A stretch of 64,000 bases of DNA from a virus (IMGVR_UViG_2597490325_000001:160001-224000), one strand, 5' to 3'; positions 1 to 64,000 are shown, counted from the stretch's first letter. Program-made: numbers and translations. Notes: generated from the sequence alone by a model not told the origin.

Positions 1-277
1 AACCACCTGCAGCTTTAATCCATTTTTCCAGTTTAGACACTAAACCTTCCAGAGAGGATTTATCATCTGCTGCATCAAGCATACCCTGAAGTTTGTCAGT
101 ATGCATTTTCTTAAATAGTTCTTTTTTCTCACTATCAGGGAAGTTAGAAATGCCTAAAGAATGCATTGCTTTTCTAAAAGTAAAAGTACTATTAGTTTTA
201 AAGTTACCCTTAGCTTCTTCCCAACCAACACCTTCCAATAGCTGGCATACTAATTCATTATTACCCATGATTTTCAT
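1..277 (-). CDS. Partial gene running off the window edge; probable virion/head protein, paralog of 41094..41483
   Basis: Open frame from ATG 277 (or 268): MKIMGNNELVCQLLEG...KLQGMLDAADDKSSLEGLVSKLEKW. Late promoter at 295-307. Not in the ORF track because it is truncated. Confidence 0.75.
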   Translation of the reverse strand, partial: MKIMGNNELVCQLLEGVGWEEAKGNFKTNSTFTFRKAMHSLGISNFPDSEKKELFKKMHTDKLQGMLDAADDKSSLEGLVSKLEKWIKAAGG

Positions 278-294
278 CCAAAGTGATTAAATTT

Positions 295-307
295 CTATGA
301 AAATGTT
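295..307 (-). promoter_or_regulatory. Late promoter AACA-N6-TAG
   Basis: AACAttttcaTAG on the minus strand; matches the AR9-type late consensus. Confidence 0.65.
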
Positions 308-309
308 CA

Positions 310-1719
310 CTAGATTGATAAAGTAAATAATAAATTACCACAGTCATAAATTATACCATATCCATTATTGAGCATATTCTGTTGCTCTGATAATGATTCA
401 TCAAAATTTTCTAATTTTTCACTAAGTAATCTCTTCTGGAAATTTGCTCTATGAAAAACTTGGCCGTAAAACTTATCCGTATACCAGTATCCTGGATTAG
501 ATACTGATGTTAATTCGAAACCATTTTTAATATAAACTTCACCAAAAGAATATCTGAGATTAGCATAAGAAATAATAGAATTTATATTCAAGTTAGATTC
601 TTTAAAATCTTTTATGGCGAAATTAAGCAATTTACTAAAACCACCAACTATATTAATATCTGAAATAGAAGCAAATCTTAATAATTCTAATGTATTTTCA
701 TCATTTCTATTAAGTAATTTTCTAGTTTTGGAGAAGGTTATTACTGCACATAACTCATCTTCAAAGAATAATCCATAATTGAAGGATGCGTTACATTTAC
801 CTTGCATATGATATGTATCTAAGAATACATTTGATTCTTTAGGGGTAATCTTTTTAACTGCACATTTGCGAGCAAAAATTTTATATGAATTGGCTTGTAA
901 AAGGCTTTTTAGTCTAGATTTTAATTTTTTTCTAGTCCTAGCCCATTCACAGTCAAAAATATTATAAATTCTTATACCTTGATCATAAGCCTCCTCCATT
1001 TTTTCAAAAATATGATATTTTTTTCTAGCCCTATTAGTTTTATTTATACTATGCCAAAATATACCATTTACTTCTATACCAATCTTCATAGATGGTATGT
1101 ATATATCAATTTCTTTCCGTTTATCACTAGGAAGTAATCCTTTAACATTTTTTAAGATTTCAATATCATTTGGTAGAATTTTACGAATAAACATATAAAT
1201 TTCATTTTCTACTTTTGAATCACCATTACTTTTATTTTGATGGTGTAAATGAGGGGATCCATTACCCATCATCAGCTCTCTAGGTCGGATAAAAAATGGT
1301 TTACCAGTAGTTTTGCATATTACTTCAATTTTTGTATTTGTATCTTTATATTTAGATAGGCTAAAATCCATTTTGTCTTTTACAGAAGGATATTTAGCTT
1401 CTAATTTACTTACAAACGTTTCTAAAGAGAAACGTTGAGTATCAGCAGCTTTTTTATAACGGCAATGAGGGCATCCTGTTTTGATTTCTTTTTTACGTAC
1501 AGCTATAAGATTAGTAGGAGTCATCAAAAAAGATTTTTTACATTTATTGTGGATTACTTCTATTTTATCTTGTACCGATTTATATTTTATTGTAGGTGAT
1601 AAAGAGTATTCATTATTAATATTACACTCATTAAAGCTATCAATAAACTTATTCAAATTATTGATATAAATTTTTGATGAACTACCATCAGTTAATTCAT
1701 CAAATTTAGAAATTTGCAT
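310..1719 (-). CDS. Hef-like putative homing endonuclease (DUF723-like repeats, Vsr/PD-(D/E)XK-like nuclease, C-terminal GNAT/Mom-like domain)
   Basis: CPHC and KIEVICK..G..F repeats; EIDIYIPSMKIGIEVNGIFWHS nuclease motif; C-terminal ELLRFAS..VGGFSKLL..ISYANLRYS. Confidence 0.7.
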   Translation of the reverse strand: MQISKFDELTDGSSSKIYINNLNKFIDSFNECNINNEYSLSPTIKYKSVQDKIEVIHNKCKKSFLMTPTNLIAVRKKEIKTGCPHCRYKKAADTQRFSLETFVSKLEAKYPSVKDKMDFSLSKYKDTNTKIEVICKTTGKPFFIRPRELMMGNGSPHLHHQNKSNGDSKVENEIYMFIRKILPNDIEILKNVKGLLPSDKRKEIDIYIPSMKIGIEVNGIFWHSINKTNRARKKYHIFEKMEEAYDQGIRIYNIFDCEWARTRKKLKSRLKSLLQANSYKIFARKCAVKKITPKESNVFLDTYHMQGKCNASFNYGLFFEDELCAVITFSKTRKLLNRNDENTLELLRFASISDINIVGGFSKLLNFAIKDFKESNLNINSIISYANLRYSFGEVYIKNGFELTSVSNPGYWYTDKFYGQVFHRANFQKRLLSEKLENFDESLSEQQNMLNNGYGIIYDCGNLLFTLSI

Positions 1720-1743
1720 AAAAACCTCTCATGAACAATTTAA

Positions 1744-1756
1744 CTAATTTTATGTT
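1744..1756 (-). promoter_or_regulatory. Late promoter AACA-N6-TAG embedded in a hairpin
   Basis: AACAtaaaatTAG inside the inverted repeat ctctcatgaac...gttcatgagag. Confidence 0.55.
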
Positions 1757-1792
1757 CATGAGAGGAGTTCATTAAGAAAATTTATGGAAATA

Positions 1793-3067
1793 TTATTTTG
1801 AGTTTATATCTTCTATATGATCAAAAATATCAAACTCTTTACCTTGTACTGACAAGTCATGGAAAGACTTCATCGAAAGGTTCATAATACGAGCCGAAAT
1901 ACGAGATACATGAAGACCGATATTTTTTACACCTAAACGATAGAACATATCACCTAAACAGTGGTGGCAATAATGTTTATTTTGACATAGTAAAGGTGTA
2001 CGCATCTTAACCGTTTTACCAACATACTTCTCTAGCAATGCAGGAGTTAGACATACTAATTCATTCTTATCGTAGATGTAACGGTAGCGATATTCACGCT
2101 TATTGTCACCAGTAAGCTCTACGTTAATAGTTTTAGTAGTTCCGCAATCACTATCAGGTTTATCGGCAATAATACCACTAAATGCAGCGTTAAACAGCTT
2201 GGTTAAGTAACCACCTTTTTGGGTATCAACTGCACGTCCAGCAGCACCTAATACTGCTAGGTCAGCATGAGGAGCAATATCTTCTTTAGCTACACCATCC
2301 ATAAGGTTAGAAGTAACGATACTAAAGGATGTAGGGTCATCAGATTTAGGGGCAATTCCACGGAAAATAGAGTTTACTTTAAAGTTGTTATTCCATGAAC
2401 CGTTAAACCCGCTATCATAGATCATTTTACCTGTAGCACCTATTTCTTCTAGGTCTTTTTTGGCAAAATCAATCATTTCATTCTCTAGTTTACCAAATGC
2501 CATCACATCATTACTTTCAATAACCTCACGGTTATCTTTAAGCATCTGATCACGTTTTTTCTTAACTTTCTCAGAAGGATGAATTGTTTTAATATCTAGA
2601 CTAGGAATAGAATAAATAGCGGAAGTGTAGCCTAACCATTGCATTCTATCAATGAAATCTTTAACGACATCGGATAAAATGTATTTATCTACATATGCAT
2701 CAGAGATAACACGGTTTAACCCACCAATCACACCAGCAGTGGTAGGTTTATTGATATATTCTAGAATAGTCGCCAAATGAGAATTCTCAATGCCGTTAAT
2801 TGTACCTTTTGCAGAGCCAATAAAAACGTTAAAAACGATTCTACCAGCATTGGTCTCGGTACCTACAATATCTTTCCAGTTTTTAAACTTTCTAAGAATT
2901 GAATCGGCGGGAACTAGAGATTCTTCGATTTTGATACGAGTACGACTATCCATGACAGGTTTATTTGTGGCTGCATCAACCGCAAATACATTTAGGAGAA
3001 AACTTTTAGTAATATCTTCTTCAGTAATCCCTAAAATTGTCTTTTCTGGATCATTTATATCAAACAT
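1793..3067 (-). CDS. Multisubunit RNA polymerase beta-prime C-terminal subunit (probably virion RNAP)
   Basis: Bridge-helix-like GRAVDTQKGGYLTK, DCGT, Zn site RTPLLC..YCHHCLG, trigger-loop-like NLSMKSFH. No DxDGD motif (split subunit). Late-type AACA motif upstream. Confidence 0.9.
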   Translation of the reverse strand: MFDINDPEKTILGITEEDITKSFLLNVFAVDAATNKPVMDSRTRIKIEESLVPADSILRKFKNWKDIVGTETNAGRIVFNVFIGSAKGTINGIENSHLATILEYINKPTTAGVIGGLNRVISDAYVDKYILSDVVKDFIDRMQWLGYTSAIYSIPSLDIKTIHPSEKVKKKRDQMLKDNREVIESNDVMAFGKLENEMIDFAKKDLEEIGATGKMIYDSGFNGSWNNNFKVNSIFRGIAPKSDDPTSFSIVTSNLMDGVAKEDIAPHADLAVLGAAGRAVDTQKGGYLTKLFNAAFSGIIADKPDSDCGTTKTINVELTGDNKREYRYRYIYDKNELVCLTPALLEKYVGKTVKMRTPLLCQNKHYCHHCLGDMFYRLGVKNIGLHVSRISARIMNLSMKSFHDLSVQGKEFDIFDHIEDINSK

Positions 3068-3089
3068 TTTCTATGTTCCGAAGAAAAAG

Positions 3090-3330
3090 AAATAAATACG
3101 CCTATGACCGTGAAGATCATAGGCGCAGGACTTTATTTTCTATCAGTGATCCAATGAAAGTATTTCTTAGTATTAATCGTCGTCAGAATCTCCACCACCT
3201 ACAGGGAGAAATGAGTCAAACCATGAGATAAGATTTTTATTTTCATTGGAAGAGATAGAGTTATTCATTCTTATTAGCCTGAGTTGATGCTTGGTAATAA
3301 GAACAGATTGATCTACAACGAGACCGCATT
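3090..3330 (-). ncRNA. Candidate structured small RNA (about 230 nt), may encode a 31-aa peptide
   Basis: Early promoter at 3334-3342, nested stems from 3139 to 3303, terminator at 3099-3125. Confidence 0.5.
3099..3125 (-). terminator. Intrinsic terminator
   Basis: cgcctatga-loop-tcataggcg followed by a T-rich tract on the minus strand. Confidence 0.7.
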
Positions 3331-3333
3331 AAA

Positions 3334-3342
3334 ATAATATAT
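3334..3342 (-). promoter_or_regulatory. Early promoter ATATATTAT
   Basis: gATATATTATtttaatg on the minus strand, same motif as upstream of early genes. Confidence 0.6.
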
Positions 3343-3351
3343 CTTTGAAGA

Positions 3352-4038
3352 TTATGCGTATACGTAGTATTCTACAATCAGACCTTTACCAGTTTCTGCT
3401 GATAGAGGTTCTGTTTCAAAGGTAATACGGGAGAAGATTTTAATGTCGTTATAAGTATTATCTGAAGGCACTACTGCGGAGAATAGGCCAAGTTCAGAAA
3501 TACGTGAACCACGGGCATCTTTCTCGTTAATAGTCAGAGTAGCTTTAACGTAGTAGTCATCTTTAACTGTATCAGTAATCAATTCAACCTTAGTAAAGGT
3601 TTTCTTCATATACTGAGTATCGGAACCACTAACCTTAGTATCGGTATAGAAGTTAGCATCTTCTGAAGGCATAGGGTTAGCAGTGTTAGCAATACGGAAT
3701 GGCACTGCAGTGTTAAGCTGAGTATCTGCTGAAGTAGGAGTGATAGGGTTGAATGGATCAGATACAGGAGCACCGCCACTACCGATACCGAACAGACATA
3801 CATAGCGATTATGTAGAAGAGTTTCGTTCTCTGAGCTATAAGGAAGCTTAAACAGTTTACGCAGAGTGAATTCACGACCAGTCTGAACTACAAGGTTTCT
3901 TTTAACTTGCAAAATATTATTAGTGACGGGATCACGAATAACAATAAAGTTTTCACGAGCCTTATTAGCACGAACAGCATCCTGAATCAGTAATTTTTCA
4001 TCGTGTGTCATGACACGCTGAGAATCAATTTCAAACAT
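3352..4038 (-). CDS. Baseplate/tail-collar-like structural protein
   Basis: NLVV..GR, GIGSGG and ISELGLFS motifs typical of baseplate/fibre-attachment proteins; late promoter at 4066-4078. Confidence 0.6.
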   Translation of the reverse strand: MFEIDSQRVMTHDEKLLIQDAVRANKARENFIVIRDPVTNNILQVKRNLVVQTGREFTLRKLFKLPYSSENETLLHNRYVCLFGIGSGGAPVSDPFNPITPTSADTQLNTAVPFRIANTANPMPSEDANFYTDTKVSGSDTQYMKKTFTKVELITDTVKDDYYVKATLTINEKDARGSRISELGLFSAVVPSDNTYNDIKIFSRITFETEPLSAETGKGLIVEYYVYA

Positions 4039-4065
4039 TGTTAAATTCCTATTTATGATATAGAA

Positions 4066-4078
4066 CTAAAAGTTTGTT
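4066..4078 (-). promoter_or_regulatory. Late promoter AACA-N6-TAG
   Basis: AACAaactttTAG. Confidence 0.7.
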
Positions 4079-4088
4079 GAGGAAGATC

Positions 4089-6683
4089 TTAATCTTCACC
4101 AGTAACCGTTATTACAAAATTATCCTGCATTAACATTTTAGATTTAACTGGTAATGAGGTAATGGGAACGGCTTTCTCTGAGCCAAAATCTGGTAGAGCG
4201 TCTATATAAAAGTTACCTTTTGTAGATTTAATAACTTCTTTCAATACATTGTATTCCTTAATAGAGTAATTAGCTAATTTCTTTTTAAATACGTCATTAA
4301 AGTTAATTTTATTCACACTATCCATAAATGACGAATAAGTCTGGAAATCTCTTAATTTAGCATTTTTATCATAGATGTGATATGTGGAATTAGGAACAAA
4401 ATTGTCATCAATTTCTAAGGTATCTGTAGAGAAATCATTATTATGGTAAGTAGTGTTAATTACCGGATAATCTCTTACAAATACAGTATCAAACTGATTA
4501 AAATATGAATTAGCTACCTTGATTTGATCGTACATATTGAACTTAATACTATCTTTCATAGTAAAAGTACCGTACCTTACCAAATCATCATGAATATTCA
4601 CTCTATCAAAGAGGTTAAACCATTTATTACTGTAAATGAAATCATAGAAGTAATCACCTTTAGGAATATAATCTCTTAATGGTAATACACTTATATTACG
4701 GAAACTATCTCGAAGATGTAAAATTTCTTTATAATGGAAATCGGCATTAAATACTTGCTTATCCTTGAAATAAATCCAGTCAGTAGTAACCTGTTTACCT
4801 AAGTAAGTAAAGATACTAGTAATATCATGTAAATGAACTTTATCATAATAATGGAAATTTCCTAAGAATACATATCTATCCCAAGTAGCACCAGTAACAT
4901 GGTCTTCAATGGGAATAATACTATCCATAGATTCCACACCGTCGAATATACGACCGTCTAGTTCTTCTTTAAGCACCATGAAAAAACTAAGTTCTCTAAG
5001 AGTTACAGTAAATGACTTAAATACTTCGATTACGTCTCTAAGATAACTGGAAAGGATATCTACAGATGTAGAACCAAAGAATAAATCCATATCATTGAGA
5101 TATGACTTAACTACATCAGTTACATACGTAATTTCACGTTCTATCTCAATTTGTCTTTCTTCAGGGTCTTCAATATTGCGAATAGCGTTAATGAAATTAT
5201 AAATGTCAATATTACGACTTAAAATGTAGTCTGTATAGGTTTCAGCTTTATTGAAGAGAGAATAATTAAGTTTTTGAGTAAAACGGGCATAATAAATCTG
5301 TTTTAACTGTTTATAGCGTTTATAATCAGTTTCAGTATGCAAAGCATCTTTGATATTAGAGTGGATACCAATATTGTAATCAAATACCTCTAAAGTTTTT
5401 TCCTTATCAAAAGAAGTTTCTTTAGTCATATCCTTAACTGGATATAAGTTAGGGTCTACTGGCTTGGTATTAACTATATCTACTGGATAGGTTATAGTAC
5501 CACTTCTATCTTTAAATTGATAGATGGATACAATATTCTCTAAATCATATTCAATGGTATCTACTACACCTTGATAATCGAGAGTCAAGATTTGTAAAAG
5601 AACTAAAGTATCTTCTAGAGTAATTGGATCCAAAGATATCTTAGATGCAGTAAAAGTCATGAATTCTTTACTACTATAACTTTCACGAATTTTACGTAAT
5701 AAATTTAAGAGATAAACTGTATTGAGACCTTCTTTAGCTAATTCAAAGCCTGACTCAATGGAGAAGTATTTAGATTGGACATAATCAAAATTGTATCTAG
5801 CAATTTCTGTATTAGTCGTTCTCCAAGTATCATCTCCAAGAGTTACATCAGCAATGGTGTTATCATTATAATCACCAGCTTTAATAGCTTTAGATAATGA
5901 ATCAATACGGATATTATGAGAGATAAAACGAGGGTTATTGATGATAGTGTTTGTACCATCAGTTTCCTTACGAGTCTCATCTCTTACTAAATAGTATTTA
6001 AAAATATTAATATTATCGAAATTAAAAATATCAAGAATATTAATAATAACTTTATCAGTACCCTTGTTTCTTATAAGCGAATTGATATTTTTTGCAATTT
6101 TCTGCTTATACTGTAAAGGTACTGATTTAAAATAACTGATACCGAATGACAAGATAAAATCATCAATCATTGATTCATTCATCATATCAATATCATATGG
6201 ATACTTCAACCAGTTATCAATGTAGTTAATTAATGCCATGATATTAATTGACATTAAACAGAAGTTTCTATAATTCTCTTCCGTTTCCATTGATTTAGCA
6301 TAGTTGGTAGCGTAGAAGTACGTTAAACACTTCTTATAAATTGGCCCATACTGACTTAGGTATGGATATGTAGTTTCCATATCACTATCAGTATAGATAA
6401 TATCTAAGTCTTTTGCTCTTCGACTAGTATAATATGGAATCTGATAAGTATCAAAAAGATTCTTATAGTAAGGGTTTAATTCTACATAATCATTGATGAT
6501 CTGCTGTCGTTCAGCTTCTGTATGATTATCCATTTTTAAATAAGCTGCCATATATTCTGAAGAGGCTTTCATAGAATTTTCAGTCTCTTGAGAATCAGCA
6601 GATAATTCATCTTTAAATACCATCTTGATAATATATTGAACTAGATTTTCAATATACTCAAGGGTATTATCATTTATTTTCAT
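4089..6683 (-). CDS. Large baseplate wedge-like structural protein with C-terminal degenerate repeats
   Basis: LIRNKGT..I..I..IF wedge-like motif; C-terminal ~18-aa D-x-hydrophobic-x-hydrophobic-x-D repeats; late operon context. Confidence 0.55.
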   Translation of the reverse strand: MKINDNTLEYIENLVQYIIKMVFKDELSADSQETENSMKASSEYMAAYLKMDNHTEAERQQIINDYVELNPYYKNLFDTYQIPYYTSRRAKDLDIIYTDSDMETTYPYLSQYGPIYKKCLTYFYATNYAKSMETEENYRNFCLMSINIMALINYIDNWLKYPYDIDMMNESMIDDFILSFGISYFKSVPLQYKQKIAKNINSLIRNKGTDKVIINILDIFNFDNINIFKYYLVRDETRKETDGTNTIINNPRFISHNIRIDSLSKAIKAGDYNDNTIADVTLGDDTWRTTNTEIARYNFDYVQSKYFSIESGFELAKEGLNTVYLLNLLRKIRESYSSKEFMTFTASKISLDPITLEDTLVLLQILTLDYQGVVDTIEYDLENIVSIYQFKDRSGTITYPVDIVNTKPVDPNLYPVKDMTKETSFDKEKTLEVFDYNIGIHSNIKDALHTETDYKRYKQLKQIYYARFTQKLNYSLFNKAETYTDYILSRNIDIYNFINAIRNIEDPEERQIEIEREITYVTDVVKSYLNDMDLFFGSTSVDILSSYLRDVIEVFKSFTVTLRELSFFMVLKEELDGRIFDGVESMDSIIPIEDHVTGATWDRYVFLGNFHYYDKVHLHDITSIFTYLGKQVTTDWIYFKDKQVFNADFHYKEILHLRDSFRNISVLPLRDYIPKGDYFYDFIYSNKWFNLFDRVNIHDDLVRYGTFTMKDSIKFNMYDQIKVANSYFNQFDTVFVRDYPVINTTYHNNDFSTDTLEIDDNFVPNSTYHIYDKNAKLRDFQTYSSFMDSVNKINFNDVFKKKLANYSIKEYNVLKEVIKSTKGNFYIDALPDFGSEKAVPITSLPVKSKMLMQDNFVITVTGED

Positions 6684-7032
6684 TACTAGAACCCTTTTCT
6701 AATTCTGCAGCCATTCCATCATAAATCTTAAAGGTGGAACCTAAAGATTTATAGCAACCAATATGACCTTTCTGAAGACTATTAATTGCAGATAATAATT
6801 CTTGCTCAGGAATATTTACATTCTGAGGGTCGGCTTTATACTTGGCTAATGACGGAATAAGTTCATATAGAGATTTAGGTTTAGGGCAGCTTTGTTTAAT
6901 ATTTTCTTTATCTAGCTTAGGAACTACAATTTCAGTTTTGGTAACTACTCGATCTACATATTCAACCTTTGGAGCACAACCAGCTAATACGATAAAAGAA
7001 GTTAATGCTAGTGCTTTAATAATGGTTTTCAT
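6670..7032 (-). CDS. Outer-membrane spanin lipoprotein (Rz1/o-spanin-like)
   Basis: Signal peptide with lipobox VLAGC, Pro/Cys content, directly downstream of an i-spanin-like gene. Confidence 0.65.
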   Translation of the reverse strand: MKTIIKALALTSFIVLAGCAPKVEYVDRVVTKTEIVVPKLDKENIKQSCPKPKSLYELIPSLAKYKADPQNVNIPEQELLSAINSLQKGHIGCYKSLGSTFKIYDGMAAELEKGSSNENK

Positions 7033-7464
7033 TTACAGATCCTCAAGATTATCAACTACAGTATCAAAATTATCAGCGATTTTTACTAAAGCTTTGGAAG
7101 ACTCTTTACTGATTACTTTATCAGCTGGAACTTCTTTGATAATAACTTCAACATTTGATTTGTCGATGTCATTAAGTTTATTGTCTTCTGCTTTTAAGTT
7201 AGCAATCTCTGTCTGTTGAATGGCATTTGCAGCCTCTAATTTTTTATTCTTATCTTGCTCAGCTTTTAGTGCAGCTTCTAATTGGTCTGATACAAGTTTC
7301 TGAGCAGTGTACTTACCTTCCCACTCAGTTGATGCTTTTGCGTTATCTGCAATGCCGTTTAAAAATAAACCAATAACTACCACTACGATAGCTATGCAGA
7401 TTGCAAGGATAATATTCTTATATGAGGACACAAAATTATTTAGTATACTGTCCATTCTCTTCAC
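7033..7464 (-). CDS. Inner-membrane spanin (Rz/i-spanin-like)
   Basis: Single N-terminal TM helix followed by a coiled coil; adjacent lipoprotein gene. Confidence 0.65.
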   Translation of the reverse strand: MKRMDSILNNFVSSYKNIILAICIAIVVVVIGLFLNGIADNAKASTEWEGKYTAQKLVSDQLEAALKAEQDKNKKLEAANAIQQTEIANLKAEDNKLNDIDKSNVEVIIKEVPADKVISKESSKALVKIADNFDTVVDNLEDL

Positions 7465-7499
7465 CTTTAAGGTATATGATTCGTTATTTTATTGAAAAA

Positions 7500-7525
7500 C
7501 TATATAGATGTTAACATGAATATAG
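7500..7525. promoter_or_regulatory. Back-to-back divergent late promoters
   Basis: AACAtctataTAG (minus, 7500-7512) abuts AACAtgaataTAG (plus, 7513-7525). Confidence 0.7.
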
Positions 7526-7556
7526 TTTAACTTATAGAAAATATAGGCATCTTATA

Positions 7557-8267
7557 ATGAGTTCTAAACAATTTGTCTTTCCCTTAGACAAAAAGAAATT
7601 TTCTTCTAAGCCACTTATGTATGCTTACATTGAAGAAAATTATTCGAATATGCTAAGCGAAGAAATGTCTCCAGCGAGATTATATTTTAATCTTAAATAT
7701 AATAAAACTCATGGTAAATCAGTTATATCTGGAAAACCTACTCCTTGGAATGAGGTCACTGAAAGATATGAACGTTTTGCTAATGAAGAAGAACGTAAAG
7801 AATATCGTCAGATGTTCAGATCTAGAATGATTAAAAAGTATGGTAAGGATCATATTCTGGATGAGCCTGAGCAGCAAAAGGTAATGCTTCAAAATCGTTC
7901 TATTTCTAAAGAGTATAAATGGTGTGATGGAAGTATTTCTGTAGTTAATAGTCAGTATGAATATGATTTTCTTAACTTTGTGGAAAGCGTATATCGTTTT
8001 GATAAGAATTGCTTTACTGAACCACCTACAATTTACTACAAAGATGGTAGTAATATGAACTTTTACCTTCCAGATTTTTACATTCCTTCATTGAATTTAA
8101 TTATCGAAGTAAAAGGTTCTAATGGCCATTATCAGAATAGAGACTCTTACAAAGAGAAACTCAAAGCTGAAGCTACTATCAAAGAAGGTTTTAATTTTAT
8201 TCAGTTAAATGATAGAAATTATACACCATTCAATATATTTTTCAAAAAACAAGTTCTAGATAACTAA
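7557..8267 (+). CDS. PD-(D/E)XK / TnsA-like nuclease (possibly head-completion type)
   Basis: SQYE..F, YLPDFYIPSLNLIIEVKG. Confidence 0.65.
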   Translation: MSSKQFVFPLDKKKFSSKPLMYAYIEENYSNMLSEEMSPARLYFNLKYNKTHGKSVISGKPTPWNEVTERYERFANEEERKEYRQMFRSRMIKKYGKDHILDEPEQQKVMLQNRSISKEYKWCDGSISVVNSQYEYDFLNFVESVYRFDKNCFTEPPTIYYKDGSNMNFYLPDFYIPSLNLIIEVKGSNGHYQNRDSYKEKLKAEATIKEGFNFIQLNDRNYTPFNIFFKKQVLDN

Positions 8268-8299
8268 GTTTTAGAAAAATTACACACAAGGTTCTACCA

Positions 8300-8971
8300 A
8301 TGACCAAAGTATCTTACTCCGACATTAAAAGATTACTTACTACAGGTAGTTTAGAATTTAATATTTCTGATGATATTTATTTCATTAAAGATAATGTATA
8401 TAATAATTTAATTAATAATTTAAATAAAATAAATAAATATTCTTATCCTGTTATTGATAATGAAAAAGTATTAGATAAAGCTTCTTATACTAATAGAATT
8501 ATTCAAATGGATAGATTTATTAGAAATCACTTCTTTGATGGATGTTTAATTGATTTTAGTGAAAATAACTATCATATTTTAGATAAAAGATTTATATTTA
8601 ATGGTATTATCGGTTTAAAACCTAGATTCATCAGTAAATTTTATACAATTAATGAAAATAGTGATAATTTTTTAAAGAAATTATACAAAAACACTATGAA
8701 TCTTATTTGTAGAAGAAGAATGTTAACTTCCAAACAAGGTGATACTAAAGTATTAGATTTAGCTATTAAAATTAAGTCTAATGTGGATACTCACCTAGCC
8801 TGTATAATCTCAATTAAAGATCGTTATAAAGATTGTGGAGCAGTTATTGTAAATAATATAACTTTTTTAAGAGCTGGCACTGAAATTGACTCAGTAATAG
8901 TTCACATGAAAGAAACAAAACCGCTATACAATTTAATAGATATGATCGATATCGAATTTGTTATTTTATAG
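8300..8971 (+). CDS. Hypothetical protein
   Basis: 223-aa ORF with aagg RBS; very AT-rich. Confidence 0.7.
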   Translation: MTKVSYSDIKRLLTTGSLEFNISDDIYFIKDNVYNNLINNLNKINKYSYPVIDNEKVLDKASYTNRIIQMDRFIRNHFFDGCLIDFSENNYHILDKRFIFNGIIGLKPRFISKFYTINENSDNFLKKLYKNTMNLICRRRMLTSKQGDTKVLDLAIKIKSNVDTHLACIISIKDRYKDCGAVIVNNITFLRAGTEIDSVIVHMKETKPLYNLIDMIDIEFVIL

Positions 8972-8980
8972 GAAACAATC

Positions 8981-9376
8981 ATGCCATTTTTCTTAAAAGA
9001 AAATCTTGATGAAGAACCTACCGAAGTATTTACTGAAGAAGAAGTAGATACTATCTTTGGTAACTTCATTGCTTATGCTGAACGTAAACTCAAGGGTTAT
9101 TCTACTAAGGAAATTGATATCTTAGCTAATAGAGCTAAGAAATTAAATTCCGAAGAAGTTAAGCGTGACCTTTTATCAAGAATCGATGCTGCTAAAAAAG
9201 CTGCTAATGAAGCTCTTCAAAAAGCCGAATCTGGTAGCGATAAGTATCGTGAATTGCGTCTTCAAATTCAGGTTTTAGGTGAATTAAACTCTAAGGTTAA
9301 GTCCTTTAAGATTACTAAATATGATGAACCTGAGAAAAAAGACGACCGTGACGTAATTGACCTTGATCACAACTAA
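8981..9376 (+). CDS. Hypothetical, possibly a processed head protein
   Basis: agga RBS; acidic N-terminus with FLKE; helical body. Confidence 0.7.
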   Translation: MPFFLKENLDEEPTEVFTEEEVDTIFGNFIAYAERKLKGYSTKEIDILANRAKKLNSEEVKRDLLSRIDAAKKAANEALQKAESGSDKYRELRLQIQVLGELNSKVKSFKITKYDEPEKKDDRDVIDLDHN

Positions 9377-9387
9377 AAGGTAGTGAA

Positions 9388-9855
9388 ATGGATAACGTAG
9401 AAGTAGAAGGACTAGATTTCGTTAGTGCTACTGCAGAATCTACCAAAATCGAAACTACTTTGACATTAAATGCCTTTGGTACTACTCAAAACTATACGGA
9501 ATTACAAGCATTAGCTAAACGAATCCAATCACTCATCTTACTGGAACCTGGAACTAATCCAGCTAATATTGAGATGGGTGTCGGAATCCGTAATTACGTT
9601 ACTGAGTTTATGGATGATATTACTTTAACTAGATTAAGTAGAGTAACTCTAGATCAAGTTAATAAGTTTATCCCAACTCAGTTAGTAAAAGATATTACCT
9701 ATGGTAGAGGTAGTGGTGTCTACAGTAGCTTTGTATTTTGTTATGTATACATAAATATGACTAGTCAAGAGTTTCAGAAAAATATTTTAGCAATTTCTTT
9801 CAACTCTTCTAGTCCTGCATACACAACTACAATTGAAAGCGAAATCTTCATATAA
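9388..9855 (+). CDS. Baseplate wedge protein, gp25/GPW-like
   Basis: I..LILLEPG..P...EMGVGIRNYVTE pattern of the gp25 family. Confidence 0.65.
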   Translation: MDNVEVEGLDFVSATAESTKIETTLTLNAFGTTQNYTELQALAKRIQSLILLEPGTNPANIEMGVGIRNYVTEFMDDITLTRLSRVTLDQVNKFIPTQLVKDITYGRGSGVYSSFVFCYVYINMTSQEFQKNILAISFNSSSPAYTTTIESEIFI

Positions 9856-9946
9856 ATCATAAATCTTTTTATAAAATGAGATAGTCTAAACTTTAAATTA
9901 GACTATCTCATATTCTTTTTACTAGTAAAAATAAGGAATACTTTTC

Positions 9947-11374
9947 ATGTCCGATATGAAATCTATCGAAGAATTGGCACAGGGTGGCGATTTAGCTGCC
10001 ATGTTGCAGCAGCAACCTATTGAATCTTTCTCACAAGATGCTACTTCAGCTCCAGTTAATACTGTCAATCAACCTGCTCAAGAAGCCCCACAAGAGCTTT
10101 CAGTAGAGCAACCAGTACAAACTGAAATTTCAGCTCCAGAAGAAGCTGTAGAAATTCCTAACCTCAATGAGAGTCTTTCTGAATCAGTAGCTAATCCAGA
10201 AAGTAATATTGAAGCTCCTACTACTGTTGCTACTAATGTAGCTGAAGATAATGCCAATGAAATCATTATTGAAGCATCTTTGATCGAATTTGATAAAGAT
10301 GATGACGATTATACTTCAGAGAAAAATATTCTCCGTGGTAAACCAGTTACTAAATCAACTGACAATGGCAATCGTATTAAAGAATTGCTTAAAAATGCTG
10401 TGGTTAGTAGCCTTGATAGCATTAATGTAATTCCTAAGTCAACTACGGCAAACAATCCTATGGCCGCGATGAATAATATGAACATGATTCATCAAGCTAG
10501 CGTCCATGTCACCTCTCCTGTAATCGCACTTAAAAGCGGTTATAGGGCTTTTATGAGCGCCTTGACAAACAATGAAAAGATTGCTGTTCGTAACATTTCT
10601 GGCTCTATCTACGAGCAAACTTCAAAGCTGGTCAATCTGGTCTATAGCAAGATCGCTGAAACCTCTTATGGAAGTAAGATGTCGTATGAAGAGTTTCTCC
10701 GCTTCACCGCTGAAGACGATTTCCAAACTTTAGCTTTCGGTATCTATGAAGCTACCTTCCCTAATAAGACTGAGTATTCTTTCCGCTGCCCACATTGTGG
10801 TACACAGCTTAAAGTGCCTCTGTTCCCTAAAGATATTATTCAGGTAGTCGATTATAAGCGTGGTCAGACTTACGTAGCAGAATTGCTGCGTAACTATGAA
10901 AAAGGTGCTGCGTTTATGCAGGAATCCCTGCTTAATAAACGTATTCGCATTCAGCTTCCAGACTCTATGTTTGTTGTAGAACTGAAAATTAACTCTATGG
11001 CTGAGTACTTAGAAGCTCTGCGTTTCATTGATAGCTATAAGGGTAAAGCTACTACTGAAATGCTGCATGTCGTGCGTCATATTCAGAAGCTTTACGTTCC
11101 AGATGTAGCTCTGTTGGAAAGTGGTTCTCTTGCATTTATCGAGATTACCGATCGTGGTCAGATTCTGACTGAACTGGATCGTCTTTCCGGTGATGATATG
11201 AAGAGTATCAATAAAGGTATCAGCGGAATGAATAACATGTTCCAAGTTGAATACCGTCTTCCTAAGATCAAAGCTTGCCCAGGCAAAGATTGTGGTAAAC
11301 CAATTGATACTGTAGGAGTTGATATTATTCAGATTCTTTTTACCGCTTCAATCGGGGAACTGATGGGCGAATAA
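9947..11374 (+). CDS. Baseplate hub/tail assembly chaperone (T4 gp26/gp51-like, two Cys knuckles)
   Basis: Acidic disordered N-terminus; FRCPHCG and CPGKDCG knuckles. Confidence 0.55.
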   Translation: MSDMKSIEELAQGGDLAAMLQQQPIESFSQDATSAPVNTVNQPAQEAPQELSVEQPVQTEISAPEEAVEIPNLNESLSESVANPESNIEAPTTVATNVAEDNANEIIIEASLIEFDKDDDDYTSEKNILRGKPVTKSTDNGNRIKELLKNAVVSSLDSINVIPKSTTANNPMAAMNNMNMIHQASVHVTSPVIALKSGYRAFMSALTNNEKIAVRNISGSIYEQTSKLVNLVYSKIAETSYGSKMSYEEFLRFTAEDDFQTLAFGIYEATFPNKTEYSFRCPHCGTQLKVPLFPKDIIQVVDYKRGQTYVAELLRNYEKGAAFMQESLLNKRIRIQLPDSMFVVELKINSMAEYLEALRFIDSYKGKATTEMLHVVRHIQKLYVPDVALLESGSLAFIEITDRGQILTELDRLSGDDMKSINKGISGMNNMFQVEYRLPKIKACPGKDCGKPIDTVGVDIIQILFTASIGELMGE

Positions 11375-11616
11375 TAGCTCAATCAGATAGTAAGTTTACC
11401 GAAGTAAATAAGTCCTATAAATTACAGCTTCAAGAACTTTGTGGATTATTGGATTTATTTGGCGGTAAAGTTAGTTTAAAAGATCTTTGTGATCTCCCGA
11501 TACCTTTCTTGAATGATATAAAAGATGCTCAAATTGAGTATCTTAAAGATAAGGCTGAAGCTGAAAAAGCCCTTATCGAAGCAGAAAAAAGAAAGAGCCA
11601 AAAACCGAAAAAGTAA
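11338..11616 (+). CDS. Unannotated -1 frame extension (gpT/E-prime-like) of 9947..11374
   Basis: -1 frame open from 11323 to 11616 with no ATG; GKVSLKDLCDLPIPFLNDIKDAQIEYLK; followed by a terminator at 11623-11655. Confidence 0.6.
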   Translation, partial: FYRFNRGTDGRIIAQSDSKFTEVNKSYKLQLQELCGLLDLFGGKVSLKDLCDLPIPFLNDIKDAQIEYLKDKAEAEKALIEAEKRKSQKPKK

Positions 11617-11680
11617 ATTATAGTCGCTAATATCTAATTAAAAGGTATTAGCGGCTTTTTATTTCCATAGGAATAAAGAA

Positions 11681-13405
11681 ATGACGGATAAAACCGAAAA
11701 TGAATTCAAGACAAACGTCCGTGACGGTCAATTCTTAAATTCTTTAGTACACAATACCTTTAAAGAAATTAGAGATATTGTGAGTAAATCATATGGCCCT
11801 TTAGGTGCTAACACAATCATTGCAGATGTAAATAAGCCTAAAGTTACTAAAGATGGCTTCACTATTTTAAATTCAATCCGCTTTAACAAAGTTGAAGAAA
11901 TGTATATCTTCAATCTAATTAGGGCTATCTCTACCAAACTAGTGGATAAAGTTGGTGATGGTTCAACATCAGCTATTATGGCAGGTTATAATCTTTATGA
12001 TGAATTAGCTGATTTTGCATGTACCAACGACCAATATCGTATTAATGATGTTAAAAATGGTCTAACCAAGATTCAGGACATGTTAATTGACATCATTCAA
12101 AAAGAATTTAAAGTGTCTTATGATGAATTGTCAGAAGAGAGAAAACTTGAAGTTCTTAAACATGTGGCTACAGTCTCAAATAATAATGATGCCGATATTG
12201 GCGAGCAAATTGCAGATATCATGTATTCTTTATATAATGATAGCTGTCAGGTAGAATTAAAAGTTAACCCTAAAGACAATGCACCATTAATTGATTTTGA
12301 TGTCAAAAATGGATATAGTGAGAAGTCCTATCGTTTAGCCTCTCCAATAATCCTTTCTAAAATCGAAAAAGTAACTATTGAAGAACCATTTATTATTCAG
12401 TGTGACGGTATTCATGAACGTGAATATGCTAACATTGCAGTAATGCGCAACCAGTTAACTACTGAATATGGTAGTAATAAAGTATTGATTGTAATTTGCC
12501 AGTATATTGATCAAGATGTGTATAAAGAATATGTAAAATTCTTGGTTAAATCTACTGGAGGGAGTAGTAATACTATTCCTAATCTAATCATCATTGAATC
12601 CGGTATGCTATCATCTGCTGCAGATGTAGAGAAATTTAATGATCTTTCGGTATATTTGAATACATCTACTACTAAGGCTAACATGGCACTGTCTTACGTA
12701 GAAGATGATGAAAAAGACGATCCAATTCCAGAGAGTTCAAGCTATGTCGGTATGAGTAGAGAAGTGATCCTGATGAAAGATGCAGGTATTACTTTTGTAG
12801 GTGGATTTGGTGAGACTCAGAACAGAGAACGTTTTGATTCTCATATCAAAGAATTAGAAGAAAAGCTGGAAGAACTAAATTCTATTGAAACTGCTTCTCC
12901 AGAACGTGGTCGTATTAAGAACCGCCTAATGCGCCTAAATGGTTCTCTTATCCGAGTATTTGTAGGTGGACGTACTTTTGATGAGAAAGAGAATAATAAG
13001 TATCTAGTAGAAGATTCAATTTATGCATGTAAATCCGTTATTCAGGAAGGTTTTACTATTGGTAGTAATACTACTCCATTATATGCAACATGGATTCTTT
13101 TATCTAAAAGCGGCGCAGAAACAGATTTTAGTAGCCTAGAGCTAGATCTCTTATTAGGTGTACATAACGCATATACTAATCTGGTCAAAAGTAATGGTAA
13201 ATTGCTTGAAAGTAATATTCTTAGATCAGAAAATGTTGTAAATGCCCCTAAAGATAATCTTTATGTATATAACTTAGTAACTGATAAAGTTGAGAATATC
13301 AAAGATACTAAGATTCTTGCCCCTGTCAATACAGATATTGAAATTCTCAAGACCTCTTTCTCAATCATTACATTACTTCTTACTAGCAACCAAATTATTA
13401 TTTAA
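11681..13405 (+). CDS. groEL: Phage GroEL-like chaperonin
   Basis: SYGPLG, TKDGFTIL, VGDGSTSA nucleotide-binding motifs; VGG..E..E.K..VED. Confidence 0.9.
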   Translation: MTDKTENEFKTNVRDGQFLNSLVHNTFKEIRDIVSKSYGPLGANTIIADVNKPKVTKDGFTILNSIRFNKVEEMYIFNLIRAISTKLVDKVGDGSTSAIMAGYNLYDELADFACTNDQYRINDVKNGLTKIQDMLIDIIQKEFKVSYDELSEERKLEVLKHVATVSNNNDADIGEQIADIMYSLYNDSCQVELKVNPKDNAPLIDFDVKNGYSEKSYRLASPIILSKIEKVTIEEPFIIQCDGIHEREYANIAVMRNQLTTEYGSNKVLIVICQYIDQDVYKEYVKFLVKSTGGSSNTIPNLIIIESGMLSSAADVEKFNDLSVYLNTSTTKANMALSYVEDDEKDDPIPESSSYVGMSREVILMKDAGITFVGGFGETQNRERFDSHIKELEEKLEELNSIETASPERGRIKNRLMRLNGSLIRVFVGGRTFDEKENNKYLVEDSIYACKSVIQEGFTIGSNTTPLYATWILLSKSGAETDFSSLELDLLLGVHNAYTNLVKSNGKLLESNILRSENVVNAPKDNLYVYNLVTDKVENIKDTKILAPVNTDIEILKTSFSIITLLLTSNQIII

Positions 13406-13414
13406 GGAATACAC

Positions 13415-14287
13415 ATGGCCACTTTAGATGCTATGGAAGATTCTGCTTTAGAAAAAGAATTTACAGTAGAGTCTTTTTTAAATAACCCTATGGGTGACAA
13501 AGGTAGTTCAGTAATGGGCAAAGCTGCCATGCTGAGTAAACTTCATAAAGATTATCAAACTTTGTTGGCTATGAAACGTCCATTCAAAGTAGGCTACTTT
13601 AATATTAAGAAAGATACATATATTAAAATTAAGGTACCATCCGAATCTTATGAAACTTTGTATTACGATGTAGTAATTAAGTTCAAAGGTACTAATGGGC
13701 ATTTACCTAGTTCTCTTAATCCATATAAAATAGAGTTCTTTAGTAATGCCCCATCATTTACTTTTACATATGCTCATGCCTTTGATGCATATGGTTGTCT
13801 TATCCCTGAACTTAAAAAGTTATTTGATAAGAAAGTTTTCCAAGATCTTCCAATTAACCGTAACCCGGATCTTATTACTTTCTATGAAAAAACTATTACT
13901 TTTGCATTATTCTATATTAAAGAAAAAGGTTATCTTAATACAAATAATGCAATAGCTAGAGATTCGGCAGTTACCACTACTCTTCAAAAATTAATAGCAG
14001 TAGTACCAACTGCTGATGAAAAACTAGCGGAACATAAGAAAGCTTCAGATGCTGCTGTAGCTACCCGTAAACAGGAACGTGCTAAGAAGAAAGCTGAGAA
14101 AATGAAAGAAGATAAAAAATCTAAAGAATCATCTGCGGACTTTAAGAATTATATCAATCGTGTTCCAGAAGCTCCTAAGAAACGTGCTGGACGTAAGCCT
14201 GGAAGTAAAAACAAAGTCAATAATACAGTAAATAATCAAGTTAAGAGTACTGTTAAGTCAAAAGTTGACAATAAAGTTAAATCTTGA
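13415..14287 (+). CDS. Hypothetical protein with Lys-rich, AT-hook-like C-terminus
   Basis: YYDVVIKF..FSNAPSF core; KKRAGRKPGSKNK tail. Confidence 0.75.
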   Translation: MATLDAMEDSALEKEFTVESFLNNPMGDKGSSVMGKAAMLSKLHKDYQTLLAMKRPFKVGYFNIKKDTYIKIKVPSESYETLYYDVVIKFKGTNGHLPSSLNPYKIEFFSNAPSFTFTYAHAFDAYGCLIPELKKLFDKKVFQDLPINRNPDLITFYEKTITFALFYIKEKGYLNTNNAIARDSAVTTTLQKLIAVVPTADEKLAEHKKASDAAVATRKQERAKKKAEKMKEDKKSKESSADFKNYINRVPEAPKKRAGRKPGSKNKVNNTVNNQVKSTVKSKVDNKVKS

Positions 14288-14294
14288 TTGAAAA

Positions 14295-14359
14295 ATATAT
14301 TATTAACTTGAATGACCCCTATAGTTACTTAAACTATAGGGGAACCTAACAATATGGTG
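14295..14359 (+). promoter_or_regulatory. Early promoter, CCCCTATA hairpin and late-type promoter upstream of the sigma-like gene
   Basis: ATATATTAT at 14295-14303; hairpin at 14316-14342; AACAatatggTG at 14348-14359. Confidence 0.5.
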
Positions 14360-14369
14360 AGAGAAAGCA

Positions 14370-15872
14370 ATGAGTAAAGACTCTTTATTCACTCTTAGTG
14401 GAAATGATATAGAGATCAATACATCTAGTACCTTATTTAAGAATGCGTTGAAGGTACTTGACAAGGATGATAAAGATACCCTCAAGAATATGGATACGAT
14501 CATCAATATGAGTAAACGTCGTATTTTTCATAAAGGTATCGAATTATTCTTAGACGATATGAATAAGATCGTAAATGCAGCTCCAGAGATTGTTGTAACT
14601 TTCTTAATGCTTAAAGCATATATCGATGAAGAATATTTTGATGATTATAAACCAACTGGTTACAATGACGAGTCTGGTAATATCATTTTAATCAATCATC
14701 TGGTAGATGAAATTGCTTTGAATGGAGAAGTATTAGATTTTACCCGTGATGTTATTCATAAATCATATAATATTACTATCGAAAGTAATGATAAGGATAA
14801 TCATCTTCAATTTACAGATGATTACGCTAAATCTATTCTTCAAGTGGCTATGCTACTTCGTTTAGTTATTCCCTTGATTGCACACTATATGTTTAAACAA
14901 AATGTAAAACGTGACGATAATCTCTTCTTAGAAGTGGTAGGTCGCCTGTTTAACTATTTTGATAAAGAAGATAAAAAGAATCCTATTGATTTAGGTATGA
15001 AGATCCAAAAATTCGTAGAAACCGCTGTTCTGCGTACTTCATATTCTGATCAGGTTATTTGGCGGTATCTAGCTAACAAGGCTGAAAATGAAAAAACGGT
15101 TGCAATTGAAATTCAGCGTAATCTTATTTGTTATATCATTCCTAAGCTTCAGCCTAATAAGTCTATTGTATCATTCTTCCATGTCGTTATTCGCAACCAA
15201 TTAGATTTTCAATTCACGTCTAAATTTAAAGTAGAATATAAACCAATTTCTACTCTGCGTATTGATAGCGAATCTTCAAGCAATCCATTCTCACGTCTTG
15301 AACAGAAGTTGGTCAAATCTAACTCTGAAATTCATAATCAGATGTATAAAGAAGATATTGCAGACTTCATCAGTAATAATGAAGATGAAATTGATGAAGT
15401 AGAGTTAGAATACTATATGGAAAATTTAGTATGTCATACTGGACAGCATAAATTACTAACTTTCTTTATACATCGTAATATCGGTCGTATTCCTGCATTC
15501 TCTATGAGTAAGATTCAGTATGTTAAAATGTGTCTTATTGCAAGAGATTGGTTTAATAGTAAGAAATTTCCTTTCTTAGCTTATATTCTTTTAGCTAAGC
15601 CTGTTCCTCGTAAAAAACAAAATAAGAATTTCAGAAAGGGTAAAACTCTTAATGAAATTGTTAGCAGTAAATTATTTGCTCAAATTCATGAGCAGTATAA
15701 ATTCATCAGCCCTAGTGTAGAAGATTCTGCAGCACTAAGATTCATTGGTGAAATTATGTGTACTGATTTTGAATCCTATATCTTATGGGATGGAACAGAA
15801 TACGTTCCAGAAGCCAATGTAGATTACAAATCTGCTGTTGTTGAATTAATGAAATTCTTAGCTTACATCTAA
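14370..15872 (+). CDS. Probable non-virion RNAP promoter-specificity (sigma-like) subunit, AR9 gp226-like
   Basis: 500-aa helical protein two genes downstream of the chaperonin (recalled AR9 g228-g226 order); early promoter. Based on synteny and size, not alignment. Confidence 0.5.
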   Translation: MSKDSLFTLSGNDIEINTSSTLFKNALKVLDKDDKDTLKNMDTIINMSKRRIFHKGIELFLDDMNKIVNAAPEIVVTFLMLKAYIDEEYFDDYKPTGYNDESGNIILINHLVDEIALNGEVLDFTRDVIHKSYNITIESNDKDNHLQFTDDYAKSILQVAMLLRLVIPLIAHYMFKQNVKRDDNLFLEVVGRLFNYFDKEDKKNPIDLGMKIQKFVETAVLRTSYSDQVIWRYLANKAENEKTVAIEIQRNLICYIIPKLQPNKSIVSFFHVVIRNQLDFQFTSKFKVEYKPISTLRIDSESSSNPFSRLEQKLVKSNSEIHNQMYKEDIADFISNNEDEIDEVELEYYMENLVCHTGQHKLLTFFIHRNIGRIPAFSMSKIQYVKMCLIARDWFNSKKFPFLAYILLAKPVPRKKQNKNFRKGKTLNEIVSSKLFAQIHEQYKFISPSVEDSAALRFIGEIMCTDFESYILWDGTEYVPEANVDYKSAVVELMKFLAYI

Positions 15873-15882
15873 AGGTAGAAAA

Positions 15883-16455
15883 ATGGTTAGCCGATTAATG
15901 CAATATGGTTATGAAACAAGTAAAGTGTATTTCCTCCTGCCAAAAAATGCAAAGAATGAAAAATTGTATGATGATGTAAATGTAGAAATGTTTAAGGAAC
16001 CATTTTTAGTTCTCGAAAATATTAAAACTGATTTAGTTGATGCTAGAAATCGTAAATTACATGCTCCTAAGAAAATTCAATTTAACCGTAATGGTGTATT
16101 GGTTGATGTAGAGGTAAGTTGTCCTGAAGCTTATATTCATGGAGCACCTCTTGAAGTAGTTGGTAGCAAATGTTTAGGTAAACATAATCCTTCTAGTTTC
16201 AAGAAGGGTAGAACTTATAAGTCGTATTGGGATCACACTGAAGAATATCTCAGAACTATTGGTAGCTTTGACGCTAATCAAAAATGTTGTGCATTCCGTA
16301 ATTTTATCCAACATTATGGAAACTACTTTACAGTATTAAAAGTAGATAATATCGGCATTGTTGAAGCAATTGGTAGTCAAGGTCGAATTTATACTCGCCC
16401 TGATGCTTCAGCATTTGTTTATCATAGTTCTGCATGGTTCTTTACGGAAATCTAA
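15883..16455 (+). CDS. Hypothetical protein
   Basis: 190-aa ORF with aaggt RBS. Confidence 0.75.
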   Translation: MVSRLMQYGYETSKVYFLLPKNAKNEKLYDDVNVEMFKEPFLVLENIKTDLVDARNRKLHAPKKIQFNRNGVLVDVEVSCPEAYIHGAPLEVVGSKCLGKHNPSSFKKGRTYKSYWDHTEEYLRTIGSFDANQKCCAFRNFIQHYGNYFTVLKVDNIGIVEAIGSQGRIYTRPDASAFVYHSSAWFFTEI

Positions 16456-17517
16456 ATGGATAATCTTATAGAAGAACTCTATAACGACTTCCAAAGTAAG
16501 AAAAAGGTGGCATATTTCAACACATCTAAGACAGAATTAGCTGTACGCTGTCCTTATTGTGGTGACTCTACTAATGACTTAACACATGCCCACTTTTATA
16601 TTCAAACTGTTGCACCATTTAAGTATTTTTGTCAACGTTGTAACGTTAAGGGTTATATCTCAAATAAGACTCTTAACGATTTTGACAGTGAAAATGCTGA
16701 ACTTGGAAGAGAGTTTGAAAGAACAGTACGCCACCATCTAAAAGATACAACTGTAGGTGGTGAATCTTTACTTTCTCAGTTAGGTAAGAAAAAATCTCTA
16801 GATTTGTATAAAGAAGATTCTAAAGCTTTTGCATTCAAAAAGAGATATATGGAAAATCGTTTAGGTGTTGAGTTAAGTACTGAAGATTTGATGGATATGC
16901 GGGTAATAATGAATTATACTCGCTTTATCAAGTCTAATAATTGCAAAAACTTGATGAATCATTACGATAATCCAAAATATTCCAATAGGCTCGATTTACT
17001 AAGTCATTTGAATAAATTTTCTGTAGGTTTTCTATCGTCAGATAGTAATTTTGTAACTTTCCGTCATGGAAAACCTTATACTAATGGGAAAGTAGAACGT
17101 CGTTATTTTACTGAAAATTTAAATATGCCAATTGAAATAGGTGAACGTACTTATTTCATTAAAAATGATATTGATATCTTAACGCCTGTTTTAGATGTCA
17201 TAATGACCGAAGGTATTATAGATCTTCAAAGCGTTTATCATAATTTGTATGATGGAATTCAAAGCCCGAATATGGCTTTCCTTGCTGTATGTGGTAAATC
17301 CTATAATTTACCATTATTTAATCTAAGGCGATTAGGCTTCTTAAAGATGAATCTGCATATTTATTCGGATTCAGATGTCCATCTCAATTATTATAAGAAA
17401 GTACTAGACCCTCGTTTCTTTGATAAGATTCTAGTATCATATAATGAAATGGAAGGAGAAAAGGATTTCGGTGTACCTATTAATAAGATCAAAAAACGTA
17501 CTAAAAAAATAAAATAG
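16456..17517 (+). CDS. DNA primase (Zn finger plus TOPRIM)
   Basis: RCPYCGDS..H..CQRC; MTEGIID; YSDSD; KDFG. Confidence 0.85.
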   Translation: MDNLIEELYNDFQSKKKVAYFNTSKTELAVRCPYCGDSTNDLTHAHFYIQTVAPFKYFCQRCNVKGYISNKTLNDFDSENAELGREFERTVRHHLKDTTVGGESLLSQLGKKKSLDLYKEDSKAFAFKKRYMENRLGVELSTEDLMDMRVIMNYTRFIKSNNCKNLMNHYDNPKYSNRLDLLSHLNKFSVGFLSSDSNFVTFRHGKPYTNGKVERRYFTENLNMPIEIGERTYFIKNDIDILTPVLDVIMTEGIIDLQSVYHNLYDGIQSPNMAFLAVCGKSYNLPLFNLRRLGFLKMNLHIYSDSDVHLNYYKKVLDPRFFDKILVSYNEMEGEKDFGVPINKIKKRTKKIK

Positions 17518-17527
17518 TATAATAATG

Positions 17528-17536
17528 ATATATTAT
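17528..17536 (+). promoter_or_regulatory. Early promoter ATATATTAT
   Basis: Motif 35 nt upstream of the ATG, with gagga RBS. Confidence 0.65.
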
Positions 17537-17571
17537 TTTATTGAAGTAAACTAAAATAAGAGGAAATAAAA

Positions 17572-18129
17572 ATGAGTCAGCTGTTGGAATTGGAAGTAAT
17601 CAAGAAAATGATGTTAGACTTTGCTGAGGACGAAAGTTTTGTAGCAGATAGTATTATTACTCTTGATTATCTTGAAAAACAAGTTTATCCGGTATTGGAA
17701 AAGAATGCATACCTCGTAGATAACTTGAAAGAATTCTTTGACTCTGAGAACCTATCGGAAGTCCTTACTTTCATTGGTCAAAAAGATAATCTTAAATTCT
17801 TCATTGAGCTTGTCACTTATATTCGTAAAACATGGACTGATGATAAGACTATGGACTATCATCATGCTATTCTCCGTGGTGAATTGAATACTTTTTATGC
17901 TCATGAAATTAATACAAATTCATATAATGTTCGTATTGACTATACGTTAAATGTTCTTAGAGAAGAATTTGGTGAAGAATCTACCTCTCCAGATTTGAGT
18001 TTAGAACAACTACTATCATTTATGCTTTTCCAAGTTGTAAACGATAGTAATGCGTTTATTAAGTTTGAAAATATCAAGGATGTACTGGTTACTCCAGAGC
18101 AATTTGTTGATGCATTGGAGGAATTCTAA
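17572..18129 (+). CDS. Hypothetical early protein
   Basis: Strong RBS, early promoter. Confidence 0.8.
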   Translation: MSQLLELEVIKKMMLDFAEDESFVADSIITLDYLEKQVYPVLEKNAYLVDNLKEFFDSENLSEVLTFIGQKDNLKFFIELVTYIRKTWTDDKTMDYHHAILRGELNTFYAHEINTNSYNVRIDYTLNVLREEFGEESTSPDLSLEQLLSFMLFQVVNDSNAFIKFENIKDVLVTPEQFVDALEEF

Positions 18130-18584
18130 TGGTTACTGGTATTGTTCCTACTTTTTCTAATGATGCAATTCATAATTCTAATACAATTACTTTGTCTCAT
18201 GATGAAACTAAATATGGGCTTAAGCTCCATGTAAAATACAATACTAAGTATTTTAAAGCTGGATTCATGTTGCCAAAAGGGAAGTATTCGATATCTGGTA
18301 ACATGAATATTTACTGTCTTTCTAAAGATCATCAATTTTCTCAGAATGACTCTTCCAGCTTTAATAAAGAAATTGAAGTCGTAGAAGATCTAGATGTGCA
18401 TAAGATTGAATCGTTTTGGCAAAACGTATTTAATACTCTTCCTTTACTTGATCAAAAAATCGGAGTAATGCAACATAGAGATAGTACTGGAGAATTAACT
18501 GTACATATCGATTTTGAACTTTTTAGTGATAATGACATGTATCTTACTACTCCTCTTCTAAGACTTCAGACCACTGCCAAATAA
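18129..18584 (+). CDS. Hypothetical protein
   Basis: TAATG coupling, ggagg RBS. Confidence 0.75.
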   Translation: MVTGIVPTFSNDAIHNSNTITLSHDETKYGLKLHVKYNTKYFKAGFMLPKGKYSISGNMNIYCLSKDHQFSQNDSSSFNKEIEVVEDLDVHKIESFWQNVFNTLPLLDQKIGVMQHRDSTGELTVHIDFELFSDNDMYLTTPLLRLQTTAK

Positions 18585-18595
18585 GGACACATTTA

Positions 18596-19819
18596 ATGGG
18601 TGTTTTAACGAAAAGCTTGCAGAAAGAATCAGCTAAGACTAACAAGCGTGATGATTATTCTGCTGCCGATCTCATGCACGTTCCGACTGGTTTTGATGCA
18701 ATCGACTATGAAGGTGGTACGATTGTAGAAGATATTGATGGTGATCCGATGCTTAATATCGGTTTACCTATGGGTAAAATTATTCTATGTTGTGGTAACT
18801 CTCAGGCTGGTAAAACTACTGGTGCTCTGCAGTTTGCTAATGGCATGGCTTCTCATTTAGATGGTGACGTTGTTATCTTTGACTTTGAACGTGGCATTCT
18901 TGATCCTCGTTCACGTATTCGTAACCTTTGCCGTTTATCTAATGACGAATATGATAACCGTTTTACCATTTATAAAAATGCTGGTATGTCAGTCGAGTTC
19001 TTTAAAAAGCAAATCTTCAAGATTGTAGAACTTAAAGAAAAACTGGCTAAAGCTGATATGGTTGACTGGTATATGCTTAACGGTGCTCCTGTTAAGATTT
19101 ACCCACCAACGTATGTACTTCTTGACTCAATTCCGTCTATGAAGCCGGAAGATGTTCTGAATGACTCTTCTCTCGACAATAACATGGTATTCAGTAAAAT
19201 GGCTGCCGCAAATAGCGCCATGCTTACTAGTATCGTTAACGTTCTTGAAAAATACAATATCACTTTGATTTGTATTAACCATATCACCACCAAAATCATT
19301 ATCAATGCTTATGGGCCTCGTAAAGTTCTTCTTCCAGGTATGGAACCTGAAGAAAACCTGCCAGGTGGTAACAAATTTGTTTACCTCCCTTCTTATGTAT
19401 TGAAATTTGCTTCTGGTAAAGCTTTAAATAAAGATAAAGACTTTAAAGTAAATGGTCGTGTTACCAACTGTACCTTCCTTAAGTCTCGTTCTAGCTTTAA
19501 CGGTGCTAAGCTACCTCTGGCAGTAACTGAAAAGCATGGCTTTAGTAATGTCATGACTAACATCCTTGCTATGAAAGAAGAAAAGATGTTAAAAGGTACT
19601 GGTCAGGGTGGATTCTGGTTTGAAGGTCATGAAGATATGAAATTCAAACAAAGTGAATTTATTAAAAAATATAATAAAGACACTGAGTTCCAGGAAATGT
19701 TCGATGAAGTATCATCTGAATTCTGGCAGGGTCGTCTTGAAGATCGCTTTGGCGATGAATACGATAGTGTTGAGAAGTCTAAAGGTAATGACTTCGATGA
19801 CGATGATGATGATGAATAA
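18596..19819 (+). CDS. uvsX: RecA/UvsX-like recombinase
   Basis: PTGFDAID, GLPMGKI, Walker A GNSQAGKT, DFE, LLDSI, INH, PGG. Confidence 0.85.
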   Translation: MGVLTKSLQKESAKTNKRDDYSAADLMHVPTGFDAIDYEGGTIVEDIDGDPMLNIGLPMGKIILCCGNSQAGKTTGALQFANGMASHLDGDVVIFDFERGILDPRSRIRNLCRLSNDEYDNRFTIYKNAGMSVEFFKKQIFKIVELKEKLAKADMVDWYMLNGAPVKIYPPTYVLLDSIPSMKPEDVLNDSSLDNNMVFSKMAAANSAMLTSIVNVLEKYNITLICINHITTKIIINAYGPRKVLLPGMEPEENLPGGNKFVYLPSYVLKFASGKALNKDKDFKVNGRVTNCTFLKSRSSFNGAKLPLAVTEKHGFSNVMTNILAMKEEKMLKGTGQGGFWFEGHEDMKFKQSEFIKKYNKDTEFQEMFDEVSSEFWQGRLEDRFGDEYDSVEKSKGNDFDDDDDDE

Positions 19820-19827
19820 TTAAATAC

Positions 19828-19857
19828 TCCCCTATAAGGTTAATTCCTTATAGGGGA
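19828..19857 (+). terminator. Intrinsic terminator, CCCTATA family
   Basis: tcccctataagg-ttaatt-ccttatagggga plus T-tract. Confidence 0.8.
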
Positions 19858-19890
19858 TCTTTTTTTTACGTATTTGTTAGACTATCAAGT

Positions 19891-19899
19891 ATATATTAT
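19891..19899 (+). promoter_or_regulatory. Early promoter ATATATTAT
   Basis: Motif directly after the terminator. Confidence 0.65.
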
Positions 19900-19964
19900 T
19901 TTAGTGAAAAGATAGTTAAATCAATTATCTTTTATAATAATTTAAATATTGGAGTTAACAGAAT

Positions 19965-20288
19965 ATGACCGCATTAGTTGGAACTGAAGTTAAAGTACAT
20001 TTCAAATCATCAAATGGTGAAACTACTTCTTTTGATATTGAAATTACTGAAGAGGAAATTGGTAAAAGCTGGATTTGGACTAAGATTTCTTATACCAATG
20101 GTTTAACTGCTGTCAGTGCTACTGAAAAGCGTAAAGGTATGATCTGCTGGAATAAGAAAACTGGTAAACGACGTTGGCAAGCCGCTAATGAAGATTTATG
20201 GAATTACTACTGGATTAGTCCGTCTGATTTCAAGACTAATATGCCAGTAACACGCTTAGGTTTAGCGAAAATTTACGGGAATATGTAA
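19965..20288 (+). CDS. Hypothetical early protein
   Basis: ggag RBS; Trp-rich. Confidence 0.8.
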   Translation: MTALVGTEVKVHFKSSNGETTSFDIEITEEEIGKSWIWTKISYTNGLTAVSATEKRKGMICWNKKTGKRRWQAANEDLWNYYWISPSDFKTNMPVTRLGLAKIYGNM

Positions 20289-20391
20289 CTTTTTATATGT
20301 TCCACTAATAATTATATACATACTGATCAAAAGCCACTACTCTCCGACATGAGAGTTTTTGATGAGAAAGCTCAGGGGCATTATTTCCCTA

Positions 20392-20422
20392 CCCGCCTAT
20401 AGATTTAGGCGGGATTTTTTTT
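20392..20422 (+). terminator. Intrinsic terminator
   Basis: cccgccta-tagatt-taggcggg plus T-tract. Confidence 0.8.
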
Positions 20423-20490
20423 TATCGTATAATAGCAAATTTCATTAATATATTATAATGATGATATCAATTATACTAACAAGGTACAAT

Positions 20491-20736
20491 ATGGAAATTC
20501 TTTCATTAGTAATCTTAAAGACTAATGGGTTTCAAATTCCTCCAGAAATTACTGTGGTAAGTAATTATGGAAGAGAGACTCTCGTTATTAATGATGAGCA
20601 TACTAACCGTGTATCTGGCACGTCAATGCTTGTTAAAGGTACAGCCGAAAATCTGAAAAAGATGATCGAAATTAATAAAGGTGTTTGGACTTCAAGTAAC
20701 CCAATGTTTGGTGGTTGGGATTTCCGAACTGTATAA
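20491..20736 (+). CDS. Hypothetical early protein
   Basis: Start moved to ATG 20491 (aaggt RBS); early promoter at 20448-20456. Confidence 0.7.
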   Translation: MEILSLVILKTNGFQIPPEITVVSNYGRETLVINDEHTNRVSGTSMLVKGTAENLKKMIEINKGVWTSSNPMFGGWDFRTV

Positions 20737-20777
20737 CTCTTAAGTAAAAAAAAAATAATTTTAATAAAGGTACTATT

Positions 20778-21353
20778 ATGAAAAACTCTCTCATCGAAAA
20801 ATTGTTTTCTGTAAAAGCTCCTGTTTCAAATAATGCAATCCAGACAGTAGTTGGTAAGGCTGAAGTACGGAAAATGATTTTCCATTATTATACAGAAGGT
20901 TCAATTAGTGAATCATTTGCTGAAATGATTTTGGGTATGAAAGTCACCAAGAAAGTTCCAATGGTAGGTAATTTCATACCTGAAGAGATTCTTCGTATTG
21001 AAGAACTTAATGCGAAAAACTTCTTTAAGTTGGTTGGTACCGATAAGGTATTCTTCTCTCCGGTAAAAAATACTGGCTTCTATGAAGTATATTATGCTTT
21101 CCAGTCAGATGTAGAAAATAAAGATGGTAATCTGGTACTACGCTCTAAAGAAGAGTCTACCAATACCAAAATCAGTTCTAAGGCCAAGTTTGAAAAAACT
21201 AAAGTAGAAAGTGCAGTGTATTTTGAAAAAGATACAATGTATATCTGCTTAGCTGATGAATTGATGTTACATTATCTCTCTCCTGAAGTATTCAGTTACA
21301 ATGAAGAAGAGCGAATTATCTATGACAGTAATCTGTCATTAGTAACCAGTTAA
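20778..21353 (+). CDS. Hypothetical early protein
   Basis: aaggt RBS. Confidence 0.8.
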   Translation: MKNSLIEKLFSVKAPVSNNAIQTVVGKAEVRKMIFHYYTEGSISESFAEMILGMKVTKKVPMVGNFIPEEILRIEELNAKNFFKLVGTDKVFFSPVKNTGFYEVYYAFQSDVENKDGNLVLRSKEESTNTKISSKAKFEKTKVESAVYFEKDTMYICLADELMLHYLSPEVFSYNEEERIIYDSNLSLVTS

Positions 21354-21402
21354 TTCTCTCTCTGTAAGCCCCTGTATGGGGCTTTATTTTTATGGTGACT
21401 AT

Positions 21403-21768
21403 ATGTTTATAGTAAAATATCCAGTAACTGAAAAAGATAGAAATGTGAATTTTTGGTCTGTAGGGAAATTATTCATTGCATATAATTTCTTTCTCCTGTT
21501 AGAAAACAGGAAAAGATATCCTTTTACTAGTTGGGATGACTATATCTACAAATATATTGCTCCTGACAGAGATCTTGAAAGATCTTTTAATATAATTTGT
21601 ATTGAGCGAATAAGAAAAGTAAAAAGAGCTACATTAGTAGATGAAGCTCTAGGATCACAACTTTATTCTATTTCCACTAACGTATTAAGAAGCGGGTTAT
21701 TTAGATTATGTTCACGTTCAAAAGGGACTCTGTATCAAGGGGTGATCAGGAACTGTATGACTTGGTAG
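21403..21768 (+). CDS. Hypothetical (overlapping-chain ORF 1)
   Basis: Start moved to ATG 21403 (ggtga RBS), after the hairpin at 21366-21384. Confidence 0.6.
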   Translation: MFIVKYPVTEKDRNVNFWSVGKLFIAYNFFLLLENRKRYPFTSWDDYIYKYIAPDRDLERSFNIICIERIRKVKRATLVDEALGSQLYSISTNVLRSGLFRLCSRSKGTLYQGVIRNCMTW

Positions 21769-21974
21769 CAACTCTTTCTACATTTCATTTGCAAGTTATA
21801 TTAGGTATGGAACGTTCTGATCAGTACACTTTTTATGAATTTATAACTAGTGGTCATTTTAGAAATTATTTGTTACTTGATCATCCGATAGATATGATGA
21901 TTAGAATACCTTTAACTAAACCGACAGCTAAGATATTGATATCTACTGGCAGGATAATACCATGTTACTTCTAG
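21708..21974 (+). CDS. Hypothetical (chain ORF 2)
   Basis: ORF overlapping both neighbours. Confidence 0.55.
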   Translation: MFTFKRDSVSRGDQELYDLVATLSTFHLQVILGMERSDQYTFYEFITSGHFRNYLLLDHPIDMMIRIPLTKPTAKILISTGRIIPCYF

Positions 21975-22282
21975 TTCTTCATCCAGAATCAAGTACTGAT
22001 ATGAAAACATATGCCAATCTTTTGAAAATACCTTTTCATCGTTTAGGTGTATCAGGGCTATGTTTTAAATTTTTAGATCTAATTCATAAGCCCACTAGCG
22101 AAATTCATTTTATGAATAATGATGATTATCTTGAGGGGGCTAAAAATTTTGGACATTTTCAAGTGCTTCATAGACCTGCTGATTCAATAAATGCAATAAC
22201 ACCTTTACTGAATTATGTTTTGTATATTAATTCAGATGTTTTTTCGATATATTGTATGAGACCTTATCATGCGAATCTATAA
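21962..22282 (+). CDS. Hypothetical (chain ORF 3)
   Basis: agga RBS inside the upstream ORF. Confidence 0.6.
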   Translation: MLLLVLHPESSTDMKTYANLLKIPFHRLGVSGLCFKFLDLIHKPTSEIHFMNNDDYLEGAKNFGHFQVLHRPADSINAITPLLNYVLYINSDVFSIYCMRPYHANL

Positions 22283-22664
22283 AGTTAAGAAAATATATTA
22301 TGTTTCTTATATAATGAAACAAATGGTTTTTTCTCTTACAAATATTGATTCTCCTGGATTTAAATTAAGATTATGGCATTCTTTAATAATCTATAATGGC
22401 GGAATGCGCCTTATCCCAGGAGTGTATTATTTTGATGATACAACTCATCTTGATGAAATGGTTCAAATGTCAGCCATTTTTACCGAAAATAATACTACTA
22501 ACCATACTAATTATCTGGATGATGAACGTATGGTTAGGTCTGATAGTTTTTTGATATATGTTACTGGAGAAAACAATTCTACTAGAATTTCCACTCCTTA
22601 TTCTTATTTGCAAAGGGTACAAGATGTATTATGCTTAAACTTAAATGTGCAAATAACCGATTAA
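22269..22664 (+). CDS. Hypothetical (chain ORF 4)
   Basis: Overlapping ORF. Confidence 0.55.
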   Translation: MRIYKVKKIYYVSYIMKQMVFSLTNIDSPGFKLRLWHSLIIYNGGMRLIPGVYYFDDTTHLDEMVQMSAIFTENNTTNHTNYLDDERMVRSDSFLIYVTGENNSTRISTPYSYLQRVQDVLCLNLNVQITD

Positions 22665-23005
22665 GTATTGGTTATGTAAGATCAAGTAAAGATTTGGAGT
22701 TAGTTCGATTACATGGAAAGAAATTCATTAATAATAATAGACTGCTGGTAATGGATTTAAATTGTAATCATTCAGCAACTATAGATTATTTTAGTGATAG
22801 GGTGATAGTTACAAGTGTTTTTGATTTAGATACTCAGATGCTTAAAGTGCAAAGAGAATTAATGAATAATGGTATTAGCGGTGCTTATAGTTCTAGAAGC
22901 TTCAAAAGTATGGGTTCAGCTTTATTTGGCACAACAGACGGAAGAATAGAAACCATGCATATAGAAGAACATCAGTTATACATTGAAGGTAAAAAGTTAT
23001 GGTAA
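22631..23005 (+). CDS. Hypothetical (chain ORF 5)
   Basis: Overlapping ORF. Confidence 0.55.
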   Translation: MLKLKCANNRLSIGYVRSSKDLELVRLHGKKFINNNRLLVMDLNCNHSATIDYFSDRVIVTSVFDLDTQMLKVQRELMNNGISGAYSSRSFKSMGSALFGTTDGRIETMHIEEHQLYIEGKKLW

Positions 23006-23478
23006 TCCATCAAGTGCCTATACCTCATGAATATCATTTTTCAGAAAATTGGTTCTACCGAGCTTTAAGAGTTTTATCAATCAGTTTTATCGGGTTTCAG
23101 TTTCTGGAAGATGGAGAAGATTACTCTCCTTTTTATATGAAAGATTCTGACAATAAGACTATGAGTGATTATTTTAATACAGAACATGATTCTACTAAAT
23201 CTCGTAGATCTTGGTTTGATAGTGTGTCTGAATATATAACTGATATGGTTGATTGGTCTAGTGACGAAGATGAAAGAGTAGCCATTAAGTCTATAGTTAA
23301 AGAGGAATTCTTTAACTACTACCAGCGAATCGTGAATTCGGATATAATTAATTTAGAAGGTACCACTCTACATGGTTTACCTCCAAATAAAAATGGTATA
23401 ACTTCTAGTACTGTCATAATTTTACTCCATATTTTCTTTAAAACGGAAATAAAGTATGTTCAAAATCACATTTATTAA
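22999..23478 (+). CDS. Hypothetical (chain ORF 6)
   Basis: aaggt RBS, overlapping. Confidence 0.6.
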   Translation: MVIHQVPIPHEYHFSENWFYRALRVLSISFIGFQFLEDGEDYSPFYMKDSDNKTMSDYFNTEHDSTKSRRSWFDSVSEYITDMVDWSSDEDERVAIKSIVKEEFFNYYQRIVNSDIINLEGTTLHGLPPNKNGITSSTVIILLHIFFKTEIKYVQNHIY

Positions 23479-23998
23479 AGAAAGAATGAATTTATTTGCT
23501 GGTACACCATTATTAGGTTGCTTAGAAGCTTTCAATCCTTTATCAAGAATAGACACATTAGAAGGGTTAAAGCATAAAACTATTTCTAATACAGGAATAA
23601 AGTTTTTTGCAGCATTAGAAAAAGTACTTATTACCCCTCCAAAAAAATATCATAAAACTTTTGAAGAATTAGATATAGATTCTTTTAATACTTCATTAGA
23701 TAATTTTAAAAAATCTAATTCTGTTACTTTTCCATATCGCCGTCATCAGTTATATTCATCTACTCCTAGCGGTAAATCAAACTTTTCAGCATATATACTT
23801 GCTTCAAAAATGTCAAGTAGAGACTTAGATGAATTAGTCTTAGATAAAGACTTAATATTTTATATTAAGTATCCTGAAACCATTGCCCCGCTTAATCTAG
23901 CAAATATACCTAATTTAACAGGTCTACATTTACGAGCTAGACGATCAATTTCTCCTAATTATATACTAGATTCATTGTCTGGTATTGAAGATAACTAA
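23456..23998 (+). CDS. Hypothetical (chain ORF 7)
   Basis: Overlapping ORF ending at the hairpin at 24003-24037. Confidence 0.6.
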   Translation: MFKITFIKERMNLFAGTPLLGCLEAFNPLSRIDTLEGLKHKTISNTGIKFFAALEKVLITPPKKYHKTFEELDIDSFNTSLDNFKKSNSVTFPYRRHQLYSSTPSGKSNFSAYILASKMSSRDLDELVLDKDLIFYIKYPETIAPLNLANIPNLTGLHLRARRSISPNYILDSLSGIEDN

Positions 23999-24057
23999 AA
24001 AATTGAGAAACTCTAACTAATCATTAGAGTTTCTCAAAGTTAATCTTTTTTTAACAC

Positions 24058-24066
24058 ATATATTAT
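24058..24066 (+). promoter_or_regulatory. Early promoter ATATATTAT
   Basis: Upstream of the RNAP beta gene. Confidence 0.65.
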
Positions 24067-24104
24067 AATTGTGTATAGTCCTAAAACAATGGAGAAAAAG
24101 TAGA

Positions 24105-26081
24105 ATGGCTTATCAAGGTAATATCCCTGATCATGAATTACATGACCATTCATTCTTAGGTGAAGAACTACTAATCCCTATGGTTAATCATTCGGATGGT
24201 GGTCGTATCAACATGTTCACTCAGCATCAGTCTCAGCTCACTACAATTAATCATGGTGAGCCTCCTTTGGTATTTACTCGCTTTGAAAAACAAATTGGAA
24301 AGTATTCATCTGGTCATCGTGATGTAGATGAAAAAGTTAAGATTAAGCGTATTTTTGAATTCAATGATAATCGTAAATTGATTCTTGTACATTATCCAGC
24401 AAGAAAAGAATATGATATTATTGAGTTTAATAGAGCTGTTAACCTTACTGAGTATTATGGTTATCAATCTATTCTCAATGATGAAGTAGAAGAAGGTGCA
24501 GTTATTGAACCAGATGGTGAAAAACCTTGGATTTTCAGAAACAATATGTTCGATGATGATTTGAATTTATGTTATGGTTTGAATCTCAATGCTGTTTATA
24601 TTCCACTAGAAGGTCTTACTTATGAAGATCCATGTGTAATTTCTGAATCTACTGCTAAAAAATTCTCACATACTGAAGTAAAAGTATATCGAGTAGTACT
24701 CAACCGAAACGACGTTCTCATCAATTTACTTGGTGACAGTGACCATTATATTCCATTCACTAAGATTGGTGAGAAAATTAAAGATGGTATTTTATGTGCT
24801 GTTCGTCGAATTGACTATAGCACTATAGTATCTGATTTTAAAGATAAAGAATTCTGCATCCCTCATCCAAACGATGATACTATCTATAATGGTAATGGTA
24901 CCTTAATGGATATTAAGGTGTACAGTAACATCATTGATGACTCCCTACCTTATAATAAACCAATTTTGGATATTCTGGCTAAGCAATTTGAAGTTTATTC
25001 AGATATCTTAGAAGTATGTACTGAAATTAAAAACTCTGGTAAAAAAGTAACTGATGACTTTAATCATTATTTACAAAAAGCTAGAGACCATTTGTCTATT
25101 AAAGATTCAAATAGTAATATTCCATTCTCTCAGGATAAAAGTACCTTTGAAGGTATTGTAATTGAATTTATTGTAGCCGAAACTAAACCATGTAATCCTG
25201 GAGATAAACTTACAGGACGCTATGGTAATAAGGGGGTTATCTCTCAAATTCGTCCTGATAATGAAATGCCTAAAGTTGAAGGTACAGATATGCATGCTGA
25301 TATCTGTCTAAACTTCTTAGGTGTATGTGGTCGTATGAATATCTCTCAGCTATTTGAGCAAGAATTAAACTTCATTGCTGATAATATTCGTTTTAAATAT
25401 ATTGATGATCCAGAAAATAAATCTAATCTTAAAAAGTTCTTTAAAGACCTTAAGAGTTTCTATGAAATTGCTTCTCCTAAGCTTTTAGAGTACATTGATG
25501 GTTGTGATTTGGATGATATAAAAGAGCTACTTGTTGAATTCATTAAGTATGGTATTCCTATTCATCAACCACCATTCTTTGGTAACGTTAATCATATCGG
25601 TTTAGAAGAATTATATAATCGTTTCCCTACGGAAAAATATAAGTTTGAAGGTATCCAGCAACCTTTAATTATGGGTAAACTGTATTTCGTTAAACTTAAG
25701 CACATGCCTAAAGGTAAATTCTCAGTACGTTCCGCTGAAATGACTAACCTCATGGATGTACCTTTCCGTAATAACGAATCTTATAAGAAACATAGTGCAT
25801 TGTTTAACAGTAATGCTATCAAGTTAGGTGAACAAGAAGCATTTAACCTTAATTTGATTGAAGACCCTGAAACAATTGCTAAGTTCTATAAATCTTATTC
25901 TTCTAGCCGTGTTCGTCGTCAAGACATGCTTCATCAAGCATTCATGGCTAAAAGTCCTGATGATATTGAATCATTTAATGATAATATTGATGAAGAATCT
26001 GGTCGAAGCAACCCTTCTCAAAGCGTAAGAGCCTTGCTTAAAGGTGCAGGTATGACCATCATTGATTCAGATGATGAATAA
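24105..26081 (+). CDS. Multisubunit RNA polymerase beta C-terminal subunit (probably non-virion RNAP)
   Basis: NHSDGGRINM, TYEDP, GDKLTGRYGNKGVIS, GRMNISQLFE, KLKHM, KLGEQE; start moved to ATG 24105 (ggag RBS). Confidence 0.92.
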   Translation: MAYQGNIPDHELHDHSFLGEELLIPMVNHSDGGRINMFTQHQSQLTTINHGEPPLVFTRFEKQIGKYSSGHRDVDEKVKIKRIFEFNDNRKLILVHYPARKEYDIIEFNRAVNLTEYYGYQSILNDEVEEGAVIEPDGEKPWIFRNNMFDDDLNLCYGLNLNAVYIPLEGLTYEDPCVISESTAKKFSHTEVKVYRVVLNRNDVLINLLGDSDHYIPFTKIGEKIKDGILCAVRRIDYSTIVSDFKDKEFCIPHPNDDTIYNGNGTLMDIKVYSNIIDDSLPYNKPILDILAKQFEVYSDILEVCTEIKNSGKKVTDDFNHYLQKARDHLSIKDSNSNIPFSQDKSTFEGIVIEFIVAETKPCNPGDKLTGRYGNKGVISQIRPDNEMPKVEGTDMHADICLNFLGVCGRMNISQLFEQELNFIADNIRFKYIDDPENKSNLKKFFKDLKSFYEIASPKLLEYIDGCDLDDIKELLVEFIKYGIPIHQPPFFGNVNHIGLEELYNRFPTEKYKFEGIQQPLIMGKLYFVKLKHMPKGKFSVRSAEMTNLMDVPFRNNESYKKHSALFNSNAIKLGEQEAFNLNLIEDPETIAKFYKSYSSSRVRRQDMLHQAFMAKSPDDIESFNDNIDEESGRSNPSQSVRALLKGAGMTIIDSDDE

Positions 26082-26184
26082 ATAGAATTCGGGTAATAGT
26101 GTAAAAGCTATTACCCGTATCTATCTTATTTTTCTTCATATATTATTAAAATGATAAATAATTTATAACAATAAGGAGTTTATA

Positions 26185-26433
26185 ATGTTGACTATTTATC
26201 ATTTTATCATTAATAAATTAAATTGCCTGTTTTTCGTTCTAGTTTGTTTTGTACTGTTCCTACTCAGTTTTAGTTTATACGATTTCCTTAAACCGCAAAT
26301 TGTCCTGATGCATCCTTTCTTAGCGGTTATTTCAAGTTTTGTTTTAATTGTGTTATATATTGGCTTTACTTTAAGTGCAGCTAAAACAGTTTCCGATTTC
26401 GTTTTATATTTTACTAGAAATAAAAGAAATTAA
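26185..26433 (+). CDS. Small early membrane protein (2 TM)
   Basis: aaggag RBS, early promoter at 26138-26146, two hydrophobic segments. Confidence 0.75.
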   Translation: MLTIYHFIINKLNCLFFVLVCFVLFLLSFSLYDFLKPQIVLMHPFLAVISSFVLIVLYIGFTLSAAKTVSDFVLYFTRNKRN

Positions 26434-26504
26434 CAGATCTTTAGTAGTATCCCCCTAAGAAATTCTTAGGGGTTTTATAAATCTTTTTTTTCTGGATAAT
26501 AATT

Positions 26505-27080
26505 ATGAATTGGAAAAAATTTCTTCCTAAAGTGGCTCTTTGGCTGGTGATGGTACCTGTGGACTTTATTATGGTTCTTACGGCCTATCCGATGTCTCCT
26601 ATCATTGCTCTAATCTCTATGATTAAAGGTGAACCTCCTAAATGGGCTTGGTTGTGGCTAACTTATGATAACCCTATTGATGGTGATAGTGGACATCTAA
26701 AACGTTGGGCCGATTATGTGGCTAAGTATCCTAAATGGGGTGTGTATTGCCGTAGAACTGCTTGGCTCTGGCGTAATAAAGTGTACAACTTTGCGTATAC
26801 TTATGAAGGTATCAGTGTAGGTAAGATTGTTGTGGCTTCCGGTAATCCTAATACTGAATCTGGTAAACCTGGTAAAGAAGGTTATATCTGGTTAGTTGAT
26901 GAAAATGGGTATTGGTGTCTATTCCTATTCAAACATTATACTAAAAACCTAGCAGTGCGTATCTATATTGGATGGAAATTTAAAGGTCTGTTAAAAGACC
27001 CTAATGGTAAAATTGAACGTTCAATGTTTGCTAACTTCTTTAGTCCATTTAGAATCTGGACTGGAAGTGACGATAAATAA
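26505..27080 (+). CDS. Conserved Trp-rich phage membrane-associated protein
   Basis: W..T.DNPIDGD and R..WLWRN..YNF motifs; late promoter at 26432-26444. Confidence 0.75.
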   Translation: MNWKKFLPKVALWLVMVPVDFIMVLTAYPMSPIIALISMIKGEPPKWAWLWLTYDNPIDGDSGHLKRWADYVAKYPKWGVYCRRTAWLWRNKVYNFAYTYEGISVGKIVVASGNPNTESGKPGKEGYIWLVDENGYWCLFLFKHYTKNLAVRIYIGWKFKGLLKDPNGKIERSMFANFFSPFRIWTGSDDK

Positions 27081-27178
27081 ATGAATTTAACCCATATCCT
27101 CAAAAGGGATATGGGTTTCTTAATTTCTTTTTTAAAAATATATAATTAAATAGAATAATCAACTAGTAAGGAAATAAA

Positions 27179-27463
27179 ATGAATATCTATGTAAATGAAT
27201 CAAATGGTGATGTCTACCAGTTAAAACGTAAAACGGCTCATAATGTCCTCTTTGATATTCTTTCAAAAGGTGATAAAAAAGAAGCTACAGTTATTCCTCT
27301 ATTAGCTACTAAGCCTTTAAAAGAAATGTCTGAAAACGATTATGTAATTAAAGTTCTTAAGAAATATGAAAGTAATGCTGAAAGTATCACTGTTAAAGAA
27401 CTTAATACATTACATAATCTAGGGTACCAACGTTTAACTCATGTAATGGATATGGCGATATAA
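27179..27463 (+). CDS. Hypothetical protein
   Basis: aagga RBS; early-like motif at 27138. Confidence 0.75.
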   Translation: MNIYVNESNGDVYQLKRKTAHNVLFDILSKGDKKEATVIPLLATKPLKEMSENDYVIKVLKKYESNAESITVKELNTLHNLGYQRLTHVMDMAI

Positions 27464-27464
27464 T

Positions 27465-27965
27465 ATGGAAATCAAACGTTCTTCATGGCATTTTATGCTA
27501 AATGATATTTTTTATAGTAATCCTGAAAAATTTAATACTCTGTGCTCTTATTTCTGGAGGACTGTATTTTCTGTATTCATAGTAATTATAGCTTTCTTAG
27601 CAGTTATATCAGCAGGTATGTTATATGGAATAATGCTTACTGACTGGTATATTGATAGTCATCCTAATACTATGATAGCTGATATAAGTTTGATATATCG
27701 TCGCCTAATCCAGATTCCTCTAGGTTTGATTGGAGTGATTATTACATTCTTTACTATAAAGTATTTAGTAGCTGGTTGGATTAAATTTTTAGTAACTCTT
27801 GGTGGATTCTTTAAACTTCTGAGAAAAAGTATAAAGAAACTGACTACTAAGCCTTTAAAAACTACTGTTAGTGAAATTAAGAAAGAACCGTCTTTAATTA
27901 TTGAAATGATTAAAGCTAAAAAGAAAAAGTATTGCCCAACCATAGAGTTTAAAGGTAAAAGATAA
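27465..27965 (+). CDS. Membrane protein (2 TM)
   Basis: SSWH..LCSYFW N-terminus; KKKKYCPTIEF C-terminus. Confidence 0.75.
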   Translation: MEIKRSSWHFMLNDIFYSNPEKFNTLCSYFWRTVFSVFIVIIAFLAVISAGMLYGIMLTDWYIDSHPNTMIADISLIYRRLIQIPLGLIGVIITFFTIKYLVAGWIKFLVTLGGFFKLLRKSIKKLTTKPLKTTVSEIKKEPSLIIEMIKAKKKKYCPTIEFKGKR

Positions 27966-28009
27966 AGATTCCATAACTTTTTATTAGTATTATATCAAAG
28001 GAATTTATA

Positions 28010-28369
28010 ATGTACTATTTTCGTTCTGTTTCAAGTAATCCATTTCATAAAAATAATTTTCTGATTTCTAAGAATGAAGAAACCAATGAATTACTTACTA
28101 TTGAAAATAAAATTGTTAACCCTAAAGAGTCTTTAGAAATGGTTACATTAACTAAGGTCTATCCAAATTTCTTAGCTAATCGTATCTTTAGGAATATTAA
28201 GAATCAAGATCTGTATGAATTTTTAATGATTACAAATATTGATTGTGATGATATCAATAAATGGCCTTTAATGGCTGTTTACACTAATGTAAAATCGGGT
28301 AAAGTTTATTCTCGTCCTTTTGTAGAATTTCTTGAAAAATTTACCTATGAAAAATTCCTGAGAGGTTAA
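28010..28369 (+). CDS. Hypothetical with DUF1653-like C-terminus
   Basis: AVY....GKVYSRP..EFLEKF. Confidence 0.6.
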   Translation: MYYFRSVSSNPFHKNNFLISKNEETNELLTIENKIVNPKESLEMVTLTKVYPNFLANRIFRNIKNQDLYEFLMITNIDCDDINKWPLMAVYTNVKSGKVYSRPFVEFLEKFTYEKFLRG

Positions 28370-28370
28370 A

Positions 28371-30464
28371 ATGGCTGATAAAATCATTGTACGTTATAAG
28401 GATACCCCTTATACTGTAAAAACTCTTTTAGATTTTCTTTCAGAATGTGCCAAAGTATATTATAGTACTGGTAAAAGAAAAATAAGTGATGAAGTTTTTG
28501 ATAAACTTCAACTTGTTTATGAAAAGCATTCTGGTAAAAGACTTCCAGTTGGTGGTAAAGTTGATGTAGGTAATACTCTTAGCTTAAGCCACTCATATGA
28601 GGACTTTGCTGGTACTCTTTTCAAGACTAAATCACCGGAAGAGGTCTACGACTGGATGAGGCGAAAAGGTATCAAACCTTCAAAAGCTGGAGTCCAGATC
28701 GCACTTAGTCTAAAAGCTGACGGTCATTCTATCACGGTAGAAACTAAGTATAACAAGAAAACTAAAGAACAGTATATACATAAAGCTCTTACCCGTGGTA
28801 AAGATGGCGTAGGTAAAGATCTCACTCCTATTTTTAAAGAATACGAACATTTACTTTACCTTCCAGTTATTGATGGAAAAAATTATGCTGTAGGTTATGA
28901 AGCAGTAATGACTTATAGTAATTTTACATTGTTCCATGAACAAGAAAAAGAAACATTTAACAATCCTCGTTCTATCATAGGCGCTATCCTATCAGATAGA
29001 GGTAATCAGTATTTTCCATATATTAATCTCATTGCTCTCAGGATTAAGACTGAAGATGATGAGCTTAGTCGTATTGATGCATTGGAGTATATTAATGAGA
29101 TTAATGAATCTCAGAATGAAGAAATTGATTTCGGTTTTTGGGTGGGTGAATTAACCAATAAAAAGAATAAAGGATATATGCTTGGTGGCGATGATTATAA
29201 GGATTTCAATGAAGCCTTAGAAGATTTCTATCAATGTGTAATTCAAAATCGTGAAGAAATTGATATCATGATTGATGGGGTAGTAATTGAGGTTCTTAAT
29301 GAAGATAAACGTCGTTCATTAGGTTACTCTGATTATGAACCTAACTTTGCAGCGGCTCTTAAATTCCCTCCAGCTGAAAAAGAAACTACCGTCGAAGATG
29401 TTAAATGGTCTGTAGAAGGTAAGTCTGGACGTTACACTCCAGTAGTGCATTTTAAACCAGTTAGTATTGATAATAACTCATACGTTAAAGTATCTCTTGC
29501 TAACTATAAACGGTTTAAGAATCTAAATCTTCATAAAGGTGATTCAATCTTATTTACTAGACGTAATGATGTATTAGGTTATGTTGATAAATTAGATGAA
29601 GATGCACCACCTAAAGGTGAAGCTTTTAAAGCTCCTAAGTTTTGTATTCATTGTGGAGAATCTTTAGCAGTAGTAAGTGCATATTTAGAATGCGTAAATC
29701 CGGCTTGTAAAACTAACGAGCTTGGTAATATTCTCAAGTTTATCGATGTACTCAATCTTAAGTTTATTGGTAGGAAAACGATAGAAAAACTATATGATAA
29801 TAAAATCATTAGTAAGTTCTCTGACTTCTTTGAATTAACTGATAAAGATTTTAAGAAAATTAAGTCCATTGATGGACTTGGAAATCATGTAATTAAGCTT
29901 ATTAATCAGTTAGTAGATAAGCTCAGTAATGAAGAAACTCCCGATTATCTATTCCTTGGGGCGTTCAATATCCCGTTGATCAGAGATGGTCGAGCTGAGA
30001 AGATCTTAAAAGGTATTACCCTTCCAGAGATTATTGATCTTATTGACTCTAAAGATAATGAGGCTATTTACCGAATCCTTTCTAATACTAATAATATTGG
30101 TATTAAGATTGTAGATGAACTGGCTAAAGCTTTAGGGGATGAAGGATATTATCGAAATGAATTAGGTATTCTATATGAGAATATGAATATCATTGATTCA
30201 AAGATTGATCAATCATCTTTAGGTAAAGATTTTGTATCTTTGACTTTCGTTCATACTGGTAGCGCTAAGCCACTGAAAACTAGGGATGAACTTAAACGCA
30301 TTATTTCTAGTAAAGGTCATAATTTAGTAGGAAGTGTTTCCAATAAGACAAACTATCTCATAAATAATGACGTAAATTCCACTACTGATAAGAATAAGAA
30401 AGCTAAAGAGCTTGGTATTCCAATCATTACTGTGGAAGAATTTGTGGCAATGATGAATGGCTAA
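28371..30464 (+). CDS. ligA: NAD-dependent DNA ligase
   Basis: YY....ISDEVFDKL, KADG adenylation motif, TRG.DG.GKD, IDGVV, ALKF, Zn finger, HhH, C-terminal BRCT (SVSNKTNYLI..K..KAKELGIPII). Confidence 0.95.
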   Translation: MADKIIVRYKDTPYTVKTLLDFLSECAKVYYSTGKRKISDEVFDKLQLVYEKHSGKRLPVGGKVDVGNTLSLSHSYEDFAGTLFKTKSPEEVYDWMRRKGIKPSKAGVQIALSLKADGHSITVETKYNKKTKEQYIHKALTRGKDGVGKDLTPIFKEYEHLLYLPVIDGKNYAVGYEAVMTYSNFTLFHEQEKETFNNPRSIIGAILSDRGNQYFPYINLIALRIKTEDDELSRIDALEYINEINESQNEEIDFGFWVGELTNKKNKGYMLGGDDYKDFNEALEDFYQCVIQNREEIDIMIDGVVIEVLNEDKRRSLGYSDYEPNFAAALKFPPAEKETTVEDVKWSVEGKSGRYTPVVHFKPVSIDNNSYVKVSLANYKRFKNLNLHKGDSILFTRRNDVLGYVDKLDEDAPPKGEAFKAPKFCIHCGESLAVVSAYLECVNPACKTNELGNILKFIDVLNLKFIGRKTIEKLYDNKIISKFSDFFELTDKDFKKIKSIDGLGNHVIKLINQLVDKLSNEETPDYLFLGAFNIPLIRDGRAEKILKGITLPEIIDLIDSKDNEAIYRILSNTNNIGIKIVDELAKALGDEGYYRNELGILYENMNIIDSKIDQSSLGKDFVSLTFVHTGSAKPLKTRDELKRIISSKGHNLVGSVSNKTNYLINNDVNSTTDKNKKAKELGIPIITVEEFVAMMNG

Positions 30465-30666
30465 ACTCAGTCAACAGCTCAATCAAATTTTTGTGGACAT
30501 CGAAAAAGGAATCGGTAATAGTCATGTTGTCGATTCCCTAAAATCCGGTATAGACTATGCATACATAGTCGAAGGTAAAAATACTAAGCTTTGGATAGAT
30601 GTAAAATCCTTAGATAGCGGATTTTTAGATGAACTAATCGATTTAAAATTAAGTAATAAACTCTAA
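30457..30666 (+). CDS. Hypothetical protein
   Basis: Overlaps the ligase stop; fills the gap to SSB. Confidence 0.6.
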   Translation: MAKLSQQLNQIFVDIEKGIGNSHVVDSLKSGIDYAYIVEGKNTKLWIDVKSLDSGFLDELIDLKLSNKL

Positions 30667-30676
30667 GGAAATTGAA

Positions 30677-31009
30677 ATGGAAAATGTAACTAATCTTGTT
30701 CAACTTGCTGGAAATGTAGTAAAAGATCCTAAATTCATCTTTGATGAGAAGAACGATTTTCGTGTTCTGAATTTTACTGTAGTAGTTACTCGTCAGTATG
30801 TTCGTGATGGTCGTTTTGCAAATGATAAATCATTCCATAAAGTCTCTGTTCGTGGTAAGCTTGCAGAAGAATACAAAGACAAGATTAAGAAATCTAGTGG
30901 CGTACAAGTTACTGGATATTTACGTAATCGCAATGTAACTAAAGATGGCGTACGTTATCCAATTACTGAAGTTGCTGTAGAAGAAGCAGGTGGAATTGTC
31001 TGCCTGTAA
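30677..31009 (+). CDS. ssb: Single-stranded DNA-binding protein (OB fold, no acidic tail)
   Basis: NLVQLAGNVVKDP, FTVVVTR, V.VTGYLRNR, TEV. Confidence 0.85.
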   Translation: MENVTNLVQLAGNVVKDPKFIFDEKNDFRVLNFTVVVTRQYVRDGRFANDKSFHKVSVRGKLAEEYKDKIKKSSGVQVTGYLRNRNVTKDGVRYPITEVAVEEAGGIVCL

Positions 31010-31024
31010 AAAAAGTAAATAAAC

Positions 31025-31053
31025 CCCTATATCCCCTTTTGAGGGATATAGGG
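31025..31053. terminator. Bidirectional terminator, CCCTATA family
   Basis: Between convergent genes, with A- and T-tracts on both sides. Confidence 0.8.
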
Positions 31054-31066
31054 AGTTTCTTTTTTT

Positions 31067-32023
31067 TTAATTTCTAGTTAAATCTAAGAACAGATTAGCG
31101 ATTTTAAGACCTTCTTTTCCACTTACTGATTCAAAGATAAAATCTTTAATCAAGTTAGAGGAATAAGCGCTACAGATAGTATAACCTAAGAATCCAGATA
31201 GCAATTCAATCATAAAGAGAGATTTTTCACCATACATAGTGATCATCTTTCTAATGAAAGTATTTACATCTAAGTCTTTAACTACAGTATAAGCCTCAGC
31301 TAGACCAGAGAATAGTCTTGGAAGAGATACTAAGTTTTCATCATTAAAACGTGTACCAAACTCAGCAATAGCTGAATCAGCGATACTAGATTGCTGTTTT
31401 GCTACTTGCATTGCAATGGCATTTCTAGTTTCTTTGTTTAGAGGGTGATCTCTCTCAACCACATATGATAAGAAGAACTTAGCGATACTATAGCTAATAG
31501 CTGCCGATTGTACTGGAATAGAAGCAGTAGCATACATACTATCGATTACACGCATAACCATACGAGTATATACTATAGCGGCGTTGGTCAGTAAAGGGGT
31601 AGAATATACAAGTTTATTGTAATTTTCAGCATACTTACGTTGAACGTGAGCATACATTAATACACCAAATACTTCTCTTGGCTGATAGCTACTGAAACTA
31701 TATTTGTCTCTAATCTTGATTTTACCAAACAAGTTAGCGATACCAGTATAGTCTTTACCGTTATTGATAGCCCATCCAGTCAAATTCAGACCTGGAACAT
31801 ACAAACAATCTATATGTCCTGATTCTAAATCATCGAGAATTACCTGCTTACCAGATACACTAATCTTTGACTTAATATCACTTGAGATAAGATTCAGTTG
31901 GTCTTTAGTGAGACGATAGTCTTCAGCCTTAGTCATTGCACCTGTTACTTGAGTAAGCATTCGGTTAGCATTGACGATCTCACCAATATATGTATCTTTT
32001 AAAGAACGAAATTTGAAAGACAT
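31067..32023 (-). CDS. Hypothetical, probable virion protein
   Basis: In a late operon. Confidence 0.75.
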   Translation of the reverse strand: MSFKFRSLKDTYIGEIVNANRMLTQVTGAMTKAEDYRLTKDQLNLISSDIKSKISVSGKQVILDDLESGHIDCLYVPGLNLTGWAINNGKDYTGIANLFGKIKIRDKYSFSSYQPREVFGVLMYAHVQRKYAENYNKLVYSTPLLTNAAIVYTRMVMRVIDSMYATASIPVQSAAISYSIAKFFLSYVVERDHPLNKETRNAIAMQVAKQQSSIADSAIAEFGTRFNDENLVSLPRLFSGLAEAYTVVKDLDVNTFIRKMITMYGEKSLFMIELLSGFLGYTICSAYSSNLIKDFIFESVSGKEGLKIANLFLDLTRN

Positions 32024-32025
32024 AA

Positions 32026-33801
32026 TTACTCCTGACTAGTTGGGAATCCATTAATGAAGTACTGGTTGGCATCAAGTACAAAGATTTTAGACTGTTTCAT
32101 GTTAGCATCAAGCAACAGAACATTATCTTCCAGCATTTGATGTTCAGTAATATCGATTGGATATTCTGTAGGAGAATCGTTGGCATCAAGTACAAGGTCA
32201 CTACGGTTATTGATACGGTTCTGATAGTAGTAATTACTAATAACGCGAAGCTGCTCAACGGCTGCAGTGTAAGGGCTAAAGAATTCAAATACTGTAGAGT
32301 ATTCTTCTTCTACACCCTGATCATTTGGATCAACCGTTACGTTAGGTTCATCAGCATAGATAGTATTCATAATATTATCTAGACCAACATATTCAGCAAC
32401 AATATCAAATTCAGAATAGTTGTCTACTACAAATTTGATAACGGAATCAATATCAATAGTATTTACAATGCGAAGTCTATATTCAAAATCTTTGAGAGTA
32501 TCTACTTTACTAACATCAAGTTCCATTACCTGACGGTGTTTAGGCTTAAACCAGTCATTAGAAAGATATTTCTGGTTGAGGAAAGAAGAACCTAAACGAG
32601 TCATTAAAGGAATTGTAGCAATGTCAGTATTTGTGGTAATGAGACCTTGTTCTTGCATAGTATCTTGACGAATGATAATGCAATCAGCATCGTCCATTAC
32701 ACATTCATTCTTAACGATACGAATTCGCCATTCAGCGGCATCATCAATTTTATTTGCAAGAAGTTTAATTTTGTATCCAGAGAATTCATTACCGCCATAA
32801 ATAAGCGTATAATGTTTACCTGCAGTTAAGTGATACCCATTAAGATATACATCGAAGTCTTCAATAGAACCAATAGGTACTGGTCTATATGAATTATCCT
32901 CTAGTTTCTCTTTAATCTCTACCTCATTACTCCATGTGTCACCATTGGTAGAAGAAGCTTCATATTCCCAATAGTATACGCCATTCATAATGAATAACTG
33001 ATCAGCTACTTGTGGGAGAGTGGAGAAGATGATTCGTGCGGTATCACCAGTAGTGTTAATCTCTGTAATGAAATCAATTCCATAACGGAACTTAACATAT
33101 GCAGTTAATCCATCAATAGTACGTTTAGCTACAACGTTAATGTATTTGTGATGATAGAATGTACCTAAATTTGCTACAGGTACATATAAAGTACACTTCC
33201 CGCCAGTCAAGTCGGTTGAGGTAATCGTTTTTGTTACATAATCTTTACTAGTATTATATAAACGATGTATCTTGATACCAACTACTGAATTATCATTAAT
33301 ATGAGTAGCTTTAATATAACACTTAACGCCATATGCGGTATTTACTAGATCATATTCAGATTTTGGAAGCAATTTTCCATCAACAAATACAAAATGGGTG
33401 ATTGCAGCAAAATTAAGTTTCCCTAAGCAATCAACATTGTATTCAACTCTAGTAGAAGCTGGATAAGTAATTGGAACACCATTAGCATCCCAATTAGCAT
33501 TAGCGTAGTGTGCAGTTTTATTTGCGAATTGATATGAACGATCAACAACGGGGTTTGTAAAATGAGATAAAAACGTTTCAAGATAACGTTTATCACGAAT
33601 TGCAATGTCACCAGTAGCATAGAAGCAGTATCTTAATGCTTCACCAAGTTGTTTAAATCGCTTATTAAAAGTCTTAACATCACTTAGATCTTCCGTTACC
33701 GAGTTGATTGGTTGAACTTTAGATAACGGTTCTAAAAGGCCGGATAGTTCTCTACGGAAATTACCAACCCCTAATGATGTTTCTAAATTGCTATAAGCCA
33801 T
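32026..33801 (-). CDS. Probable virion structural protein
   Basis: Beta-rich FVDGKLL/VYLNGYHL repeats; C-terminal LDAN x3; late promoter at 33834-33846. Confidence 0.7.
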   Translation of the reverse strand: MAYSNLETSLGVGNFRRELSGLLEPLSKVQPINSVTEDLSDVKTFNKRFKQLGEALRYCFYATGDIAIRDKRYLETFLSHFTNPVVDRSYQFANKTAHYANANWDANGVPITYPASTRVEYNVDCLGKLNFAAITHFVFVDGKLLPKSEYDLVNTAYGVKCYIKATHINDNSVVGIKIHRLYNTSKDYVTKTITSTDLTGGKCTLYVPVANLGTFYHHKYINVVAKRTIDGLTAYVKFRYGIDFITEINTTGDTARIIFSTLPQVADQLFIMNGVYYWEYEASSTNGDTWSNEVEIKEKLEDNSYRPVPIGSIEDFDVYLNGYHLTAGKHYTLIYGGNEFSGYKIKLLANKIDDAAEWRIRIVKNECVMDDADCIIIRQDTMQEQGLITTNTDIATIPLMTRLGSSFLNQKYLSNDWFKPKHRQVMELDVSKVDTLKDFEYRLRIVNTIDIDSVIKFVVDNYSEFDIVAEYVGLDNIMNTIYADEPNVTVDPNDQGVEEEYSTVFEFFSPYTAAVEQLRVISNYYYQNRINNRSDLVLDANDSPTEYPIDITEHQMLEDNVLLLDANMKQSKIFVLDANQYFINGFPTSQE

Positions 33802-33822
33802 TATATGAATCCTTTTAGGGTT

Positions 33823-35130
33823 TTATGATTCTACTATTACATTGTTGACATCTGCACGATTCTTCTGAAGATATTCATCATACAAATCATTAACCTCTGA
33901 AATAGGGGCATACATGAAGAATTTGTAATCATAATTAGCGTAAGGACTCAGGATAGTAATAACCTTAGTCTTCCAATTAATTTGATAATCTTCATCTTCT
34001 ACTAATTCTTTTCTATCCCTAAATAGTTTATAAATAAGGTTAGTGGCTTTAAGCTCATCAAAATTATCTTGGCTTCTCAGATAATCGATATAGTAATTAG
34101 GTGCCCTAGCTAATTGCTCACCAAAATCAATTTCTTCAATAGGCGAGTTAGCCTCAGTTACAAGTTCTAGCCCCAATATTGATTTTTTATTACCGATTTG
34201 ATGAGGTATCCCCCAATTAAGAGTCCAGTGCATACCTACATCATTCATACCACCTTCAGTAATGAGAAATTCATCATCAATTGGCTCATTGGCAAGATTA
34301 TAGCTTTCGGCAATAAAGTAATTATGGTTATTATACTCAACTTCTACAGTAAAACGTAGCATTGATTCGCTAACAGCTTTATTATCTTTTTGAGCATCTG
34401 GTACTTCAAAGTTAGGAATGCGGATTAGAATATTCGTTCCGTATCTATAAAAGAACTGTTTTTTACCAGTAGAATGGTGAGTTTTATAAGTAACTTTACC
34501 ATCTGAAATTTTATGTATCCACTCAGCAAATAAATTCAAAGAATCTTTATCCTTTAAATTGTAACCTTTATGTTTAGCTATATAACCAATAGAGGATGCT
34601 GGAAGTGGAACTTCTAATGAGTAGTCATTGAGATACCTATATCTGTTTGTACCCAACTTATTGGATAGATAACCCTTAATATTAATACTTTCCATTTCAG
34701 TTTTATTTGAAATGATAATATCAAAGTTATGTCTGGCCCTAGAAGTAATAGCAGATATATAGGTTTTAGTCTCTTCATCGTATACTATTTTAGTATACAT
34801 TCTTTCACGGTTTGCACCACGAAAAGTATACATATTTGCCATTAAGAATGGATCTGCTAAAAATGAAGTATCACCAGTTTGATTCTCATAATTCATTTTG
34901 ATAGACATTCTAGGTAATGGCTTCATATTTTTCAAATCATCATCTAATGGTTGCTCAGTAACAGCAGCTATTGAGTTTCCAATAAATACTTGCTTCAAGT
35001 AGGTCGGAGGGAATAATGAGATAAAGTACTCCCTGACAACGCCGATTAAACTTGAATATAAAGCATTAGTCACCGTCATCTCATACTTAGTGACTACGAG
35101 TTTATTATCAGTAAACTGTATATCGCTCAT
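33823..35130 (-). CDS. Probable virion structural protein
   Basis: 435-aa ORF in a late cluster. Confidence 0.7.
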   Translation of the reverse strand: MSDIQFTDNKLVVTKYEMTVTNALYSSLIGVVREYFISLFPPTYLKQVFIGNSIAAVTEQPLDDDLKNMKPLPRMSIKMNYENQTGDTSFLADPFLMANMYTFRGANRERMYTKIVYDEETKTYISAITSRARHNFDIIISNKTEMESINIKGYLSNKLGTNRYRYLNDYSLEVPLPASSIGYIAKHKGYNLKDKDSLNLFAEWIHKISDGKVTYKTHHSTGKKQFFYRYGTNILIRIPNFEVPDAQKDNKAVSESMLRFTVEVEYNNHNYFIAESYNLANEPIDDEFLITEGGMNDVGMHWTLNWGIPHQIGNKKSILGLELVTEANSPIEEIDFGEQLARAPNYYIDYLRSQDNFDELKATNLIYKLFRDRKELVEDEDYQINWKTKVITILSPYANYDYKFFMYAPISEVNDLYDEYLQKNRADVNNVIVES

Positions 35131-35140
35131 AATTATAACC

Positions 35141-35299
35141 TAAAAAAAAAGTAAAAGAATCCCCTATAGGACTGAGCCTATAGGGGAACTTTAAATGATA
35201 CAAGTGTATCACAAATCACACAAGGAATACAGACAGCGTAGGATCCGACAACCTAACCATCTATATCCTTGTTAACCAAAAATTCATAGGAAATCATAT
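35141..35299 (-). ncRNA. Candidate late small RNA or structured leader
   Basis: Late promoters at 35298-35310 and 35261-35273; GU-supported hairpin at 35221-35271; hairpin at 35196-35211; terminator at 35160-35187. Confidence 0.4.
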
Positions 35300-35319
35300 A
35301 AATTTTTGTTATTTAAATA

Positions 35320-35727
35320 TTAGTAAACCTGTCGTTTAATCATAGTAATTAAACCGAGATTTACTAAAGGTTCCATTTCTTCAAAATATGTATTAAATGA
35401 AACAGTATAGAATTCTAGTTTTAGATCATTGCGAAGAAACTTAAAAATACCATAAAGACTATTATCTGCAGTATCATCAAACATAGTATTGAAAGTCTGA
35501 TAAGATCTAGGAAATGATTTTTCACCTTTTCCATCAACAACCAAGCTAACCCCATAAAAATGATCCATTTGATTGGAAATTCTTAATGGGATAGCTACTT
35601 TAGATTGATTAGCCACATCAGCAATAATAAGATTGGTCAGATTTATTACATCGGTAAATTCAATATTAGATTTTCTACCAATATTTTTCACCAACAACTC
35701 AACCGCTTTAGAAGGTTTTAATGGCAT
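35320..35727 (-). CDS. Hypothetical protein
   Basis: aggga RBS, downstream of the RNAP gene. Confidence 0.7.
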   Translation of the reverse strand: MPLKPSKAVELLVKNIGRKSNIEFTDVINLTNLIIADVANQSKVAIPLRISNQMDHFYGVSLVVDGKGEKSFPRSYQTFNTMFDDTADNSLYGIFKFLRNDLKLEFYTVSFNTYFEEMEPLVNLGLITMIKRQVY

Positions 35728-35737
35728 TTCTTATCCC

Positions 35738-37096
35738 TTAATTCGTAAATAAAGTTTCTAAACCTAACAGGGTATCTTTGGCTGGTAGGAAGTCACGATT
35801 GAAAAGACCTGTATCTGCGTCAATCATCATATTATGTACATACAACGGCTTGAACAACTCACAATACTCTTTAGAGAAGATTGCAATAAAGTTAAGAACA
35901 TCACCATCATAGTCTGCTCCTAAAGAAGACAGAATAAGGTTATGGATCGATGCAGTTAGATCATGTTTATCTCGCTTAACGCCAGCGCATTTGATTATCA
36001 TTACCGAACCGATATTGATTGATGGGTTTCGGTTAATGATAAACTTGACATTCTTAGAAGTAATAATCTCATTTACAATATTGTAAACGGTTTCATTAAA
36101 CTTCAATGTAGCTTTATAAAAGATTTCATTTGCCTTCATAAATGTCGTCTTATGTAAAGTACGAATTTTACGAATTACAAATGGCCTCATAAGTTCTAAA
36201 GCAGCATTATATGGAATTGTAAACTCATCCATTTCATATTCACCAGTAAGAGGTGTGATTACCATCCTACTAGAGAAGTTAAATCGGTTTCCGATAAGAG
36301 TACTACGGATATAACCATCTTTTTCACTAAGATTATCTACGATGTTAGTGTAGATATTATTCAGCGCTAGTTGATTATTGTACAACAATGGTAAAATATT
36401 AAGATCATTCTGTTCCATACTTGATAAATCTCTAAGAATATTAGAGTTTTTAATCAAGATATTATAGTAATTATTAATCTCTTCAAAGCTAAACTCTCCG
36501 TCTACTACAATAGCTGGACGAAGACGAACGTTAATGATAGGGTAATAATAAATGAACACTTGTTCAATATGTTCCATTACAAAATCATATTCTTTTTGCT
36601 TCTTTTTCTTTTTCAAGAAATAATTCATTACAGTTTCGAAATTATCCATGAAACGAATAATACCGATACCGGTAAATGGTTCTTTCAAAGGAGGTTCAAT
36701 TAATTGACCTTCTACTTTAATATCACCTTTATAGTTAATGATATTACTTAGTACTGAAGCGCCAATAATTTTTTGAAGATAGATGTAAAATAATGGATGA
36801 ATACATGGATACTCAAGATCAATCCAGCCCTCTTTATCTAACATTAATCCACGGAATGTAACCTCTGAACCACAATCCTCTTCTTCGCAAATTTCGCCTT
36901 TATGGAATTCACCATGTAAGGCACCACATGTACATGACCATTCAATACCAGAAGCCATGTTACCGAAAATAGTTGGGGAGAAGATACCATCTTCAGTGAA
37001 CTTTTTATTATCACCTTCTAACGGATTTGGATTCTGAATGATACGGTGTAGATTAGCTTCTTCATTCAGATTTCGTACATCCATTCTAATACTCAT
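35738..37096 (-). CDS. Multisubunit RNA polymerase beta-prime N-terminal/catalytic subunit (probably non-virion RNAP)
   Basis: GIFS..IFG, Zn finger CTCG..C....C, G.R.NFSSRMVI, NRNPSI, active site GADYDGD; early promoter at 37144-37152. Confidence 0.93.
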   Translation of the reverse strand: MSIRMDVRNLNEEANLHRIIQNPNPLEGDNKKFTEDGIFSPTIFGNMASGIEWSCTCGALHGEFHKGEICEEEDCGSEVTFRGLMLDKEGWIDLEYPCIHPLFYIYLQKIIGASVLSNIINYKGDIKVEGQLIEPPLKEPFTGIGIIRFMDNFETVMNYFLKKKKKQKEYDFVMEHIEQVFIYYYPIINVRLRPAIVVDGEFSFEEINNYYNILIKNSNILRDLSSMEQNDLNILPLLYNNQLALNNIYTNIVDNLSEKDGYIRSTLIGNRFNFSSRMVITPLTGEYEMDEFTIPYNAALELMRPFVIRKIRTLHKTTFMKANEIFYKATLKFNETVYNIVNEIITSKNVKFIINRNPSINIGSVMIIKCAGVKRDKHDLTASIHNLILSSLGADYDGDVLNFIAIFSKEYCELFKPLYVHNMMIDADTGLFNRDFLPAKDTLLGLETLFTN

Positions 37097-37143
37097 TCGT
37101 ATTCTCCGCTTATTGTTTGTCTAGAAATAAACTCTTCAATATT

Positions 37144-37152
37144 ATAATATAT
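37144..37152 (-). promoter_or_regulatory. Early promoter ATATATTAT
   Basis: Minus-strand motif upstream of the RNAP beta-prime gene. Confidence 0.65.
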
Positions 37153-37298
37153 TTTTATAAGAATTATTAACTTTTTTATTCAGGAACATAGAAATTTTTT
37201 ATAAAAATATACTATATTTATAGTTCAAACATCTAAATAGTTTAAAATATTTAACAAAAATCATAGATTAAATGATTTTTTTTAAAAAGGTAAATAAT

Positions 37299-37976
37299 AT
37301 GGCTATGTTTTTAGAAAGCACTGTTACTGAACAGCAACCTGAATTGACTTATGTATCGACTTTGTCTATCATGGAAGAACTCAACGATATCACTATTGAG
37401 CTTTCAGAAAATTTTGAATCTTTCTTCCAAGAAGAATATTCTATTTTAAAAGAAGAATCTGATGAAGTTAAAGCAGAGAAAAAAGAATCATTTAAAGATA
37501 AAGTTGGTAAAACTATAACTAATATACTAGATAGGATTCGCGTAGCGGTAGTGAAAGTTAAACAATTTTTATTATATTATATTTCTAAAGCAATTGGAAG
37601 TAAACGTTTTGTACGTGCTCCTCAAGAGTTAGTTCGTTTTATGGCTTCACATTCTATTTCTTATGTATTCAAAAATTTCGCCGATGATAGTAAATTAGAC
37701 GAAATTAAGAAAGATTTGGAAGCCGATAAAGCTGCTTTTGAAAAAGCTAAAGCTGATACTACTATGTTCACCATGCCAGCCGAAAAATTTAAAGGATTTC
37801 TCAACCCAGCTAAAAAATCCTTTGAAGAAATTGAATCAGGAATTAAGAGTAATACCCAGCTCTCTCCAGAAGGTGCTAAGGTATTACAGGCATGCGTTAC
37901 TTTCTCTCTTGCTGTAGTACATGCTATTACCGCAAAAACTAAAGGTCTTGATAAAGAACCTTCAGATAAAGAATAA
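37299..37976 (+). CDS. Probable internal head protein
   Basis: Start moved to ATG 37299 (aaggt RBS); late promoter at 37228-37240; acidic propeptide-like N-terminus (FLES, ILKEE). Confidence 0.6.
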   Translation: MAMFLESTVTEQQPELTYVSTLSIMEELNDITIELSENFESFFQEEYSILKEESDEVKAEKKESFKDKVGKTITNILDRIRVAVVKVKQFLLYYISKAIGSKRFVRAPQELVRFMASHSISYVFKNFADDSKLDEIKKDLEADKAAFEKAKADTTMFTMPAEKFKGFLNPAKKSFEEIESGIKSNTQLSPEGAKVLQACVTFSLAVVHAITAKTKGLDKEPSDKE

Positions 37977-37982
37977 TATAAA

Positions 37983-38011
37983 CCCTATACCCTCTTTATG
38001 AAGGTATAGGG
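37983..38011. repeat. 29-bp hairpin, left copy of a perfect inverted repeat
   Basis: ccctataccctctttatgaaggtataggg is the exact reverse complement of 38857-38885. Confidence 0.9.
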
Positions 38012-38087
38012 TTTATAATTTGAATTTCAATCATATATTATATTAGTAGTAACAGGAATTTAGTAGTTTAAAACCGAAGGTATTCCA

Positions 38088-38849
38088 ATGGGTTTTCCAC
38101 TAGTATATAAGTCTGATAAACGTTATGTCAGAAATAAAAATATTATAGAATTCGATATGAAATCAGGCGGATATTCTATTGCTATGTCAAAAGGTTTGAT
38201 AAAGGATAAGAAAACTAGACTTAAGCTAAAACATGCTGACAAGAAAGAAAAGCAGATTATCTTAGGTCTATACGCTAAAGAACATAAAGAATTCACTAAA
38301 TCTTTACACAAAGGATTTCAAGAGTATGTCAAGTTATTTATTGAAGAAAATGATATTGAAACAAAATCTGTAATAACTATTAATAAAGACTCAGTATTAT
38401 TCTTTGGTAGGCAGCCTAGAAATGTATCGTTTGATAAAGTACTATTTACTAAACGAGGATCTTTCACCAGCTATCTTAAATTAGGAAGAATTGAATTCCT
38501 TCTTAATGGTAAAACTGGAGAAAAGCTAATTAAAGGTATTGCAATCGATGATTATACTGAAACATTACTAGAAGAAGTATTTACGGTAATGAAAATGGCT
38601 GAATTCGGTGGTAAGAAATCTGTAATAGATTATCTTATAGAACTAAGACAAGCTTATGTAAATTTAGATTTAACCGATAACTATTATAAAGAATTATCCC
38701 CTTTAGGTAGAGGTTATTTACTTAAAGAAGGATATAAATTCAATAATGTCTATATTAACGAAATGGATGATGAGATGGATATCTCCGATATAGATATAGT
38801 TTATAATTATAAAAATTTTATCATTCCATTATGCGATATATTCGTGTAA
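38088..38849 (+). CDS. Small DNA polymerase B-like palm protein
   Basis: IIEFDMKSGGYSI (motif A-like), TINKDSV (motif C-like), IKGI; early promoter at 38033-38041. Confidence 0.55.
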   Translation: MGFPLVYKSDKRYVRNKNIIEFDMKSGGYSIAMSKGLIKDKKTRLKLKHADKKEKQIILGLYAKEHKEFTKSLHKGFQEYVKLFIEENDIETKSVITINKDSVLFFGRQPRNVSFDKVLFTKRGSFTSYLKLGRIEFLLNGKTGEKLIKGIAIDDYTETLLEEVFTVMKMAEFGGKKSVIDYLIELRQAYVNLDLTDNYYKELSPLGRGYLLKEGYKFNNVYINEMDDEMDISDIDIVYNYKNFIIPLCDIFV

Positions 38850-38856
38850 TAAAATT

Positions 38857-38885
38857 CCCTATACCTTCATAAAGAGGGTATAGGG
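38857..38885. repeat. 29-bp hairpin/terminator, right copy of the perfect inverted repeat
   Basis: ccctataccttcataaagagggtataggg. Confidence 0.9.
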
Positions 38886-38898
38886 AGTTATTTTTTTT

Positions 38899-39264
38899 TT
38901 ATTCTTCTACTTCATCAATAGTTACTTCAGTACCAATAATCGATTTATTGATTTTGATCCCTTTAGTAATAAGATTTTTAGAGATTACTTCAGAAATAGT
39001 AAGAACTAACCCATCTTTATCCATATATCGTAAGATTAAATCGATATATTCATCAGATAATTTAGATATAATAGATTTGGCTGATTTAGAAATAAGGTCA
39101 GAAATGTAAACCTCACTAATATTCATGCTATTACTATTCATCATATCTAATTCCCAATCAGCATTTTCTGACTCTAATTTGATTAGAAAGAAAAGTAAAG
39201 CGAAATCTTTCTCGAAATTAGGTGTAAAAGCTGGTTTTAGTACAACTTTACGTCTCCAGAACAT
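38899..39264 (-). CDS. Hypothetical protein
   Basis: TAATG coupling with the upstream gene, gagg RBS. Confidence 0.7.
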   Translation of the reverse strand: MFWRRKVVLKPAFTPNFEKDFALLFFLIKLESENADWELDMMNSNSMNISEVYISDLISKSAKSIISKLSDEYIDLILRYMDKDGLVLTISEVISKNLITKGIKINKSIIGTEVTIDEVEE

Positions 39265-40151
39265 TATTCATCATCCTCAAGCTGTTCAGACAAAGATTTG
39301 TTTTTCTTTTTAGGAGGTTTAGGAATTTTGACAGATTTCTTAGGAATAATCACTTCTTCCTCGTCATCTTCATCGTCCTCTTCTACTTCTTCAATATCAT
39401 TAACAGAGCCTTCTGTACTAGAAGGTTTTTTGGCATCAATAATATTAACTTCTTCATCATCTATTTTCTCTATTTCTGGTAGAAGAACCTGATCATAATC
39501 AGCTTCATCATATTCATCATAGAGTTCAGGATTAATAACAGTTAAATTCTTTCTAGCATTTTCTATAGTTATTTCACTAGTATTTTTAAGCCTAGTGATT
39601 TTTTCTAAATGCTCATCCGTTAGATAAGCTTTATGATCTTGTGCAAAAGCATCATACTTACCAAATACATCACTATTCTTAATAAAATACTTTCCAGCAT
39701 GCATCATTTGATGCGCAGTAACAGTTAAAGGTACTAAACCTACTTTATTAGAAAAATGTAAATCCATTACTTCATTAGCTATGCTAAATCTAGTAAATGG
39801 TCTATCCAAAGTAAGATATTTAGTTAAAATTACATCCACTATATCATATAAAGTAAATGGCATATGGTGCATTTCAATTTTTAATGCTGATGCAACTTCT
39901 TCTGGAATTCTATCAAACAAAGTACAATAGGTTAAATTAACTTCATTTCTCAAGTACCCGATATAGTTTCTATATTCTATAGAAGTGCGTATAATTCGTT
40001 CAATACTTTTGATGAATTTTTCTTTATTCTTTTCATTGGTGAGAAGTTCTAAATCATTATAAAATGATTTACTCCTATATAAATTAAATAATGGCTTAAA
40101 TTGCTTTTCTTTTTGTTTAGCTTTATTAACTCGTATTCCTATAGTACCCAT
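39264..40151 (-). CDS. HNH-like (His-Me finger) protein, paralog of 41525..42202
   Basis: IEMHHMPFTLYDI...HFSNKVGLVPLTVTAHQMMH; acidic and basic tail. Confidence 0.6.
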   Translation of the reverse strand: MGTIGIRVNKAKQKEKQFKPLFNLYRSKSFYNDLELLTNEKNKEKFIKSIERIIRTSIEYRNYIGYLRNEVNLTYCTLFDRIPEEVASALKIEMHHMPFTLYDIVDVILTKYLTLDRPFTRFSIANEVMDLHFSNKVGLVPLTVTAHQMMHAGKYFIKNSDVFGKYDAFAQDHKAYLTDEHLEKITRLKNTSEITIENARKNLTVINPELYDEYDEADYDQVLLPEIEKIDDEEVNIIDAKKPSSTEGSVNDIEEVEEDDEDDEEEVIIPKKSVKIPKPPKKKNKSLSEQLEDDE

Positions 40152-40152
40152 A

Positions 40153-40671
40153 TCAAGACCTATCTGCTATAGCTTTCTGTAATAACCTAACATTCTTATC
40201 TAAATTAGTTAGGACATCCAAAGAATAAACAAATTCATCACTATTTCCACTAGCTAGGTTGACTTTCACATTAATATTAAAAGACTGTCTAGTGGGATTT
40301 GGAGGAGTATAGTTGTATACTTGATTTTCTTTACCTGATGGTAAATCTTCCCATTTTGTTATGTGATGAACAGTATCCTTAACTATATTCTTGTATGAGA
40401 TTTTTAATTCAAATAAACCTACAAAATCATTTGAAGAAAGCTCTACGGAAGTTGAAGTAATTTTTACATTAAGGAATTCTTCTAATTTACCATTTACAAT
40501 ACATTCATAGGAAGTAACGGTATCTGTAGTAGTGGTTACGGCTCCGGTAATAGGGTCTGTAGTTTCCACTGGAAGGGGTATAAAGGAAATACTAGTAACT
40601 GGCATTACTGCATCTTCATAGTAGTTTCCGAGTTTTGCAGTTGTCGGATTCCAAGTACCTAATTCACTCAT
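40153..40671 (-). CDS. Hypothetical, possibly virion protein
   Basis: ggtgg RBS, beta-rich. Confidence 0.7.
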   Translation of the reverse strand: MSELGTWNPTTAKLGNYYEDAVMPVTSISFIPLPVETTDPITGAVTTTTDTVTSYECIVNGKLEEFLNVKITSTSVELSSNDFVGLFELKISYKNIVKDTVHHITKWEDLPSGKENQVYNYTPPNPTRQSFNINVKVNLASGNSDEFVYSLDVLTNLDKNVRLLQKAIADRS

Positions 40672-40727
40672 GTTTCCACCAAAAAAGTTAAAAATACCCT
40701 ATACTATTCAATAGTATAGGGTACTAG

Positions 40728-41084
40728 TTATTTCAAGAATTTTAGTCTATAGACTGCTCTTTGGAGGCGGGTTTCCAAGTTGTCTATTAAACTATTAACA
40801 CCTTTACTTACAGGGAAGGATTCTCTTTCTTTTTTAATATAAGATAGAAAATCACTTATGAAAGTAAGTGCATTTTTACCTGCTAAGTCTACTTCTTTTA
40901 TTGAACTAGGTACAATCAGTTGACCTATATCACCTTGATGACATTCAATAATATCATCTATATCATCACCTAATTCATTATATAAAGTTTCTAGGGCTTT
41001 ATGTTCAGAATATGATTGAGAAGATAGGTGCAACATATGTACTGCAGTTCTAACCATAAATAGACTTTTTATAAAGTCTTCCAT
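40728..41084 (-). CDS. Ferritin/Dps-like four-helix protein
   Basis: H..H..S.SYSEHKAL..LY..L....D.I.E..QG ... VYRL. Confidence 0.75.
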   Translation of the reverse strand: MEDFIKSLFMVRTAVHMLHLSSQSYSEHKALETLYNELGDDIDDIIECHQGDIGQLIVPSSIKEVDLAGKNALTFISDFLSYIKKERESFPVSKGVNSLIDNLETRLQRAVYRLKFLK

Positions 41085-41093
41085 AGCTAAACC

Positions 41094-41483
41094 TTATTTA
41101 AGAGAAGCTTTCTTTTTAACTGCAATAGATTTTACTGCTTCAAGTTGAGACTTGAAGGTTTTTAGTAAACCTTTAGCTTTATTTTCGCCTTGAATGAAAT
41201 GCGATGCACCCATACCAACAAGACCACCCATAAAATTAGAAATAAAAAGATCTACAAATTTTCTACCAATATCGCCTTTAATTCTTGATTCGGTAGCATT
41301 AAGATAATCATCAATATCTGAAATAATTTCAGTGATTCTAGACTTAGAATCAGCATTAGCAATATCTTTTTTCAAAGTACTAATAACGGTATCAGATTTA
41401 CCAGTAAAGACTAATTTAAGTGCTTCAAGAGGTCTAAAATCTTCTTGCAACAATTCTTCCACTAATACATTATCACCTAACAT
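41094..41483 (-). CDS. Probable head protein, paralog of the gene at 1..277
   Basis: LGDNVLVEELLQE / ADSKS motifs shared. Confidence 0.6.
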   Translation of the reverse strand: MLGDNVLVEELLQEDFRPLEALKLVFTGKSDTVISTLKKDIANADSKSRITEIISDIDDYLNATESRIKGDIGRKFVDLFISNFMGGLVGMGASHFIQGENKAKGLLKTFKSQLEAVKSIAVKKKASLK

Positions 41484-41524
41484 AAATTTCCCTTATGTAA
41501 TTTTACTATAAAAATTTATACTAA

Positions 41525-42202
41525 TTAAGTGTTATCTTTAGGAGATTCTTTATACTCAAGTACTTTCAAGAAATCACCTTTTACGAGGGATTTTCTTTCT
41601 ACCAATTGACGGACTATTTCTATATCAAAATCTGAGAAATAATCAGTATATTCTTTATAAAACTGCTCCCAATTACCAAATATTTGCTTTCTGGTAATAT
41701 TTAGTCTATTAAGGTGAGCTAATTGGTGCATGGTCACAGTTAATGGAACCAAACCAATTTTACCAGAAAAGTGTTCCTGAAGTACTTTATCAGCAATAAT
41801 AAAAGTGGATACTTTCTTATTATCTTCCATATACTTTTGTGTTACTACCGAACAAATAGTATATAAATTAAATGGAAAGTGATGTAATTGTATTTCTGCA
41901 TCAGAAGAAGAGATATTTTGAAAGAAAGCGTCACCGGATAATTGATCAATATCTCTTAATTCCTCAAGCCATAATTTATAATCATCATTACTTCTTATAG
42001 CTTTTTCAACAGCTCTGATGAATTTACCATATGTTCGTTCATCAATATCTTGATCGAGATACATAGTAAGGGAATATTCCTGATTCTTTCCCAATATCTC
42101 TATATTATCATCATCTGGTTCTAGATTATCTACTTCTACATCTAGAACTCTAATATCATCTTGTGATATTTCTATATCTTCTTTTTGCTTCTTTTTAGCC
42201 AT
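41525..42202 (-). CDS. HNH-like (His-Me finger) protein, paralog of 39264..40151
   Basis: IQLHHFPFNLYTI...HFSGKIGLVPLTVTMHQLAH. Confidence 0.6.
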   Translation of the reverse strand: MAKKKQKEDIEISQDDIRVLDVEVDNLEPDDDNIEILGKNQEYSLTMYLDQDIDERTYGKFIRAVEKAIRSNDDYKLWLEELRDIDQLSGDAFFQNISSSDAEIQLHHFPFNLYTICSVVTQKYMEDNKKVSTFIIADKVLQEHFSGKIGLVPLTVTMHQLAHLNRLNITRKQIFGNWEQFYKEYTDYFSDFDIEIVRQLVERKSLVKGDFLKVLEYKESPKDNT

Positions 42203-42410
42203 AATTTATAATTCCTTTTTTACAAATATATTATTTTAATGTAATCTAATAGACTTGTTGAAATGTATAAAAGATTTAGAAGTGTAATTAATGTGCTTTC
42301 ATTAATATATTATTTACATGTAATTGCTAATTCTTTGGAAATTAGAATGTTAGGCAATTCCATTTCAATAAAGTTAACTAACGTTAATCTGATAATAAGA
42401 GGATAAAGAC

Positions 42411-43400
42411 ATGCTTAAAGTTGTAGCTCATGGTGGCGATTTATCTACTGAAGAACGTGATGAAATTAACGAAGCTGCGGAAGGAAACTGTGTCTTCATT
42501 GAAGGCTTTAAGCCAGCTAATGAATATCGTGAATCCCCGTATCTTCCTCGTTATGTTTACGATATCCTTAATCGGGTATTGGATAACGGTATTAATCACC
42601 ACAACGCGCATACTATTCACCGCGCACATGAACTTCAACTACCTATTCAGGTAGTTCCAACTAAGTTCACTTCAGGTAAAGATGTTGGTTGTACTTTGCT
42701 TTTTCTGGAAATTCATGCACAGTTTAATTTGTTATACGGGCTGATCGATAACGGTGAAGCTGATTTTGAATTCCATATTCTCAATGTGGAACGAGCACCA
42801 TTAACTATTAAACGTTATATTAAAGGCTTTGAAAAAATGCCTAATGTAGTGGTGGAATTCCAGAACTTTAGTGAAGCTGCTAAAATTCATAAGATCTTAC
42901 CTATGGATGAAGGTAACAATATTGATGTTCAGAACGTATTTGATAAAGTACGCCATGATCGCCTTTCCCGTATTAAAGAGGAAGCTGAAAACGAAGGAAT
43001 TCGTCTCACTCCATTTAATCGGGCTGGCAATGAAATGATCACCCAACGTCCAGAAGGTAATCATATCATTGCTGACCGTGTTAACGGACTTTCTGAGGAA
43101 GATCAAGCTAAGCTTGACCAAATCATTAAAAAGGGTAATTCACACAAGCGCGTAACTCGTAAAGCTTCTCAACAAGAAGTGGCTGAAGATAACGAGCAGG
43201 ATATTCAGGTAGACCTGCTAGAAAAAGGTGGAGAAGAACCACCAGTAGCACCTGCTAAAAAGAATAAACGTGTCACAAAGAAAAGTGACGTCGAAGAAGT
43301 AGTTGAAGCTCCAGCTAAGAAGAAGGTTAAGAAAACTTCTACTACTGCTGAAAAGCCAGCTACCGCTGCGAAAAAAACTAAGAAGGTTGAAAAACAATGA
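42411..43400 (+). CDS. Early protein with histone-H1-like PAKK/KKTKK tail
   Basis: Early promoters at 42226 and 42305, gagga RBS. Confidence 0.8.
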   Translation: MLKVVAHGGDLSTEERDEINEAAEGNCVFIEGFKPANEYRESPYLPRYVYDILNRVLDNGINHHNAHTIHRAHELQLPIQVVPTKFTSGKDVGCTLLFLEIHAQFNLLYGLIDNGEADFEFHILNVERAPLTIKRYIKGFEKMPNVVVEFQNFSEAAKIHKILPMDEGNNIDVQNVFDKVRHDRLSRIKEEAENEGIRLTPFNRAGNEMITQRPEGNHIIADRVNGLSEEDQAKLDQIIKKGNSHKRVTRKASQQEVAEDNEQDIQVDLLEKGGEEPPVAPAKKNKRVTKKSDVEEVVEAPAKKKVKKTSTTAEKPATAAKKTKKVEKQ

Positions 43401-43693
43401 TTGTACCAATTATCATTCATCCAAATGAAACTAATGATTCATTTGGCGTTTCTGTTCCAGGTCTCAAGGGCTGTTTTTCAGCTGGAGATACTTTGGAAGA
43501 AGCTACACAAAATGTTGCTGAAGCGTTAGATCTTTATGTAGAACATTGTCATGAAGAAGAAATTAACGTTAATGGTAATGGTAAAGTGATGATTAATACT
43601 AATATTGAACACGCCTTTGATCAATCTGAAGGCGGTATCGTTGTTTGTATTATGTATGAAAATGACGATGCGGTTTCGGTAGATATTAGTTAA
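43397..43693 (+). CDS. hicB: HicB-family antitoxin N-terminal domain (orphan)
   Basis: PIIIH....SFGVSVPGLKGCFSAGDTLEEATQNVAEALDLYVE. Confidence 0.85.
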   Translation: MIVPIIIHPNETNDSFGVSVPGLKGCFSAGDTLEEATQNVAEALDLYVEHCHEEEINVNGNGKVMINTNIEHAFDQSEGGIVVCIMYENDDAVSVDIS

Positions 43694-43700
43694 TTTTACC

Positions 43701-43738
43701 AATCTAGGGGAAAGGATTATCCCCTAGATTTTTTTTTT
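43701..43738. terminator. Terminator between convergent genes
   Basis: aatctagggga-loop-tcccctagatt plus T-tract. Confidence 0.75.
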
Positions 43739-43739
43739 A

Positions 43740-44606
43740 TTAGTTTATCATTACATTTGAACCTTGATGAACTATCTTAGCGCCACTACTATTTTGAGTG
43801 GTTACAGTACCAGCTCCATCATCCATTACAGTAGAATTACCGCCACTAGTCTGAATAGTAATTTTTTTCTCTTTGTCATCCAATCTAGATACATGGCCAC
43901 CTGTAGTTTTAACTTCAATAAATTGCTCTTTATCAGATAAAACTACATGATTATCTTTCTCAGTCTTCATCTGCACATATTGATTAAGCTCATCAATATT
44001 CAGTAAAAACCCTTTAGGTGTAGTAGCTATAATAGATTTCTTACCAGCATTACCAGCGATAGTAAATTCAAAACCATCTGATGTTTTAATACCGTACTCT
44101 CTAGTTCCACCATTTTCATTATAATAGATAGTGGTTCCATCAGCAAATGATTCAATCACATGAACGTTTGGTTTATTGCTTGGGTTAAACGAATCAGATG
44201 CCATATTAATAGTATCTTGAGAAACTGTTTCGCCATTTAATGTAGGTCTATATGGTAAATAATACCCTTTTTTTGGATCACCGTCTTCAAATTCAACCCA
44301 TACGTTAGCCCCTAAATATGGAACCCTACTATTACCGCTAGAGTTTACTGTAGGTCTTACCCATATGTAGTTAGATCTTTGTAAACTGGTATTAATCATA
44401 GATGTAATTTCTGGGTTCGCTATACCAGACGTACCAGTAGTTTCAACTTTGTCCTTTTTAGCGGGTTTGTTAGGGTCTTCAAATGGCATAAGCGATGGAA
44501 TAACTACACCAATTCGACTTTCACCTTTAGGGTCTTCTCTTACAACCACAACCCCTCTTTTTCTACCCTCGTAGCTTATTTCCTGATATTGTTTTGATAG
44601 GTTCAT
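43740..44606 (-). CDS. Baseplate hub/spike protein, gp5/VgrG/gpV-like
   Basis: GVVV..EDP..ESRIGV.IP, VP..GA.VWVEFEDGDP OB fold, then beta-helix repeats; late promoter at 44629-44640. Confidence 0.8.
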   Translation of the reverse strand: MNLSKQYQEISYEGRKRGVVVVREDPKGESRIGVVIPSLMPFEDPNKPAKKDKVETTGTSGIANPEITSMINTSLQRSNYIWVRPTVNSSGNSRVPYLGANVWVEFEDGDPKKGYYLPYRPTLNGETVSQDTINMASDSFNPSNKPNVHVIESFADGTTIYYNENGGTREYGIKTSDGFEFTIAGNAGKKSIIATTPKGFLLNIDELNQYVQMKTEKDNHVVLSDKEQFIEVKTTGGHVSRLDDKEKKITIQTSGGNSTVMDDGAGTVTTQNSSGAKIVHQGSNVMIN

Positions 44607-44714
44607 ATAAAAACTCCTTATAGTTTAACAATTATTTGTTGTAAGTATAATATTTTATATACTAGTTATTGATATATTATATTATTGATAGCTATTTTGT
44701 CTGAAAGGAATATT

Positions 44715-46148
44715 ATGGTATTCAAAAAACTAAAAAGTGCTATAGATAAAAAGAAGGAAGATACAGTCAAACCTGAGAACAGGAATGAAGAACTTATTTC
44801 AGTAAATGATTCTGACAGTTATGGTGCATGGACAGATAAAGGTTTTGACATATCCACTGTACCTAATGTAGCCAACAAACCTGTAAGTGCTGAAGATATT
44901 GAAGGAATTCCCAGAGAATGTTCTGGTATACCTTATCCCTTGAGTAATGAACAGTATAGAGCTGTCAAGAATATCATTAAATGGATTAATGATGTATCAA
45001 GTTATCTTAGTACTTCATATGATTATGAAGCTCCATTTAGAAGACTAGCTGGCTATGCTGGTACTGGTAAGACTGCTTGTATTTCATATTTACTTACTGA
45101 GGGTTATAAATATTTTCCTTCATATATGAGAGAAAAAGAAATTGCAGTATGTACCTTTACATGGAAAGCCGCATTAGTTCTTCAATCTAGAGGGATTGAT
45201 AAAGCATCTAGTATTCATGGATTACTTTATAAACCTCAAGAAAACGATAAAGGTGAATTATACTTTGTTAGACGTGATAAATTCGAAGTCATGTCAGCAT
45301 ATAGTATGATTGTAGTTGATGAAGCATCAATGGTTGATCGTAAGATGCGAAAAGATATTCAATCTTATGGAATACCAGTACTTTATGTAGGTGATAAAGG
45401 TCAACTTCCGCCAATTTCTAATAACCCTGCTGATGCATTAATTGATAATAATTTTATGGCTGAAGCAGAGGATTCTCTAGAAGAAATCAACCGTCAGGCT
45501 AAAGATTCTCCTATCATTCGTTTGTCTATGGATATCCGTAATGGTAAAAGAGTAAACTATGGTAAGTACGGTAAAGGCGTATTTAAAATAACTGAAGATG
45601 AATTAATTGAAGATCAAAATGATCTTCTTCCTATGATGTCTCAAATTATATGCGGTACCAATGATTGTCGTAGAGCCGCTAATAGCTTTATGCGCCGATT
45701 ATATGGCTATAATCGTAAACGTATGCCAGTAAAAGGTGAAAAACTTATAGGTCTTTCCAATGTTTTAGATAAGGGTTTATATAATGGTCAAGCATGGTTA
45801 TGTGATGACGAGGATGCAAGTTCTTACTCACTATCTGATAGTAAGAACGTAAGTCTTTCTTTAGCTTCTCCAGATAACTCGGATAGACGTCTTATACATT
45901 GTATTTTTCCAGAAGATAATCTATTTAAATCTGAAAGAATGTCTGAAGCTCAGATTTTTAAATATTTAAAAGATATGGAAATCTACTCAGTTGATTTCGG
46001 ATACTGTATTACTTGCCATAAATCACAGGGTTCATCCTTTGATAAGGTACTGGTATTTGAAGAAAAGATTGGAGATCGTGACTTCCATAAAAAATGGCTG
46101 TATACCAGTGTAACTCGTGCTGTATCAAAGCTAGTCATTGTGAGTTAA
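44715..46148 (+). CDS. SF1B helicase, Dda/RecD-like
   Basis: LSNEQ, GYAGTGKT, VDEASM, GDKGQLPP, RQ, TCHKSQGS, LYTSVTRA; early promoter at 44672. Confidence 0.9.
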   Translation: MVFKKLKSAIDKKKEDTVKPENRNEELISVNDSDSYGAWTDKGFDISTVPNVANKPVSAEDIEGIPRECSGIPYPLSNEQYRAVKNIIKWINDVSSYLSTSYDYEAPFRRLAGYAGTGKTACISYLLTEGYKYFPSYMREKEIAVCTFTWKAALVLQSRGIDKASSIHGLLYKPQENDKGELYFVRRDKFEVMSAYSMIVVDEASMVDRKMRKDIQSYGIPVLYVGDKGQLPPISNNPADALIDNNFMAEAEDSLEEINRQAKDSPIIRLSMDIRNGKRVNYGKYGKGVFKITEDELIEDQNDLLPMMSQIICGTNDCRRAANSFMRRLYGYNRKRMPVKGEKLIGLSNVLDKGLYNGQAWLCDDEDASSYSLSDSKNVSLSLASPDNSDRRLIHCIFPEDNLFKSERMSEAQIFKYLKDMEIYSVDFGYCITCHKSQGSSFDKVLVFEEKIGDRDFHKKWLYTSVTRAVSKLVIVS

Positions 46149-46150
46149 GT

Positions 46151-46828
46151 ATGAATAGTAAGGAATTTGATAAAATATTAAGAGAAAAATATAATCTCTT
46201 AGAATTTGAAGAATTGTCTGAGCTGACTGGTAAAGCTGTAAATACTGTTCAGAAAAGGATAAAGCTTCTTGGTTTAGAACCGGATTATACTTTAAGACAT
46301 AATCTGAAAAAATTCAAGCCCGTAATTTATAATGATATCATTTATAATAGATATCTGATAAGTAGAAAAGGGATTATACTAGATCTAAATAATAGAGGTA
46401 AAACGATTAAATATCGTATCAACTCTGGCGGTTATTATGTTTTTAATATAAAAGATAATGGAAAATTAAAAACCTTATTTTTACATAAGGTGATTGCTGA
46501 AGTCTATAAACCTAACCCTAAGCCGGGAATCTATAATACAGTCAATCATAAATCTGGAATTAAAACTGATTTCGATTTAGATAACTTAGAATGGACTACC
46601 CGTAAAGGTAATACTGATCATGCCTATGAAACCGGACTTATGGATTCTAAGATAGGTGAGAAAAGTAATTTTTCCAAATTCTCTAATGAAGAGATTAAGT
46701 TAGCTAAAAAACTTTTAGATCAATTTCCAGATATGTCTCCTTCAAAAATTAAGTCTACTTATAAACTTCCAATGTCGGCTAGTTATTTAACCGATATACG
46801 TAATGGTAGAAGGGTCAAATATACATAG
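46151..46828 (+). CDS. Free-standing HNH homing endonuclease
   Basis: Y.IS..G.I, GYY, LHKVIAEVY.PNP, VNHKSGIKTD....NLEW.T...N..HA. Confidence 0.85.
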   Translation: MNSKEFDKILREKYNLLEFEELSELTGKAVNTVQKRIKLLGLEPDYTLRHNLKKFKPVIYNDIIYNRYLISRKGIILDLNNRGKTIKYRINSGGYYVFNIKDNGKLKTLFLHKVIAEVYKPNPKPGIYNTVNHKSGIKTDFDLDNLEWTTRKGNTDHAYETGLMDSKIGEKSNFSKFSNEEIKLAKKLLDQFPDMSPSKIKSTYKLPMSASYLTDIRNGRRVKYT

Positions 46829-46869
46829 ATTAACTGTAATCGTAACTTAATCAATGATATATTATTTAT

Positions 46870-46997
46870 GTGAATTTGTGGTAAAATTCTGTTTTGTATT
46901 TTCCTATAGAATACATTTTAATTTCCCTTTGTGTCTGCGCCCAACGACGCAGTTTCTGGTACAATAAGGACTCTCCCTTATTGTACCATTTTTTTTT
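46870..46997 (+). ncRNA. Candidate early small RNA (about 125 nt)
   Basis: Early promoter at 46857-46865, three hairpins, terminator at 46957-46988, no usable ORF. Confidence 0.5.
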
Positions 46998-47753
46998 TTA
47001 TTTAGTTCTAGTCGGTTTGTAAGTACCGTTAGCCACATCTTTTAGATAAGGTTTATACTTAGTCGATCTAATATACATAATATTCTTAGGGTATTCTCTA
47101 TTAATCTGGAAGAAGGATTTACCATAGCCTTTTACAGCTACCTTTGATTTAGTAGAATACTTTTCAATATTATTGAACCACAAGTCAGGATTGCAACCCT
47201 TAGTATTTTTACAGATAGCTCTATCTTTTAGAATACCACCATAACCACCATTGTAGCAGCTGAACATCATAGCCATTCTATCTTCAGCCTTACCAGCCCA
47301 TTTTACCTGATTATAGCAAGTACGGTTCAATGTAAACATAGCAATAAACTGATAATATGGATCATAACGCTGAGACCATTCCCAATTCTTTAATTTAGCG
47401 TTCTGTTGTTTTAGACCAGTAAAGTTATTGAATTTAGAAGTGATAGTTATCTGAGGTATACCAAAACCATATTCTCTAGAGGTTTTAAGTTCTGTAGTAG
47501 GATTCCAGCACTTAGCTTTACTTGCACAAGATTCTTGTTCAGCTTGTCCAGCAAAATAATGAGAATTATGATTCATTGAAGGCCAATCATTAACAATGGC
47601 ATCTTTAAATGATGGTAAAGACTGCTTAAACTTAGTATCATTAATAACATCATAAGCTCTAGCATTACTCAGCATAGAAAGAAAAAGCATTGCACAAGCT
47701 ATTAGTGTAGTCTGTAAAAGTATTCTCCACCAATTTATTTTTTTCTTTTTCAT
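46998..47753 (-). CDS. Endolysin, lytic transglycosylase (SLT) with N-terminal signal/SAR segment
   Basis: Start likely 47753 (MKKKKINWW plus hydrophobic helix); GQAEQES catalytic Glu, GFGIPQ, YNGGYG, INREYP. Confidence 0.85.
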   Translation of the reverse strand: MKKKKINWWRILLQTTLIACAMLFLSMLSNARAYDVINDTKFKQSLPSFKDAIVNDWPSMNHNSHYFAGQAEQESCASKAKCWNPTTELKTSREYGFGIPQITITSKFNNFTGLKQQNAKLKNWEWSQRYDPYYQFIAMFTLNRTCYNQVKWAGKAEDRMAMMFSCYNGGYGGILKDRAICKNTKGCNPDLWFNNIEKYSTKSKVAVKGYGKSFFQINREYPKNIMYIRSTKYKPYLKDVANGTYKPTRTK

Positions 47754-47807
47754 TACTAATACCTTAAATTTAACGCTAAAAGGATTTTTCACCTTTTAGC
47801 GTTAGTT

Positions 47808-48158
47808 TTATACAATTTTCAACATATCCATCAGTTTCGCTAAGATAAAGATAATAGAAGCGAATACGATAGCTGCTGCAATAGGTTCTGTTTTTGCGGT
47901 ATTATACAGCTCTAATAGTGACATATCAGGGAAGAAAATACCTCTCAGGAAGTGCGCGAACCATACAGCTAGTACTGAGATAGCTACAGAGGTAAGTAAC
48001 CCACTAAACTGAGCAAAGTTATCATTTCCGCCACCATAAAGGAACAGACCCACAATTAAGAATACCGGAATAAAGTTAATTAGTTCTTTAGTCCAGTTTA
48101 CTTTAATTTCTGGTTTCTGGAAGTGCTTAAACTTCCTTTTACCAACTTTTTTTTCCAT
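47808..48158 (-). CDS. Putative holin (3 TM)
   Basis: Three hydrophobic helices, directly upstream of the endolysin; late promoter at 48188-48200. Confidence 0.65.
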   Translation of the reverse strand: MEKKVGKRKFKHFQKPEIKVNWTKELINFIPVFLIVGLFLYGGGNDNFAQFSGLLTSVAISVLAVWFAHFLRGIFFPDMSLLELYNTAKTEPIAAAIVFASIIFILAKLMDMLKIV

Positions 48159-48246
48159 CGGTTTTTCCTTAGTTAATCATGAAATAACTAAAGAACTGTT
48201 AGAAAATAAAACACCCCATATCCACTTTTAAGGATATGGGGTAAAT

Positions 48247-48519
48247 TTATTCTTTTTTCTTACTGAGTTCCGATTCAACTACTTCTTTAATCTCAGATTT
48301 CATATTATTTTCAACAATTTCATTAACTCTAGTAGTGAGCAAAGCGTAAGCATTTTCCAATTTTTTGATTAAACGATTAGCATCTTTAACTTTAATAGAA
48401 TCACTTTCACCAATAACATCTAGCAATAGTTTTACTTCCATCGCAGTTAATGGAACTGGAACGTCAGCATTTACAATAGCCAATTTGACGGAATCAGGTA
48501 ATTTGTCAATATCTGTCAT
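48247..48519 (-). CDS. Hypothetical protein
   Basis: ATGA overlap, aagga RBS. Confidence 0.65.
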   Translation of the reverse strand: MTDIDKLPDSVKLAIVNADVPVPLTAMEVKLLLDVIGESDSIKVKDANRLIKKLENAYALLTTRVNEIVENNMKSEIKEVVESELSKKKE

Positions 48520-49097
48520 TTAAGGAAATCCTTGTATTTAACTTGTTTGTAAGTATCTAACAATTTGTTTTTGTCATTAGAATTTTGTAAAATTTTACTT
48601 ATTTCTATTTTAGAATCGTTAATCTTACGAAGTAGTTTATTACGTAATTTAAGTATTTCTTTTATATCATTAAATGATAAAATAGTTACATTACCGTCTT
48701 CATTTTTAATTCTTAATGGCTCAAACTCTTCTGCTCCGAGATAGAAACAACTTTCAAGTAATTGGAATACTGGAGAAGAAATTCTTATTTCAGTTGCACC
48801 ATATGAAATTATATGGTTTTTGTTTATATCGTTGATACTTTCTATATGAAAATTAGCAATCTTCTCCTTCAGCTCACTAACATTAATATTTTCACTAAAA
48901 TGTACTACTTTAGGATTGCCGAAGTTATCAAACCCCATTTCGTATTCCGGAGACCTAGTGAGCTGTAGACAGAATCTCTTATAATCCCCTTCACTAATTT
49001 CTTTATACGGCTTAGGTACATTAACAGGTACAGGAATTATAGTTTTGTACAAACCTTTACTTTTAAGACTTACAAAGTAGTGATATTTTTGTTGCAT
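48516..49097 (-). CDS. Hypothetical, possibly fibre-assembly chaperone-like
   Basis: aaggt RBS; in the fibre cluster. Confidence 0.6.
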   Translation of the reverse strand: MQQKYHYFVSLKSKGLYKTIIPVPVNVPKPYKEISEGDYKRFCLQLTRSPEYEMGFDNFGNPKVVHFSENINVSELKEKIANFHIESINDINKNHIISYGATEIRISSPVFQLLESCFYLGAEEFEPLRIKNEDGNVTILSFNDIKEILKLRNKLLRKINDSKIEISKILQNSNDKNKLLDTYKQVKYKDFLK

Positions 49098-49150
49098 AAT
49101 TTACCTTAAAAAAGAAAAGCCCTATGGGTTTCCATAGGGCTTAATTTTAA

Positions 49151-49690
49151 TTAAATGGTAATAATGGCTACATCATCCCATCCGGTAGTATAATCATATA
49201 CGACCAAATCTTCAAAAGTAGTTACTTCGTTAATATCTTTAAAATGAGCATACTCTCTATTGAAAGCTCTTTGAATCTGAATTCTTGCGGCTTGTTGTAA
49301 AGCTTTAGCAGTAGAGATATCAAGTTCAATCCACTGAGTATTACTAACTTTCCAAGTCAAAGTATAGTGATTTAAACCACCAGATTCTGATTCATAAGAG
49401 GAGATTAAATCAGCTAAGCGACTCATATTAGTGTCAGTAGGACTAAAAGAACCTTCTTTAACACCAATAGGGGTAATCTGATAATTATAGCGATAAGTAG
49501 CTAAATTAGCAATTACTTCATTCTTAGCCTGATTAAGAAATTGATTAAAAGTAGCTTCTGCTACCGTAGCAATCTCCTTAGTATCCCAAATAGCGCCATC
49601 ATATGAATCAAACTGAGAAAATACTGGATTACCTTTGCTATTAATAATAGTAAATCCAGATTCCATAATATTAAGCTTTAAGATTTCCAT
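49151..49690 (-). CDS. DUF4376-like tail-fibre assembly chaperone
   Basis: L...K...I..L...RY......I; WK..N..WI.L; ...Q.AF.RE; terminal GW. Confidence 0.6.
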   Translation of the reverse strand: MEILKLNIMESGFTIINSKGNPVFSQFDSYDGAIWDTKEIATVAEATFNQFLNQAKNEVIANLATYRYNYQITPIGVKEGSFSPTDTNMSRLADLISSYESESGGLNHYTLTWKVSNTQWIELDISTAKALQQAARIQIQRAFNREYAHFKDINEVTTFEDLVVYDYTTGWDDVAIITI

Positions 49691-49699
49691 CTTTAACCC

Positions 49700-52600
49700 T
49701 TATAAATAATTACGCACAATACCAATTTTGGTAGGGGAATTAAACACTGAAGCTGAGCCAGCTATATATTTATTCATTTCATAGAATTTACCATCAACTC
49801 CATAATGGAGTAATGATTTAGATGCCGACAGATATGGAGACCAAAGTGCTGCACTAGCTATAGGTACCATATTGGCTGTATCTACTACTCTAAATTCTTT
49901 AGTATCTAAATTAAGAATATTTAATTGCCCGCCTAGGAACTTAGGAGTATAACCAGTATGAATAAATCCAGAAGAACTATCCTTAGAGGTATTTAGTTGA
50001 TTATAGAATAGAATTTCATTCTTCTCACAGTTAGGAATTCTTTCGGCAAAGTGAACCTCACAAAATTCATTCTTACCATTAGTAAGACCACGGAAATTTT
50101 GAATAAATGAGTACTCTACACTTACATCTTTATAAGTATTTGAAGAAATTGAATACTCATAAATAATTTTATTAGGATTCCCTAAGTCTTGGCGAAGAGA
50201 AGGTAAATCTACTTTATCGTCTACTAGTCCAATATACCCACCAAAGATAATAATCTTATCCTTATCTTTTCTGAAACAATTCCCCCAACCTATCCCATAA
50301 TTTGGTAGGCTAGCTATTAATGAGAAAGTATTGGTGTCTACATCATATACCATACAACGTTGGGTAGATAGGGAATTACTAGCAATATCCCAATATGGTA
50401 CTTTTTGAGCTGTATATCCGCCAAACATATACAATTTTCTCGTATCTTTGTCAAAATATGCAGCACCATTACCATATTGATAAGGCATAGTTGCTATCTG
50501 ACTTATGGTTTTAGTAGCCATATCAAATTTGTAAACAAACATATTAAATACATTATTTACATTACGACTATCTATATAGGATATACCATTTTCTGTAAAT
50601 TGTACTAAAGTCTTATTCTTTACGCCACCAACAATAATAGGATTTCCATCTCTATCAGAACAAGTTGCACCATATACAGAACTTAATTGAGAACTAGGAT
50701 AGAAAGTAAATTTCTCCGTCACTCTATTATAGATACCTATAATATTTTGAGGAGTAGTTGTATTATTTGGCGCTCTTGATTGTACAGTAAAAGTAAAGAA
50801 TATTGATGTATTATCATATTCATTACATGGTATAACCATAGGTGCCGTATAAATATCAACTAAACTTTCCCAACCTACAACATCATTGTATGCTCCAGTA
50901 ACATCAGTTTTAAATCCAGAAATAATTTTATCTCTATCTGGATGGTCAATCCTTTCAGAAAATTCTCGCTGATACAAGTGCGTGATGTAGATTCTTCCAT
51001 ACTTATCTACTGTACAACATTTATCGGAGTCAAGTTTAACTATACCATTTTGTGGATAGAAATTATTTCTACGAGTCAGAGATACAGTAATTTTACTGTT
51101 AACTAAATCATAATCCCAATGCCTACCAGTGTTATCTACTAAGCGAATAACATCTTTATTCAAATAGCTTGCGCCAACAATATAAGAATTAGATATAGCT
51201 GTAGATAAATCACTTAGAGATTTAGTTGTTACTGTACCAGTATTACTAATAATGGAAAAATTATTATTAGTAGTAGTATCTGGATGTAAACCATAAAATA
51301 CATAAGTATTTCCATTAAATGTATTTTCAGTTATATCGCCAGCAATAAAATCATATGGTAATGTAGTTAAGATTGACCAAGTAGTGCTAGTCAAATCATA
51401 TGCATATACATTCCGATTAAATGTTCCATCTGATTTAACCCCACCAATATACAGTACCTTATTATCCGGAGTTACTTTAGCTCTACCATATGCCACTGAT
51501 ATTGGTAGAGAGGTTATAGCAGCCCAAGTATCCGAATATGTAATCAGATCATTAGTGAAGAAACTATTTGATAAAACGCCTTCTTTATCACCACCTAAAA
51601 TAAATACTCTACCAGATTTAGAAACAGCCGTAGCTGCACCTTTTAATCCTTTTGTAAGTTTATCTACATTTAAAATAGTTTCAGTACCATAAGATACACT
51701 ATATTTAATTAATTTTGAACCATCAATTGGTGTACCGAAATCATTACTCTTACCAGTACTTAAGTAATAGAAATCACCTTTATACTTAAATGGTTGGTTG
51801 AAAGAAGAATATGTATTATCAGAAATCTCTCTTTCAACTACAATACCTGAGAAGGTGTCACTGGTATCATTATCTGGATAGTAAATAAATCCAACAGAAG
51901 GACGATTTAGATTTACTAATCCTTTAGTATTTAAGTACTCAGGTACTCCAGAAAAACTGTTTCCTCTATCTCCGCCAAAAATTGCTATCCTACCATCTTT
52001 AAGTGCAGCCATAGCGCAACTGGAACCGGCACTTAAAATGTTCTTATCTATAACCGATGCATTATTTGTAAGGTTTAATGGGGATTTATATGTCATGGTA
52101 CCTTTTGTTAAATCAAAGCATAACATATCTGCTACGTTGACATCCGATTCAAATTGCAATGGGACAGTAGTAGCAGTAGTACCTTCTTTTAACTGAGACA
52201 CCCAACCAGTGGTATACAATTTATCCTTAATTCTTACTATCTGACTGCCATCACCTGCAGCGATAGTATTAATCCATTTAGACCAAGTATTAGTAGCTAC
52301 GTCATATACTAAACCATAATTCCATTTACCATAAGCAGAAAATGAATTAGAAGCATTATCCTGTAATGGTAAATAAATTTTACCATTATAATAATGTAGA
52401 TATGTATTTCTCCAAGGATAATTACTACCAGACGAACCAGACGGCATTAATGAGGTAGGAATAGAAGCTAAGACTTCTACTGCTCCTAGAGTTACGTTGT
52501 TCGTATCAGACCCATAAATAATTTTTCTTCTACCAAAATGGTTTATTGCTACATCAGCTCCGTCAGGTGATGTAGTCCCAAATGGAATGTATACATATAG

Positions 52601-53608
52601 ATAATCATTTACATCATCATAAGTTACGCCATGACTTCTAAATAAGTAATTACTCCATTGACCAAGAATAACCCATTTTTGACCACCACTTACATTATCA
52701 CTAGTGTAAAGCAGTATGTCCCCAACAGTTTTCCACCACTGATTATTAGTATTTGCTTGATCACTATAATATGCACCCCCTCCTAATTGTAAGGCGCAGT
52801 TATTTTTTATAGCACAAAGCCTATGATTATTTACTGGATAAGGTAAATTAGAAGTTTCTCTAAAAGTCCTATCCGCTGGATTGAAGATGTATGATTTATT
52901 GGTAACTACTTTTGTCTGAGAAGTACTATATTCATCCAATACTAATACTGGATTGTAAAACCCTCCAGTTAGTAATACAGTACCATCTGTAAGAGTAACT
53001 GCTTCAGCATCAATCCATCCATTTAAGGGTAAATTGAAACTTTCATAAATTTTCTTAGACCCGTCTGTATATACAGCCCAAGGTTTAATTGTAGTAAATT
53101 GCGTAGGATCAATAATGTATGAAAGGGTTTCTAATGTGTCTTCAGACATTACAGCATCCACAATTACAGGTGCTGCAGCTATGACGTTTGATAAAGCTAA
53201 TGCTAAATATTCTATGCCATTATATACTACTGAAACTAGAGAATTCTGATAATTCTCATTATTTTCCATAGTATACTTTTTAACATACCCATTTACTACC
53301 TTTAAAGAGATTTTTACTTTATTACTTCCAGCAATACCTAATTTACCATCAATATAGATGTCTTTGTATAGGTTGCCTAGAATAATATATGAATAAGAGC
53401 TATTTTTAATAGAATTACCTAAAAATGTCTTAAGTTTATAGTTACCGCCAAATTTTACAGCTTTACCTTTAAAAATTTGGAAGAAAGATTGAGTTTTTAA
53501 ACTAGAGCTAGTAGGCTTACCAGAAGATAAGGTTCCGTCCTGATAATTTAATTTACCATCTATTAGTGCTCTGTTACTAAATCTTGCGGACTCTCTAGTC
53601 TGTGACAT
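49700..53608 (-). CDS. Giant Kelch-repeat (multi beta-propeller) protein 1
   Basis: Repeated hhhhGG...YD....W/F...LP Kelch blades (VLLTGG, IAIFGG, VFILGG, VLYIGG, LYMFGG, IIIFGG); late promoter at 53645-53657. Confidence 0.8.
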   Translation of the reverse strand: MSQTRESARFSNRALIDGKLNYQDGTLSSGKPTSSSLKTQSFFQIFKGKAVKFGGNYKLKTFLGNSIKNSSYSYIILGNLYKDIYIDGKLGIAGSNKVKISLKVVNGYVKKYTMENNENYQNSLVSVVYNGIEYLALALSNVIAAAPVIVDAVMSEDTLETLSYIIDPTQFTTIKPWAVYTDGSKKIYESFNLPLNGWIDAEAVTLTDGTVLLTGGFYNPVLVLDEYSTSQTKVVTNKSYIFNPADRTFRETSNLPYPVNNHRLCAIKNNCALQLGGGAYYSDQANTNNQWWKTVGDILLYTSDNVSGGQKWVILGQWSNYLFRSHGVTYDDVNDYLYVYIPFGTTSPDGADVAINHFGRRKIIYGSDTNNVTLGAVEVLASIPTSLMPSGSSGSNYPWRNTYLHYYNGKIYLPLQDNASNSFSAYGKWNYGLVYDVATNTWSKWINTIAAGDGSQIVRIKDKLYTTGWVSQLKEGTTATTVPLQFESDVNVADMLCFDLTKGTMTYKSPLNLTNNASVIDKNILSAGSSCAMAALKDGRIAIFGGDRGNSFSGVPEYLNTKGLVNLNRPSVGFIYYPDNDTSDTFSGIVVEREISDNTYSSFNQPFKYKGDFYYLSTGKSNDFGTPIDGSKLIKYSVSYGTETILNVDKLTKGLKGAATAVSKSGRVFILGGDKEGVLSNSFFTNDLITYSDTWAAITSLPISVAYGRAKVTPDNKVLYIGGVKSDGTFNRNVYAYDLTSTTWSILTTLPYDFIAGDITENTFNGNTYVFYGLHPDTTTNNNFSIISNTGTVTTKSLSDLSTAISNSYIVGASYLNKDVIRLVDNTGRHWDYDLVNSKITVSLTRRNNFYPQNGIVKLDSDKCCTVDKYGRIYITHLYQREFSERIDHPDRDKIISGFKTDVTGAYNDVVGWESLVDIYTAPMVIPCNEYDNTSIFFTFTVQSRAPNNTTTPQNIIGIYNRVTEKFTFYPSSQLSSVYGATCSDRDGNPIIVGGVKNKTLVQFTENGISYIDSRNVNNVFNMFVYKFDMATKTISQIATMPYQYGNGAAYFDKDTRKLYMFGGYTAQKVPYWDIASNSLSTQRCMVYDVDTNTFSLIASLPNYGIGWGNCFRKDKDKIIIFGGYIGLVDDKVDLPSLRQDLGNPNKIIYEYSISSNTYKDVSVEYSFIQNFRGLTNGKNEFCEVHFAERIPNCEKNEILFYNQLNTSKDSSSGFIHTGYTPKFLGGQLNILNLDTKEFRVVDTANMVPIASAALWSPYLSASKSLLHYGVDGKFYEMNKYIAGSASVFNSPTKIGIVRNYL

Positions 53609-53714
53609 AGTAAGATTACCTTTTATTTATCTTATATAAAAGAACTAAAAAGTTGTTCGTAAATAAAAGTCCCCTAATAAGACATGATGCTTATTAGGGG
53701 GTAACTTTAAATTA

Positions 53715-56700
53715 TTAAGATATTACAACAAACATACCTAATCCGTTTATGTAAACGGATTTATTTAGACGACTACCAAACATTCCTGGAAGAACAATTA
53801 TTTTACCTGACTTAAGCTCAAACATTTCTGGATAAGCTGAGTCATCTGAAGAAAAAATACCTGTAGATGTAGAAAGGGCTGTAGTTACAGGAGCTATCAT
53901 TTTATTTGCTTCAATAGGTACACTAATAAGCTGCCAAGGAATACCGGTATTATACTTCTTATTATAAGGATTGAAAATACCAGCCGTTATAGTTGATTTA
54001 GTTTCTACCCAAGGGAAAATATAGAAGTTACCATTACTATGTTTAATACCGGTTAAGTTAATATAAGTAGGTCTTACTCTACCAGATTCAAGTAAAGCTG
54101 CTGGTATAACTGATTCACTCTTAGTAAGATCAATAGTTTTAAATAACCCATTGGCATCGGCTTCGTCAGTAGTATTAGTTAATGTATCAAAAACAGTTAC
54201 CTGATTATTGAGTATCTTACCAGTATTCCCCATAGCATCAGGTGATAAATTATCTGAACTAAAGCAGAAAAGCGTACCGTTATCAGCAACAGCCGCATAA
54301 TTTCGGAAAGGTGAAATTGCCATATCAGGGTTATCAGTAATTGATAATTTACCTAAGTATGTTAAGGTATTGGCTGAAATACTATATTTAAATACTTTGT
54401 TAAAACAAGTGTTTGCATGATAATCTGTAACAGTACTCCAATATTTATACCCACCAAATATCAAAATCTCATCAGGGTTATTAGTCAAAGATATCATAGT
54501 GCCATTGATAAATTTAACATTAACACTTAATGGATTATTAATATAAGTTGGCTGCTTCTCAGTATAAGTATTAGTAACTGGATCGAAGATAGTTAAAGTA
54601 CTTCTCATGTATTTGATAGGGTTAGTTTGTAAATCAGTAGAAGCGCTACTGAGATCCCATAAACCTCCAATTAAAACAATTCTTCCATCTGGTAGGGTCT
54701 TAGCTACACCATTTGACCAGTTTTGACATAAAGAAGAAGGTATAGTATCTTCTTGCCAAGTACCTAAAGTAAATAAACCATCTGAATTTTCAGTAACTTT
54801 AGCTTTCCAATGACTATTAACGAAAACAGATTCACCAGACTTAGCCCCTCCACTAATTACCCCGCCAAAATAATGTATATTATCATTAGAATCTAAAACT
54901 TTAGTACTGGCTGTTATAAAAATATCATTTGTTTCAGTACGATTACCTAAAGTAAATACAGGGGAAATCCCAAATGAAGTAAATTTAATTTTAGGTTTAT
55001 ATGCAGCATTAATGAATTTAAAAGGAGGAGTAACTGAAATTGAACCATTAGATCCTTTAACCATACCAAATGGTATATAAAATTCACCTTTAGGCGTTTT
55101 AACTAGATCGGCTAATGCAAAACATCTAGTTTGCGTAACCATTTCAAATTTATTAGTATCAATATAGTATTTAAATACTAAGGTACCACTATAATTTTTA
55201 GCTCTACCAGCATACAAAACAATCTCATTTGTGTTGATTTTGGTAGCTCGCATCCACCCTTCTGATTCAAATTCAATAGGAATGGATTGTAATTGAGTAT
55301 AGATAGGGGTTAGATAAGTGTCACCTTTATTTACTAAAGATAGCTTGAAGGTCTCAGATGAATAAACTTTATCGCCATTTTCATCAAAAGTAGTACCGCC
55401 GAATACAATGCATTCAGTATCAGATATAGATACTAAAGCTGAACCATATTTAGCATACTTCTCTAAAGGTATTGAACTGCCGCTACTCTCAATTAAATCA
55501 TGGTAACGAGTGACACTGTTACTTGTAACTGAATAAACTCCATATCCTGAAGATTTATTCAATGACATTTCATCTTTACCACCAATCATATAGAATACAT
55601 TTTGAGTAGAATTATAGAAATAATTGCCATATTCTCTCAATATTCTGTTATTATCATTAGAAGTATAGAAATTGTCTTTGAAATAAGGTTTGCCAGCAGT
55701 CCAAGTTATACCAGAATCTGGAGAATAAAAATAGAATAATGTACTCTTGTTCAGAGTTCTATCACTGGAATCTGCAGCATCTTTAGTGCCAGCCGTACTA
55801 CCTAAGAGAACTAACGAATAACCAGTTATACTGTTAAAATTATTAATTTTCTGTAGAGAAAATTCAGATGGATCAGTTGCACTATAAATAGTATTCGCTT
55901 CATCATCGAAATCTATAGCCGCTCCACCTTTCATATTAAGTCTATAATTAACCACTGCTGGAACTGGTGAAACTGTCCAAGTATATTTAACTGTATCAAA
56001 TAAATAGGCAGTTTTATTCTTTTCAAGAATAGTATAAACTTTATTGCTAGATGTACTAGCTGATTGAGTATTATACCAGTTCGCTACAGGGGTATTTGGT
56101 ATAGTGCAATTGTCATTTAATGGAATTAATCTAGATAAAACATTTGGGTTAGTTGCTATTACACTCTTATTAAAATCTACAATCATAGCATGATTAGAAT
56201 GCATTAAACCTGTAGATATCTTATTATCAGGATCAGAAAAGAAGAAAGATTCCCCTTCACCATAATTTACACAACCACCAGCAAGAATAACTCGTTTATC
56301 TTTAAAAATACCTATACCGTTACATACAAAGCCTGGGTATGGTAATTTTTCTCTATAGTAATAATCTTTAGTATTAAAATCTATTTCAATAATATCTCTA
56401 AATGCAGAAGTATAGTAAGCTCCATTACCAGTTCCGGTAACAGTGGGTATTGTAGTAAATTCCCCACTTACGCCAGTAAACATTATAAGTTTATTATCAT
56501 TTATAGGAGAACGAATAATCTTTGGCACCGACAGGAAGAAATCAAAGCTCATAAACTTTGTAATTTCTTCAGTAGCTACATCAAATTTATATAAAACTGT
56601 ACCTTTATGGTTGTTTCTAAAAATACCAGCAGTAAATATTATACCATTTAGCTCCGGTAGATATACAGATGAATTAAATGAATCCTGATCGAAGGCAGTA

Positions 56701-57833
56701 GGATTTGCAACGTTTTCATTAAATACGGCTGTATATTTATTAGCTACATAAGTTTCTTCACCAGTCAATAAATTATATTTATATAACCCAAAGAAAGGAA
56801 CCATTGTAGTCGGAACAGAGTTTACATAAGCAGTTTCTCTGCCACAAAAGACATAAATTGTATCATTTACTATACAGGCTGCAGTGGAAAAGAATTGATG
56901 AGATACAGGTATTCTTTCATATGTATCATTTTCTATATCATGTATATAGAAATAACTACCACCGACTACGGGAATCCCTATTGAGCGCACCCCATAGTTT
57001 ATGATCATATTTTTACCAGGCTTGTACTCTACAGTACTAGACATATACAAAGCTTCTGGGAAGGGAGCCATTTCTCTCCAACTATTTGTCTCTGGATTGT
57101 ATTCGAAAACATTATTGCAACCAGTTTCACTAGAGAATCCTATTTCATTAGGATATGTTAAACCAGTAGCTAATCCATTCTCACCAGCACAACCAGGATA
57201 AAGATAAAATTTATTATTTTTTGAGTTAACTGTACCGGATACATTTCGCATAGCCATACCAATTTTAGGAATGTCTGGTATGCTACGGAACATAGAATTA
57301 CTCAAAAAAGTACTTACTGAATATGATTCATATTCAGTAGATTTTAATGTAACTACTTGTGATGAATCAGATACAACAGCTTCCAGTATATAGCTTCCTA
57401 AAGCATCAAATTTTAAGCCTATATAAGATTTATCACCTTTAGTAACATCTACTAAAGTAATTTTAAATGCTACAGAGAAGAAAGAACCTTCTTTAATATA
57501 GTCATTTGATTTGTTATATGCAAAATCAAATGTAGCTGAATCTGCATAATCATCATTTACAAAGTTAATCTTACCTGAGAATGTAAAGTCTTTACTTGTT
57601 TCAGCAAGTATAAGAATATCGTTTACATCTGAGATAACACCTTGTACTTCAAATTTAAAAGTAGTGGAATTTTTTAGTGCTTCTGCATTACTTCCACTAA
57701 GTAACACCGATGCGAATTCTTTGGGGTCTATGTCTAGCTCACCTGTATAAATATTACCTTTCTTATCAGCTTTCAGGTTATTGCCAGAGATTATTTGTCT
57801 ACTAAACTTAGTAGATTTTCTGGATAAAGACAT
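53715..57833 (-). CDS. Giant Kelch-repeat protein 2
   Basis: VFEYNPETNSWREMAPFP, VILAGG, FYMIGG, CIVFGG, IVLIGG, ILIFGG; late promoter at 57862-57874. Confidence 0.8.
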   Translation of the reverse strand: MSLSRKSTKFSRQIISGNNLKADKKGNIYTGELDIDPKEFASVLLSGSNAEALKNSTTFKFEVQGVISDVNDILILAETSKDFTFSGKINFVNDDYADSATFDFAYNKSNDYIKEGSFFSVAFKITLVDVTKGDKSYIGLKFDALGSYILEAVVSDSSQVVTLKSTEYESYSVSTFLSNSMFRSIPDIPKIGMAMRNVSGTVNSKNNKFYLYPGCAGENGLATGLTYPNEIGFSSETGCNNVFEYNPETNSWREMAPFPEALYMSSTVEYKPGKNMIINYGVRSIGIPVVGGSYFYIHDIENDTYERIPVSHQFFSTAACIVNDTIYVFCGRETAYVNSVPTTMVPFFGLYKYNLLTGEETYVANKYTAVFNENVANPTAFDQDSFNSSVYLPELNGIIFTAGIFRNNHKGTVLYKFDVATEEITKFMSFDFFLSVPKIIRSPINDNKLIMFTGVSGEFTTIPTVTGTGNGAYYTSAFRDIIEIDFNTKDYYYREKLPYPGFVCNGIGIFKDKRVILAGGCVNYGEGESFFFSDPDNKISTGLMHSNHAMIVDFNKSVIATNPNVLSRLIPLNDNCTIPNTPVANWYNTQSASTSSNKVYTILEKNKTAYLFDTVKYTWTVSPVPAVVNYRLNMKGGAAIDFDDEANTIYSATDPSEFSLQKINNFNSITGYSLVLLGSTAGTKDAADSSDRTLNKSTLFYFYSPDSGITWTAGKPYFKDNFYTSNDNNRILREYGNYFYNSTQNVFYMIGGKDEMSLNKSSGYGVYSVTSNSVTRYHDLIESSGSSIPLEKYAKYGSALVSISDTECIVFGGTTFDENGDKVYSSETFKLSLVNKGDTYLTPIYTQLQSIPIEFESEGWMRATKINTNEIVLYAGRAKNYSGTLVFKYYIDTNKFEMVTQTRCFALADLVKTPKGEFYIPFGMVKGSNGSISVTPPFKFINAAYKPKIKFTSFGISPVFTLGNRTETNDIFITASTKVLDSNDNIHYFGGVISGGAKSGESVFVNSHWKAKVTENSDGLFTLGTWQEDTIPSSLCQNWSNGVAKTLPDGRIVLIGGLWDLSSASTDLQTNPIKYMRSTLTIFDPVTNTYTEKQPTYINNPLSVNVKFINGTMISLTNNPDEILIFGGYKYWSTVTDYHANTCFNKVFKYSISANTLTYLGKLSITDNPDMAISPFRNYAAVADNGTLFCFSSDNLSPDAMGNTGKILNNQVTVFDTLTNTTDEADANGLFKTIDLTKSESVIPAALLESGRVRPTYINLTGIKHSNGNFYIFPWVETKSTITAGIFNPYNKKYNTGIPWQLISVPIEANKMIAPVTTALSTSTGIFSSDDSAYPEMFELKSGKIIVLPGMFGSRLNKSVYINGLGMFVVIS

Positions 57834-57920
57834 AATTTGTTTTACCTTTTTATGAAAAGATCTAAATTTTTGTTAAAAAATATTGACCTTATACCATTTC
57901 TGGTATAAGGTCAATAATTG

Positions 57921-60707
57921 TTAAGGTTTGTAAGTCATAATAATGTTTTTGGCTAAACCATCATTCAGACTTACATATTTGTAAATAACGCTAAATGCTG
58001 ATCCGGTAGAATAATTCACAAATCCATAAAGTGCAGCAGTATTCTTTATTAAGTCCATTACAAACTGAGATGGATGAGGGATAACGGTATACGAATCATC
58101 TACTAAATTGTACTTAATAGCCCGTTCATAGTTAAGGATAAACATCTCATTTGGGTTTGTAGCCGATAAACACCCAGCAGTATATCTGGCGTCCGGATAT
58201 AATTTTCCAGTATCAGTCCAAGTATTAGTTAAAATATTATAGTATATCTTCCTATTAGGTTGATCGTTTAAGGTATTAAATACATATATTCTTTCATTTA
58301 CATTATCGTAAACAAAAGCAGTGGTACGTATTTTATATGGGCAGTCAGCCATTCTAGTTACAGAATCTGTAGCTGGATTATAACAATAAAGTCTTTCAGA
58401 AGTTGAAGAGTAACCTATACCTTTGGCTTCATTATTACAAAGCCCATAAAAAATTCTTCCATCATTAATTCTTACTGCACTACCATCAGCAAAAGCAATA
58501 CCTAGATTTTCTACCGATACATTAGATAATGACCATGTATTAGTAGAAAGATTTAGTTTATAAAAACGAGAAGACATTGTATCGCTCCAGCTAGTTGGAT
58601 AATTACTTGGTCTTCCATAACCACCTAACATTATCATTTCATTAGGACTACATGGTACTAGAGGGACTTGACCGCCTGGAAATAACTGATTGTCGGATAA
58701 TCTATTTATTCCAGTAGATTTTTTATACGAATACCAACGTTTACTAGAATACATGCAATTATTAGTATAATCGAACCCATAAAACCCTCCAAACAGTAGA
58801 TTACCGTTTGCATCTCTTCCCATACATTCACTTATATAATCTATATAGTTTGCAGTTGCAGCAGATGTGTTATCCTTTAAATCCGCTGAAGAATCATATA
58901 CGTTCATAATACTGGAGGGGATGATCGCATCTATTTCCCAAACGCCTAAAGTGTTATAGTGATACTTGTTGTCATCATAGAAGAAGAAAGACTGACCCGT
59001 TATATTTTGAGTAGTTACTTTAGTGGTACTATTATATGATGGAACGATAGAAGGTTGTCCTATCATTAATCTGCCATCATTTAATTTAGTGGATGGACAA
59101 ATAGCTAAACTAATTGGTGCAGAAGATAGAGCTGAGAAGGTTTTGGTAGTATGATCATAGATAGTCATAGCTAAGTTTGTATTAGCGTAATTGTCCCTAT
59201 TTAGATAAGAATTAAAGTTAACACCTGGTTTATATCCACCGATTATAGCCACTCTATTATCAGATAACTTCTCTAATACAGGTACAGTACATTGTAATGG
59301 ATTTCCAGTTACAGGAGTGAATAGATATGAATTCATATCCCAAATATAGTTTTTAGGGTTATTGTATAGATCTCCGCCATTGAATGCACACGAATCAAAT
59401 GCATGAACAAAGAAAAGATTGTCTACAAGATGTACTACTCTCATATCAAAATTACTAAATACCGTGTCTGATCTAGGAATAAAGTAATTAGCAGTATCTT
59501 TACCAGCCTTAGTCCATTTCTTAGTTTCGGTATTATAAATAAATGGATATCTATAGTATGGTCTATATGTGTTGACATCAATTGATGTATTAAGTGCAGA
59601 GTTATAGCCCAACACCCCACCCATAATTACAATATTTTTTCCATCCGGATGGATAGCTAGACCATACTTATCCCATCCACTTACTGTAGGCGATTTAGTT
59701 TCTATAGACCATAATTCAGTTTTAGGGGAATATCGATAAACGTATTTAGGGTAAGGCCTTAACTCATTTAGTATAGCTGGCGTAAGGTTCTGATTGGGAA
59801 TAGTGGCTCCCGCAATAACACTATAACCGAAGAATACCAGTACATCACCATCTGCCAACGTGACACATTTTGAGTTATTAATCGGGAACCAAGGAAATCT
59901 AGCAGTTTTTCTCATTTCTCCAGTGTATGGGTTGATGATCCATGCATTATTCCAAGTTTTTAAAGTTCCGCCTCCCAAGCCACTAGCACCGTTAGAGTTG
60001 TTCCCTGCAGTACTATTAGCCGCTGGCGAATCCATTTCTAAGAAGAATACATTACCATCTTTTAAAGTAGTCATGTTAGTCATGCCTGGAGCGACATGTA
60101 ACATGTTCATTTCCACAGTATCCCATTTAGAATTACTAATATTATTTTTATAAATTACTGATTTACTTCCAATGAAATCAGAAGTCGTAATAGTTATATC
60201 AGTAGTTTCTATAGAAACTGAAATAAATCCAGAGAAATATACTTCTGCATCCACAGTGGTTTCAATCTGAATAGCCACCCAAGTTTTACTTTGATAAGTA
60301 ACGAACATTACCGTATCATTACTGGAAGCATTTTCTAAATTAGCTCTTGCAATAGAGCTAACGCCTATATTTGCACAAGTGCTAAAAGTCCTAATTTTAT
60401 TAGTATTATCTTTAATAATAAAATCGCCATCAATTACAAAAACACCTGAATCTACAGGAGTTAATAGAATATAATGGAAACCATTTCTAGCAGTCATTGA
60501 GATAGTTTTACCAATAAACTTATTATTAAATTCATAAGTATTACTTGCAATGGTAGCAGTACCTCCGGCAGAGATAAAGTCAGCTACCATTTTATCATTT
60601 GTGTATTCGGCATTATTAGAAGCTAATAAATTATTATCCACTTTAGTTAAAGCGTCATATTTTACTATTCTACCAACGTTCTTAGCTATCTGTCTTGTCT
60701 TAGACAT
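57921..60707 (-). CDS. Kelch-repeat protein 3
   Basis: TTLKDGNV, VTLADGDVLVFFG, IVIMGG, VAIIGG, YCYNPATDSVTRMADCP; late promoter at 60748-60760. Confidence 0.8.
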   Translation of the reverse strand: MSKTRQIAKNVGRIVKYDALTKVDNNLLASNNAEYTNDKMVADFISAGGTATIASNTYEFNNKFIGKTISMTARNGFHYILLTPVDSGVFVIDGDFIIKDNTNKIRTFSTCANIGVSSIARANLENASSNDTVMFVTYQSKTWVAIQIETTVDAEVYFSGFISVSIETTDITITTSDFIGSKSVIYKNNISNSKWDTVEMNMLHVAPGMTNMTTLKDGNVFFLEMDSPAANSTAGNNSNGASGLGGGTLKTWNNAWIINPYTGEMRKTARFPWFPINNSKCVTLADGDVLVFFGYSVIAGATIPNQNLTPAILNELRPYPKYVYRYSPKTELWSIETKSPTVSGWDKYGLAIHPDGKNIVIMGGVLGYNSALNTSIDVNTYRPYYRYPFIYNTETKKWTKAGKDTANYFIPRSDTVFSNFDMRVVHLVDNLFFVHAFDSCAFNGGDLYNNPKNYIWDMNSYLFTPVTGNPLQCTVPVLEKLSDNRVAIIGGYKPGVNFNSYLNRDNYANTNLAMTIYDHTTKTFSALSSAPISLAICPSTKLNDGRLMIGQPSIVPSYNSTTKVTTQNITGQSFFFYDDNKYHYNTLGVWEIDAIIPSSIMNVYDSSADLKDNTSAATANYIDYISECMGRDANGNLLFGGFYGFDYTNNCMYSSKRWYSYKKSTGINRLSDNQLFPGGQVPLVPCSPNEMIMLGGYGRPSNYPTSWSDTMSSRFYKLNLSTNTWSLSNVSVENLGIAFADGSAVRINDGRIFYGLCNNEAKGIGYSSTSERLYCYNPATDSVTRMADCPYKIRTTAFVYDNVNERIYVFNTLNDQPNRKIYYNILTNTWTDTGKLYPDARYTAGCLSATNPNEMFILNYERAIKYNLVDDSYTVIPHPSQFVMDLIKNTAALYGFVNYSTGSAFSVIYKYVSLNDGLAKNIIMTYKP

Positions 60708-60799
60708 AGATAAATCCTTCGTATTAGATTTTCTTTATATAAATATACTAAGAAATTGTTAAAGAACCCCTATAACTTTCATAAGTTATAGGGGTCTTA

Positions 60800-61486
60800 T
60801 TAGTTATCACCAAACATTGAAACAGGTTTTTCAGGCCATACAATTGTAGAAGGATCTACAGTAGAGATTTTATAAACTGCAATACGATATTTCTTCCATT
60901 CAGCCAATTTAGCTTCAACAGCTTCAATATCATCAGCCATTTCAAAGTCAAGCATATCTTGATAAATATTGATATGCTCAAGGGCTTCAGACATCAGAGT
61001 CTGTTTAGTTTTGTTAGCTGCATCGATAGATGCTTGTAGTTTCTTGTTTTCATTGACTACCCACTTAGCACCATCCCACTCATCAAATTCTGAAGTAGGG
61101 GCTAAAAGAGTAAATCCAGTAGGAATATCACCGAAAGAAGTAACCACTTTAGGGGTTTTATCAGTGGTATTATAGATAGTATAGCCTCTATAATCAATTA
61201 CAATCTGCCAACCTTTATAGTCTACTGCACGCAGAATAGCTTGAGGTACACCTGCAGCTACTTTCTGTTTATATTCAGCAAACGGAGGTAAATCCCGATA
61301 AGCATAAGCCGCTACAGTAACACCTACAGGTACATACTCACGGTTACTACCAATATATTCTCTGGTAGTAGAGTGAATATTATAAGTACCCACATAACCT
61401 TCTTTAATACAAAAACCATTACCATCGAAAACAGCTTTGGTCATAGAATCAGGAATGGTTACTTCTTGAAAAATATCAGTTGCCAT
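60800..61486 (-). CDS. Tail fibre assembly protein (Tfa-like)
   Basis: T.EYIGS..EYVP.G, DYRG..Y.T, G.IP.GFTLLAP.SEFDEWDG.KW, L.EWKKYR, I.WPEKP. Confidence 0.9.
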   Translation of the reverse strand: MATDIFQEVTIPDSMTKAVFDGNGFCIKEGYVGTYNIHSTTREYIGSNREYVPVGVTVAAYAYRDLPPFAEYKQKVAAGVPQAILRAVDYKGWQIVIDYRGYTIYNTTDKTPKVVTSFGDIPTGFTLLAPTSEFDEWDGAKWVVNENKKLQASIDAANKTKQTLMSEALEHINIYQDMLDFEMADDIEAVEAKLAEWKKYRIAVYKISTVDPSTIVWPEKPVSMFGDN

Positions 61487-61498
61487 TAAGCTTCTCCT

Positions 61499-63613
61499 TT
61501 ATTTGGCCCTAATAATATAGTTAAATGCAATATTTCGTGGTCTATTTTCATTAGCTGTTGGTACACCACTCTTAGATGCATCAAATGTGAAACCTGAAAC
61601 TCCCCCACCAGCTCCACCACCCCCACCAGAGGAATGTGAAAATCCTGTTCTAATAATATCTAATGCACCTTCATTTGCCCATTTAAATAAATCCGCTGTC
61701 GAAAATGGTTCATCTGAAGAAGAAAGAACGTTTAATTTACCAGTAATATTTCGAATAGCATCCCCCTGATTGGTCAAAATATTTCGTCCAGTATCTACAT
61801 TTCTACCATCGTCCCAACCACGGATAAATTCTCCACGAAGATCAGGTAGGACTCCAGATGGGTAATAGTTTAATAATTTAGGGAAAGCTACCTGATCAAA
61901 AGCACTACCATTAGCTTTCAAAAAGTTTTTAGGTGGAGTTGCTAATGGATAAGGAATTGGTACGCCTATAGGAAGTAAGAGATTATTTGAGAAATCTGTA
62001 TCAGAAAATATTGTAACCCATCCGCTACTAGTGCCATCAGCTCTTAAACAGATAGCAAATACTTGACCTGAAAAATCAACGGCTATTGCAGATTTAGAAT
62101 TTGACCCACCATGATCCATTAAAAGAATATCAGAATATTGTCCAGAAGGTATTCCATTTGTATATGATGAAGAATCACCAAATCTATACATACCGGAAGG
62201 AGCATTTTTTAAAAAAGCAATTAAGTCTTTACCCTCACCAGAAAAAGGTACTCCTGAGCCACCCAAACCAAACGCTCCAACTTGCATCAAACTGCCTGAA
62301 GTGGTATCGGTAATGTTAGTTTGAGCAGTTTTCTGAGCAGCACTACCTAATTCAAGATTAGTACGAGCTATTGATTTATCTGTAAGATCTTTTAAGTTTT
62401 TATCTTTCTGAGCAGCACCAGTAATGCGGCTATCGTCACCTGCAGCAACTGTACCTGTTTCCGTACCAACATTTTTGGTAGCTGAATCACCTAAACCTAG
62501 ATTAGTTCTAGCTTTGGCTTTATCTTTAATATCAGATAAATTATTTTCAGTACCTAATGCTTTTAATTCATTAAGAGTAGGTAAGTTATTTGCCAGATAT
62601 ACCTTGGATAACTCAACTCCGTCAGCGCCATCAATACCTAAAGATAATACGCCATCAGAAGATAAAACTAAATACCCTGTAAGAGTTTTAGATATAGGGA
62701 AAGATAGAACCCCATAATCTTTATCTACTTCAGGTTTATCCGGAGAGTCATCAGTTAATTGGTAGAAAGCGGGTATTACTGATTTAAGCGCAGCAACTTT
62801 ATTATCATTTATACCTAAACCACCATCACCTACAACAATTACATTACCTTTAGCAGTACCTTTATTTAATACAGATGCTGTTCCAAGACCTAGATTTAAC
62901 CTAGCAATTTCCTTATCATCGTCATCTACAATTTCTGAGAAAAGATTTGAGATTTGGAAGAAGGTATCTTTAGCCGTTTCTTTTGAATATACATTCAAAT
63001 CATTTAAGTTAGGTTTATGTTTATCCGTATAAATACTTTCTACAGCAAAAGTTCTAGAAGATGTTCCATAAGAACATCTTAAAACATATGAAGCTTTTTC
63101 ATTAGCTAAGTCTGATACAAAGGCAATAAAACCACCTTTACTGGAAGTACCTGTAGCCATTACATTAATAACTACATTAACGCCTAAGTCTAGGCCAACC
63201 GGAATATTGGTTGCGGCAGCTTTTGCTAATACAATAACTTCATTAGATTTAAATTTATAAGTATTGAAGTCTAACGCTGAAATAATAGTAGATTCTTCTA
63301 AGAAACTATTAAAATCACCTACAGAATATAACTGTCCTTTATCTGTACCCGATTCTTTAAGAGCTGCACTCTTAATTCCTAGATTTTCTCTAGCTTTTGC
63401 TTTATCTGAAATTTCTTCCAAATTACCTTCAATAGTTAAGAAAGTACTTGCTGCTTCAGATGGAGAAATTACAGTTCCATCCCCTTGCTTATAAAATATA
63501 GCCTTTTTATCACCAACTAAGAATAATTCTCCCGGATAAATTCCGGTAATTTCTTCAGAGTTTAAGTTAGGTATAGTTCTAAGAACAAAGGCTATCCTAC
63601 TTAAGTTTGCCAT
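61499..63613 (-). CDS. Tail fibre protein with collar domain
   Basis: NL.D..DK..AR.NLGL repeats, GTVAAGDDSRITGA, collar PIGVPIPYP..PDLRGEFIRGWDDGR, ENRPRNIAFNYI; late promoter at 63660-63672. Confidence 0.9.
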   Translation of the reverse strand: MANLSRIAFVLRTIPNLNSEEITGIYPGELFLVGDKKAIFYKQGDGTVISPSEAASTFLTIEGNLEEISDKAKARENLGIKSAALKESGTDKGQLYSVGDFNSFLEESTIISALDFNTYKFKSNEVIVLAKAAATNIPVGLDLGVNVVINVMATGTSSKGGFIAFVSDLANEKASYVLRCSYGTSSRTFAVESIYTDKHKPNLNDLNVYSKETAKDTFFQISNLFSEIVDDDDKEIARLNLGLGTASVLNKGTAKGNVIVVGDGGLGINDNKVAALKSVIPAFYQLTDDSPDKPEVDKDYGVLSFPISKTLTGYLVLSSDGVLSLGIDGADGVELSKVYLANNLPTLNELKALGTENNLSDIKDKAKARTNLGLGDSATKNVGTETGTVAAGDDSRITGAAQKDKNLKDLTDKSIARTNLELGSAAQKTAQTNITDTTSGSLMQVGAFGLGGSGVPFSGEGKDLIAFLKNAPSGMYRFGDSSSYTNGIPSGQYSDILLMDHGGSNSKSAIAVDFSGQVFAICLRADGTSSGWVTIFSDTDFSNNLLLPIGVPIPYPLATPPKNFLKANGSAFDQVAFPKLLNYYPSGVLPDLRGEFIRGWDDGRNVDTGRNILTNQGDAIRNITGKLNVLSSSDEPFSTADLFKWANEGALDIIRTGFSHSSGGGGGAGGGVSGFTFDASKSGVPTANENRPRNIAFNYIIRAK

Positions 63614-63750
63614 ATTAGTTTATCCTGTGTAATAAATAGTCAATGATTTTCATTGTCAACTATTAAAGTGTTGAATAGAATTAATTAGAATTTATTGAAA
63701 AATATCTCCCCTATAGCCTTAAGAGATTATAGGGGAGATATTAATTATTA

Positions 63751-64000
63751 TTATGCAAAGGGTGGTAAAGGCCATTGGTTGGCAGAGGGATGTATATAAC
63801 CTCTATTATCATGTGCATCATCAATTATCCATTGAGGCACAGATGGTAAAGGCATATCCCACCAATTATCAAGAGTGGGCCAAGTTTTAAAAGCTATACG
63901 TGTAGAAGTAACTTCTTCTTTCTGTTTATCAGTTAAAAGTGTGTCATTAATAGTGTAGTCAGAAAGCATCATTACATCTGTAGCTCGAATAAAGGTATTA
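63751..64000 (-). CDS. Partial tail-fibre assembly chaperone-like protein (start beyond the window)
   Basis: Frame open to the window edge: NTFIRATDVMMLSDY...R..F..WP. Confidence 0.6.
   Translation of the reverse strand, partial: NTFIRATDVMMLSDYTINDTLLTDKQKEEVTSTRIAFKTWPTLDNWWDMPLPSVPQWIIDDAHDNRGYIHPSANQWPLPPFA

Follow-up and report, generated by a model that had tools for sequence, protein, structure and literature searches.

In the jumbo phage phiKZ, gp131-135 are paralogues whose common N-terminal region docks to the baseplate and whose propeller sits at the fibre tip (PMC13250141), the C-terminal propeller of gp131 being seven-bladed according to Sycheva 2012 as quoted in that paper. The same phage makes gp298, a Kelch/NanM-like protein of 335 aa that is present in the virion at low abundance and is required for adsorption to some wild strains (PMC12676376). 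In the Pectobacterium jumbo phage CBB, the Kelch-like proteins CBB_550, 552 and 554, one of which is in the virion, are candidates for extra or hair-like tail appendages. For the Yersinia jumbo phage phiR1-37, a published table already lists g294, g295 and g296 as Kelch-like, with g294 and g295 entered as virion structural proteins and g296 entered as “Kelch-like protein 12” in the group “diverse”, without a virion flag. The receptor-binding protein of phiR1-37 has been shown experimentally to be Gp298-Gp297, in which Gp297 is the chaperone of Gp298, and the purified complex by itself inhibits infection of the O:3 host, lowering plaques from 35 to 2 (PMC13030884). Because Gp298-Gp297 alone blocks infection, the role of primary receptor-binding protein on that host does not fall to the Kelch proteins. 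phiR1-37 is a studied biocontrol candidate against Yersinia enterocolitica for which Gp298-Gp297 is the one host-binding protein tested so far. If the Kelch genes encode a second, fast-evolving adsorption device, this could account for the graded way in which the phage plates on, and adsorbs to, other serotypes of Yersinia.

The Kelch genes at 49700-60760 of the window, the 64,000-nt stretch of DNA that was analysed, are g296, g295 and g294 of phiR1-37. As the original prediction, made from the sequence alone, had stated, they are three giant ORFs in tandem (928, 1372 and 1302 aa), with a Collar fibre and its Caudo_TAP chaperone on one side and a DUF4376 protein on the other; two fibre-chaperone pairs immediately precede the array. 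Calling the system possibly undescribed was too strong, since the phiR1-37 Kelch proteins had been cited in print and tabulated, and phiKZ gp131-135 and the Kelch adsorption protein gp298 described. Print thus already covers the genes, the fact that they encode Kelch proteins, and the listing of g294 and g295 as virion proteins, which limits the value of the present analysis; what is new is a rare N-terminal domain (N-domain), a two-propeller model of g296, and the contrast between a divergent block of about 11 kb and the array that is kept within it. The features, in window positions, are as follows.

49117 to 49142, minus strand: terminator-like hairpin 3′ of g293, from a hairpin search
49151 to 49690, minus strand: g293, DUF4376 protein of 179 aa (PF14301, E 9e-10; PHROG tail and tail-fibre families)
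49512 to 60667, no strand assigned: block divergent from the relative L001, bounded at about codon 14 of g296 and about codon 60 of g293
49700 to 53608, minus strand: g294, Kelch gene, ORF of 1302 aa (Kelch_6 E 1.2e-16), N-domain and probably three propellers
53054 to 53608, minus strand: part of g294 coding for the N-domain, residues 1 to about 185, linked by hhalign to the g295 and g296 families
53645 to 53657, minus strand: AACA-N6-TAG motif 5′ of g294, position the same in L001
53671 to 53700, minus strand: terminator-like hairpin in the g295/g294 gap, 11 pairs, then a T run
53715 to 57833, minus strand: g295, Kelch gene, ORF of 1372 aa (Kelch_6 E 1e-10), N-domain and probably three propellers
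57294 to 57833, minus strand: part of g295 coding for the N-domain, residues 1 to about 180, of which residues 1-160 are matched in a profile search
57862 to 57874, minus strand: AACA-N6-TAG motif 5′ of g295, position the same in L001
57881 to 57916, minus strand: terminator-like hairpin in the g296/g295 gap, 16 pairs, then a T run
57921 to 60707, minus strand: g296, Kelch gene, ORF of 928 aa (Kelch_6 E 1.4e-12), N-domain and, in a low-confidence model, two six-bladed propellers
60123 to 60707, minus strand: part of g296 coding for the N-domain, residues 1 to about 195, kept in 3 orthologues
60748 to 60760, minus strand: AACA-N6-TAG promoter-like motif 5′ of g296, position the same in L001
60766 to 60795, minus strand: hairpin in the g297/g296 gap, stem of 13 pairs
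60800 to 61486, minus strand: g297, Caudo_TAP tail-fibre assembly protein (PF02413, E 2e-21)
61499 to 63613, minus strand: g298, collar tail fibre (phrog_523 and PF07484)

First, the layout suggests that each Kelch gene is transcribed on its own. A GC-rich hairpin with a T run, followed by a single AACA-N6-TAG motif, precedes each of the three, just as had been claimed. Within the window the motif is not above chance (19 seen, 14.4 expected); across the genome its placement just upstream of genes exceeds chance, with 56 of 69 occurrences intergenic and lying at most 120 nt ahead of an ORF on the same strand, when the intergenic share of the genome is only 8.6%. We take AACA-N6-T(A/T) to be the AR9-like phage-RNAP promoter consensus. 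The g293 ORF, which starts 9 nt past the end of g294 and has no AACA-N6-TAG of its own, is probably co-transcribed with g294, given the short gap and the missing motif. The further claim that these promoters are late is not borne out by published RNA-seq, in which g294-g296 carry the pattern “NO” (not regulated) and are transcribed from early times on, with about 4300-4500 reads early, 3050-3150 in the middle period and 5100-5900 late; counts for g294 and g295 are of the order of magnitude of those for the capsid, sheath and portal genes.

Second, Kelch repeats are present in all three proteins, Pfam Kelch_6 reaching 60.5 bits in g294, 41.7 in g295 and 47.5 in g296 (gathering cut-off 25.3), and Kelch_4 and Kelch_1 likewise exceeding their cut-offs in g294 and g295. 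Most Kelch domains have six blades. The AlphaFold2 (AF2) model of g296, of low confidence overall (mean pLDDT 58, residues 1-62 below 50), contains 47 strands in the span 211-927, and these form two propellers at about 195-588 and 585-928, each of which aligns to six-bladed propellers at Z 20-25; closed propellers of four-stranded blades are thus modelled, at that low confidence, for g296, the one protein examined in this way. In VIA-align the model, compared domain by domain, superposes on the ESP Kelch propeller at Z 25.4 (rmsd 3.5 over 303 residues) and on a six-bladed sialidase propeller at Z 20.1, and in Foldseek it matches double-propeller proteins at E 2e-13. Its best non-self match in BFVD is the g295 model (E 4.3e-22, 1132 columns), and other jumbo phages contribute virion, Kelch and fibre proteins to its top viral fold matches. 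The predicted Kelch-type propeller fold therefore stands on Pfam and on both fold searches with the g296 model. As for the predicted counts of three, three and two, the two of g296 are found in its low-confidence model, and g294 and g295 probably have three each, judging from their length and from the positions of recognisable blades (207-582, 664-753 and 986-1168 in g294; 205-623, 747-780 and 1048-1221 in g295).

What might such propellers do? Enzymes of the sialidase, NanM or galactose-oxidase kind, which would act on host surface sugars and clear or modify the glycan layer during adsorption, are an improbable answer. The fold does resemble theirs, with matches to YjhT/NanM at Z 23.0, to several sialidases at Z 18-20 and to a galactose-oxidase homologue, and there are weak local Pfam NANM matches. 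Against this, the score of g296 propeller 1 against 2uvk (YjhT/NanM, the Z 23.0 above) is tied with those of many other Kelch propellers, and the sialidases tie with NHL and lactonase propellers, so that only the generic six-blade fold is held in common with sialidases. NANM (PF24996, gathering score 45 bits) reaches 25.7 bits in g294 and 15.8 in g295 and has no match in g296. The Asp-box, which we took to be S/T-x-D-x-G-x-T/S-W/F/Y, occurs once in one of the 11 family proteins (g295 residue 704) and is lost in the g295 orthologue. Sequence searches of the PDB gave a single weak Kelch match with g294 (E 7e-4) and none with the g296 family profile, and found no enzyme. With NANM below its cut-off and Asp-boxes essentially absent, membership of the sialidase or NanM families is rejected, and the glycan binding or processing of the original prediction finds no direct backing.

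Intracellular work is a still fainter prospect, and we consider it very unlikely that the Kelch proteins are delivered or cytoplasmic adaptors that target host proteins in the manner of eukaryotic and poxvirus Kelch proteins. Among solved structures, propeller 1 is indeed best matched by the substrate-recognition Kelch domains of KLHDC2, KLHDC3, Keap1 and KLHL12, and transcripts of the “not regulated” class are present from early times onward; yet that “constitutive” class also takes in 48 of the 70 phiR1-37 virion genes in the published RNA-seq, Pfam finds no BTB or other adaptor domain, the genes lie inside a cluster of fibres and chaperones, and rigid-propeller proteins of 100-150 kDa would be unlikely cargo for ejection.

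Third, the propellers are preceded by an N-domain that the original prediction had described as shared by all three proteins. BLASTP aligns none of the three N-termini. Shuffle tests and profile comparisons by hhalign link g294 to g296 (z 5.3, reached by 0 of 1000 shuffles; probability 81%) and g294 to g295 (z 3.2, 7 of 1000; probability 75%, E 2.6e-5, columns 1-158), and neither is significant for g295 and g296 (z 0.6, reached by 268 of 1000 shuffles; no hhalign match). A domain common to two of the three pairs is thus plausible at the level of sequence, and it is for the third pair that the claim is not supported. In the g296 model the N-domain consists of a helix at 4-17, two short strands and then eight strands between 56 and 165. 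A separate AF2 model of the g294 N-domain (mean pLDDT 57.5, 61-81 at residues 70-175 and below 50 at 1-69) has the identical order of elements, a likeness that is not independent because the g294 alignment included rows of the g296 and g295 families.

The N-domain has few relatives. Its profile found 8 matches in 1.84 billion proteins, seven being proteins of 936-1372 aa aligned from residue 1 and the eighth a fragment of 51 aa; by this search an apparently all-beta domain of about 160-190 aa is confined to a small Kelch family. The ESM Atlas, queried with the g294 N-domain, gave no usable match, the profile's best E in the PDB was 0.46, and a Pfam scan of six N-domains found nothing below E 0.03. 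Among solved folds, in a search for which Z 8 is given as the meaningful level, the best match, at Z 6.1, is 6c72, a beta-sandwich at the C-terminus of the tailspike of an Acinetobacter phage (rmsd 3.3 over 102 residues), followed by three similar tailspikes at Z 5.2-5.5 and by CBMs and pilins at Z 4-5; as all of these fall below Z 8, we assign the domain to no fold family. In BFVD the g294 N-domain model has six non-self matches at E 0.001 or better (2.5e-5 to 9e-4), three of which carry a name (tail, tail-repeat or YomR-like protein); g295 ranks tenth (E 2e-3), and g296 is not among the best 50.

Fourth, the array is the most divergent part of its region. Viral-contig scans found one contig, the uncultured relative L001, on which the comparison of relatives is based; the viral-contig scan for P0004 and the metagenome-contig scans (A3, P0004) gave no match, nor did a megablast of 49000-62000 against phage records. 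Among 50,697 phage records, a collection that may lack the record of phiR1-37 itself, tblastn found no match for g294 (E limit 1e-5) or g295 (E limit 0.1) and, for g296 (E limit 0.1), a single weak one that spans 23% of the query. L001 and phiR1-37 agree in gene order and in the layout of hairpins and motifs, and the Kelch proteins of the two are only 33-35% identical. Identity is 83-100% in the backbone genes, 61-76% among the fibre genes (g300, g299, g298), 88% in the chaperone g297 and 51% in g293. The divergent block is discrete, with sharp DNA boundaries in blastn; outside it DNA identity is 81-94%, and inside it only patches of 50-417 bases align, at 65-82%. The comparison of copy number and divergence thus finds, in this single relative, a three-gene array that is kept and sequences that have strongly diverged. 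The paralogues can barely be aligned to one another and each has a full-length orthologue in L001, and for that reason a recent tandem duplication is rejected.

Fast divergence is often seen in host-range determinants. The prediction of a host-range system is in keeping with a block that diverges far faster than its neighbours. The trough of 33-35% identity within a backbone of 83-100% also offers a clear, testable handle. The usual pattern in such proteins is a conserved anchor and a variable tip. Orthologues of g294-g296 depart from it: in g294 and g296 the N-domain has only a slight edge in conservation over the propellers, and in g295 it has none.

The same divergence bears on the reading, rather unlikely to us, that the Kelch proteins decorate or scaffold the virion, ornamenting or stabilising the tail, baseplate or head or binding environmental surfaces, with no part in the choice of host. 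The virion status and high transcript counts of g294 and g295 would fit such a role, as would the CBB Kelch proteins, candidates for hair-like tail appendages with one in the virion, and the fact that primary receptor binding is already assigned to another protein. One would, however, expect a purely structural part to match the genes around it in conservation, and the Kelch genes are the most divergent of the region and lie within the fibre gene cluster. Virion display, as originally predicted, agrees with the tabulated status of g294 and g295, and g296 is the member left unflagged.

The reading that we prefer, and to which we give roughly even chances as a whole, is that g296, g295 and g294 diverged from one another long ago as paralogues, each probably its own transcription unit, and that their products would be accessory virion proteins at the tail periphery. 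Each chain would comprise a short N-terminal helix, the all-beta N-domain and then six-bladed propellers, of which g296 would have two and g294 and g295 probably three each; we infer that the N-domain would anchor the protein to the particle and the propellers would bind structures of the host envelope. The outcome would be secondary or strain-specific adsorption alongside the primary complex Gp298-Gp297. The proposal is supported by the precedents of phiKZ gp298 and gp131-135. Points against it are the missing virion flag of g296, the similarity of the g295 and g296 N-domains, which is not significant, the departure from the anchor-and-tip pattern of conservation, the N-domain fold matches, which stay below Z 8, and the low confidence of the models; that Gp298-Gp297 alone blocks infection of the O:3 host also counts against a primary role. 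A bolder version, to which we give a distinctly small chance, is that the three N-domains co-assemble as a hetero-oligomeric base, a functional analogue of the phiKZ gp131/133/134/135 fibre base without detectable homology, to form a composite appendage with up to eight different propellers, and that related phages swap the whole block of 11 kb, between codon 14 of g296 and codon 60 of g293, as one host-range cassette in which g293 is the matched partner or chaperone.

Finally, how does the locus compare with the systems described? Sequence homology to phiKZ gp131-135 is rejected, as the N-domain profile (11 sequences) against the N-termini of gp131/133/134/135 gives an hhalign probability of 0.08%, and when the Kelch family profiles are set against the C-terminus of gp131 the probability does not exceed 0.8%. 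Sequence homology to phiKZ gp298 is likewise rejected, the similarity being confined to single blades (best BLASTP E 0.002 over 54 aa; hhalign at most 1.6%). That protein is nonetheless a Kelch virion protein of a jumbo phage and an accessory, strain-specific adsorption factor, which is the function proposed for g294-g296, although it has a single propeller, lacks the N-domain and does not adjoin tail genes. CBB, likewise a jumbo phage, also carries three clustered Kelch-propeller genes, with one product in the virion. The g296 model matches the fold of one Kelch-like protein from CBB (TM 0.63 when normalised on the target), but that protein has just one propeller in its 285 aa, and tblastn of g294-g296 found no match to CBB among the 50,697 phage records. 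Propeller 1 of g296 superposes on the eukaryotic and bacterial Kelch propellers of ESP, KLHDC2/3, Keap1, KLHL12 and YjhT/NanM at Z 21-25 over 257-308 residues, but at 10-15% identity, and g294-g296 differ from these in lacking BTB/BACK domains and in chaining two or probably three propellers behind an orphan domain. The likeness to phiKZ gp131-135 is one of arrangement: tandem paralogues, in both cases carried by a jumbo phage that has a multisubunit RNA polymerase, an N-terminal region common to the paralogues, which in phiKZ docks to the baseplate, and a beta-propeller as the proposed distal, host-binding part, one seven-bladed propeller in gp131 as against two or probably three six-bladed Kelch propellers per chain here. 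If the proposal is true, a second lineage of jumbo phages, AR9-like and not phiKZ-like, would use propeller-tipped paralogues sharing an N-domain for adsorption.

The three giant Kelch genes stand next to one another on the minus strand, and Kelch motifs exceed the Pfam cut-offs in the products of all three:

57921-60707, minus strand: g296, ORF of 928 aa (Kelch_6, E 1.4e-12)
53715-57833, minus strand: g295, ORF of 1372 aa (Kelch_6, E 1e-10)
49700-53608, minus strand: g294, ORF of 1302 aa (Kelch_6, E 1.2e-16)

We use these names, and g293 for the DUF4376 gene, because ORF sizes, an antisense RNA and BFVD entries all agree with the Yersinia phage phiR1-37. The two ORFs on the 5′ side of the array, for a collar tail fibre of 704 aa (phrog_523, PF07484) and a Caudo_TAP assembly protein of 228 aa, agree with g298 and g297 as published (704 and 228 aa; PMC13030884); the published antisense RNA to g295, misc_9 (genome 217,379-217,553; window 57379-57553, plus strand), falls inside the 1372-aa ORF at genome positions 213715-217833; and the g296 model is matched by BFVD entries of 928, 1372 and 1302 aa, the first of these 100% identical to g296. 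On the 3′ side follows the DUF4376 protein (179 aa), which weakly matches PHROG tail/fibre families. A PHROGs search of the Kelch proteins themselves added a single family for g294 (1302 aa), one whose function is unknown. The whole genome comprises 262,391 bp at 32.5% G+C, and elsewhere in the window lie split multisubunit RNA-polymerase genes, a gene for an NAD-dependent ligase, and genes for virion proteins that are closest in GenBank to those of AR9/PBS1-like Bacillus and Staphylococcus jumbo phages. A Dda-like helicase ORF (44685-46148, plus strand, start listed as TTG) overlaps at its 3′ end with an HNH endonuclease ORF (46094-46828, plus strand, 244 aa), which may be a homing-endonuclease insertion. 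Two phrog_12252 paralogues of unknown function (41525-42202 and 39264-40151, both minus strand; E 3e-82 and 3e-88) are separated by about 1.4 kb.

Part of this is already in print, namely the Kelch nature of the three genes and the virion presence of two of their products. Table S2 of PMC4848604 gives g294, g295 and g296 as its sole three 'Kelch' rows, with g294 and g295 entered as virion structural proteins and g296 as 'Kelch-like protein 12' in the group 'diverse', and the CBB phage paper, citing Skurnik 2012, notes that Kelch-like proteins were reported in giant Pseudomonas and Yersinia phages. The original prediction was largely correct as an observation and too strong in treating the system as possibly undescribed; its functional idea has direct precedents. 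What the analysis adds is the family-restricted N-terminal domain (N-domain), the domain count of g296, the conserved three-gene array and a sharply bounded hypervariable block that extends into g293.

The N-domain, predicted for all three proteins, finds support in two of the three pairs. BLASTP among the proteins yielded blade-level matches only, with the N-termini unaligned. In Smith-Waterman comparisons of the first 185 residues, with 1000 shuffles per pair, g294 aligned with g296 (z 5.3; score reached by 0/1000 shuffles) and with g295 (z 3.2; 7/1000), both alignments starting at residue 1, and the g295-g296 pair was not significant (z 0.6; 268/1000). With orthologue profiles of 4, 2 and 5 sequences, hhalign matched g294 to g296 (probability 81%, E 1.2e-5, 159 columns) and to g295 (75%, E 2.6e-5, 151 columns) and found no match between g295 and g296; because this last pair gives nothing, the link among the three is transitive via g294. 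A profile of the three N-domains matched only 8 of 1.84 billion representative proteins, seven of them 936-1372 aa long and matched from residue 1 to about 160, the eighth a 51-aa fragment; searches of Pfam and of PDB sequences gave no match.

In the g296 model (4-sequence alignment; mean pLDDT 58, pTM 0.45) the N-domain has a helix at residues 4-17, then a pair of short strands, then eight strands at 56-165. In a separate g294 N-domain model the helix spans 3-13 and is again followed by a pair of short strands, after which come a strand region at 50-59 (50-53 and 55-59) and seven strands from 72 to 154, with pLDDT 61-81 over residues 70-175. The order of elements is equal, a likeness that is not independent because the g294 alignment included rows of all three families. 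In fold searches the g294 domain weakly matched four Acinetobacter phage tailspike beta-sandwich domains (Z 5.2-6.1) and, in BFVD, six non-self entries (E 2.5e-5 to 9e-4, also weak), of which three carry names, as phage tail, tail-repeat or YomR-like proteins; g295 ranked tenth (E 2e-3), and g296 was absent among the best 50. A beta-sandwich-like, family-specific domain is likely common to g294 and g296, and to g294 and g295; its sharing between g295 and g296 is unproven. The antisense RNA misc_9, which its publication sets opposite the 'middle part' of g295, in fact covers roughly codons 94-152, in the part coding for the N-domain, and a perfect palindrome (57314-57340) lies just downstream of it in the reading direction of g295.

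Beyond the N-domain, the g296 model has 47 strands from residue 211 to 927, and among solved structures Foldseek matches it best to proteins with a double propeller, namely BT4663 (E 2e-13), tricorn and AIP1. VIA-align divides it in two. Residues ~195-588 match the six-bladed Kelch propeller ESP 5gq0 (Z 25.4, rmsd 3.5, 303 aligned), followed by KLHDC3 (Z 23.3), YjhT/NanM (23.0) and Keap1 (21.8); residues ~585-928 match the six-bladed sialidase 1dil (Z 20.1, rmsd 3.8, 302 aligned), a score that NHL domains and lactonases equal to within about 2 Z units. Since both parts match six-bladed propellers, g296 is modelled as an N-domain plus two such propellers. For g294 and g295, blade HMM and hhalign searches recognise 8-10 and 5-10 blades, in three groups per protein, and the lengths beyond the N-domain (1117 and ~1190 residues) are 3.0 and 3.2 times the ~367 residues per g296 propeller, from which we infer three propellers each. 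Of the predicted propeller counts, two in g296 are thus backed by a model, and three in the larger proteins by this reasoning. A rival reading makes the propellers glycan-processing enzymes, but no enzyme family finds support: the NANM Pfam model stays below cut-off in the Kelch proteins, and the Asp-box pattern occurs once, in one of 11 family proteins. That lone Asp-box-like motif (g295 residues 704-711; window 55722-55745) is not kept in the orthologue from L001, an uncultured IMG/VR relative.

Judged from sequence, the Kelch-protein family is tiny. There are three metagenomic orthologues of g296 (38, 38 and 35% identity), two of g294 (37-42%) plus one 97% variant, and for g295 only 93% and 87% variants and the L001 copy. 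The variants (P0007, P0008 and P0012, metagenome-derived) indicate near phage relatives carrying g294 at 97% and g295 at 93% or 87%, and their substitutions cluster at g294 residues 100-400 and g295 residues 300-600 and 900-1200. In the orthologue sets of g294 and g296 the N-domain is conserved only slightly better than the propellers, and in that of g295 it is not. One syntenic IMG/VR contig was found (L001/L002, 21 kb), with ORFs of 734, 173, 693, 226, 958, 1365, 1311, 180 and 193 aa.

Protein identity between L001 and phiR1-37
Two upstream genes: 100%, 91%
g300: 69%
g299: 61%
g298: 76%
g297: 88%
g296: 35%
g295: 33%
g294: 35%
g293: 51%
Four downstream genes: 92%, 83%, 97%, 91%

At the DNA level, 85-94% identity ends about 40 nt into g296 and is back, at 81%, inside g293, about 60 codons in; between these points only short patches (50-417 bases) are 65-82% identical. 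The result is a discrete trough of divergence, about 11.15 kb long and deeper than the one at the proven receptor-binding fibre g298. The Kelch array is nevertheless old and its architecture conserved, the L001 orthologues being full-length and collinear. The block ends not at the start of g293 but inside it (49512-49690, first ~60 codons), where identity over 30-aa windows falls lowest, to 33% at residues 31-60 (51% overall). This run of divergence into g293 suggests that g293 co-varies with g294, as a probable co-transcription partner.

The predicted transcription layout is right for all three Kelch genes: upstream of each, a GC-rich hairpin with a T run is followed by a single AACA-N6-TAG, 29-41 nt ahead of the start codon. 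The same arrangement precedes g298, and recurs before each Kelch gene in L001; it is absent upstream of g297 and g293, which start 12 and 9 nt past the preceding gene, so that g298-g297 and g294-g293 are probably co-transcribed pairs. Within the window alone AACA-N6-TAG is not over-represented (19 against 14.4 ± 3.8 expected); genome-wide, 56 of 69 copies are intergenic and at most 120 nt upstream of a same-strand ORF, although intergenic DNA makes up just 8.6% of the genome. Between 47000 and 64000 we count 16 terminator-like hairpins, where shuffled sequence gives 6.7 ± 2.8. AACA-N6-TAG resembles the AR9 late-promoter consensus. The two collar-type fibres g298 (61499-63613) and g300 (genome 224274-226469, just beyond the window) each have their own chaperone-like gene downstream, and their N-terminal ~50 residues are similar (40% identity, g298 versus the g300 orthologue), probably a common attachment segment. 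The label 'late' finds no support for the Kelch genes, whose published expression pattern is 'NO', without temporal regulation (PMC4848604). Total gene reads there, not length-normalised, are ~4300-4500 early, 3050-3150 middle and 5100-5900 late for g294-g296, and, in the same order, 943/675/2307 for the major capsid gene, 992/669/1626 for sheath and 2568/1977/3827 for portal.

Experiments have shown Gp298, with its chaperone Gp297, to be the primary receptor-binding protein of phiR1-37; the complex binds O:3 LPS and, when purified, cut plaques from 35 to 2 (PMC13030884). For the Kelch proteins, two of which are reported in virions, pure virion decoration and a role as intracellular adaptors are rival readings; the most likely function, to which we give about an even chance, is that the virion-displayed propellers bind the host surface in an accessory, strain-specific way.

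Because sequence homology to phiKZ gp131-gp135 or gp298 was looked for and not found, the phiR1-37 genes resemble these in organisation and fold class only, a likeness that does not establish family membership. In the phiKZ structural atlas, gp131-gp135 are tandem paralogues with an N-terminal region in common, which builds the hetero-hexameric base of the fibre on the baseplate; gp131 carries at the distal fibre end a C-terminal seven-bladed propeller proposed for host recognition (PMC13250141). According to a 2025 preprint, phiKZ gp298 is a Kelch/NanM-like virion protein of low abundance, needed for adsorption to some wild strains and not to PAO1 (PMC12676376), and phage CBB, in its own paper, has three Kelch genes, with one product in the virion.
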